Translations under genes and position numbers: made by a program
The notes under the pieces: model-generated
Told to the model about the DNA's origin: nothing
The model's database searches: none
The model's input: only the letters and a program-made list of their open reading frames with translations
Part shown: piece after piece, positions 1 to 64,000 of the stretch
How positions within the stretch are numbered: the first letter of the stretch is position 1
Layout: each line of letters begins with the position of its first letter
Source of the DNA: Anaeramoeba ignava BMAN
Lineage: Eukaryota > Protista > Anaeramoebae
Direction: 5' to 3'
DNA length: 64,000 bases
Assembly: GCA_028826165.1 (NCBI GenBank)
Contig: JAPDFW010000044.1
Coordinates: forward strand, 372,001-436,000

Positions 1-907
1 TTTTGACCATAATTTCAAGTTGTTTTTTTGGAGTTGATTTAACAATATTTTCAACTCCATGTTCATTTTGATCAGAAATTAACATAGATAAAGCATTTCT
101 TTGATGATTTAAAGAAGAAAAGTAATGAGGGATTAAATTAAAATATGTTCCCAAAATTTCATTTGCAAACTGAATAACTTCAACTTGAAACACTTTGATT
201 TGAGGATTATTTTCCTTAGTAAATTTTTTGGTATTAAGAGTCAAAGTAATTGGATTATTTGATTTCAAGGAATTATTGTCTAAGAAGTCCTTGATTAGAA
301 TAGGTGATGGAGTTGTTGAATACCATCCAAGAATTTTTTCATTTTTAAATGTTTCTTTGTGAAACTTGAGCATTTCTAATAAAGATTTTATCTGATAATT
401 TTTACTTCTAATATAATCACTTTCTAAATCTTGATTTGTTTTTGTAATGTTTTGAGAACTTTTTTCTTGGTCTTGTTTATCTTTATTGTTTTCAATATTT
501 TTTTCTTGATTTAAATTTTCATTTGAATTTTCATTTGAATTTTGATTTGAATTTTGATTTGAATTTTCATTTTGTTTTTCTTCTTTTTTTCGATTTTTTT
601 GAAAAAGTTTTTCTCGATGTTCAAGAAGTTCTTTTGTTTTTTCATCATTTTTATATGGAATAGGAATGCAATTTGTTATTTCCGTTATTGATAAATTTTG
701 AGAGTTAAAATTTTCAATTAAATTTTCTTGATTTTCTGATAAATTTTTTCTTTTAAAACCAAGAAGAACTCCTATTGCTTCACTATTGGATCTTCTCATA
801 TAATCTTCTATTATTGTTAAAATTACTAATGGATGAATTATTATTGTTTTTTTTTTTGTGTAATTTAATTGACTTGTTTTTTGTGTAATTTTATTTTTAT
901 TTTCCAT
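1..907 (-). CDS. MPN-domain protein, eIF3 subunit F-like (Rpn8/CSN6/eIF3f family); 3' end runs off the window; frameshifted
   Basis: Manual translation from ATG 907 gives IIIHPLVILTIIEDYMRR...VLLG...EITNCIPIP...EKILGWYST, the hallmark motifs of MPN- family proteins. Not in the ORF track because of indels. Confidence 0.7.
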   Translation of the reverse strand, partial: MENKNKITQKTSQLNYTKKKTIIIHPLVILTIIEDYMRRSNSEAIGVLLGFKRKNLSENQENLIENFNSQNLSITEITNCIPIPYKNDEKTKELLEHREKLFQKNRKKEEKQNENSNQNSNQNSNENSNENLNQEKNIENNKDKQDQEKSSQNITKTNQDLESDYIRSKNYQIKSLLEMLKFHKETFKNEKILGWYSTTPSPILIKDFLDNNSLKSNNPITLTLNTKKFTKENNPQIKVFQVEVIQFANEILGTYFNLIPHYFSSLNHQRNALSMLISDQNEHGVENIVKSTPKKQLEIMVK

Positions 908-1065
908 TTATTTAATTATTATTTAAAAAAATGAAAAAAAAAATTAAAAAAAAAATTTTTAATTTAAAAAAAAGGAGAAAAAAAAAATAATTTTTCTTCT
1001 TTTCATTTTTCATTTTTTTTCTTTTTTTCTTTTTAATAAATTAAATTATGTATCAACGTAAACTT

Positions 1066-2322
1066 CAAAATCAAAATCAAAATCAAAATCAAAATACAAA
1101 TCAAAATCAAAATCAAAATACAAATCAAAATCAAAATCAAAATCAAAATCAAAATCAAAATCAAAAATCAAAATCAAAATCAAAATCAAAATCAAAATCA
1201 AAATCAAAATCAAAATCAAAATCAAAATCAAAATACAAAATCAAAATCAAAATCAAAATACAAATCAAAATACAAATCAAAATCAAAATCAAAATACAAA
1301 TCAAAATACAAAATCAAAATCAAAATCAAAATCAAAATCAAAATCAAAAAAAAATACAAATCAAAATACAAATCAAAATCAAAACAATACAAAACCAATT
1401 AAAAATCCAAGAAGAATTAATCAAAATACAAATCAAAATACAAATCAAAATCTTCAAAATCAAAATCAAAATCAAAATCAAAATCAAAATCAAAATACAA
1501 ATCAAAATCAAAATACAAATCAAAATCAAAATCAATTAAAAATCCAAGAATCAAAATCAAAAATACAAATCAAAAAAAATCAAAATCAAAATACAAATCA
1601 AAAATAAAAATAAAATCAAAATACAAAAAAAAAAATAAAAAATCAAAAAGAAAATCAAAATCAAAATAATTAATCAAAATCAAAATCACAAATCAAAATC
1701 AAAATACAAAATCAAAATCAAAATCAATTAAAAATCCAAGAAGAATTAATCAAAATCAAAAAAAAAAATCAAAAAAAATCAAAATCAAAATCAAAAAAAA
1801 AAACAAAATCAAAATACAAAAAAATCAAAATAAAAAAAAAAATCAAAATCAAAAAAATCAATTAATCAAAAATCAAAATCAAAAATCAAAATCAAAATCA
1901 AAAAGTCAAAATCAAATCAAAATCAAAATCAAAATCAAAATCAAAATACAAATCAAAATCAAAATCAAAATCAAAATCAAAATCAAAATCAAAATCAAAA
2001 TCAAAATCAAAATCAAAATCAAAATCAAAATACAAATCAAAATCAAAATCAAAATCAAAATACAAATCAAAATCAAAATACAAATCAAAATACAAATCAA
2101 AATCAAAATACAAATCAAAAAAAAACAAAAAAATCAAAAATACAAATCCAAAATCAAAAACAAAATCAAAATCAAAATCAAAATACAAATCAAAATCAAA
2201 ATCAAAATCAAAATCAAAAATCAAAATCAAAATCAAAATCAAAATCAAAATCAAAATCAAAATCAAAATCAAAATCAAAATCAAAATCAAAATCAAAATC
2301 AAAATCAAAATCAAAATCAAAA
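1066..2322 (+). repeat. (AAAATC)n microsatellite; may encode an N-terminal poly-(NQ) tract or lie in the 5' region of the downstream gene
   Basis: About 1.25 kb of AAAATC/AAATAC hexamers following ATG 1048. Confidence 0.9.
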
Positions 2323-2347
2323 TATAAATACAAATCCTATCAAATTA

Positions 2348-4402
2348 ATGAGAACTCAAAGTCAAACTCAAACTCAAAATATATTAACCCAAAATATAAA
2401 AAATGATTCTGAAATTAAAATAATGAGAAGCCAAAGTCAAAATTTAATAGATCAATTAATTCAAAATCAAAATCAAAATCAAAATCAAAATCAAAACCAA
2501 AATAATTTAAATCAAGATATGAATCAAACAATACGAAACTTATTTCAATCTCATTTCAAAAAAAGACCAAAAAGTCAAAACTTAAATATCGATAAAATTC
2601 AAAAATATAAACAAAAAATTAAAATACTTAAACAAAAAAATAAACAATTAGAAGAAGAAAATCAAAAAATAAAAGAAGAAAAAAATCAAGATTCAAATAA
2701 TAAAAAAGTCACAATTAATATTTCAAATGAAAATGAAACAAAAAATATTCAAGAAATAATAAAAGAAAAAACAGAACAAGAAAATAAATACACAACTCTA
2801 TTTACAAAATTTAAAAAAATTGAAAAGGAATATGAATTTTTTAGAAAACAAATGATCACCCAATCAAATAAAATGAATAAGAAAATTCAAGATTTAATTG
2901 AAGAAAACGAAAGTTTACAAGATTCTAATGAAGACTTAAAAAGTTCTGTTCAATTCCTTGAAAATAATCTAACTAAAAGATTAAGTGAAAAATGTAAATT
3001 GGAAGAAGAATATTCAAAAATAAATCAAGAAAATGAAAAAATTAAGTTGGAAAAAGAAAATATTGAAAAATCAAAAGATGAAATTGAAAAAAATTTAAAT
3101 CAAGAAAAAGAACATCAAGAAAAATTAGAATCAAGATGTAATCTTTTATATGATGATAATTCACAATATCAAGAACAAATCAAAAGCATGGCCAAAAAAC
3201 AAAAAAAATATCAAGACATGATGATCAAAATGAGGAATAAAATGTATAAATTAGCAGATGAAAATAAAAAATATCAAAGACTTGGTCATGATTATTCTCT
3301 TGCAGAAATTTCAAGAAGAGATGAACAAATTTCAAGTTTGCAAGAGAAATTGGAACAAAAAGAACTCGAAGCTGAAGAAATTCTTACACAATTAGATTCT
3401 TTAGAACATATTACTGATGAACTTGATGCTGAAATTGAAAAATTGCAAATTGAAAATCAAATTTTAAAATCGGAATTGAAAAAATATTATCGTTTGAATC
3501 AAAAAAATTCAAATCATCATGATTCACCTCAATCACCTAGAAATAATAATATCGATGATATTAATATTAATATTAATAATAATGGAAATGAAAATGAAAA
3601 TGTAAATGAAAAATTGAGGAAAAAAAATTTATATGAACCTAAATTAATAAGAAGAAAAACAAATGAAAATTTACATCAAGAAAATCAAAATTTAAATATT
3701 AATGTAAATTTAAATGAAAATGAAAATGAAAATGAAAATGAAAATGAAAATTTAAATTTAAATTTAAGTGATCAAATTAAACAATTTGAAAAAATGAATA
3801 ATTTGAATTCAAATGATTTAGATTCAAATGATTTAGATCCAAATGAATTTAATTCAAATTTAAATCAAAATCAAAATCAAAATCAAAATCAAAATCAAAA
3901 TCAAAATCAAAAAAAACCAGATTATCAATCAATCAAAAATAACCAAAAAATTCAAATCAAACCAATTTCAATTTTACCTTTATCTCCAACATATCCTTTA
4001 TCTCCAACATTTCTATCACCAAAAAATGATATTGAAAAAGCTGATATGATGGTTCAAAGATGTGATTTAAGAAATGTTGATTATGTTGGAGAAATTCAAC
4101 ATTTTCAAACAAGTGGAAAAAAAGGAAGATTTTCTCATAAATATAAATCTCAAAAAAAAGAATTATTTCTAAATGAAAAATTTCTTATTTTATATATGAA
4201 AGATGAAATTTTTCCTGAAAAAGTTTTCCAAATTGATAATATTAAAGTTGATACAAGTTCAAAAAAAATTTCTAAAATGAAAAAATCTTTTATGATTATT
4301 GATGGATTTAATGAATTTATATTTAATACAAAATCTCAATCTGAAAGAGATAATTGGGTTTATAAAATATTGAAGAATCAAAACAAAACTGAAATTAAAT
4401 GA
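2348..4402 (+). CDS. Coiled-coil protein with C-terminal PH-like domain
   Basis: 684-aa ORF with a long E/K/Q heptad region. The C-terminus FIFNTKSQSERDNWVYKI matches the terminal PH helix with its conserved Trp. Confidence 0.7.
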   Translation: MRTQSQTQTQNILTQNIKNDSEIKIMRSQSQNLIDQLIQNQNQNQNQNQNQNNLNQDMNQTIRNLFQSHFKKRPKSQNLNIDKIQKYKQKIKILKQKNKQLEEENQKIKEEKNQDSNNKKVTINISNENETKNIQEIIKEKTEQENKYTTLFTKFKKIEKEYEFFRKQMITQSNKMNKKIQDLIEENESLQDSNEDLKSSVQFLENNLTKRLSEKCKLEEEYSKINQENEKIKLEKENIEKSKDEIEKNLNQEKEHQEKLESRCNLLYDDNSQYQEQIKSMAKKQKKYQDMMIKMRNKMYKLADENKKYQRLGHDYSLAEISRRDEQISSLQEKLEQKELEAEEILTQLDSLEHITDELDAEIEKLQIENQILKSELKKYYRLNQKNSNHHDSPQSPRNNNIDDINININNNGNENENVNEKLRKKNLYEPKLIRRKTNENLHQENQNLNINVNLNENENENENENENLNLNLSDQIKQFEKMNNLNSNDLDSNDLDPNEFNSNLNQNQNQNQNQNQNQNQKKPDYQSIKNNQKIQIKPISILPLSPTYPLSPTFLSPKNDIEKADMMVQRCDLRNVDYVGEIQHFQTSGKKGRFSHKYKSQKKELFLNEKFLILYMKDEIFPEKVFQIDNIKVDTSSKKISKMKKSFMIIDGFNEFIFNTKSQSERDNWVYKILKNQNKTEIK

Positions 4403-4466
4403 TTGTTTGAAAATTATTTTTATTTTTTGTTTAATTAATTTTTTTTTATGTTCTATTTTTTTTTTT

Positions 4467-7400
4467 TTAATACTTTCCAAAAAATTTAATTGATTGATGT
4501 TGATTTCCTGTTTTTTCTTTAATATCTGAACCAAATTCACTAAATCTTAATTCATTTGGAATTTGTCCAAAATTTTTTCTTTCATTTGATTTTTTCTTAT
4601 TAAATTCTAAATAATTTGGATTAATTCTTTGAGTATTTGATTTTGGAGTAAAAGATCTTCTTTTAGAATCAAATTTATTTTTTTTATCAAAAAATTTTTC
4701 ATTTTCATTTTGATTTTCATTTTGATTTTCAAATCTTTTTCTTGATATTTTTCTATTTGGAGCTTCTTGTAAACAAAATGATTTTGCAATATGAGATGTT
4801 TTTAATTTTTTCAAACTAAATATATATCTCATTGAATGAGGATGAGTTGTATATGATCTAGTATAACTATTAAATGCTGTTATTGCAAGATTGTTCATTG
4901 ATTCATCTTCTGATACAAATAATTCATATTCTTTTTGAATTCCTGCAACTCTTGCAAGAATAGCATCTTTATCAAAAAGTTTTTTCCAGTTTTTTCTTAA
5001 TTGTTTTTGAGATTTTTCTTTTTGTAATTTTATAACTGATTGATTTCTTTTTTCATTTGAATTTTCATTTTGATTTTCATTTTGATTTTCATTTAAATTC
5101 TCATTTAAATCCTCATCAAAAATTGGAGGAATAAGTGATTCAATAATTGTTGACATTTGAAGATCAATTAATTTAATTGAATGTTGTTCTAATAAATTAA
5201 TATATTGTTCTTCAGAAGGCATTAAAAAAATAAGAGCATTTCCTTTTTTCCCAATTCTTGCAGTTCTTCCAACTCGATGAACATAATCCTTAATAAGAGT
5301 TGGAGGATCATATTGAACAATCCAATCAATATCTTTCATATCAAGTCCTCTTGCTGCAACATCAGTGCAAAAAAGAATTCCTGATTCTGAACTTGCAAAT
5401 GAAAGATATGTTTCTGTTCTTGTTTTTTGATCGAGATTTCCATGCAATTTGAATAATGATGCATGACCTAATATTGTGTTTTTTTTGTTTTCTGGAAATA
5501 TTTTTTGTAAATCTTGAAGAATTTCTGGATATCTTGTTTTTTTAAATAATCTAAAATGAAATTCAACTGAATCACATGAACAAAAGAATACAATAATTTT
5601 TCTTTTTGAAAATGTTTTCCTTGTTTTCCACATTAAAAAAGCCGCTATTAATTTATAAAATTTTAAATTATATCAAAATTAATATAATGTTTTTTGTTGT
5701 TTTTTCTCTTAAAAATCCTAACTTAATGTTTGTATTCTTTTTTTACAAGCAACTAATGTATAAAATTGAGCTAAATTTTTTGGAATTTCCATAACTTCAT
5801 CATTTTCAAATAAATCATTATCGACTTCAAAATCATTTTGAAAACCAATTTTAATAGGATTATTTAAAGTAATATTAACTAAATTTTCAACATCTTGTCT
5901 AAGAGTAGCTGAAATTAAAATATTTTGTCTTGATTTTGAAGAATGTTTTTTTCTTTCAAGAATTTGGAAAATTGCTTTGAGATCTTTTTCAAATCCCAAA
6001 TCTAAAACTCTATCAGCTTCATCCAAAACAAGTATTTCTAATGGTTCAATATTAAATGATGATGTTGTGTTTAAATGATCTAATAATCTTCCTGGAGTTG
6101 CTACAAGTATGTTGATTCCTTTTCTAATTCTTGCTTTTTCTTTCTTTTTACTTTCTCCTCCCATAATTTCTCCTGCGACAATCCAATGACTTGTTTTTAA
6201 AAGTAGTAAAAGAAGTTCATATGTTTGAATTGCTAATTCTCTTGTTGGTGTAATTATGATTACTTTTTTTTTTTTCAATTTCATTTAAAATTTTTTAAAT
6301 TTAATTTTATAAATGAATTTTAATTTTTTATCCGATTTTAATTTTAATTTTATAAATGAATTTTAATTTTAATTTTAATTTAATTTTAATTTAAATTTAA
6401 TTTTAATTTTAATTTTAAATTTAATTTTAATTTTAATTTTAATTTTAATTTTAATTTAATTTTAATTTTAATTTTAATTTTAATTTTAATTTTAATTTTA
6501 ATTTTAATTTTAATTTTAATTTTAATTTTAATTTAAATTTTAATTTTAATTTTAATTTTAATTTTAATTTTAATTTTATAAATTAATAATTTTAATTTTA
6601 ATTTTAATTTTAATTTTAATTTAATTTTAATTTTAATTTCATAAATGAATTTTAATTAGATTTTACCATAAACACCATCACTTCTTTTAATTTTGGGTTG
6701 TTTTTCAATTAAAATTTGAATAATAGGTAAAATATAAGCTAATGTTTTTCCACTTCCTGTTTCTGATTTCATTAAACTTAATAATATATAATAATTAATT
6801 TTAATTTGTAAATCTTTTTAAAAACTATTTCTTTACATATCATTTCCTTTTAATATTTCTGGTACAGATTTTTTTTGTATTAATGTTGGTTTTATTATTT
6901 CAAGTGTTTCTATTTTAAATTTTTAAATTATTTTTAAATTAAAATCTTTTTTTGATTTGTTTTTAATTAATTTTTTACTTTCTAAATTTTCAATTAATTT
7001 TTCATTAAAAATTTTCATTTCTTTAAATGTTGAAGCAGTAAAAAGTTCAGGATCTTTTATTATTATTAAATTTATTTATTTAAAATTTATTAAAATTAAT
7101 TTAAATTTTTTTTATTTTTTGAAATGAAATTTTTTTTACTTTCAAATCTTTCATTTTTATTTTTATCATTTTTTTTATTATTTTTAAATTGATTTTGATT
7201 TATTTTTTTTCTTTCTTTATTTTCATTAATTTGTTTTTTTAATTGAATTTGATATTCTTTTTCAATTTTATTTTGATTTTGATTTTTAAATTGATTTTTG
7301 ATTTTTATTTTATTTTGATTTTTTTTTGATTTAAATTTTTTTTGATTTTTTTTATTTTAATTTTTTTTTTAAATTTTTTAATTTTGATTTTAAAATTTTC

Positions 7401-8114
7401 ATTTTTTAAATTTTTAAAAATTGATTTTGATTTTTATTTTTATTTTTTATTTTGATTTTTAATTTAAATTTTGATTTTTTGAAATGAAATTTTTTTTACT
7501 TTCAAATCTTTCATTTTTATTTTTATCATTTTTTTTATTATTTTTAAATTGATTTTGATTTATTTTTTTTCTTTCTTTATTTTCATTAATTTGTTTTTTT
7601 AATTGAATTTGATATTCTTTTTCAATTTTATTTTGATTTTTAAATTGATTTTGATTTTGATTATTATTTTGATTTTGATTTTGATTTTGATTTTGATTAA
7701 TTTGTTTTTTTAATTGAATTTGATTTTTTTCAATTTTATTTTTTGATTTTGATTTTGATTTTGATTTTGATTTTGATTTTGATTTTGATTTTGATTTTGA
7801 TTTTTAAATTGATTTTGATTTTTAAATTGATTTTGATTTTGATTTTTATTTTTAAATTGATTTTTATTTAAATTTTGATTTTTATTTTGATTTTGATTTT
7901 GATTTTGATTTTTATTTTGATTTGTATTTTTAAATTGATTTTTATTTTTAAATTGATTTTGATTTTCATTTTGATTTTGATTTTGATTTTGGTTTTGATT
8001 TTTAAATTGATTTTGATTTTTATTTTGATTTTGATTTTGATTTTGATTTAAATTTGATTTTTGTGTTTTTCTATCATCAATTATATTTAATTCAAGTTGA
8101 AAATTATCATCCAT
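4467..8114 (-). CDS. DDX31: DEAD-box RNA helicase DDX31/DBP7, multi-exon
   Basis: Exons give KPTLIQ (Q motif), SETGSGKT, PTRELA, GGESKKKEKARIRKGINILVATPGRLLDHL, LDEAD, SAT, TDVAARGLD and YVHRVGRTARIG. The SHWIV..GGE.KK.EKAR.RKG motif is typical of DBP7. GT-AG introns present. Confidence 0.9.
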
Positions 8115-8182
8115 TTTATTTATGAAAAAGAAAGAAAAAGAAAAAAATGAAAAAAAAAAATTAAAAAAAATTTTTTTTGTTT

Positions 8183-10830
8183 TTAAATTTTTTTCACATA
8201 ATTTGAAGGGAAATGACCTGTTTTATCTGGTTCATTTTCTTTATAACCAAAATACCAACCAGATTCTTTATTAAAAGAAATAGCAATTAAAATATCACCT
8301 TCTTTCATTCCTAATTCATCATCATCATCAATTTCATAATCATAATTTGCTTGAAGTTTAATTTCTGAAATGATAATATTTTCACTTTCATTTTCACTTT
8401 CATTTTCACTTTCATTTTCACTTTGATTTTCACTTTCATTTTCATTTTCACTTTGATTTTCATTTTCATTTTCACTTTGATTTTGATTTTGATTTTGATT
8501 TTGATTTTGATTTTGATTTTGATTTTGATTTTGATTTTGACTTTGATTTTGATTTTGATTTTGATTTTGATTTTGATTTTGATTTTGATTTTGATTTTGA
8601 TTTTGATTTTGATTTTGATTTTGATTTTGATTTTGATTTTGATTTTGATTTTGATTTTGATTTTGATTTTGATTTTGATTTTGACTTTCATTTTGACTTT
8701 GATTTTCATCTTCATTTACTGAATTAATTTCTTTTTTTTCTATTTCTTCTATAAATTCATCTGAATTTTCTATATTTTCATTCACTTCTTTTATTGTTAC
8801 TTTTGGTTTTTCATTAAAACTAACTTTTTGTGTTTTTGTTTCTTGTTTTGTTATTTCTTTTTCTTCTTCATCTTTTTCAAAAAATTCATCTGCAAATCGA
8901 AAATTTCCTGTTTGTTTCTCTTCAATAAATTTTTCAATATCTTTTAAAGGATCCATTTTATTTAATATATCTTTAAATTCATTACATTGTTTTTCGAGAA
9001 ATATTAACTTAATTTTTTTATCCGATTTTAAATTTTAATTTTAATTTTGATTTTAATTTTAAATTTTAATTTTAATTTTAATTTTAATTTTAATTTTAAT
9101 TTTAATTTTAATTTTAAATTTTAATTTTAATTTTAATTTTAATTTTAATTTTAATTTTAATTTTAATTTTAATTTTAATTTTAATTTTAATTTTAATTTT
9201 TAAATTTTAATTTTAATTTTAATTTTAATTTTAATTTTAATTTTAAATTTTTAATTTTAATTTTAATTTTATAAATGAATTTTAATTTTTATTTTTAATT
9301 TTAATTTTAATTTTTAATTTTAATTTTTAATTTTAATTTTAATTTTAATTTTAATTTTAATTTTAATTTTAATTTTATAAATTAATTTTAATTTTAATTT
9401 AATTAAATTTTAATTTAAATTTTAATTTTAATTTTAATTTTAATTTTAATTTTATAAATGAATTTTAATTTTAATTTGATAAAAATGTACAAAATTATTA
9501 TTATTATCTCCATAATTAAGTAAAGCCTTTTTAATAGCATCTTTTCTTTCACTTTCTTGAACTTGAAGTGTCTAAATAATTGAAAATTAAAATAATTCAT
9601 TTTTAAATTGAATTTCTTTCTTTTTCCAAAAAAAAATATCAACTTTTTGGTTTTAAATAAAATAAAATTTTAATTTACTGATAAATTAATATCTAAACTT
9701 TCTTCTAAAATATCTTTTTCTTTATTATATAACTCAACATTTTTTTTATAAGTTTCTTCTGATTCTTGAAATTGTTTTTTTAATTTATTAATCTTTTTTT
9801 CTAATTGTTTCACTTTGCTTTTAAGTTTTGAACGTGTTCTACTTTTGATTTCAAGTTGTGAATATGCATTTTGTTGTTCTTGTATTTCAAAATATAATTT
9901 TTCATATCTTGTTTTTGATTTTGCAAGTTCATTTTTGATATTTAAAAAGCTTTTTGTTTTTTTTTTAGTTTCTTCAACAATCTTAATTTAAATCATAATA
10001 TAAAAAAAATAGTTTTGAAATTTATCCGATTTTAATTTTATAAATGAATTTTAATTTTAATTTTAATTTTAATTTTAATTTTAATTTTATAAATGAATTT
10101 TAATTTTAATTTTAATTTTAATTTTAATTTTAAATTAAATTTTAATTTTAATTTTAATTTAAATTTAATTTTAATTTTAATTTTAATTTTAATTTTAATT
10201 TTAATTTTATAAATGAATTTTAATTTAAATTTTAATTTTAATTTTAATTTTAATTTTAATTTTAATTTTAATTTTAATTTTAATTTTTAATTTTAATTTT
10301 AATTTTAATTTTAATTTTAATTTTAATTTTAATTTTATAAATGAATTTTAATTTAAATTTTAATTTTAATTTTAATTTTTACTTTATTTCTTTTTTTGGA
10401 TTGTTCATCTTTTAATGAAGATAAATTATTAGTTAATTCTTTTTGAATTTTATCAGAAAATTGAATTGTTTCTGATTGAAATTGTGAAATTTGTTCTTTA
10501 AAAAAATTTAAAGTATTTTTAATTTCACTTTTTATTTTATTTTTTTAAATTAAAATTAAATTTAAAAAGCAAAAAATTTTAATTTTTATTTTTATTTTTA
10601 ATTTTTATATTTTTATACCTAAATTCATTATTTCCAATTTCATTTCTTTGAATTTTTTGAAGAGATTTTGAATAATCTGTTTCAATTTTTGATCTTTCAT
10701 TTAAAAAATTAATTAAATTATTTAAATTTGTTTTTCCTATTTCAAGATGGTTAACAACAATATCAAAACCTTGTTTAGGTTTATTTAAAAAACCTCTAAA
10801 TTCTTTTTCAAATTTAATTTCTTCTGTCAT
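8183..10830 (-). CDS. F-BAR (FCH) + SH3 protein (PSTPIP/Cdc15/PACSIN-like), multi-exon
   Basis: Exon 1 GFDIVVNHLEIGK...FLNERSKIETDYSKSLQK is an FCH domain. The last exon ends with an SH3 domain (ANYDYE...ELGMKEGD...GWYFG...GHFPSNYVKKI). Confidence 0.85.
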
Positions 10831-10894
10831 TTTTATTTTTATTAATTGAAAAAAAATGAAAAAATGAAAAAATGAAAAAATGAAAAAATGAAAA

Positions 10895-11465
10895 AAATGA
10901 AATCAAAAATATTAAGTAATTAAATTGAAAATTAATTCTATTTTATATATTTTATTAACTTTTCTTTATTTAAAATAATATAAAATAATTCTCAATAATT
11001 TAATAAATTTAATAAAATATTTTAATAAATTTATTTAAAAAATGGAATAAAGAATATTAAATAATTTAATTTAAAATTAATCCTAATTTATATATTTTAT
11101 TAACTTTTCTTTATTTAAAATAATATAAAGTTATTCTCAATAATTTAATAAAATGAATAAAATATTTTAATAAATTTATTTAAAAAATGAAATCAAAAAT
11201 ATTAAATAATTAAATTGAAAATTAATTATATTTTATATATTTTATTAACTTTTCTTTATTTAAAATAATATAAAATAATTCTCAATAATTTAATAAAATG
11301 AATAAAATATTTTAATAAATTTATTTAAAAATGAAATCAAAAATATTAAATAATTAAATTGAAAATTAATTCTAATTTATATATTTTATTAACTTTTCTT
11401 TATTTAAAATAATATAAAGTTAATTCCTAATAATTTAATAAAATTAAGAAAATATTTTAATAAAA
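10895..11465. repeat. ~145-bp AT-rich tandem repeat, ~4 copies
   Basis: AATGAAATCAAAAATATTAA...TTAACTTTTCTTTATTTAAAA recurs near 10897, 11041, 11187 and 11330. Confidence 0.85.
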
Positions 11466-11753
11466 ATAAATAATTAATTTTAGTAATAATTAATAATAAA
11501 TTATAATTGATTTGTTCTTATTTTATATTTTATAAAATATTTTACAATTAATAATAATTAATTTCTATTTTTAATTTTTATATTTTTTGATTTTCATTTT
11601 TTCAATTTAATCTTCTTTTTAATAATATTTTTAAATTAAAATTAAATTATTTAAATTTGGATTTGTTTCTTATTTATTGATTTGAAGAATTTAATTTGAT
11701 TGAAAGTAAATTAAAATTGAATTAAATTTTGAAAAAAAATGAAAAATAAGTTT

Positions 11754-14700
11754 TTAAATGAAATAAGTCTCAAGTTCATCAACAACCCATTCATCATAAA
11801 GAACCAGCTAAATAACTTCTAGCTTCATTTGTTCCTTTTTTAATTCCATTAGGTAGATTATAACTTTCACCAAAATTTGAATCACCAGATTGTAAATCAG
11901 AATATAACTCAATATCACCTATAAATATTTTAATAAAGATAAATAATTAATTTTAATAATAATTAATAATAATTTAATTTAAAATTAATTTTATTTTAAA
12001 TTGAAATAATAATATTATTGATTATATTAATATTTTGGATTATTTATTAATTTAATTGTAATTATAATAATAATTATTTATTAAATATAAATTATTTACC
12101 ATCTATTTTAATAAAGATAAATAATTAATTTTAATAATAATTAATAATAATTTAATTTAAAATTTATTTTATTTTAAATTAAAATAATAATATTATTTAT
12201 TATATTAATATTTTGGATTATTTATTAATTTAATTTTAATTATAATAATAAATATTTATTAAATATAAATTATTTACCAAACTATTTTAATAAATATAAA
12301 TAATTAATTTTTAATAATAATTAATAATAATTTAATTTAAAATTAATTTTATTTTAAATTTAAAATAATAATATTATTTATTATATTAATATTTTGGATT
12401 ATTTATTAATTTAATTTTAATTATAATAATAAATATTTATTAAATATAAATTATTTACCAAACTATTTTAATAAAAGATAAATAATTAATTTTAATAATA
12501 ATTAATAATAATTTAATTTAAAATTAATTTTATTTTAAATTGAAATAATAATATTATTTATTATATTAATATTTTGTATTATTTATTAATTTAATTTTAA
12601 TTATAATAATAAATATTTATTAAATAATAAATTATTTACCATCTATTTTAATAAAGATAAATAATTAATTTTAATAATAATTAATAATAATTTAATTTAA
12701 AATTAATTTTATTTTAAATTTAAATAATAATATTATTTATTATATTAATATTTTGAATTATTTATTAATTTAATTTTAATTATAATAATAAATATTTATT
12801 AAATATAAATTATTTACAATCTATTTTAATAAAAATAAATAATTAATTTTAATAATAATTAATAATAATTTAATTTAAAATTAATTTTATTTTAAATTGA
12901 AATAATAATATTATTTATTATATTAATATTTTGGATTATTTATTAATTTAATTTTAATTATAATAATAAATATTTATTAAATATAAATTATTTAGCTATT
13001 TTAATAAAGATAAATAATTAATTTTAATAATAATTAATAATTTAATTTAAAATTATTTTATTTTAAATTGAAATAATAATATTATTTATTATATTAATAT
13101 TTTAGATTATTTATTAATTTAATTTTAATTATAATAATAAATATTTATTAAATATAAATTATTTACTAACTATTTTAATAAAGATAAATAATTAATTTTA
13201 ATAATAATTAATAATAATTTAATTTAAAATTAATTTTATTTTAAATTTAAATAATAATATTATTTATTATATTAATATTTTGGATTATTTATTAATTTAA
13301 TTTTAATTATAATAATAAATATTTATTAAATAATAAAATTATTTATATTTACCTCCTCCAAAACTTGGACCAAAATTTAAATCATAATAAATTGCATATT
13401 CTTTCTTTTCCTTTTTGAATTGTAAACTTTTCTGAATTTCTATCTCCTTTATCATTTCTTAATGAAAAAATAAATGAATTTGAATCTGGAATATATCCAT
13501 AATCATTATTTCTATCTTCTTCTCTCCATTTTGATTTATCATTTGTCCATCCAATTTGAGTAAAACCTCCAAAAATAAAATTATCTTTTGTTTTGATAAT
13601 AACTAATGTTTTTCCTTTATTATCACAAATCGAATGCCATTTATCACAATCAAATCCATCTCTTTTTGCTGAATATCCTTTTTTCATTTTAGAAAAAAAA
13701 TCATTATCATTTATCCATTCTTGTAATTTCTTAACATATTCAATATCTTTAATAATTTCTGAATCTGAAAATTGAGGTAAAATCTTCAATAATTTATTTT
13801 CATTTTGATTTGATTCTTCTTTTTGAATTTCTTTTATTTTTTGTTTCTCTTTTTCAATTTCTTTCTCAAATGATAATTTAAGATTTTGAATTTCTTCATC
13901 TTTTTGTTTGAGAATTTTATCTTTCTTTTCATTTTCTGATTTGAGATTTTGATTTTCTTCTTCTTTCTTTTGATTTTCTTTTTCTTTCTTCTTCTTTTCA
14001 GATTCAAATGATTTGATTCTTTTATCTCTTCTTTTAATTTTCTTTTCTTTTTCTTGAATTTTTGCTTGATTTTCTTGATCTTGAATTTGAAAAATAGTTC
14101 TTTCAAAATGAATTAAAAAAGAATTTGGAAGAAAAATATCAAATTGTTTTAATTTATCAAAATCTTGTTTTGAAATTGAATCTTTATCAAATAATGAAAA
14201 AAAAGAATGAAATAATCTTTTCTTTTCATTCATTTTCTGCTCATATTTCTTTAATTTTAATGAATTAATTCTTTTTTTAATCCAATTATTTAAAAATTGA
14301 AAAAAATCAAATTGAAAAATTTCTTTTTTTTCTTGTTTAAATTGAATAAATTTGATAATTTCTTCTTTAGTTAAATTGAATAAATTCTCATTATTCTGAA
14401 TTTGGGAAAAATTTTGATTTATTAATTCAAAACATTTTATTTCAATTTCATTTGAATTTAAATTTCGATTTTGGAATAAAAATTGGAAAAATTTGAATAA
14501 TTAATTGAATTTAAAATTTTTTTTTGAATAATTTCTTTCAATAAATTTAATTTAAAATAAATTGAAATTTCCAATAATTGGATAAGATTTTCTTGATTCT
14601 CAAAAGAAATATTTCCATAATAAATATAACTCAAAATTGATTCCATTTCTTTTTTATTAAATTGATTTAAAAAAATAGAAAGAGATTCTTGCCTTAATGA

Positions 14701-14935
14701 CTCATTAAAAAAAGGAGATCTTGAAGATAAAATTGATTTATGAACTTTAATTTCAAAAGGATTTGATTTATTCTCAACAAAAATTGAAAAATCTTTAAAT
14801 GAATTTCCATTTAAAAGGTTTGAATAATCTTTAATTAAATTTTTTGTTACTTTTTTTTCTAAATTTTTCATTTCATTTTCATTTTGATTTTGATTTGCAT
14901 TTTCGAATTTGGTTATTATTATTATTATTATCCAT
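11754..14935 (-). CDS. BTB/POZ - coiled coil - TLDc protein (TLDc copy 1, type A, starts MDNNN); several +1 indels
   Basis: BTB motif DFSIFV...IKVHKSILSSRSPFF; TLDc motifs GFDCDKWHSICDNKGKTLVIIKT...FGGFT and GPSFGG. Last exon 11754-11918 encodes DIELYSD...WVVDELETYFI*. Confidence 0.85.
11919..13352 (-). repeat. Array of 8 ~180-bp GT-AG intron units separated by putative micro-exons
   Basis: Sense-strand spacers: TTA (13167-9), degenerate (~12995), ATT (12818-20), ATG (12640-2), TTTG (12459-62), TTTG (12278-81), ATG (12100-2). Confidence 0.85.
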
Positions 14936-15344
14936 TTTGTTTTTGTTTTTGTTTTTGTTTTTGTTTTTGTTTATTAAAAAAAAGGAAAAAAATGAAAAAA
15001 AAAATTAAAAAAAAAATGAATAAAAAAAGTGGATTTTGAAAATAAATAAAAATATAAAAAATAAGAATAAATTTAAATTAATAATTAATTTAATTTTCTT
15101 TTTAATTTATTATTTTAAATTAATTTATTAATAAATTATTATTATTTTTTATTAATTTTTTATTATTAAAAAAAAAGGAAAATTATTTTAATTTAATTTT
15201 TAATTTAATTTTTTTTTTTGGAATTTAAAAATTATTAATAAATTTAAATTTTAAAACAAATTTCCAAATTAATATTAATTCAATTTAATTCAAAAAAAAA
15301 GATAAAATTTTAATTTCAAAAAAATCAATTTTCAAAATATTTTT

Positions 15345-15890
15345 AAATAATAAAATATTTAAATCTAAAACATTAAATTATTATTTTAATAATAAAATTA
15401 AATATTAAATTATATTTTTAAATTAATTTATAAATTAAATATTAAATTAAATCTATTCTCATTTTTTATATTTATATGTTAAATATTTAAATAATAAAAT
15501 ATTTAAATCTAAAACATTAAATTATTATTTTAAACATAAAATTAAATATTAAATTATATTTTTAAATTAATTTATAAATTAAATATTAAATTAAATCTAT
15601 TCTTATTTTTTATATTTATATGTTAAATATTTAAATAATAAAATATTTAAATCTAAAACATTAAATTATTATTTTAATAATAAAATTAAATATTAAATTA
15701 TATTTTTAAATTAATTTATAAATTAAATATTAAATTAAACCTATTCTTATTTTTTATATTTATATGTTAAATATTTAAATAATAAAATATTTAAATCTAA
15801 AACATTAAATTATTATTTTAATAATAAAATTAAATATTAAATTATATTTTTAAATTAATTTATAAATTAAATATTAAATTAAATCTATTT
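15345..15890 (+). repeat. ~144-bp tandem repeat associated with the BTB-TLDc family (~4 copies)
   Basis: AATCTAAAACATTAAATT recurs at ~15362, 15506, 15650 and 15794. Confidence 0.9.
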
Positions 15891-15938
15891 CATTTTTTCA
15901 TTTTTTTTCATTTTTTTCTTTTCAAATTTTTATTTAAA

Positions 15939-18900
15939 ATGGAAACTTATTCAAATTTAGAAAAACTTTCAAATGATTTAAAAAATTTATTTCAAAATCA
16001 AAATCAAAATGAAAAAGAAGAAGAAAGTTATTTTGATTTTGAAATAATTTGTGAACAAAATAAAACTTCATTTAAAACTCATAAATCAATTCTTTCTTCA
16101 AGAAGTCAATATTTTAAATCTCTTTTCAAATCAAAAATGAAAGAATATCAAGAAAATAAAATGATTCTAAAAGATGTTTCAAGTTCAATTTTATCTTCAA
16201 TTTTAAATTATTTTTATTCAGGAAAAATTGAAATTAATTTAGAAAATGCTGTTGAAATTTTAATTTTTTCATCAAAATATTTAATTGATGAATTAATTGA
16301 AATTTGTTTAAAGTTTATCAAAAACAATTTACAAATTGAAACTATTGTTGATGTTCTTAAATTATCTGAATCAATGAACTTAAATCAATTATTGAATTCT
16401 TCTTATAAATTTATTTCAAAAAATTTTGAAGAATTTATCAAAACTTCATTTTTTCTTGAACTTGAAGAAAATCATTTAAATTCAATTTTATCAAATGATT
16501 ATATTCTAATAAATGAATTCAAAATTTTCCAATCAATAATCAAATGGGGAAAACATAAATCAAATATTAATCAAGAAAAAGAAAATCAAAAACTTGAAAA
16601 AGAAGAAAAAGAAAAATTACAAGATCAAATTTCAAATATTATTGATAAAATCAGATTTATTGATTTCACAAACCAAGAACTTGAAGATATTTTGAAAGAA
16701 GATTTAATTCCAAATCAAATTTCACAAAAATTAATTCAATTTCAAATACTTCAAAATGATAAAGAAAAATTAAATGAATTCATTCAAAAAGAAAATCAAA
16801 ATCAAAATTCATTCATTTTTAAATCAAAATTTCTATCAGATTCAGAAATTATTCAAAGATAAAGAATATGTTAAGAAATTACAAGAATGGATAAATGATA
16901 ATGATTTTTTTTATAAAATGAAAAAAGGATATTCAGCAAAAAAAGATGGATTTGGTTGTGATAAATGGCATTCAATTTGTGATAATAAAGGAAAAACATT
17001 AGTTATTATCAAAACAAAACAAAATTTTATTTTTGGAGGATTTACTCAAGTTGGATGGACAAATGATAAATCAAAATGGAGAGAAAAATATAGATATAAT
17101 GATTATGGAAATATTCCAGATTCAAATTCATTTATTTTTTCATTAAGAAATGATAAAGGAGATAGAAATTCAGAAAAGTTTACAATTCAAAAAGGAAAAG
17201 AGCAAAAAGCAATTTATTATGATTTAGATATTGGTCCAAGTTTTGGAGGATGTAAATATAAATAATTTTATTATTTAATAAATATTTATTATTATAATTA
17301 AAATTAAATTAATAAATAATCCAAAATATTAATATAATAAATAATATTATTATTTTAATTTAAAATAAAATTAATTTTAAATTAAATTATTATTAATTAT
17401 TATTAAAATTAATTATTTATCTTTATTAAAATAGATTGTAAATAATTTATATTTAATAAATATTTATTATTATTATAATTAAAATTAAATTAATAAATAA
17501 ACCAAAATATTAATATAATAAATAATATTACTATTTAAATTTAAAATAAAATAAATTTTAAATTAAATTATTATTAATTATTATTAAAATTAATTATTTA
17601 TCTTATTAAAATAGCTAGTAAATAATTTATATTTAATAAATATTTATTATTATAATTAAAATTAAATTAATAAATAATCCAAAAATATTAATATAATAAA
17701 TAATATTATTATTTCAATTTAAAATAAAATTAATTTTAAATTAAATTATTATTAATTATTATTAAAATTAATTATTTATTTTTATTAAAATAGGTAGTAA
17801 ATAATTTATATTTAATAAATATTTATTATTATTATAATTAAAATTAAATTAATAAATAATCCAAAAATATTAATATAATAAATAATATTATTATTTTAAT
17901 TTAAAATAAAATTAATTTTAAATTAAATTATTATTAATTATTATTAAAATTAATTATTTATCTTTATTAAAATAGAAGGTAAATAATTTATATTTAATAA
18001 ATATTTATTATTATAATTAAAATTAAATTAATAAATAATCCAAAATATTAATATGATAAATAATATTATTATTTCAATTTAAAATAAAATTAAATTTTAA
18101 ATTAAAATTATTATTAATTATTATTAAAATTAATTATTTATCTTTATTAAAATAGATGGTAAATAATTTATATTTAATAAATATTTATTATTATAATTAA
18201 AATTAAATTAATAAATAATCCAAAATATTAATATAATAAATAATATTATTATTTCAATTTAAAATAAAATTAAATTTTAAATTAAAATTATTATTAATTA
18301 TTATTAAAATTAATTATTTATCTTTATTAAAATAGATTGGTAAATAATTTATGATTAATAAATATTTATTATTATAATTAAAATTAAATTAATAAATAAT
18401 CCAAAATATTAATATAATAAATAATATTATTATTTCAATTTAAAATAAAATAAATTTTAAATTAAATTATTATTAATTATTATTAAAATTAATTATTTAT
18501 CTTTATTAAAATAGATGGTAAATAATTTATATTTAATAAATATTTATTATTATAATTAAAATTAAATTAATAAATAATCCAAAAATATTAATATAATAAA
18601 TAATATTATTATTTCAATTTAAAATAAAATAAATTTTAAATTAAATTATTATTAATTATTATTAAAATTAATTATTTATCTTTATTAAAATAGTTAGTAA
18701 ATAATTTATATTTAATAAATAATTATTATTATAATTAAAATTAAATTAATAATTTTTTAAAATATTAATATAATAAATATTATTATTATTTAAATTTAAA
18801 ATAAAATTAATTTTAAATTAAATTATTATTAATTATTATTAAAAATTAATTATTTATCTTTATTAAAATATATTGTAAATAATTTATATTTAATAAATAT

Positions 18901-19388
18901 TTATTATTATAATTAAAATTAAATTAATAAATAATCCAAAATATTAATATAATAAATAATATTATTATTTCAATTTAAAATAAAATTAATTTTAAATTAA
19001 ATTATTATTAATTATTATTAAAATTAATTATTTATCTTTATTAAAATAGCTGGTAAATAATTTATATTTAATAAATATTTATTATTTATAATTAAAATTA
19101 AATTAATAAATAATTCAAAATATTAATATAATAAATAATATTATTATTTCAATTTAAAATAAAATTAATTTTAAATTAAATTATTATTAAAATTAATTAT
19201 TTATCTTTATTAAAATATTTATAGGTGATATTTGGATAGATTCTAATTTACAACCTGGTTATTCAAATTTTGGTGAAAATTATAATCTACCTAATGGAAT
19301 TAAATATGAAACAAATGAAGCTGAAAGTTATTTAGCTGGTTCTCCTAATAAATGGGTTGTTGATGAACTTGAGACTTATTTCATTTAA
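15939..19388 (+). CDS. BTB-BACK-TLDc protein (TLDc copy 2, type B, starts METY)
   Basis: ORFs 15939-16862 and 16774-17265 join across a 1-nt indel. BTB FKTHKSILSSRSQYF; BACK-like EFKIFQSIIKWG...IRF; TLDc follows. Donor at 17252; final exon 19225-19388 encodes DIWID...WVVDELETYFI*. Confidence 0.88.
17252..19224 (+). repeat. Array of 11 ~180-bp GT-AG intron units separated by putative micro-exons
   Basis: Spacers: ATT 17435, CTA 17615, GTA 17794, AAG 17976, ATG 18156, ATTG 18336, ATG 18515, TTA 18694, ATT 18872 (acceptor is AT instead of AG), CTG 19050. Confidence 0.9.
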
Positions 19389-19684
19389 AAACTTATTTTT
19401 CATTTTTTTTTCAAAATTTAATTCAATTTTAATTTACTTTCAATCAATTTAAATTCTTCAAATCAATAAATAAGAAACAAATCCAAATTTAAATAATTTA
19501 ATTTTAATTTAAAAATATTATTAAAAAGAAGATTAATTTGAAAAAATGAAAAATCAAAAATATAAAAATTGAAAATATAAATTAATTATTATTAATTGTA
19601 AAATATTTTATAAAATATAAAATAGGAAACAAATCAATTATAATTTATTATTAAAAAATTATTTAATAAATAAATAAATTGAAA

Positions 19685-20240
19685 ATATTTTTAAATAATA
19701 AAATATTTAAATCTAAAACATTAAATTATTATTTTAAACATAAAATTAAATATTAAATTATATTTTTAAATTAATTTATAAATTAAATATTAAATTAAAT
19801 CTATTCTTCATTTTTTATATTTTTATGTTAAATATTTAAATAATAAAATATTTAAATCTAAAACATTAAATTATTATTTTAATAATAAAATTAAATATTA
19901 AATTATATTTTTAAATTAATTTATAAATTAAATAATAAATTAAATCTATTCTTGTTTTTATATTTATATGTTAAATATTTAAATAATAAAATATTTAAAT
20001 TTAAAACAATAAATTATTATTTTAAACATAAAATTAAATATTAAATTATATTTTTAAATTAATTTATAAATTAAATATTAAATTAAATCTATTCTCATTT
20101 TTTATATTTATATGTTAAATATTTAAATAATAAAATATTTAAATCTAAAACATTAAATTATTATTTTAATAATAAAATTAAATATTAAATTATATTTTTA
20201 AATTAATTTATAAATTAAATATTAAATTAAATCTATTTTC
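19685..20240 (+). repeat. ~144-bp BTB-TLDc-associated tandem repeat (~4 copies)
   Basis: Same unit as at 15345-15890. Confidence 0.9.
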
Positions 20241-20443
20241 AAAAAAGAAAGAAAATTTGGAATTTTGAATTTTATTGAAATTGAAATTGAAATTGAAAAG
20301 GAATTGAAATTGAAATTGAAATTGAAATTGAAAAAGGAATTGAAATTGAAATTGAAATTGGAATTGAAATTGAAAAGGAAAAGAAATTGAAAAGGAAAAG
20401 AAATTGAAAAAGGAATTGAAAAAGGAATTGAAAATTTCCAAAA

Positions 20444-21720
20444 TTATTTTTTTGAAATAAATGATAATTTTAATTGACCATCATTAGCTTTAAGTAAAGC
20501 AACAAAATTATCAAAATTCTGAAATGTTAAAAGTTTCATTTGATAAAGTTTTGTTAATTGAGTAGAATAAGGAGATTGTCTAATTTTACGATTAAGAATT
20601 TCATCCATAAAAAAACTGATATCATCTTTTGGATTTTGATTTTGATTTTGATTTTGATTTTGATTTTCGATTTTGATTTTGATTTTGATTTTCATTTTGT
20701 TGAAGATGTTGAATAACTCTTTCTCTAATTTTTTGGATTTCAGAATCAATATTAGAATTTTCTTCTTTTTGATTTTGATTTTGATTTTGATTTTGATTTT
20801 GATTTTGATTTTGATTTTGATTTTGATTTTGATTTTGATTTTGATTTTGATTTTGATTTTGATTTTGATTTTCTTCAATTAATTCCTTTTTTTCAAATTC
20901 TTTTTCACTTTCAAGTTTATAAAACTCAATTATTTGTCTTTGAATTTCATCGAGTTCTGATTCATCAATCTTTGCTTTCATAAATTGATCATCAATAAAA
21001 GATTTATCAAAATCATCAATTTTTTCTTTTTGTAATTCTTGAATTGAAAAAGGAACATTTTTTTTTTCTTCAAAATTTTTCAATGGAATTAATGAAGTTT
21101 CTCCAGTTTCTTTGTTTTTGATTTCTTGATAAAGAGCCCAATCAACATGAGTTTTATCTGTTGATTTTGGATCAGTTTCATCTGCAAAATGAATTACTAA
21201 TTTACTGTTTTGATTTTCTTTTTGAATTTGATTAATTTTTTGATTTTTAGGAATTGAAGCTTTTGTTTGTTTTTTTTTTTTGGAAATTAAATTAAAAAAT
21301 AAAAAATATAAGTATAAATTTAATCAAAAAAAATGTCAAAAAAATAAATGATATTTTTTAAAAAGATAAAAAGGATATTTTCAAGTCAAAATTTCAATTT
21401 AAAATAAATTAAAAAATTCAATTTAAAATAAATTAAAAAAATTTCAATTTAAAATAAATACTTGTAATTTCAATTTTAATAAGAGGAATTTTTGAAGAAG
21501 AAATTGAATGTGAAAATTGAAGAAGATATTCCCAATCATTTTGAGTTCCAACTGTTATATTATCTTCTCCATCAAAATAAGTAATTGTAATTTCTGTTTG
21601 TGATTCAAGTTTATAAATTTCTTTTATTGTTTCTTTTAATTCTTCAAAACTTGTTTTGTCTGTTATTGTAAATCTTCTTAAATCTTGTTTTAATGTTGAT
21701 TTTATATTATAACTTGTCAT
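20444..21720 (-). CDS. PB1-domain protein with probable C-terminal UBA-like domain (p62/NBR1-like architecture)
   Basis: Exon 1 from ATG 21720, MTSYNIKSTLKQDLRRF...ITITYFDGEDNITVGTQNDWEY, has the PB1 K and OPCA motifs. Intron ~21260-21461. C-terminus YSTQLTKLYQM...NFVALLKANDG resembles a UBA domain. Confidence 0.65.
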
Positions 21721-22109
21721 TTTGTTTTTTAAAATGGAAAAAAAAATTTGTTTTGTTTTGTTTTTTGGTTTTGATTTTGATTTTAATAAGAAAAGAAAAA
21801 AGAAAAAAGAAAAGGTTTTTGTAATTGCTTTTTTAAAAGAAAAATGAAAGAAAATGAAAAGAAAAAAAATGAATTTTTTAATTTTAAATTTTTTTAATTT
21901 TTTAAAAGTAAGAACAAAAATAAAAAAAAATAAAAAAATAAATCGGAAAAAATTCAATTATTAAAACCTTTTATTTTTTAATAAATTTTTAATTTTTAAA
22001 AAAAATTTATAAATAAAAATAAAAATAAAAATTTAAATCGGAAAAATATTTTTCTTCTTTTTATTTTTAGAATTAAAAATATCAATTATTAAAACAATTT
22101 AAATTAATT

Positions 22110-23320
22110 TAAATTTAGATTAAATTGAAATAATTTTATATTTTATTAATAATAATAAATAATATAGATTTAATAAATATTTAATTATAAAAATATTTAA
22201 TTTAGATTAAATTGAAATAATTTTATATTTTATTAATAATAATAAATAATATAGATTTTAATAAATATTTAATTATAAAAATATTAAATTTAGATTAAAT
22301 AAATAAAAATAATAATTTTATATTTATATTTAATAAATAATAATAAATAATATAGATTTATTAAATATTTAATTATAAAAATATTAAATTTAGATTAAAT
22401 TGAAATAATTTTATATTTTATTAATAATAATAAATAATATAGATTTAATAAATATTTAATTATAAAAATATTAAATTTAAATTAAATTGAAATAATTTTA
22501 TATTTAATTATAATAATAAATAATAAATATTTAATAAATATTTAATTATATAAATATTAAAAAATTATAAAAATATTTTAATTTAAATTAAAATGAAATA
22601 ATTTTATATTTTAATTTTATATTTTTAATAAATAATAAATAATATAGATTTAATAAATATTTAATTATAAAAATATTAAATTTAAATTAAATTGAAATAA
22701 TTTTTATTTTAATTAATAATAATAAATAATATAGATTTAATAAATATTTAATTATAAAAATATTTAAATTTAAATTAAATTGAAATAATTTTATATTTTT
22801 AATAATAATAAATAATATAATTTATAAATATTTTTATAAAAATATTTAATTATAAAAATATTTTATTTTTTAAAATTAAATTGAAATATTTTTTATATTT
22901 TATAAATAATAATAAATAATATAAATTTAAATAAAATTTAAATATTTAATTATAAAAATATTAAATTTAAATTAAATTGAAATAATTTTATATTTTTATT
23001 AATAATAATAAATAATATAGATTTAATAAATATTTAATTATAAAAATATTAAATTTAGATTAAATTGAAATAATTTTATATTTTATAAATAATAATAAAT
23101 AATATAGATTTAATAAATATTTAATTATAAAAATATTTAATTTAAATTAAATTGAAATAATTTTATATTTTATAAATAATAATAAATAATATAGATTTAA
23201 TAAATATTTAATTATAAAAATATTAAAATTAAATTGAAATAATTTTATATTTTATTAATAATAATAAATAATATAGATTTAATAAATATTTAATTATAAA
23301 AATATTAAATTTAGATTGAA
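22110..23320. repeat. ~87-bp AT-rich intergenic tandem repeat, ~13 copies
   Basis: TTAGATTAAATTGAAATAATTTTATA...AATATAGATTTAATAAATATTTAATTATAAAAA recurs at ~22115, 22202, 22290 and onward. Confidence 0.85.
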
Positions 23321-23404
23321 TTGGAATGATTAATAAAGAAGGATATGAAAATTTGTAAATTAAATTTTTTCATTTTTTTCATTTTTTTCATTTTTTTTAA
23401 AATT

Positions 23405-25368
23405 ATGAATTCATTAACAAATAATTCAATTTTACAAAATTCAATTAAATATTGTGATGAATTAACATTAGAATATTTAAAATTTCGAGGATTTGATAAA
23501 ACAGTTGAATCAATTGAAAATGAAATAAAAACAAATAAAATACAAGAATTAAGTTCAAGTAAAATTGTAGAAGAAATATTTACAATGATTTATAGTTATG
23601 ATGCAACAGGTTTATTTGATTTTTGGAATCATTTGGATAAATTATTTTATGAATATTTAGATACAAAAATTGCAAAAATGATGAAAAATTTAAAAAGTTC
23701 TTTGATAAAATTTTATATTGTTAATTGTATTCAAAATAAAGCGTTAAAAGAATTGAATGGTTTTTTTTCTTTATATTCTGATATTCTTGTTGAAGATAAT
23801 GAATTTTCAACTTGGCTTGGTATTTTTTATTTTGGAATAAAAAAGAACTTCTTTATTTTAAATGGATTTTATTATTTTATATATATTTATTTATATTTAT
23901 ATAAAAAAAAAGCTCTTCCATATATTCATCAACCAGAAAAAGATCCAAGATTTTCTGCTTTTTTTACAAAAAGATGGATTGAAACTTTAAAAATTTCTTT
24001 ATCAAATTTTCTTCAATCTTTATTTCAAAAGCTTCGTAAATCCAAATTCAATTAAATTCAAAATTAAATTCAAAAATAAATTCAAAATTAAATTCAAATA
24101 AATTAAAAAATTAAATTCAAAATTAAATTCAAAATTAAATTCAAAATTAAATTAAATTCAAAATTAAATTCAAAATTAAATTCAAAATTAAATTAAATTC
24201 AAAATTAAATTCAAATTCAAAATTAAATTAAAATTAAATTAAATTCAAAATTAAATTAAAAATTAAATTAAATTCAAAATTAAATTAAAAAATTAAATTC
24301 AAAATTAAAATAAATTAAATTTAAAAAATTAAAATTAAATTAAATTCAAAATTAAATTCAAAATTAAATTCAAAATTAAATTCAAAATTAAATTAAAATT
24401 AAAATTAAATTAAATTCAAAAATTAAATTCAAAATTAAATTAAATTCAAAATTAAATTAAATTCAAAATTAAATTAAATCCAAAATTAAATTCAAAAATT
24501 AAATTCAAAATTAAATTAAAATTAAAAAAAATTAAATTCAAAAATTAAATTCAAAAATTAAATAAAATAAAATTAAATTTAAAAAAATTAAATTAAAAAT
24601 TAAATTCAAAATTAAATTAAATTCAAAATTAAATTAAATTCAAAATAAATTAAAAAAAATTAAATTAAAATTAAATTAAATAAAATTAAATTTAAAAATT
24701 AAATTCAAAATTAAATTCAAAATTAAATTCAAAATTAAATTAAAATTCAAATTAAATTCAAAATTAAATTAAATTCAAAAATTAATAAATTCAAAATTAA
24801 ATTAAATTCCAAATTAAATTAAAAATTAAATTCAAAATTAAATTCAAAATTAAATTCAAAAAATAAAAAAAAAATCAAAATTCAAAATTAAAATCAAAAA
24901 TTAAATTCAAAAATTAAATTCAAAATTAAATTAAAATAAAAATCAAAATTCAAAAATTAAATTCTGAAAAATTAAATTCAAAATTAAATTAAAAATTAAA
25001 TTAAATTAAAAATTAAATTCAAAATTAAAATTAAATTAAAATTAAAAATTAAAATTCAAAATTAAATTCAAAATTAAATTAAATTAAATTAAAAATTAAA
25101 TACAAAATTAAATTCAAAATTAAATTAAAAATTAAATTCAAAATTAAATTAAATATTAAATTAAATATAAAAAGCTCGACCAAAAATTCTTCATCTTCAT
25201 TCTGAAAAACTTGAAAAAAAAGGATTAGCTTGTTATCTTAAAAGTTTAGAATTTGAATCTGAAAATCTTCAAAATCAAGTTACATTTCTTGAAATGAAAT
25301 TATCAAATCTTAAAAAAAAAATAAAAAATAATTCAAAAAGAAAAACAAAAACAATAAAAGAAAATTAA
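23405..25368 (+). CDS. WDR91-like protein, N-terminal (LisH-like) region only; 3 exons (23405-23819, 23913-24035, 25175-25368)
   Basis: DELTLEYLKFRGF...SLIKFYIV...ALPYI...FSAFFTKRWIETLKISLSNFL..PRPKIL matches the recalled WDR91 N-terminus. GT-AG introns keep the frame. Confidence 0.7.
24036..25174 (+). repeat. Intron filled with AAATT/AAATTC simple repeats
   Basis: Directly visible; bounded by GT at 24036 and AG at 25173-4. Confidence 0.85.
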
Positions 25369-25534
25369 AAAAGAAAAATTTAAAAAAAGAAAAATTTTTT
25401 CCGATTTTTATTTTTCTTTTAAAAAAAGAAAAGAAAAGAAAAAGGAAAAAGATAAAATTTTCACTAAAAAAGAAAAAGAAAAAGAAAAAAGAAATTTTTT
25501 TAAAGTGAAAATTTTATCAAAAGAAAAAAAAGAA

Positions 25535-26260
25535 AATTGAATTTAAATTGAAATTTAAAATTTGAAATTTAAAATTTGAAATTGAATTGAAATTGAATTG
25601 AAATTTGAAATTGAAATTAAATTAAAATTAAAATTGATTTAAAATTAAATTGAATTTAAAATTGAAATTAAAATTGAAATTAAAATTAAAATTGAATTGA
25701 ATTAAAAAAATGAATTCAAATTTAAAATTTAAATTTAAAATTTAAAATTGAATTTAAAATTGATTTGAAATTGAATTTAAAATTTGAAATTTAAAATTAA
25801 AATTGATTTAAAATTGAAATTGAAAATTAAAATTGAATTTAAAATTAAAATTAAAATTGAAATTAAAATTGAATTGAAATTAAAATTGAATTGAAATTAA
25901 AATTGAATTGAAATTTAAGAATTGAATTTAAAATTGAAATTGAAATTGAATTTTAAATTTTAAAATTTAAAATTAAAATTAAAATTTAAAATTTAAATTA
26001 AAATTAAAATTGAAATTAAAATTGAATTTAAAATTAAAATTGAAATTAAAATTGAATTTAAAATTGAATTAAAATTAAATTTGAAATTTAAATTAAAATT
26101 AAAATTGAATTAAAATTGAATTGAATTTAAGAATTGAAATTAAAATTGAATTGAATTGAATTTGAATTTAAAATTGATTTAAAATTAAAATTGAATTGAA
26201 ATTGAATTTAAAATTGATTTAGAATTGAATTTAGAATTGATTTAAAATTTGAATTTAAAT
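25535..26260. repeat. Intergenic AAATTG/AATTTA low-complexity repeat
   Basis: Directly visible between the convergent WDR91-like and PFO genes. Confidence 0.8.
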
Positions 26261-32146
<5,886 letters not shown>

Positions 32147-32645
32147 AATTGTTTTTTTAATGTTGTTTTTTTTGTTGTTTTTTTGTTATTTATTTATTAA
32201 AAGATTTTATTTATTTATTTAAAAAAAAAATGAAAAAAAATGAAAAAAAAAATTTGAAAAAAAAAATTTTTTTTAAATTAAAAAGCAAAAATATAGAATT
32301 GAAAAATAAATTTTCCTTTTATTTTCCTTTTTTGTTTTCCTTTTTATTCCTTTTTTTTCCTTTTTATTCCTTTTTTATTCCTTTTTATTCTTTTTATTTT
32401 TTTTTTATTCCTTTTTATTCCTTTTTATTTCCTTTTTATTTTCCTTTTTATTCCTTTTTTAAATTATTTTTAAAGAATTAAGGAAAAAAAAAAAGTGATT
32501 AAATTTTTTTTATTAAATTTTTTATTTAAAAAAAAAAGAAGAAAAAAAATTTGAATTTGATAAGTTTTTCAATTTAAAGTTTTTCAAATAAATCTTTTTA
32601 AAAAGATTTATATTTTTTGTTTTTGTTTTTTTTTTTTTAAATTTA

Positions 32646-35600
32646 TTATTTCTTTTTTGTGTTAACACTTGCAAATTGAATAAATTTAATAATTTTCTGT
32701 TCCCATAATTCTGTTTTAGCTTTTAAAGTACTATATAATTCAAACAATTTTAATCCTTCATATCCTTGTTTCCAAGTAAAAAGTAATGCAAAATTATCTT
32801 TTTCAAATGATTCTTTTTGAATATCATCTCTTTCAATTCCCAAAACATTAGAAAGATCAAAAGCAATTGGATGAAAAAACTATAAATATAAATATAAATT
32901 TTTAAATTTTAATTTCAAATAATTTCAAATTAATTTTAAAAAAATTCATTCATTTCATGTTAATATAAAAAATTTTTTTACATTTTTATTTTGAAAAGCA
33001 TAAAGTTTTCCAGTTTCTTGAAAAAATGAAACTAAATTTGTTGGTTCTTCAATATTTTCAGTAACCAAATAACTATTACCATCACTAATAAGTGTTTGAG
33101 TTGGAAATACTTTTCCCTTTATTATTTATTATTTATTATTTATATTTAATTTTAATTTTTATTTGAAAAAAAAAATATATATATATTACTTGATAAATAT
33201 GAAATACAGCATCAAGAGTTGGTTTTATTTTTGGATCTTTTTTTGGTGTTAAATTAAAAGATTTTGTTTTTGGATTATTAACTGATAAACCAAGTGTTGT
33301 TGGATCAACAGAAAGTTCTCCAACTAATTCATCTTCAAATAAATCAAATGAAAAAAGTTGGAATGTAATTTTTCCAATACTTTTCACTAAAAAAAGAATT
33401 TAATAAAATTATTTAAATAAATTTCATGTAAATAAAATAAATAAATTGTTTCTTTTTTTTTTAAAAAGTTATTCACTTTTTTCTATTGAATCTCTATTTA
33501 AATTTTTGTTTTAAAAAAGAAAAAGAAAAAGAAATTAATAAAATTTTAAATAATTTAAATTAATAATAATAATAACCCAATAACAAAAATAAATTCTTCA
33601 TCTTCCCAAGAAGGACTTTGTTTTGGTTTTGCTTCAAATATTTTTGTTTGATCAGAAAGATCATTTGATACTACTTTAACATAAGAATCACCACCTAAAT
33701 TTAAAATATTTTAAAATTTTTTAAAATTTTCAAATCTTTCTTAAATTAAAAATATAATTATAAATATAAAAGCTAACCTCTAATTTTCTTGATTTTTTTA
33801 ACTATTTTTTTTAAAAAACAAAGAATTAAATTAAATTAATATAAATTGAATTAAAATAATAATAAATATTTTTTTTTACCTGAAACTTTTAAGCGAAATG
33901 AATTATCTTCAAAAGCAGGATCAATTTCAGATACATTTTCTATTTTATTTTCAGGTTGATTTGTATTCATTTGATTATCATTTTGATTATCATTTTGATT
34001 TTTATCTTTTTCATCTTTTTTATCTTTTTTATCCTTTTCATCTTTTTTATCTTTATTTTCATCTTTATCATCATTATCACTTTTATCTTCTTGAACTTGT
34101 TGAGATTCTTTTTTATCTTGAATTTCTTTTTGTTTTTCTTCTTCTTCTTTTAATTTTTTCTTTTCTTCTTTTAATTTCTTTTCTTCTTCTTCTTTTAATT
34201 TTCTTTCTTCTTCTTCTTTTAATTTCTTTCTTCTTCTTCTTTTAATTTTCTTTCTTCTTCTTCTTTTAATTTTCTTTCTTCTTCTTCTTTTAATTTTCTT
34301 TCTTCTTCTTCTTTTTCTTTTAATTTTTTATCTTCTTCATCCATTTCATTTTGAATTTTATCAAGATCTAATTCACTTTCAGAAGAACTAATTTCACTTG
34401 AAGTATCTAAATTTCCAAAAACATCATCAACATCATCTTTTTCTTTAGATTTTTTATCTTTAGATTTTTTTTCTTTAGATTTTTTTTCTTTAGATTTTTC
34501 TTCTTTAGATTTTTCTTCTTTAGATTTTTCTTCTTTAGATTTTTCTTCTTTAGATTTTTGTTCTTCATCCTTTTTATAAGCAAAAGATTTTGCTTTAACA
34601 AGATTATTTTGACTATCTTGAGATTCAACCATTTCTGATTGTGTTTTTTGAAGTATTCCTTTTTTAGGTATTGGTTTTTGATCAGGCATTTTTGGTGATA
34701 ATGGTTTTATTGGTGTTTCTTTCTTTTCATCCTTTGTTTCTGTTTTTCTTGGTGTTTTTGGTGTTTCTTTTTTTAACTCCGTTTTTATTGATGATATTGA
34801 TTTTGGTCTGTCTTCAAGTTTACCCATACTATTTCCTCTTGGAATTGCTCCTAATTGTTTTGTTTTCATTTTTTCTTCTTTTTGCTTTAATTTTTCTTCC
34901 TTTTGTTTTTGCTTATCTAATAGTTTTTTTTCTTTTTGTTTTAATTTTTCTTCTTTTTGTTTTTGTCTATCCAATAATTTTTTTTCTCTTTCCATTTTTT
35001 TCTTCATTTCTCTTTCTTTTCTCAATTCATTTTTATCTTTCTTTTTTGATTTAGCTTTTGTTGAATCTTCTTTTTCTTGTTCTTTAATTGGTTCTTTTTG
35101 TGTATCTTCTTTAATTTCTTTTGGTGATTTTTCATCTGATTTTTCACTTGTTTTTTCACTTGTTTTAATATTTTCATTTTCATTTTCATTTTCTTTTAAA
35201 TTATCATCAACTTTTTTCTGTTTTTCATCTTCAATTTTTTGTTTTTTCAATTCTGCATTTTTAATTAAATTTTCTTCAATTTCTTGAATTTTTGATAAAT
35301 CAAAAGAATTTGGGAAAATATCTTTTTTTGCTCCAAATTTTTCCAAAACATCAATAGAATTTTGTCTTTCTTTAAGATCTATTGTTTCATAAGTTTTAGC
35401 AAGAAACCAAGGTGTTTGATTTTGGTTATTTTGTTGATTGAGGATATTTTCAATAATAATTCCTGATTTTAAAACAGATAATAAACCATCAGAATAAAAA
35501 TTTTTTGTTAATAAATGAAGACAATTATCTCCATCTTCATTTTTTTGTTCAAAATTAAAAGCTCTACTATCATTTCTTAATTCACTTAGAAAATATTCTA

Positions 35601-38462
35601 AACATTTTGGAAGTTTTCTTTTGCAAATATTTAAAAATGGTGTATTTCCATTAATATCTACTGTATCAAATTTTCCTCCAACTTCATGAAGTAATCGAAG
35701 CATTTCTGGATCATCATTATTAGTGTTTGTGCAGAAATAATTAAGAGGTGTTTGTTGTTTATCTTTATTTTTATGCTCAATATATTTTTCAGTTAAACCA
35801 TCTTTTTGTAAATTTTTCATTATCTTTATTTTTAAATTAAAAAATTAATTTCTAAATTTATTTAATTTAAATTAAATTAAATTTTTTTAAAACATACATT
35901 AATACTTTTGAATAATGATATTTTATGAATAATTGAATTTCCATTTTCATCAATTTCTAAATCTTTATTTAATTGATATAATTTTTGGAAACAATCCAAT
36001 TTATCTAAAGAAACTGATAACCAAAAAGGAGTTAATCCATCTTTGTTTTTTGCTTCAAGATCTGCACCATTTTTACAAAAAAGTTCAATACCATCAATAT
36101 TATCTTCATAAACCATTTGATGTAACATTGTATTTTGATTTTCTGAATCAATAATTGTACTAAGTGTTTCTTTTTTATGTTCTTCATAATTATCAATATA
36201 ACCTGAAAAAAGATTTAATTTTGATTTCTTAAGAAAAATTATTGTAATATCTTCATTTGAGTTATTTTTATGTTTTAAATCAGCTCCTTTTTCTTTTAAT
36301 AATTGAATTGTCTATAAAGTTTTTTTTTTTCAAATTAATTTTTTAATTTTAATTTTATAATTTATAAAATTTTTACTTCAATAGATAAGTTTGTATTTTT
36401 AGCAGCATAAATTAATGGAGTTTGATTTTCATGATCTTTAAAATTAACATCTGCATTATAATCAGTTAACAACAAATTAATCATTTTTTCATTCTAAATT
36501 TAAAATATTTTTAAAATAATTTATAATTTTAAAATAAATTATATTTTTAAATAATTTATATTTTTAAAATAATTTATATTTTTGAAATAAATTATATTTT
36601 TGAAATAATTTATATTTTTGAAATAATTTATATTTTTAAAATAATTTATATTTTTAAAATAATTTATATTTTTAAAATAAATTATATTTTTAAAATAATT
36701 TATATTTTTAAAATAATTTATATTTTTAAAATAATTTATATTTTTAAAATAATTTATAATTTTAAAATAATTTATATTTTTAAAATAATTTATATTTTTA
36801 AAATAAATTATATTTTTAAAATAAAATAATTTATATTTTTAAAATAATTTATATTTTTAAAATAATTTAATAATTTATATTTTTAAAAATAATTTATATT
36901 TTTTAAAATAATTTATATTTTTAAAATAATTTATATTTTAAAATAAATTATATTTTTAAAATAATTTATAATTTTTAAAATAATTTTATTTTAAAATAAA
37001 TTTATATTTTTAAAATAATTTATAATTTATTTTAAAATAAATTATGAAATTTTTAAATTTATATTTTTAAAATAATTTATATTTTTAAAATAAATTATAT
37101 TTTAAAATAAATTTATATTTTTAAAATAATTTTAATTTTAAAATAAATATATTTTTAAAATTTATATTTTTAAAATAAATTATATTTTTAAAAAATAATT
37201 TTATATTTTTAAAATAAATTTAGTGTGATTTTTAAAATAATTTATATTTTTAAAATAATTTTATTTTTAAAATATTTTTAAAATAATTTATATTTTTAAA
37301 ATAATTTATTTTTAAAATAATTTATATTTTTAAAATAATTTATTTTAAAATAATATTTTAAAATAATTTTATATTTTTAAAATAATTTTATTTTTAAAAT
37401 AATTTATATTTTTAAAATAATTTATAATTTTTAAAAATAATTTATATTTTTAAAATAATTTATATTTTTAAAATAATTTATATTTTTAAAATAATTTATA
37501 TTTTAAAATAATTTATAATTTTTAAAATAATTTATATTTTTAAAATAATTTATATTTTTAAAATAATTATAATAATTTTTAAAATAAAATTATATTTTAA
37601 AATAATTTATAATTTTAAAAATTTATATTTTTAAAAAATTTTTAAAAAATAAATTTAATTTACTTTAAAATAAATTATATTTTTAAAATAATTTATATTT
37701 TTAAAATAAATTATATTTTTAAAAATAATTTTTTTAAAATAAATTATATTTTTAAAATAAATTATATTTTTAAAATAAATTATATTTTTAAAAATATTTT
37801 TGAATTATATTTTTAAAATAAATTATATTTTTTTTTAAAATAAATAATTTTATATTTTTAAAATAATTTAAATTTTAAAAAATTTAAATTTTATAATTTT
37901 ATTTTTAAAATAATTTAATTAAATTTATATTTTTAAAATTTTTAAAAAAAAAAAAAATTAAAAAAATTATAAATTAAAAGTTCTTCCTTCTTTAAAATTA
38001 AAAAATTAAAAAATAATTTATATTTTTAAAATTTTAAAAGAATTTATATTTTTTTAAAAATAATTTATATTTTAAAACTAAATTAAAATTTAAAAAATTA
38101 AAATTAAATTAAAAATAAAATTTTAAAATTAAAAAATTAAAAAAAATTTTTTTTTAAAAAATTTTAAAATTAAAATTATAATTTTAAAATTAAATTATAT
38201 TTTTTTTACAGAATTTGCTTTAACTGCAACATGAAGAAGTGTTTCTCCATTTTCTGTAACAAAATTTGGATTAACTTTCTTTTTAATAAATCCTCCAGAA
38301 AGAAGATTTTTCATTTTTTTTGTGTTTGATTCAATAACTGCTGTTTGTAATTGTTTTTCTTTATCCTGAATTTTTTAAATTGAATTTTTTTAAATTGAAT
38401 TTTTTTAAATTGAATTTTTTAAATTGAATTTCTTTTTAAAATACTTCTGTTTTTCGAGACAT
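32646..38462 (-). CDS. Ankyrin-repeat protein with K/E-rich middle region and C-terminal C2 domain, multi-exon
   Basis: Ankyrin repeats GETLLHVAV, QTPLIYAA, GLTPFWLSV and GNTPF. C2-like DSYVKV...SPSWEDEEFIF...ITFQLFSFDLFEDELVGEL. First exon is MSRKTE from ATG 38462. Confidence 0.75.
36495..38200. repeat. Intronic ~20-bp minisatellite (TTTTTAAAATAATTTATAT)
   Basis: Directly visible within an intron of the ankyrin-C2 gene. Confidence 0.85.
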
Positions 38463-38793
38463 TTTGATTTGATTTTGATTTTGATTTTGTTTTGATTTTT
38501 TAAGGGTTTTGTTTTTTTAAAGAGTTTTTCGAAAATTTTTTTTAATTTTGTTAATTAAATTAAATTTAAAAAAAAAGCAAAAAATTTTTTAAAAATTAAA
38601 ATCAAAAAAAGAAAATTTTTCTTTTGTTAATTAAATTGTTTTGTTATTTTGTTTTGTTATTTAAAAAAAATTAAAAAAAAATGGAAAAAAGAAAAAAAAT
38701 GAAAAAAAAAATTAAAAAAATTAATTAAAATAAAAAGGAGAAAATAAAAATAAAAATAAAATTTTTCTTCTTTTTCTTTTTCTTTTTTAAATT

Positions 38794-41700
38794 TTATAAA
38801 AAGAATTCTAATTGAATTTTAATAATATTTAAAATAATTAAAACTGATTTTAAATCTTCAAATTCAAAAATAATTGTTGTTTGTTTATGTTTTTTCTTTT
38901 TTTTTAAATTTAAAATAATTTTCTTTTCTTCATAATCAATTTTCTCAATATCTTTATGTTCAATTTCATATTTAATCTTATTTTTTTTTAAAAATAAAAT
39001 TCTACAATCTATTTTCCAAATTAATCCAAATATTAAATAATAAATAATAAATATTAAATATTTCAAATATCCAAATATCCAAATATCCAAATATCCAAAT
39101 ATTAAATATCCAAATATCCAAATATCCAAATATCCAAATATCCAAATATTAAATATCCAAATATTATATCCAAATATCCAAATATTAAATATTAAATATT
39201 AAAATATTAAATATCCAAATATCCAAATATCCAAATATCCAAATATTCAAATATCCAAATATCCAAATATCCAAATATCCAAATATCCAAATATCCAAAT
39301 ATTAAATAATAAATAATAAAGATCCAAATATCCAAATATCCAATTTTTTTAAATATCCAAATATCCAAATATCCAAATATCCAAATATTAAATATCCAAA
39401 TATTAAATATCCGGACTTTAAATATAAATATTAAATATCCAAATTTTAAATATTCAAATATTCAAATATTAAATATCCAAATATTAAATATCCAAATATT
39501 AAAATCAAAAATCCAAATATCCAAATATTAAATATTAAATAAAAAATCCAAATATAAATATTCAAATTGTTTAAATAAATATTAAATATTCAAATATTAA
39601 ATAGTATCCAAAATTAAAAATCCTTTAAATAAATATTAAATATTAAATATTAAATATTAAATATAACCCCCCCTCAAATATTAAATCCTGTATCCCAAAT
39701 ATCCAAATATTCAAATTTTTAATTAAATATTAAATATTAAATATTAATAAATATTAAATATCCAAATATCCAAATATCCAAATATCCAAATATCCAAATA
39801 TCCAAATATCCAAATATCCAAATATCCAAATATCCAAATATCCAAATATCCAAATATCCAAATCAAATCCAAATATCCAAATATTAAATATTAAATATCC
39901 AAATATCCAAATATCAAATATTAAAATATCAAATTGTTTAAATAAATATTAAATATTAAATATCCAAATATTTAATATTAAATATTAAATATTAAATATT
40001 AAATATTCAAAATATCCAAATATAAATATTAAATATCCAAATATTAAATATTAAATATCAAATATCAAATATCCAAATATCCAAATATTCAAATAAATAA
40101 ATATCCAAATATCCAAATATCCAAATATCCAAATATCCAAATATCCAAATATCCAAAATAAATATAAATATTAAATATCCAAATATCCAAATATCCAAAA
40201 TAATTCCAAATATCCAAATATCCAAATATTAAATATTCAAATTTTATTAAATATTAAATATTCAAATTTAATTAAATATTAAATATCCAAATATTAAATA
40301 TTAAATATTAAATATCAAATATCCAAATATCCAAATATCCAAATATTAAATATCCAAATATTAAATATTAAATATTCAAATTCTTTAAATATTAAATATT
40401 AAAATTCTTTAATTAAATATTAAATATTAAAATTCTTTAAATAAATATCTAAATATTAAAATTGTTTAATTAAATATTAAATATTAAAATTCTTTAAATA
40501 AAAAATGAAATATTACCTGTAACAATAACTGATGTTTTTTCTTGTAAAAAACGAGGAACAAGACAAATACAAGATTCTTTTAAATATTTACCATCTTTAA
40601 GAGTAGATAAAATAAATTGACTTTTAGCTAAATCAGGATTAAAAGGATAAAGAACTTTATCAATACCAAAATAACGAGGTAATCTAACTCTTCCAAAACT
40701 TTTAATATCAAAAATAGAAGTAGTATTTTTAATACCTTGAAAAACATTAGAAGTAAAATCAGCAAAACCAACAACAGGTTTAGAAACAACACCAAGAAGA
40801 CCTTTACCAGCTCCTTGAAAAAACCCTTTTGTTCCTGATTTTTTTGCACCTTTGATTGGCTGAGTAACTAATCCAGAAACTCCTGACCATAATCCTTTTG
40901 CAAATGACTTTGTTCCTTTTGTAATTCCTTCTCCAATATGTTTAGGTTTGTTTCGTATTTGATCTTGTTTTCTTGATTCTTGAAACTCTTTATCTAACGT
41001 GAGTTTTGATACTCCTTGTCCTAATGACCCAACTACTTTGCTTGTTGTTCCAAATATTCCATTTATTGAATGTTTAACTAATCCCCATGTTCCTTTTCCT
41101 GCTCCTTTAACAAATTCTGTTGGTGATTTAACAATTCCTTTTGCTGGTTCATGAAAGAACATAGCAAATCCTAATAATAAACAAAATATTTATTTCCAAT
41201 TTTAATTTTATAATTGAATTTTAATTTAAATTTTATAAATGAATTTTAAATGTACCAGTTCCAACATTCTTAAATAATCCTTTAGCATCTCCAAATATAT
41301 CAAATGAAAAAATTATTTTATAAAGTTGTTTCTTAATAAAATGTTGATAATGTTTGAAAATTAATAACTCAAAATTCTTATTTGTTAATATTGCATGTCT
41401 TAAAACTAATCCATTGATTTTTAATTCACAATCTTCAAAATTTGCAAGTGATGAACCAAATATATTCAAAAATTTCTTATTACAAGAATAAAAAGAAACA
41501 TCCAATTCAATTGGATTTAAATGGAATAATTCAAAATAATTCTTCATTTTCTGTTCCTTTTTTGTTTTTTCTTTTTTATCTTCAATTTTCTTTTGTTCTG
41601 AATATTCTTCATGAATCATTGTTACAATATCTTTTCCTTCAAGATATTTTGATCTTCTTTTGCTTTTAATCCAATTCATAATCCCCATTACTGAAAAAAA

Positions 41701-44700
41701 ATCAAAAAATTCTTCAAGTGTTTCCTCATCAATTTTGATATTTAATGCTTGAACTAAAACAGAAACATATCTATAATAATCAACATCTCCTCCAGAAACA
41801 AAAGAACGTGCAATACTAATACTAATAACTGGAAGATTCACATCTTTAATTGGTTTAGGTTCAATAATAACTGGATAAATTGCTATTGGATTTTGATTAT
41901 CTAATTGAAATCTTTCCAATCGAAATTCAAATGCTTGTCCTTTTGCATCTCCTTCAATATGCAATCCAAATCCTTGCATTGTCATTAATCCTATTTCTTT
42001 TGGTGTTTTATCAATCATTGAAATGGAAAATCCTGATAAAATTACTGTGAAATTGTATTTTAATCCTGTAACTTCATTTCCTGTTAATATTTCATCATCA
42101 TTACTATCATCATTTAATTCATTGTTTTTTCTTTTTTGATCTTTTATTATTCTTCTTCTTCTTTTACTTTCTTTTTGTAAAAATTCTCGAATTTCAAGAA
42201 CTTTTGTTGAATTACGATTCAAAACTGAAAAACTAATCCATTTCTTCCCAAATGCTATTAATGGATATCTTTTCAATTTATCAAGTCCAATTTTATGTGA
42301 AAATATTGCTATTGTTTGTTCTTGAATTTTTTTCCTTCTTTCTTTTGTTAATTTCTTTTCCAAAATCTCAAATCTTAATTCTTTTTTTTCAGTCATATTT
42401 TCCCATGAATATCTTATTGTATTTTTAGGTTCAACAACTTCAGAAATTTTGGTTCCTTTCTGTTGGATTATAAAACTGAATGTTGTTTGATTATTGATTA
42501 AATAAGGTGGTCTTTCTTTGGTTTCTGGTTTAACAAAAACATAAAATATTGGTCCATTATCTTTAATTAATATATTTGCAATATAAACATCTCCTGATTT
42601 TGAACGCATTTTCAATCCAAATTCTCCAATTCCATCAACAACAAATGGATTACTCCAATTCCATTCATCTTCATCTTTATTATTATTATTATTGTTTTCA
42701 TTTAATTGATTATTTATTAAAATTTTCATTCTTAATAAATGTTGTTTTTGATTCCAAAAATATAATGGAATATAATCTTGTGATTTAATTTGTTTTTCTT
42801 TATTCTTTATTTGATTATCTTCATTTTCTGTTGAAACTTCAATATCAAAATTACATTGATTTACAATAAAAAATCTTGGTGAAAATGTTGCTGTACTTGT
42901 ACGTTTAAAAGCATCTGTTCCTCCTCTAATAGAAACTGCAATTTCAATATAATAACCTAAATATTTCATTCTTAATTCTTTGAAAGAACCAGAAGCTTCA
43001 AGATTAATATTCTGACTCCATTCACTGTTATTTGTTTTTGTTTTCATTTCTTTTTTATTAATCATTACAACTCGATTTGAAAATTTTTCAGTAATTGATT
43101 CATATTGATTTTTTCCTGATAAAATTTCTCCAACATTAGGAACAATAATATCATTATTATCTTTATCATTTTTTTCTTCAAAAATCCATTTTTTTTCATT
43201 TCCAGTTATATAATCTAAAACAATTCCTGATTTATTAAAAACAACAAATTGAGAAAAGAATGCAATTTCCCTTATTCCTTGTTTTGTGATTTGATTTTCT
43301 TTTGAAAAATATTCAAGTCTATTTTGATTATCCAAAATTGTAAGTTGCTTATTACTTTTCCTTGATTTTAAATCTAAAATTTGTTGTTCTGTATTTTGAT
43401 ATCCATCGATTCCAACAATAAAAGTAACACAATCTGGTTCAAGTAAAATATTATAAATACTTTTTCTTTCTCCTCTTAATATTATTACTTCATTTTTTTG
43501 CTTTCTTTTTTGATTTCTTATTGAAAATTGAATTGTGCTAAATAAAACATTCTCAATTATTAATGTTGGTAAAATTTCAATTTTTGAACAACTTCTTTGT
43601 GAATGAATTTTCTTTTTTATAAATACTGAAAAATAAAAATTATTTTTTCCTTTTGTATTTTGGCATTCAATTATAATTGGATTTCGTGGTAATTTTGATA
43701 AAGAAATTGATTTTTGTAAATTAATTTTAGTTTTTGATTCATTTTGTTCATTTTCATTATTATCTTCTTTGATCTCAATTTTTTTATGTTTTATTTTTCT
43801 AAATGAAAATTTCCTATCTTTTTCTTTTTTAATTTCATCTTTTTTCTTTTTCTAAATGAAAATTTTCTAATTTTTTCATTTTTAATTTCATTTTCATCTT
43901 TTTTCTTTTTTCTAAATGAAAATTTTCTAACTTTTTCATTTTCATTTTCATTTTCATCTTTTTTCTTTTTTCTAAATGAAAATTTTCTAACTTTTTCATT
44001 TTCATTTTGATTTTCATCTTTTTTCTTTTTCCTAAATGAAAATTTTCTAACTTTTTTAATTTGATTTTGATTTTGAATTGGATTTTCATTTTCATCTTTT
44101 TCTTCATCAATATAAATTTGATCATTTTCTAATGCAAATATTGATATTGAACCTTTATTTATAAATTCAAATGGAATTGAATATTCTTTTTCAGGATAAA
44201 TAATTAAAGAAGATGATTTATAATCTCCTTTTTCTGACCAAAATAAAAGTTGTAAAGGAATTGACATTTGTTGTAATTGAATATGAAGAGCAGTTTTTAT
44301 TGTTAGTTTTTTGCTTGTATCTTCACAAATATCAACAGATGCAAGTATCTTAACTTTTGTATTTTTATTTAAATGACATATAAAAATTCTTTTTTCAATT
44401 CTACTGATAAACATATTATAAGGTGTACGATTTGGATATTTTTTAAATTGAAAATTAACAATAATTGAATTTTGCATTGCTGATGTTAATTTTGTTTCAT
44501 CTTTGGTTCTTGTTATTTGAATTGCTTGAATTTCATTTGGTTTTAATAATAATTTTTTTGGTTCTGTTGAATGTTGTGTTATTTCATTATGTGTCCACCA
44601 TTCAATTAGTTCATGTGTTTGATTTTCTATCCAATATGGATTAAATGCTTGAATTTCTTTTTCAATTTTAATTTCATTTTCATTTTCTTTTTCAATTTTA

Positions 44701-47700
44701 ATTTCATTTTCATTTTCATTTTCAATTTCTTTTTCATTTTCAATTTGATTTTCAATTTTAATTTCTTTTTCATTTTTAATTTCTTTTTCAATTTGAATTT
44801 CTTTTTCAATTTTAATTTCATTTTCAATTTCAATTTGATTTTCAATTTGATTTTCAATTTTAATTTCTTTTTCATTTTCAATTTCATTTTCAATTTCATT
44901 TTTATTTTCAATTTTAATTTCATTTTCATTTTCATTTTCAATTTCTTTTTCATTTTCAATTTGATTTTCAATTTTAATTTCTTTTTCATTTTTAATTTCT
45001 TTTTCAATTTTATTTCCAATTTTAATTTCTTTTTCATTTTCAATTTGATTTTCAATTTTAATTTCTTTTTCATTTTGAATTTCATTTTCATTTTCATTTT
45101 CAATTTTAATTTCTTTTTCATTTTTAATTTCTTTTGCTTTTGAAATTGTTTCTAATAAATATTTTATAAATTCTTTAGTTATATTGATAAATGATTGTGA
45201 AACATTACAATACATATTATCATTTGAAATAATATTCATATTTATCAATTTCTCTTCAAAACTATAATCAATTTGAAATAATAAATTCCATTTTTCAATA
45301 AAATTTTCCCAAGATTCAACATTTACATTATAATAATCAATATAAAAATTAATCAATAATTTTGAATTAATTTGTTTTGTTTCTAAATTTCCATTAATTG
45401 GTAAATCAAATTTATCAATATCTAAAATAAAAAGTGGTTGAGTTCTTAAAGAATGTGAATGATTATCAATTAATCCAATTTTAAATCCTTTTGTTTGTAA
45501 ATTGAAAATGAAATTTTCTTTTCTATCAATCACTTTCTTATAATTATAATTATCATTTTCTTTTTCTTCTTGAATTTTAATTATTACTCTTTTTTGTTTA
45601 AAAATTTTGAAATGTTTTATAAATGAAAAATAAATTTGAATTATCATTTTTAAATCTTTTGTTGTAAATAATGTTGCATCAAAATTTGAAAAGGAAGAAT
45701 CTAAAACAAATTTATTATCCTTTTTCATAATATCAATCTGATTTGAAAAATTAAATGGTTGAACAATAACTCTTTTTTGAAATTTTTCTTCAGTTTCAAA
45801 TTTAAGATAGTTAACTTTAATATCTTGATCAATTATATTTATATTAATATCATCACTTGATATTATTTTCTTATAATTAAAAACAAGATTATGTTTAATT
45901 TCAAGTGCTTTCTTTTGTTTAACATATAAATTTGGGAAAAAAATAATTTTTTGATTGTGAATAAATAATTCTAAATGTAAATTTTTTTTGAATAAATTTT
46001 CATTTTCATTTTCATTTTGGTTTGAAATTTGAATTCTTTCTGGAATGAAAAAATGTATAAAATCAAATATTATTGGCCAATTTACATAAAATGTTAAGGA
46101 AATTAATGATATAACAACTTTAATTTCATTTTGTTCAGAAAATATATTTGCTTCAAATTGATTTATATTTTCTCTTAAATCTTTTTTATTTAATCCAAAA
46201 ACTTCTCGATAATATCCTTTAAAATTTGGATTTGAATTGATCATTTTGATTCTTGAAATTGTAACATCAGTAATATTTTTTGAATTTTCAAATAATTTAT
46301 CTTTTAATTTCAATTTTTCAAGTGTTAATTTGGCAAATGAATCTTCATGTAGAATAAATTCAATAATGTTGTCTTCAATTTTACTTGATTTATGAAGAAA
46401 TTCAATTTCAATTTTATCAAATGTAATTTCAAATTCTGCTTTAATTAAATTTAAATCTTTGTTTTCTTCTTTTTTATCATCTTGAATTTTTTCTTCAATA
46501 TCTTTAATTTCTTGTTGGATTATTTTTAATTTTTCTTTGAAATTATTCTTTGTAAATGTTTTGGAAATTTGTTCAAATAATTTTCTACTAATAACTAACT
46601 TGATTATTGGGAAATGTGTTGATAAAATGAATTTAGGTTTCTTTTCATTCACTTCTTTTTGTAATAGAAAAGGAAAATGGTTAATTTGAAAAGAAAATGA
46701 TGTTTCTGAAATGATTGTATTATATTCTGTTTCTTTCTTGTTAATTTTTCCAATTTCAAATTTCAAATCATTAAACTCTGAAAAATAATTAATTGAAATT
46801 TCTTGTTCATTAACAAAATTAAAATTATTTTTGAAATTGATTTGTTTAAATTTTCCAATTATAAAAGAATTTGATTTAAAATGTTTTGGAATGATAATAT
46901 CAAAATTATGAAGATTAATATCAAAAAGTAGAAATTCTTTTTCTTCATTGATTTTAGATTGTACTTTTTTTGCTTTAATCATTAATTCTGTTACAAAACT
47001 TTCAAAATTAATTTCTGATTGAAAATAAGCACTTTGTTCAATAATTTTGCCAAAATATTCTTCAATTTCTTGAAAAAAATTGAATAAAATTATTGTTTGA
47101 AGATTATGGATATCAATTTTAAAAATTTTTGAATTTGTAAATTTGTTCTGATCTTGATTATTATTATTGTTTGAATAAATTTCATATTTAATAAATCTTT
47201 TTGGATCAAGAGATTTAATAATATCTGGATATTTTGAATCAATAAAAGTTAAATCAATCAATCTAAAATTCCCAATACTTCCATCTATTCTCTTTTCATT
47301 TTTGAGATTAATAACATTTGATTCAATATTTTCAAGAATAATTTTGGAAACTGATGATTCTTTTGTTAATAATGTTATTGATATTTGATTAATTTTGGAA
47401 ACTATTTTAAAACTTTTATCATTCTTCTCAAAATTATCATTTAAATTTAAAAAACTTGAAATTGAACTTGAAATTGAAATTGAATTGGAAGTTGAAATAA
47501 TTTTCTTTTTTTCTTGATTATTTGCAAAATTTTTGAAATAAAAATTTATTAATTCACAAAGAGTTTCTTGATTAAGATAAATATCTAATGTATTAAATCC
47601 CATTTGTAAATCATAAGTAAATCCTGTATAATTTTTAGATGATTCTTCATATTGATATCCTTTAATAAAAAATGCTTCTTTTTCTGGTGATAATATCATA

Positions 47701-50546
47701 AATTCATTTTGATTAGAATATAAATCTTCAACTTGAAAAGTTTCTAATTTTAATTCAAAATTTTTATGAAAAGAATATTGAGAAAAATTCATTTCTAAAT
47801 TCCCTAAATTAAATTTAAGTAAATTATAAATATTTTCAGGTTTTTCATCTTCTTGAAGTAAAATGGAAATTTTTGGAATTGTTAAATTAATCTTCATTTT
47901 TTGCCAATTAGGGAAAATATTTGCTTTTTTTAAATCATTAAATTCTATAATTTGTGGGAATTTTGCTCCTGTTTTTGTTTTTAATGTTTTTATAATTTTT
48001 TGTATATTAATCCATTTTGTTGAAGTAATTTCTAAATTAATTTCTGGTAATGATCCTTTTAATCTATTTTTTTTTTTGAATTTAAAAATTAGAATTAAAT
48101 TTTAAATGATATTTTTTATTATTATTTTACTTAAATCTGTCAAATTGATTTATATTTTTGGGAAATATTGAAACTTCTAATAAAAGTGAAATATCTATAT
48201 CAGGAAGTATTTGATATTCTTTGTTTGTAATTTGATCAAAATAATATTGTTCAAATGGGTAAATGAAGGAATTGACTTTTGATATATTAATTTCAAAAAT
48301 ATCAAATATATTATCCTCAATATTTTCAATATCATTTTTTTTCAAATTATCACTTATTTTTTGAGATATATAATCAACATTTTCTGAATTTAATAAATTT
48401 TTTGGATCACTTTTAATTGATAAATCACCAAGATTTGCAACAAACAAAGCTCCATCTTTATTTTGTTTGATTTTTTCAGGAAATAACAATAAACAAGATC
48501 CAATTTGAATATCAAGTTTGAATTTTTTATGGTTTTGAATTGCATAAGAAAGAGCTTTTTGACTTATTATTGTTATTTGATTTTTTGTAAATTGCTGAAT
48601 TTCATCTGTTCTTATTTTTCGAAATTTCTTGAAAAATTGGATAAATTTGGAGATTAAAATTGGATTATAAACAACTTTCAAAGGTTTCATCTTCATATTC
48701 AAATCAATTTCATTATTATATTTTTTAAATTCAATTATGGATTCAAAAAAGTTTTCTTGTTCATCTTGTTTTTGCATTGGAGATATTATCAAAGGATATT
48801 TTGTTTTATGAGTAAAATGATCAATAATTGTGAAATTTTTGAGAATTGATTCAATTTTTTGATATCCATGACTATATAAAAATTTGATTAATGCTTGATC
48901 AAAACTAATTTCTGAAATTTTTGAATAAATTTCTGATTCTGAATCTAATTGAGAAATGACAACTTCTCCTTTGGAAATTAAAAAAGAAAATTTAAAAGAG
49001 AAGGATTTCTTTGAATTATCAAAACCAAGAGAATTAAACAATTCTATAATCTCTTCATTATTAAGATTAACTTGAACTTTTTTCACTTCATCTGAATCTT
49101 CAAATGATTCAATTCTTGTAAACCATCTAATTAAAAAATTCCTTTTTGAAAGTTCTTCTTGAATTTCCTTCTTTTTTTTCAAAATGATTTTTTGTTGTTC
49201 ATTAACTGTTTTTTGATATTCTTTTTCTGCAATTTTACGAAAGAATATAATATCTTTCACATTTAAAATCTCTTCAAAATGATTGATTTGTTCTTGTAAT
49301 TCTTTCTCTATTTCCTTGTTTTTTCCTTTTTCTAATTTGAGTTTTTGTTTCCATAATTTTATATATTTATTTCTTGAAATTGTTGAAATGATTATTAAAT
49401 ATTGATTTTGTTTTTTATATTCTTTTTTTAAAGGATGAGAAGCACATTTAAAAATGAATTTCCACCATTTTTGATTAATTTTTTCTTCATTTTGAATTGG
49501 ATTTGTTTCTGGTTTTGAATATTTTCTAAACTAAATATTCAATAAAAAAAATAATAAAATAATTTAAATTATTCTTTTTTTTCTTTGATTTAAAATTTAC
49601 TTTTGTTCTTCTAATATTAAAAAGAAATTTATTAGAAGTTTGAATTATTGAAATTAATTGATTTTGTTCTAATTGAATAAATAATTTCTGAATTAATTCA
49701 AATTGAATATCAATTAAAGGTTTTTCTTCATTTAAATCTAATTTTAATTTTATAAATCCTTTGGGAATTTTTAAAACTTCATTTGAATTCCAACAAATTT
49801 TGAAATTTTGGAAAGTTAATAATTTATAAAGAATTTTTGGTTCAATTTCAGGAATTGAAGGATTCCAATTTGAATCACAACTTTGAATACTAAATTGATC
49901 TAAAAAAATTTCAAATTCAAATCCATCTTCAAATTCAAATTTAATGTGAATATTTTCAATACTAATTTGTGTATTGTTAATAATTTGTTTTGTTATATTT
50001 TTAATAAAATCTTCATTTTCTTCTTCATTTGAATTAATTTCTTTTTTCATAATTTCAAATCTTTCAATTTTTTCTTTTTTTTCTTTTTGAATCAATTCTT
50101 TTTGAATTTTGGAATCTCTCTAAAAAAATGTTTTAAAATAAATATTATTTAAATTTATTTAATAAAAGATGGTTTTTTTTTATAAACCTTTGAATCAAGA
50201 AAAGAAGTAAAAATCATTTCAATTTTATCAATTATTATTATTGTTGGTTTTGAAGAAAGATGTTTCCAAGGAATTTGAATTTGAAGATTTCCAATAAATC
50301 CTTTTTTAAAATTAATTTATTTTTTTTAACAAAATTTAATTAAAAATTTTTATTTTATTTTATTTTTTTACCATTTTTTAATTCAAATGGTATTTTAGAT
50401 TTTTTAAAACCATCAGGATTTAATTCTATATTTGTTAAAGAAATATCTCCATTCCAAATTGAAAATTTTAAATCATCTTGATTAAATCCTTTAATAAATT
50501 TGTTAAAATATGTGTTTAAAATTATTTTTATAATTTTTTCAAACAT
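38794..50546 (-). CDS. VPS13: VPS13 family lipid-transfer protein, multi-exon
   Basis: Chorein-N MFEKIIKIILNTYFNKFIKGF...SIWNGDISLTNIEL; VAB region FSPRFFIVN and PPYLINNQT...YSWE; FQLDNQ; C-terminal ATG2_C-like Gly-rich amphipathic region GVSGLVTQPIKGAKKSG...GRVRLPRYF. Confidence 0.92.
39040..40500. repeat. Intronic (ATATCCAA)n octamer satellite in the last VPS13 intron (39009-40516)
   Basis: Directly visible. Confidence 0.9.
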
Positions 50547-50844
50547 TTTTAAAAGAGAAAAAAATGAAATTTTGGAAATTAAAAAATATTATTTTAAACA
50601 TAAAATTAAATTTTAAATTATATTTTTAAATTAATTTTCAAATTAAATATTAAATCAAAAACTATTCAAAAACTATTTAAAAACTTGGAATGAAATGAAA
50701 ATTATTTTATCAAAAAAATATTAAATTCTAGATAAATATTAAATTAAATTATTTAAATATTTTATTTATTCACAAATCAAATTTAGAAATTATTTAAATT
50801 ATTTAAATTAAACTTATTCAAATTATTTAAGAAAATCAAAAATA

Positions 50845-51420
50845 AATATTTAACATATAAATATAAAAAATGGGAATAGATTTAATTTAATATTTAATTT
50901 AAAAATTAATTCAAAAATATAATTTAATATTTAATTTCATTATTAAAATAATAATTTATTGTTTTAGATTTAAATATTTTATTATTTAAATATTTAACAT
51001 AAAAATATAAAAAATAAGAATAGATTTAATTTAATATTTAATTTATAAATTAATTTAAAAATATAATTTAATATTTAATTTCATTATTGAAATAATAATT
51101 TATTGTTTTAGATTTAAATATTTTATTATTTAAATATTTAACATATAAATATAAAAATAAAAATAGATTTAATTTAATATTTAATTTATAAATTAATTTA
51201 AAAATATAATTTAATATTTAATTTTATTATTAAAATAATAATTTATTGTTTTAGATTTAAATATTTTATTATTTAAATATTTAACATATAAATATAAAAA
51301 ATAAGAATAAGTTTAATTTAATATTTAATTTATAAATTAATTTAAAAATATAATTTAATATTTAATTTTATTATTAAAATAATAATTTATTGTTTTAGAT
51401 TTAAATATTTTATTATTTAA
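50845..51420 (-). repeat. ~144-bp BTB-TLDc-associated tandem repeat, inverted (~4 copies)
   Basis: Reverse complement of the 15345-15890 unit. Confidence 0.88.
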
Positions 51421-51786
51421 AAATATTTTGAAAATTGATTTTTTGAAATTAAAATTTTATCTTTTTTTTGAATTAAATTGAATTAATATTAATTTGGAAA
51501 TTTGTTTTAAAATTTAAATTTATTAATAATTTTTAAATTCCAAAAAAAAATTAAATTAAAAATTAAATTAAAATAATTTTCCTTTTTTTAATAATAAAAA
51601 TTAATAAAAATAATAATAATTTATTAATAAATTAATTTAAAATAATAAATTAAAAGAAAATTAAATTAATTATTAATTTAAATTTATTCTTATTTTTATA
51701 TAAATTTAATTTCCAAAAAACAAAAAAATATTTTTATTTTCAAAAATTAAAAATTTTTCATTTTTAATAACAAAAAACAAAACAAA

Positions 51787-54312
51787 ATGGATAATAATAA
51801 ATAAATTAATAAAAAAAAATAAATCAAAAAAGAAAATTAAATTAAAAATTAATTTAAATTTAAATTATTTTCAAAATAAATTTCAAAATCAAAAATATTT
51901 TCAAAATCAAAATTCAATTTTTCATTTTTAAAAACAAAATCAAAATCAAAATCAAAATCAAAATCAAAATCAAAATCAAAATCAAAATCAAAATCAAAAT
52001 CAAAATCAAAATCATAATCAAATTCAAAATCAAAATCAAATTCAAATTCAAAATCAAAATCAAAATCAAAATCAAATTCAAATTCAAAATCAAAATCAAT
52101 TACAAAAGATTTTTTCAGATTCAGAAATTATTCAAGATATTGAATATGTTAAGAAATTACAAGAATGGATAAATGATAATGATTTTTTTTATAAAATGAA
52201 AAAAGGATTTTCAACAAAAATAGATGGATTTGATTCTAAAAATTGGCATTCAATTTGTGATGATAAAGGAAAAACATTAGTTATTATCAAAACAAAAGAA
52301 AATTTTATTTTTGGAGGATTTACTCAAGTTGGATGGACAAATGATACATCAAAATGGAGTGAAGATAATTATGGTTATGTATTTATTCCAGATTCAAATG
52401 CATTTATTTTTTCATTAAGAAATGATAAAAGAGATCGAAAACCAGAAAAGTTTACAATTCAAAAAGGAGAAGAAAAACATGCACTTCTTTATGATTTAAA
52501 TCATGGTCCAATTTTCGGAGGAGGTAAATATAAATAATTTATATTTAATAAATAATTATTATTATAATTAAAATTAAATTAATAAATAATCCAAAATATT
52601 AATATAATAAATAATATTATTATTTCAATTTAAAATAAAATTAATTTTAAATTAAATTATTATTAATTATTATTAAAATTAATTATTTATTTTTATTAAA
52701 ATAGATGGTAAATAAATTATATTTAATAAATATTTATTATTATAATTAAAATTAAATTAATAAATAATCCAAAATATTAATATAATAAATAATATTATTA
52801 TTTCAATTTAAAATAAAATTAATTTTAAATTAAATTATTATTAATTATTATTAAAATTAATCATTTATTTTTATTAAAATAGATTGTAAATAATTTATAT
52901 TTAATAAATATTTATTATTATAATTAAAATTAAATTAATAAATAATCTAAAATATTAATATAATTAATAATATCATTATTTCAATTTAAAATAAAATTAA
53001 TTTTAAATTAAATTATTATTAATTATTATTAAAATTAATTATTTATCTTTATTTAAATAGATTGTAAATAATTTATTATTTAATAAATATTTATTATTAT
53101 AATTAAAATTAAATTAATAAATAATCTAAAAATATTAATATAATAAATAATATTATTATTTCAATTTAAAATTAATTTAATTTTAAATTAAATTATTATT
53201 AATTATTATTAAAATTAATTATTTATATTTATTAAAATAGATGGTAAATAATTTATATTTAATAAATATTTATTATTTATAATTAAAATTAAATTAATAA
53301 ATAATCCAAAAATATTAATATAATCAATAATATTATTATTTCAATTTAAAATAAAATTAATTTTAAATTAAATTATTATTAATTATTATTAAAATTAATT
53401 ATTTATCTTTATTAAAATAGATGGTAAATAAATTATATTTAATAAATATTTATTATTATAATTAAAATTAAATTAATAAATAATCTAAAATATTAATATA
53501 ATAAATAATATTATTATTTTAATCTAAAATAAAATTAATTTTAAATTAAATTATTATTAATTATTATTAAAATTAATTATTTATATTTTTATTAAAATAG
53601 TTGGTAAATAATTTATATTTAATAAATATTTATTATTATAATTAAAATTAAATTAATAAATAATCTAAAATATTAATATAATAAATAATATTATTATTTC
53701 AATTTAAAATAAAAAATTAATTTTAAATTAAATTATTATTAATTATTATTAAAAATTAATTATTTATTTTTATTAAAATAGATTGTAAATAATTTTATAT
53801 TTAATAAATATTTATTTTATTATAATTAAAATTAAATTAATAAATAATCAAAAATATTAATATAATAAATAATATTATTATTTTTAATTTAAAATAAAAT
53901 TAATTTTAAATTAAATTATTATTAATTATTATTAAAATTAATTATTTATCTTTATTTAAAATAGCTGGTAAATAATTTATATTTAATAAATATTTATTAT
54001 TATAATTAAAATTAAATTAATAAATAATCCAAAATATTAATATAATAAATAATATTATTATTTCAATTTAAAATAAAATTAATTTTAAATTAAATTATTA
54101 TTAATTATTATTAAAATTAATTATTTATCTTTATTAAAATATTTATAGGTGATATTTGGATAAATTCTGATTTACAATCTGGTTATTCAGATTTTGGTTT
54201 TACTTATAATCTACCTAATGGAATTAAAAAATACACAAATGAAGCTAGAAGTTATTTAGCTGGTTCTTATGATAAATGGATTGTTGATGAACTTGAGACT
54301 TATTTCATTTAA
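51787..54312 (+). CDS. TLDc protein (copy 3); type-A 5' flank and MDNNN start but no BTB domain; 5' part low-complexity or frameshifted
   Basis: TLDc ORF 52196-52523; donor at 52524; final exon 54149-54312 encodes DIWINSD...WIVDELETYFI*. Confidence 0.7.
52524..54148 (+). repeat. Array of 9 ~180-bp GT-AG intron units separated by 3-nt putative micro-exons
   Basis: Spacers: ATG 52705, ATT 52883, ATT 53061, ATG 53241, ATG 53421, TTG 53601, ATT 53782, CTG 53965. Confidence 0.92.
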
Positions 54313-54923
54313 AAACTATTTTTCATTTTTTTTTCAAAATTTAATTCAATTTTAATTTACTTTCAATCAAATTAAATTCTTCAAATCAATAAATAAGAAA
54401 CAAATCTAATTTTAAATAATTTAATTTTAATTTAAAAATATTATTAAAAAGAAGATTAAATTGAAAAAAATGAAAATCAAAAATATATAAAAATTGAAAA
54501 TAGAAATTAATTATTATTAATTGTAAAATATTTTATAAAATATAAAATAAGAAACAAATCAATTATAATTTATTATTAAAAAATTATTTAATAAATAAAT
54601 AAATTGAAAATATTTTTAAATAATAAAATATTTAAATATAAAACAATAAATTATTATTTTAATAATTGAATTAAATATTAAATTATATTTTTAAATTAAT
54701 TTATAAATTAAATATTAAATTAAATCTATTCTTATTTTTTATATTTATATGTTAAATATTTAAATAATAAAATATTTAAATCTAAAACATTAAATTATTA
54801 TTTTAATAATAAAATTAAATATTAAATTATATTTTTAAATTGATTTATAAATTAAATATTAAATTAAATCTATTTTCATTTTTTCATTTTTTTCATTTTT
54901 TTCTTTTCAAATTTTTATTTAAA

Positions 54924-57900
54924 ATGGAAACTTATTTAAATTTAGAAAAACTTTCAAATGATTTAAAAAATTTATTTCAAAATCAAAATCAAAATGAAAA
55001 TGAAGATGAAAGTTATTTTGATTTTGAAATAATTTGTGAACAAAACAAAACTTCATTTAAAACTCATAAATCAATTCTTTCTTCAAGAAGTCAATATTTT
55101 AAATCTCTTTTCAAATCAAAAATGAAAGAATATCAAGAAAATAAATTAATTCTAAAAGATGTTTCAAGTTCAATTCTATCTTCAATTTTAAATTATTTTT
55201 ATTCAGGAAAAATTGAAATTAATTTAGAAAATGCAATAGAAATTTTAATTTTTTCATCAAAATATTTAATTGATGAATTAACTGAAATTTGTTTAAATTT
55301 TATCAAAAACAATTTACAAATTGAAACTATTGTTGATGTTCTTAAATTATCTGAATCAATGAACTTAAATCAATTATTGAATTCTTCTTATAAATTTATT
55401 TCAGAAAATTTTGAAGAATTTATTAAAACTCCTTTTTTTCTTGAACTTGAAGAAAATCATTTAAATTCAATTTTATCAAATGATTATATTCCAATAAATG
55501 AATTTAAAATTTTCCAATCAATAATAAAATGGGGAAAACATAAATCAAATATTAATCAAGAAAAAGAAAATCAAAAACTTGAAAAAAAGAAAAAGAAAAA
55601 TTACAAGATAAAATTTCAAATATTATTGATAAAATCAGATTTATTGATTTCACAAACCACGAACTTGAAGATATTTTGAAAGAAGATATAATTCCAAATC
55701 AAATTTCACAAAAATTAATTCAATTTCAAATACTTCAAAATGATAAAGAAAAATTAAATGAATTAAACGAATTAATTCAAAAAGAAAATCAAAATCAAAA
55801 TTCATTCATTTTTAAATCAAAATTTCTATCAGATTCAGAAATTATTCAAGATATTGAATATATTAAGAAATTACAAGAATGGATAAATGATAATGATTTT
55901 TTTTCTAAAATGAAAAAAGGATTTTCAGCAAAAAGAGATGGATTTGATTGTGATAAATGGCATTCAATTTGTGATGATAAAGGAAAAACATTAGTTATTA
56001 TCAAAACAAAAGATAATTTTATTTTTGGAGGATTTACTCAAGTTGGATGGACAAATGATACATCAAAATGGAGAGAAGAAGATAGAAATGATGATTATGG
56101 AAATATTCCAGATTCAAATGCATTTATTTTTTCATTAAGAAATGATAAAGAATATAGAAAACCAGAAAAGTTTACAATTCAAAAAGGAGAAGAAAAACAT
56201 GCACTTCTTTATGATTTAAATCATGGTCCAATTTTTGGAGGATGTAAATATAAATAATTTTATTATTTAATAAATATTTATTATTATAATTAAAATTAAA
56301 TTAATAAATAATACAAAATATTAATATAATAAATATTATTATTATTTTAATTTAAAATAAAATTAATTTTAAATTAAATTATTATTAATTATTATTAAAA
56401 TTAATTATTTATATTTATTAAAATAGTTGGTAAATAATTTATATTTAATAAATATTTATTAATATAATTAAAATTAAATTAATAAATAATCCAAAATATT
56501 AATATAATCAATATTATTATTATTTTAAATTTAAAATAAAATTAATTTTAAATTAAATTATTATTAATTATTATTAAAATTAATTATTTATTTTTATTAA
56601 AATAGTTTGTAAATAATTTATATTTAATAAATATTTATTATTATAATTAAAAATAAAATTAATAAATAATCCAAAATATTAATATAATTAATAATATTAT
56701 TATTTCAATTTAAAATAAAATTAATTTTAAATTAAATTATTATTAATTATTATTAAAATTAATTATTTATTTTTATTAAAATAGTTTGTAAATAATTTAT
56801 ATTTAATAAATAATTATTATTATAATTAAAATTAAATTAATAAATAATCTAAAAATATTAATATAATAAATAATATTATTATTTCAATTTAAAAATAAAA
56901 TTAATTTTTAAATTAAATTATTATTAATTATTATTAAAATTAATTATTTATATTTATTAAAATAGCTGGTAAATAATTTATATTTAATAAATATTTATTA
57001 TTATAATTAAAATTAAATTAATAAATAATCCAAAATATTAATATAATAAATAATATTATTATTTCAATTTAAAATAAAATTAATTTTAAATTAAATTATT
57101 ATTAATTATTATTAAAATTAATTATTTATATTTATTAAAATAGATGGTAAATAATTTATATTTAATAAATATTTATTATTATAATTAAAATTAAATTAAT
57201 AAATAATCCAAAAATATTAATATAATAAATAATATTATTATTTCAATTTAAAATAAAATTAATTTTAAATTAAATTATTATTAATTATTATTAAAATTAA
57301 TTTTTTATTTTTATTAAAATAGATGGTAAATAATTTATATTTAATAAATATTTATTAATATAATTAAAATTAAATTAATAAATAATCCAAAATATTAATA
57401 TAATAAATAATATTATTTTTAAATTTAAAATAAAATTAATTTTAAATTAAATTATTATTAATTATTATTAAAATTAATTATTTATTTTTATTAAAAATAG
57501 ATTGTAAATAATTTATATTTAATAAATATTTATTATTATAATTAAAATAAAATTAATAAATAATCCAAAATATTAATATAATAAATAATATTATTATTTA
57601 AATTTAAAATAAAATTAATTTTTAAATTAAATTATTATTAATTATTATTAAAATTAATTATTTATCTTTATTAAAATAGATAGTAAATAATTAATATTTA
57701 ATAAATATTTATTATTATAATTAAAAATAAAATTAATAAATAATCCAAAATATTAATATAATAAATAATATTATTATTTCAATTTAAAATAAAATTAATT
57801 TTAAATTAAATTATTATTAATTATCAAAATTAATTATTTATTTTTATTAAAATAGTTTGTAAATAATTAATATTTAATAAATATTTATTATTATAATTAA

Positions 57901-58381
57901 AATTAAATTAATAAATAATCCAAAATATTAATATAATAAATAATATTATTATTTCAATTTAAAATAAAATTAATTTTAAATTAAATTATTATTAATTATT
58001 ATTAAAATTAATTATTTATCTTTATTTAAATAGTTGGTAAATAATTTATATTTAATAAATATTTATTATTATAATTAAAATTAAATTAATAAATAATCCA
58101 AAATATTAATATAATAAATAATATTATTATTTGAATTTAAAATAAAATTAATTTTAAATTAAATTATTATTAATTATTATTAAAATTAATTATTTATATT
58201 TATTAAAATATTTATAGGTGATATTGAGTTAAATTCTGATTTACAATCTGGTTATTCAAATTTTGGTTTTAGTTATAATCTACCTAATGGAATGAAAGAT
58301 CCAACAAATGAAGCTGAAAGTTATTTAGCTGGTTCTTATGATGAATGGGTTGTTGATGAACTTGAGACTTATTTCATTTAA
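54924..58381 (+). CDS. BTB-BACK-TLDc protein (copy 4, type B), close paralog of 15939-19388
   Basis: METYLNLEKLSNDL start; indel near 55590; donor at 56244; final exon 58218-58381. Confidence 0.88.
56244..58217 (+). repeat. Array of 11 ~180-bp GT-AG intron units separated by 3-nt putative micro-exons
   Basis: Spacers: TTG 56427, TTT 56606, TTT 56785, CTG 56966, ATG 57144, ATG 57323, ATT 57501, ATA 57680, TTT 57856, TTG 58034. Confidence 0.92.
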
Positions 58382-58674
58382 AAACTATTTTTTTCATTTT
58401 TTTTTCAAAATTCAATTCAATTTTAATTTACTTTCAATCAAATTAAATTCTTCAAATCAATAAATAGGAAACAAATTTAATTTTAAATAATTTAATTTTA
58501 ATTTAAAAATATTATTAAAAAGAAGATTAAATTGAAAAAAAGAAAATCAAAAATATATAAAAATTGAAAATATAAATTAATTATTATTAATTGTAAATAT
58601 TTTATAAAATATAAAATAAGAAACAAATCAATTATAATTTATTATTAAAAATTATTTAATAAAGAAATAAATTG

Positions 58675-60090
58675 AAAATATTTTTAAATAATAAAATATT
58701 TAAATATAAAACAATAAAATATTATTTTAATAATTGAATTAAATATTAAATTATATTTTTAAATTAATTTATAATTTAAATATTAAATTAAATCTATTTC
58801 CATTTTTATATTTATATGTTAAATATTTAAATAATAAAATATTTAAATATAAAACAATAAATTATTATTTTAATAATTGAATTAAATATTAAATTATATT
58901 TTTAAATTAATTTATAAATTAAATATTAAATTAAATCTATTTTCATTTTTATATTTATATGTTAAATATTTAAATAATAAAAATATTTAAATATAAAACA
59001 ATAAATTATTATTTCAATAATAAAATTAAATATTAAATTATATTTTTAAATTAATTTATAATTTAAATAATTAAATTAAATCTATTTCCATTTTTATATT
59101 TATATGTTAAATATTTAAATAATAAAATATTTAAATATAAAACAATAAATTATTATTTTAAACATAAAATTAAATAATAAATTATATTTATAAATTAATT
59201 TATAAATTAAATATTAAATTAAATCTATTCTTATTTTTATATTTTTATGTTAAATTTTTAAATAATAAAATATTTAAATCTAAAAACAATAAATTATTAT
59301 TTTAATAATAAAATTAAATATTAAATTATATTTTTAAATTAATTTATAAATTAAATATTAAATTAAATCTATTTCCATTTTTATATTTTTATGTAAAAAT
59401 ATTTAAATAATAAAATATTTAAATCTAAAAAATTAAATTATTATTTTTAAAATAAAATTAAATATTAAATTATATTTTTAAATTAATTTATAAAATTAAA
59501 TATTAAATTAAATCTATTTTCATTTTTATATTTATATGTTAAATAATTAAATAATAAAATATTTAAATCTAAAACATTAAATTATTATTTCAATAATAAA
59601 ATTAAATATTAAATTATATTTTTAAACTAATTTATAAATTGAATATTAAATTAAATCTATTCTTATTTTTTATATTTATATGTTAAATATTTAAATAATA
59701 AAATATTTAAATCTAAAACAATAAATTATTATTTTAATAATTAAATTAAATATTAAATTATATTTTTAAATTAATTTATAAATTAAATATTAAATTAAAT
59801 CTATTTTCATTTTTTATATTTATATTTTAAATATTTAAATAATAAAATATTTAAATCTAAAACATTAAATTATTATTTTAATAATTGAATTAAATATTAA
59901 ATTATATTTTTAAATTAATTTATTAATTAAATATTAAATTAAATCTATTCCCATTTTTTCATTTTTTTTCATTTTTTTTTTTTCAAATTTTTATTTAAAT
60001 CTAAAACAATAAATTATTATTTCAATAATTGAATTAAATAATAAATTATATTTTTAAATTAATTTATTAATTAAATATTAAATTAAACTT
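58675..60090 (+). repeat. ~144-bp BTB-TLDc-associated tandem repeat (~9-10 copies)
   Basis: Same unit as at 15345-15890 and 54610-54875. Confidence 0.9.
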
Positions 60091-60159
60091 ATTGTATTTA
60101 TTAATTATTTTTTAAAATGAAAAGAAAAAAAGAAATTTTGATTTTTGGGTTTTTGGATT

Positions 60160-63100
60160 TTAAAATTTAGTAAAAGGATCTTTTTTTGCTAAAACTAAAA
60201 ATGGATGAGTATAACTGATATAACCTCTAATTCTTTCCTGATAAATTAAAATAGAAAGGATGCATTTAATTTCATTATCACAAATATCAACACCAATAAT
60301 ATTCAAACCTTTTTGAATATCTTCAATAGGAATTTTTGTATTTTGAATTATTGAATGAAATTTCTTCATAAAGTTTCTGAAAACAAGAATTCTTATTGAT
60401 TGAAAAATTACAAAAATTCCTTTTTTTAAAAATAAAGTTTGATATTTTTGAATTTCTTGATCATAAAAATTAACATTTCCTTTTATAAAAGAATGAACAA
60501 TTTGAATATAAAATCCAAGATCATATTTTTGAAGAAGAGAATCACTTGGAATTTTACCAAAATATAAATTTACAGGAACTAAATAGAAAAGAATCATTTT
60601 CAAATGTTTTGGATATTTTTTAGAACAATTTTGGAAAGCATAATTAAGATCTTCTTGAGCCTTTTTTTTTTTATAGGAATTTAAATATTTTATTAAATTT
60701 AAATATTTTATTGAATTTAAATATTTTATTAAATTTAAATATTTTATTTGAATTGAAATATTTTATTGAAATTTAAATATTTTATTGAAATATTATATTA
60801 AATTTAAATATTTTATTAAATTTAAATATTTTATTAAATTTAAATATTTTATTAAATTTAAATATTTTATTAAATTTAAATATTTTATTAAATTTAAATA
60901 TTTTATTTAATTTAAATATTTTATTAAATTAAATTATTTTATGGAATTTAAATATTTTATTTGGAATTGAAATATTTTATTAAATTTAAATATTTTATTA
61001 AATTTAAATATTTTATTAAATTTAAATATTTTATTGAATATTTTATTAAATTTAAATATTTTATTGAATATTTTATTAAATTTAAATATTTTATTGGAAT
61101 TTAAATATTTTATTAAATTTAAATATTTTATTAAATTTAAATATTTTATTAAATTTAAATATTTTATTGAATTTAAATATTTTATTAAATTTAAATATTT
61201 TATTAAATTAAAATATTTTATTAAATTTAAATATTTTATTAAATTTAAAATATTTTATTAAATTTAAATATTTTATTAAATTTAAATATTTTATTAAATT
61301 TAAATATTTTATTAAATTTAAATATTTTATTAAAATTTAAAATTTTAATTTAAAATTTTATTAAATTTAAAATTTTTATTTGGATTGGAAAATATTTTTA
61401 TTAAATTTAAATATTTTATTGAATTTAAATATTTTATTGAATTTAAATATTTTATTAAATTTAAATATTTTATTAAATTTAAATATTTTATTAAATTTAA
61501 ATATTTTATTGAATTTAAATATTTTATTGAATTTAAATATTTTATTGAATTTAAATATTTTATTAAATTTAAATATTTTATAAAATATTTTATTAAATTT
61601 AAATATTAAATTAAATTATTTTTATGGAATTGAAATATTTTATTGGAATTGAAATATTTTATTAAATTTAAATATTTTATTGGAATTTAAATATTTTATT
61701 AAATTTAAATATTTTATTAAATTTAAATATTTTATTAAATTTAAATATTTTATTAAATTTAAATATTTTATTGAATTGAAATATTTTATTGGAATTGAAA
61801 TATTTTATTGAAATTTAAATATTTTATTGAAATATTATATTAAATTTAAATATTTTATTAAATTTAAATATTATATTAAATTTAAATATTTTATTGAAAT
61901 ATTATATTAAATTTAAATATTTTATTAAATTTAAATATTTTATTAAATTTAAATATTTTATTAAATTTAAATATTTTATTAAATTTAAATATTTTATTAA
62001 ATTGAAATATTTTATTAAATTTAAATATTTTATTGAATTTAAATATTTTATTGAATTGAAATATTTTATTGGAATATTTTATTAAATTTAAATATTTTAT
62101 TGGAATTTAAATATTTTATTGGATTTAAATATTTTATTAAATTTAAATATTTTATTGAATTTAAATATTTTATTGAATTTAAATATTTTATTGAATTTAA
62201 ATATTTTATTAAATTTAAATATTTTATTAAATTTAAATATTTTATTAAATTTAAATATTTTATTAAATTTAAATATTTTATTGAATTTAAATATTTTATT
62301 AAATTTAAATATTTTATAAAATATTTTATTGAATTGAAATATTTTATTAAATTTAAATATTTTATAAAATATTTTATTGAATTGAAATATTTTATTAAAT
62401 TTAAATATTTTATTAAATTTAAATATTTTATTAAATTTAAATATTTTATTAAATTTAAATATTTTATTAAATTTAAAATATTTTATTAAATTTAAATATT
62501 TTTATTGAATTTAAATATTTTATTAAATTTAAATATTTTATTAAATTTAAATATTATATTTAATTGAAATATTTTATTAAATTTAAATATTTTATTAAAT
62601 TTAAATATTTTATTGGATTTAAATATTTTATTGAATTTAAATATTTTATTGAATTTAAATATTTTATTTGGAATTAAAATATTTTATTAAATTTAAATAT
62701 TTTATTAAATTTAAATATTTTATTAAATTTAAATATTTTATTGAATTTAAATATTTTATTTGAATTTAAATATTTTATTAAATTTAAATATTTTATTAAA
62801 TTTAAATATTTTATTGAATTTAAATATTTTATTAAATTGAATTAAATTATTTGAATTAAATTATTTGAATTAAATTATTTGAATTAAAATATTTTATGGA
62901 ATATTTTATGGATTTGTTAAAATATACAAGTTGATATTCTTCACTTAAAAGATGCATTCTACCAACATAATATTTATAAGTAACTTTTTCATAAATTGGA
63001 AAATTTTCAAAATTTGGAAAAGAAGAATCTTCAACAACATTAATAAAATGACCACAATTATGAAGTTTATTTGTGAAAAAATAAATTCTAAATAATTCTA

Positions 63101-63778
63101 ATATTATTGATAATGCTCCCCATTTTTTTGAAGTTTCTAATGAAGAATGATCATTATTTGTAATTTCCAAACATTTATTCAAAACTCTTGCTGCTTTGGA
63201 TAAAAACTCTTCATTAACTTTGTTTTGTTTATAAATCTTTTTTGTTGATAAAAAAATTTTCATTTTTGAATTTGCAGAATTATTTGTTAAATTTTTGATC
63301 AAATTAATGAATTGAAGGAACAAATCCATAATTATTTTTGATTAGAATATACATGTATTGAAAGTTTTCTTAAGTCTTTTGCCATTTGTTGTAAAACAGA
63401 AATTAACCAATTTGTTTGATCTCTTGCTAAATCAAGAAAATTATTAAGTGATTCTGAATGTGTTTGAAATTTTTGTTCTATTGATATAGATAATAAGGAT
63501 TCTAAATGAGAAATAATGATTTGAACCCAATCATTTGGGAGTAATTTAAAACAATCATCTTCAAAATTGATATTTTGCTAAAAGAAATTTTTTAATTTTT
63601 ATTTTTTATTTTTTTAAATTTTGTTTTTTGTTTTTAAAAAAAAGAAAAAAACCTCTTGAATTTCTTTTATAATTTGATTATTTTGATTTTCTTGAGAAAT
63701 TGATAATAAATGAGCTAATTCAATTCCATTTTTTTCTTGAATATTTTTTTTAATATTTAAAAGATAATTTCTAAACAT
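60160..63778 (-). CDS. PCID2: PCI domain-containing protein 2 (PCID2/Thp1/CSN12-like, TREX-2), multi-exon
   Basis: SKKWGAL...LFRIYF...VTYKYYVGR...YLVPVNLYFGKIPS...CILSILIYQERIRGYISYTHPFLVLAKKDPF. Confidence 0.88.
60675..62880. repeat. Intronic 18-bp minisatellite (TTATTAAATTTAAATATT)n in the PCID2 intron 60661-62927
   Basis: Directly visible; source of the spurious FKYFIK and LNLNIL ORFs. Confidence 0.9.
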
Positions 63779-63887
63779 TTTTTTTTTAAAATGAAAAAAT
63801 GAAAAAATGAAAAATGAAAAAATAAAAAGTGGAATGAAATTAATTAATAAATTTTCATTTTTTTCTTTTCTTCATTATTTTTGGAAA

Positions 63888-64000
63888 ATGATTAATTTCG
63901 AAGATTTTAATCAAGAATATCAACCTTTAGTTATTGATAATGGATCAGGAATGATTAAAGCAGGATTTGCAGGAGATGATGCACCAAGATCAATTTTCCC
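63888..64000 (+). CDS. Actin or actin-related protein, 5' end (partial)
   Basis: [37 protein letters not shown] contains the actin phosphate-1 motif. Confidence 0.9.

Follow-up and report, generated by a model that had tools for sequence, protein, structure and literature searches.

Some 40 related TLDc genes of Anaeramoeba ignava seem to build one variable protein loop from three-base exons

Introduction

Recursive-splicing sites are zero-length exons at which AG and GT lie adjacent inside a long intron, and introners are families of near-identical introns dispersed in unrelated genes. In Schistosoma, the MEGs combine exons of 6-81 nt (mostly 15 nt) with introns of 0.1-5 kb, encode secreted proteins with a signal peptide and have been shown to produce isoforms (PMC10526429). 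An exon of only 3 nt can be spliced in or skipped, as in mouse Ncam and Drosophila TnT (PMC8042270), and short flanking introns have been linked to the inclusion of microexons (PMC8378409). At the protein level, F-box and MATH-BTB proteins of nematodes form large families of Cullin adaptors with fast-changing substrate-binding domains, whose variation comes from point mutation and gene birth and death (summarised in PMC4334554). The TLDc domain is likewise a protein-interaction domain (PMC8608904).

Here, we analyse TLDc genes of the anaerobic amoeba A. ignava BMAN that carry tandem arrays of near-identical intron units separated by variable three-base spacers. Four of them lie in the window, the whole 64-kb stretch of DNA under study at G000:C35:372001-436000, and were the subject of an earlier note.

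Results

Four arrays in the window

The four arrays are found at the positions given in the earlier note, with 8, 11, 9 and 11 units of ~175-183 nt in copies 1-4, respectively (Table 1). The reported number of exact AG-NNN-GT junctions, 30 out of 35, is also correct; the remainder consists of three 4-nt spacers (ATTG once, TTTG twice) and two broken junctions, one with the acceptor changed from AG to AT and one with the donor deleted. Each unit had been described as running from GTAAAT to AAATAG. The units do start with GTAAAT and end with AATAG, but the first donor and the last acceptor differ from the internal ones in having longer forms, which are also present in a single-intron paralog (L047). 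The GTAAAT and ATAG ends resemble those of the other introns of the window. As a negative control we used the other intronic satellites of the window, where AG-N-GT islands are absent, so the array junctions are not a product of chance. These control satellites are long, built of 87-bp and shorter units (22107-23331, 24051-25169, 36500-38200 and 60700-62800), and contain no internal splice-site pairs.

All arrays share one phase-1 insertion site, after GPxFG(G) and before the D of the last exon, as had been proposed, and splicing in all spacers would yield the very peptides predicted for copy 3 (GG-DDYYDVDS-GDIW) and copy 4 (GG-FVFSDDDYIF-GDIE). The proteins of these two copies are 85% identical and their spacer strings are unrelated. 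In the NCBI models each array is treated as one intron, and model P0008 fuses exon A of copy 3 directly to exon B. The upstream frameshifts of copies 1, 2 and 4 and the 4-nt spacers of copies 1 and 2 may be due either to homopolymer errors of Nanopore sequencing or to genuine decay.

Table 1. Parts of the four TLDc genes in the window (positions in the window; three-base exons as predicted)
Feature	Position	Strand	Remarks
Copy 1 exon A, BTB-coiled coil-TLDc	13353..14936	-	frameshifts near 14480 and 13410
Copy 1 array, 8 units	11919..13352	-	4 exact 3-nt exons, two 4-nt spacers, one donor-deleted junction
Copy 1 last TLDc exon	11755..11918	-	
Copy 2 exon A, BTB-BACK-TLDc	15939..17251	+	one frameshift near 16860
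Copy 2 array, 11 units	17252..19224	+	8 exact 3-nt exons, 4-nt spacer (18336), acceptor mutated ~18870
Copy 2 last TLDc exon	19225..19388	+	
Copy 3 TLDc exon A	52196..52523	+	annotated start to phase-1 donor after GPIFGG
Copy 3 array	52524..54148	+	9 GT-AG introns (175-181 nt), 8 three-base exons
Copy 3 three-base exons	52705, 52883, 53061, 53241, 53421, 53601, 53782, 53965	+	
Copy 3 last TLDc exon	54149..54312	+	G-DIW... to stop
Copy 4 exon A, BTB-BACK-linker-TLDc	54924..56243	+	one frameshift near poly-A run ~55590
Copy 4 array	56244..58217	+	11 introns, 10 three-base exons
Copy 4 three-base exons	56427, 56606, 56785, 56966, 57144, 57323, 57501, 57680, 57856, 58034	+	
Copy 4 last TLDc exon	58218..58381	+	

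Elsewhere in the window, always on the minus strand, we recognised by eye a putative DEAD-box helicase (4467-6284), a putative SH3 protein (8183-8956), a pyruvate:ferredoxin oxidoreductase-like gene (26261-29176, with further exons to ~31900) whose GC content of 34-42% is far above its surroundings, a putative ankyrin-repeat gene (34219-38300) and a VPS13-like gene (40494-50095).

Extent across the genome

We scanned the assembly, which comprises 42,843,398 bases in 147 contigs and is Nanopore-based, with polishing by Racon, Nanopolish and Pilon. The intron unit gave at least 825 matches genome-wide, and the array-end and array-start motifs occurred 41 and 36 times, respectively, and never in a reversed control. 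There are ~40 such arrays in (BTB-BACK-)TLDc genes of A. ignava, in a genome with at least 150 TLDc copies; the set that we parsed consists of 29 arrays of more than one intron plus a gene with a single intron. Complete arrays have between 1 and 32 introns, a range that lends good, indirect support to the idea that the arrays expand and contract; the insertion point is invariably the phase-1 site that follows GPxFG(G). In a phylogenetic tree, all 26 array genes group in a single supported clade that also includes 8 intronless genes, the branching order having too little resolution to order events.

Four tandem TLDc genes on contig C1 (L056 and L057; G000:C1:1.057-1.076 Mb) have 16-32 short, individually diverged introns and are the best targets for RNA mapping because their introns can be distinguished from each other. 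About 18-21 kb before the window, an array (L042:562-3819) contains a run of AAT/AAC triplets that leads to two in-order stops, as well as 4- and 5-nt spacers, and is possibly a pseudogene. Partly decayed arrays with several broken junctions are present at L044:4028-5600, L051:1-2330 and L053:2673-3300; in the first, exon A carries a frameshift as well, and the last is truncated by other sequence.

The spacers have properties of coding exons

The 29 arrays that we parsed contain 300 spacers, of which 287 have a length of 3 nt; most of the remaining ones differ from common triplets in the length of a homopolymer, as a Nanopore-based assembly would lead one to expect. Our parser required AG and GT, so failures were counted separately, as double-length introns, giving at most 10 broken junctions in ~223 (up to 2.2% per G). 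Variation at four C sites within the introns amounts to 16-48%, a contrast with the splice-site G that is indicative only, since the C-site variants are shared and are not independent events. In the arrays of contig C1, the introns have decayed to ~54-163 nt, with 57 different lengths and no bias towards multiples of three, and still 85 of 87 spacers measure 3 nt and both ends are intact in nearly every intron. Thus, tandem copying alone is insufficient to account for the spacer length. Overall, array introns range from 54 to 183 nt, compared to a median of 102, a mode of 76 and a minimum of 35 nt for the introns of the genome.

The variation is concentrated in the spacers: introns within arrays differ by 2.2% per site, and spacer positions 1, 2 and 3 by 60, 29 and 67%, respectively, which in phase 1 correspond to codon position 2, the wobble position and codon position 1. 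The middle (wobble) base is T in 86% of spacers, and the family prefers T for D, Y, F, N, I and V, with a matching codon use (GAT, TAT and TTT at 96-99%). For Lys and Glu, the arrays together use AAG/GAG in 12 cases and the preferred AAA/GAA in only two, which counts against a coding role; A is rare as the middle base (9 of 287). The vocabulary amounts to 26 triplets, three of which make up half of the spacers, and the arrays encode mainly D (64 of 301), Y (47), S (24), N (24) and F (23). Between two orthologous arrays on C1 the introns differ by ~1.6%, while 3 of 16 exons and 10% of spacer bases have changed, all exon changes being non-synonymous and including, twice, a double change between Tyr and Trp. 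As a control we used a satellite that is related to the intron and not spliced; of its 19 copies, 16 share an identical junction. Among complete arrays, 17 of 26 are fully 3-nt and stop-free, and 9 of 26 have a frame-breaking spacer in this assembly.

A search with the last exon gave no match, none of the hits searched was an RNA-derived protein, and the protein hits with a source shown were all NCBI genome models; the JGI contigs yielded only one unrelated intronless TLDc gene. Spacer length, wobble pattern, junction retention and the satellite control together give good indirect support to the claim that the spacers are selected 3-nt exons, and from these features we regard the triplets as very probably coding.

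In-order inclusion and subsets

When spacers are joined in order, stops arise in 2 of 301 joins against 5.5 expected (P=0.03), both in L042; leaving out this array, which also has two frame-breaking spacers, gives 0 against 2.9 expected (P=0.02), an exclusion made post hoc. These P values are optimistic since the units are not independent. There is no such depletion in skip joins: T-ending exons precede stop-risk exons in 34 of 105 cases (32%), against a background of 33%, and further stop counts were 2 against 2.7 and 2 against 2.5 expected. In addition, spacer letters are coupled across the intron at distance 1 (P=0.004, or 0.015 without identical neighbours); the reverse control was not significant, and one test at distance 3 also was significant. 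Taken together, the stop and coupling tests lean, with low power, towards in-order inclusion as the selected product, and mostly full inclusion is favoured, by weak statistics, because stops are depleted in in-order joins and not in skip joins.

The earlier note had instead proposed combinatorial skipping, in which coding triplets would be assembled into a large mix of ordered subsets from each gene and much of the diversity would come from splicing. The skip-join counts do not support this, and short introns (genome mode 76 nt) favour intron definition and use of the nearest acceptor, such that stepwise intron removal seems plausible in the light of the reported link between short introns and microexon inclusion (PMC8378409). 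The test has low power, since selection on each rare subset would be weak. Moreover, any subset of symmetric exons stays in frame, the splice sites are identical and thus give the spliceosome nothing to choose by, every subset of copies 3 and 4 is stop-free (120 and 567 distinct peptides, respectively), only 1.5% of skip joins contain stops, very short exons are skipped readily (PMC8378409) and the Schistosoma MEGs provide a precedent. On balance, we consider extensive skipping somewhat unlikely.

The array site in the TLDc domain

Matches to the TLDc family (Pfam PF07534) reach 49-59 bits against a cut-off of 24.5. Copies 2 and 4 have a BTB-BACK-TLDc architecture (E ~1e-22 for BTB and ~1e-14 for BACK), copy 1 has a BTB without BACK, and copy 3 is annotated as TLDc only. 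AlphaFold predicts a confident TLDc fold (pLDDT ~96) with the array site at the tip of a beta-hairpin, and Foldseek relates it to Skywalker, NCOA7 and OXR2 (E ~5e-9, probability 1.0; matches 6r82, 8ar6 and 4acj), the array site aligning to the glycine-rich turn of the Skywalker TLDc. Intronless paralogs carry 1-28 residues at the hairpin tip, rich in G, Y, N and S. In the model of an intronless paralog whose natural loop has 10 residues, the hairpin is simply extended (pLDDT ~96), and the array-less form given by NCBI is also predicted to fold well as a normal TLDc. In the flanking exons pN exceeds pS (0.14-0.15 compared to 0.09-0.11), with pS lowered by strong codon bias.

A cluster of intronless TLDc genes (L014, L019-L021 and L035; G000:C13:545-586 kb) has Y/N/E/Q-rich loops of 9-28 residues at the same hairpin tip. 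A second loop of variable length, in exon A after GFTQVGW (window 56055-56105 and paralogs), varies by ordinary indels and includes a long Ser/Asp insert in L009. An A. ignava-like protein of 1281 aa (P0080) contains six TLDc matches in tandem, of which one has a loop that is different and longer.

Origin of the arrays

Introns diverge by 3.0% within arrays and by 3.2% between arrays on different contigs, and we found no linkage between spacers and flanking intron variants. From this, from the unrelated spacer strings of copies 3 and 4 and from the L050 locus described below, we infer that the introns often act as homology arms, both in unequal crossover and in ectopic conversion. Neighbouring spacers are identical in only 41 of 236 cases, and paralogous arrays have long identical spacer runs in common (13 of 16 units).

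A 150-bp satellite that has the same body as the intron unit and no AG/GT lies downstream of intronless TLDc genes (L050, L032, L029 and L036). At one locus (L050:2150-5790; G000:C82, ~1.0456-1.0493 Mb) this satellite, which is not spliced, is fused to a terminal acceptor and to an orphan last exon of a TLDc gene. The common body and end motif suggest a shared origin, with the intron possibly derived from the satellite. A search for signs that the loops of intronless paralogs are retro-copies of spliced arrays gave no clear signature.

Discussion

Our analysis indicates that one variable loop of the protein is apparently encoded triplet by triplet in ~40 related genes. Every unit would be a genuine spliceosomal intron, and every spacer a genuine exon, symmetric and in phase 1. 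The introns would be removed one by one by intron definition, so most mRNAs would keep most or all triplets in order, and the triplets would add a finger of up to ~30 residues, rich in D, Y, N, F and S, at the tip of the TLDc beta-hairpin. Diversity would be made mainly in the DNA, where near-identical introns may provide the homology for gene conversion and unequal crossover, both within and between the ~40 loci; single codons could thus be duplicated, deleted or swapped with the frame intact, and new amino acids would be kept by selection. Judging from the sequence patterns, this combination of mostly full inclusion with shuffling at the DNA level is the account we favour, with modest confidence.

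Were each array instead one long intron, removed whole or stepwise without the triplets, the units would be an intronic satellite and the triplets non-coding. This is how the NCBI annotation treats the arrays. Intronic satellites abound in the genome, a related satellite is located on the 3' side of intronless TLDc genes, tandem copying alone yields AG/GT and the 3-nt length in young arrays, and the short protein form is predicted to have a normal TLDc fold. Nevertheless, we consider a single long intron distinctly unlikely, as it leaves unexplained the 3-nt length kept through many intron deletions, the retention of the splice-site G, the ~30-fold excess variation at two non-synonymous positions and the near-invariant junction of the non-spliced satellite. 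A selfish, introner-like element that inserts beside itself, leaving triplets as target-site footprints tolerated in a permissive loop and not adaptive, would fit the near-identical introns at many loci and the related satellite elsewhere in the genome. This too we hold to be very improbable: the unit has no terminal inverted repeats, no fold (z = -0.09) and no Rfam match, MITE-type features such as inverted repeats and target-site duplication are absent from it, neighbouring spacers are seldom identical, and every splice-junction array read, 29 in the parsed set, sits at one homologous TLDc site. That the spacer variation is an artefact of assembly and polishing is hardly credible, since errors in the polished Nanopore assembly, to which frameshifts in nearby coding DNA may point, would scatter over the unit (2% divergence) and not focus on two of the three spacer bases, would not give paralogous arrays their long common spacer runs, and could account for the 2- and 4-nt spacers only.

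The domain order of the BTB-BACK array proteins predicts Cul3 binding and substrate delivery. By analogy, a role as Cullin-3 substrate adaptors is probable, with a binding surface that has diversified and is possibly directed against foreign proteins. A two-level diversification of receptors, with codon shuffling in the DNA of ~40 loci and a choice of subsets by the spliceosome giving hundreds of loop variants per gene per cell, on ubiquitin-ligase adaptors that recognise foreign proteins in a single-celled eukaryote, seems to us unlikely. Should the triplets reach the mRNA, this would be exon shuffling at the smallest scale in a free-living protist, allowing frame-safe, codon-by-codon change of the length and sequence of one loop. 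The spliceosome would have to cope with up to ~30 consecutive 3-nt exons, making the arrays a natural system for testing intron definition and the order of splicing, and ~40 public protein models would be without their most variable part.

Our literature searches found nothing linking Anaeramoeba with TLDc, and in the passages searched, the A. ignava BMAN genome paper does not mention the arrays (PMC11550330). The statement that no equivalent has been described agrees with the searchable literature, which covers few subscription journals. The likeness to CRISPR that had been drawn extends to the repeat-spacer layout and not to acquired spacers, these being 3 nt long and drawn from 26 triplets; unlike in CRISPR, there is no sign of acquired foreign spacers, a guide RNA or Cas genes, and the repeat has no Rfam match. 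As in recursive splicing, AG/GT pairs adjoin inside a long intron, and as in introners, the introns are near-identical. Recursive splicing itself was rejected, 0-nt spacers being found at 0 of 300 junctions.

Regarding the proteins, the array genes share the fold of the TLDc family (PF07534; OXR1/NCOA7/TBC1D24/mEAK7), but whereas animals and yeast have few, conserved members that bind the V-ATPase, A. ignava has its many copies, often fused to BTB-BACK and with variable loops. Nematode F-box and MATH-BTB adaptors offer a model of how the array proteins might work, with a different binding domain and no micro-exon cassette. The 3-nt microexons of Ncam and TnT are isolated and flanked by unrelated introns, in contrast to the hypervariable chains of up to ~30 in A. 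ignava. The arrays work most like the Schistosoma MEGs, with which they have in common runs of very short exons, mostly of 3n length, a multigene family and a tie to protein variation, but they depart from MEGs in the features that define these: the exons are 3 nt long, the introns are clones of ~175 nt that are 97-98% identical, and the micro-exons would build only one loop of a folded BTB-TLDc domain protein, not most of a secreted one.
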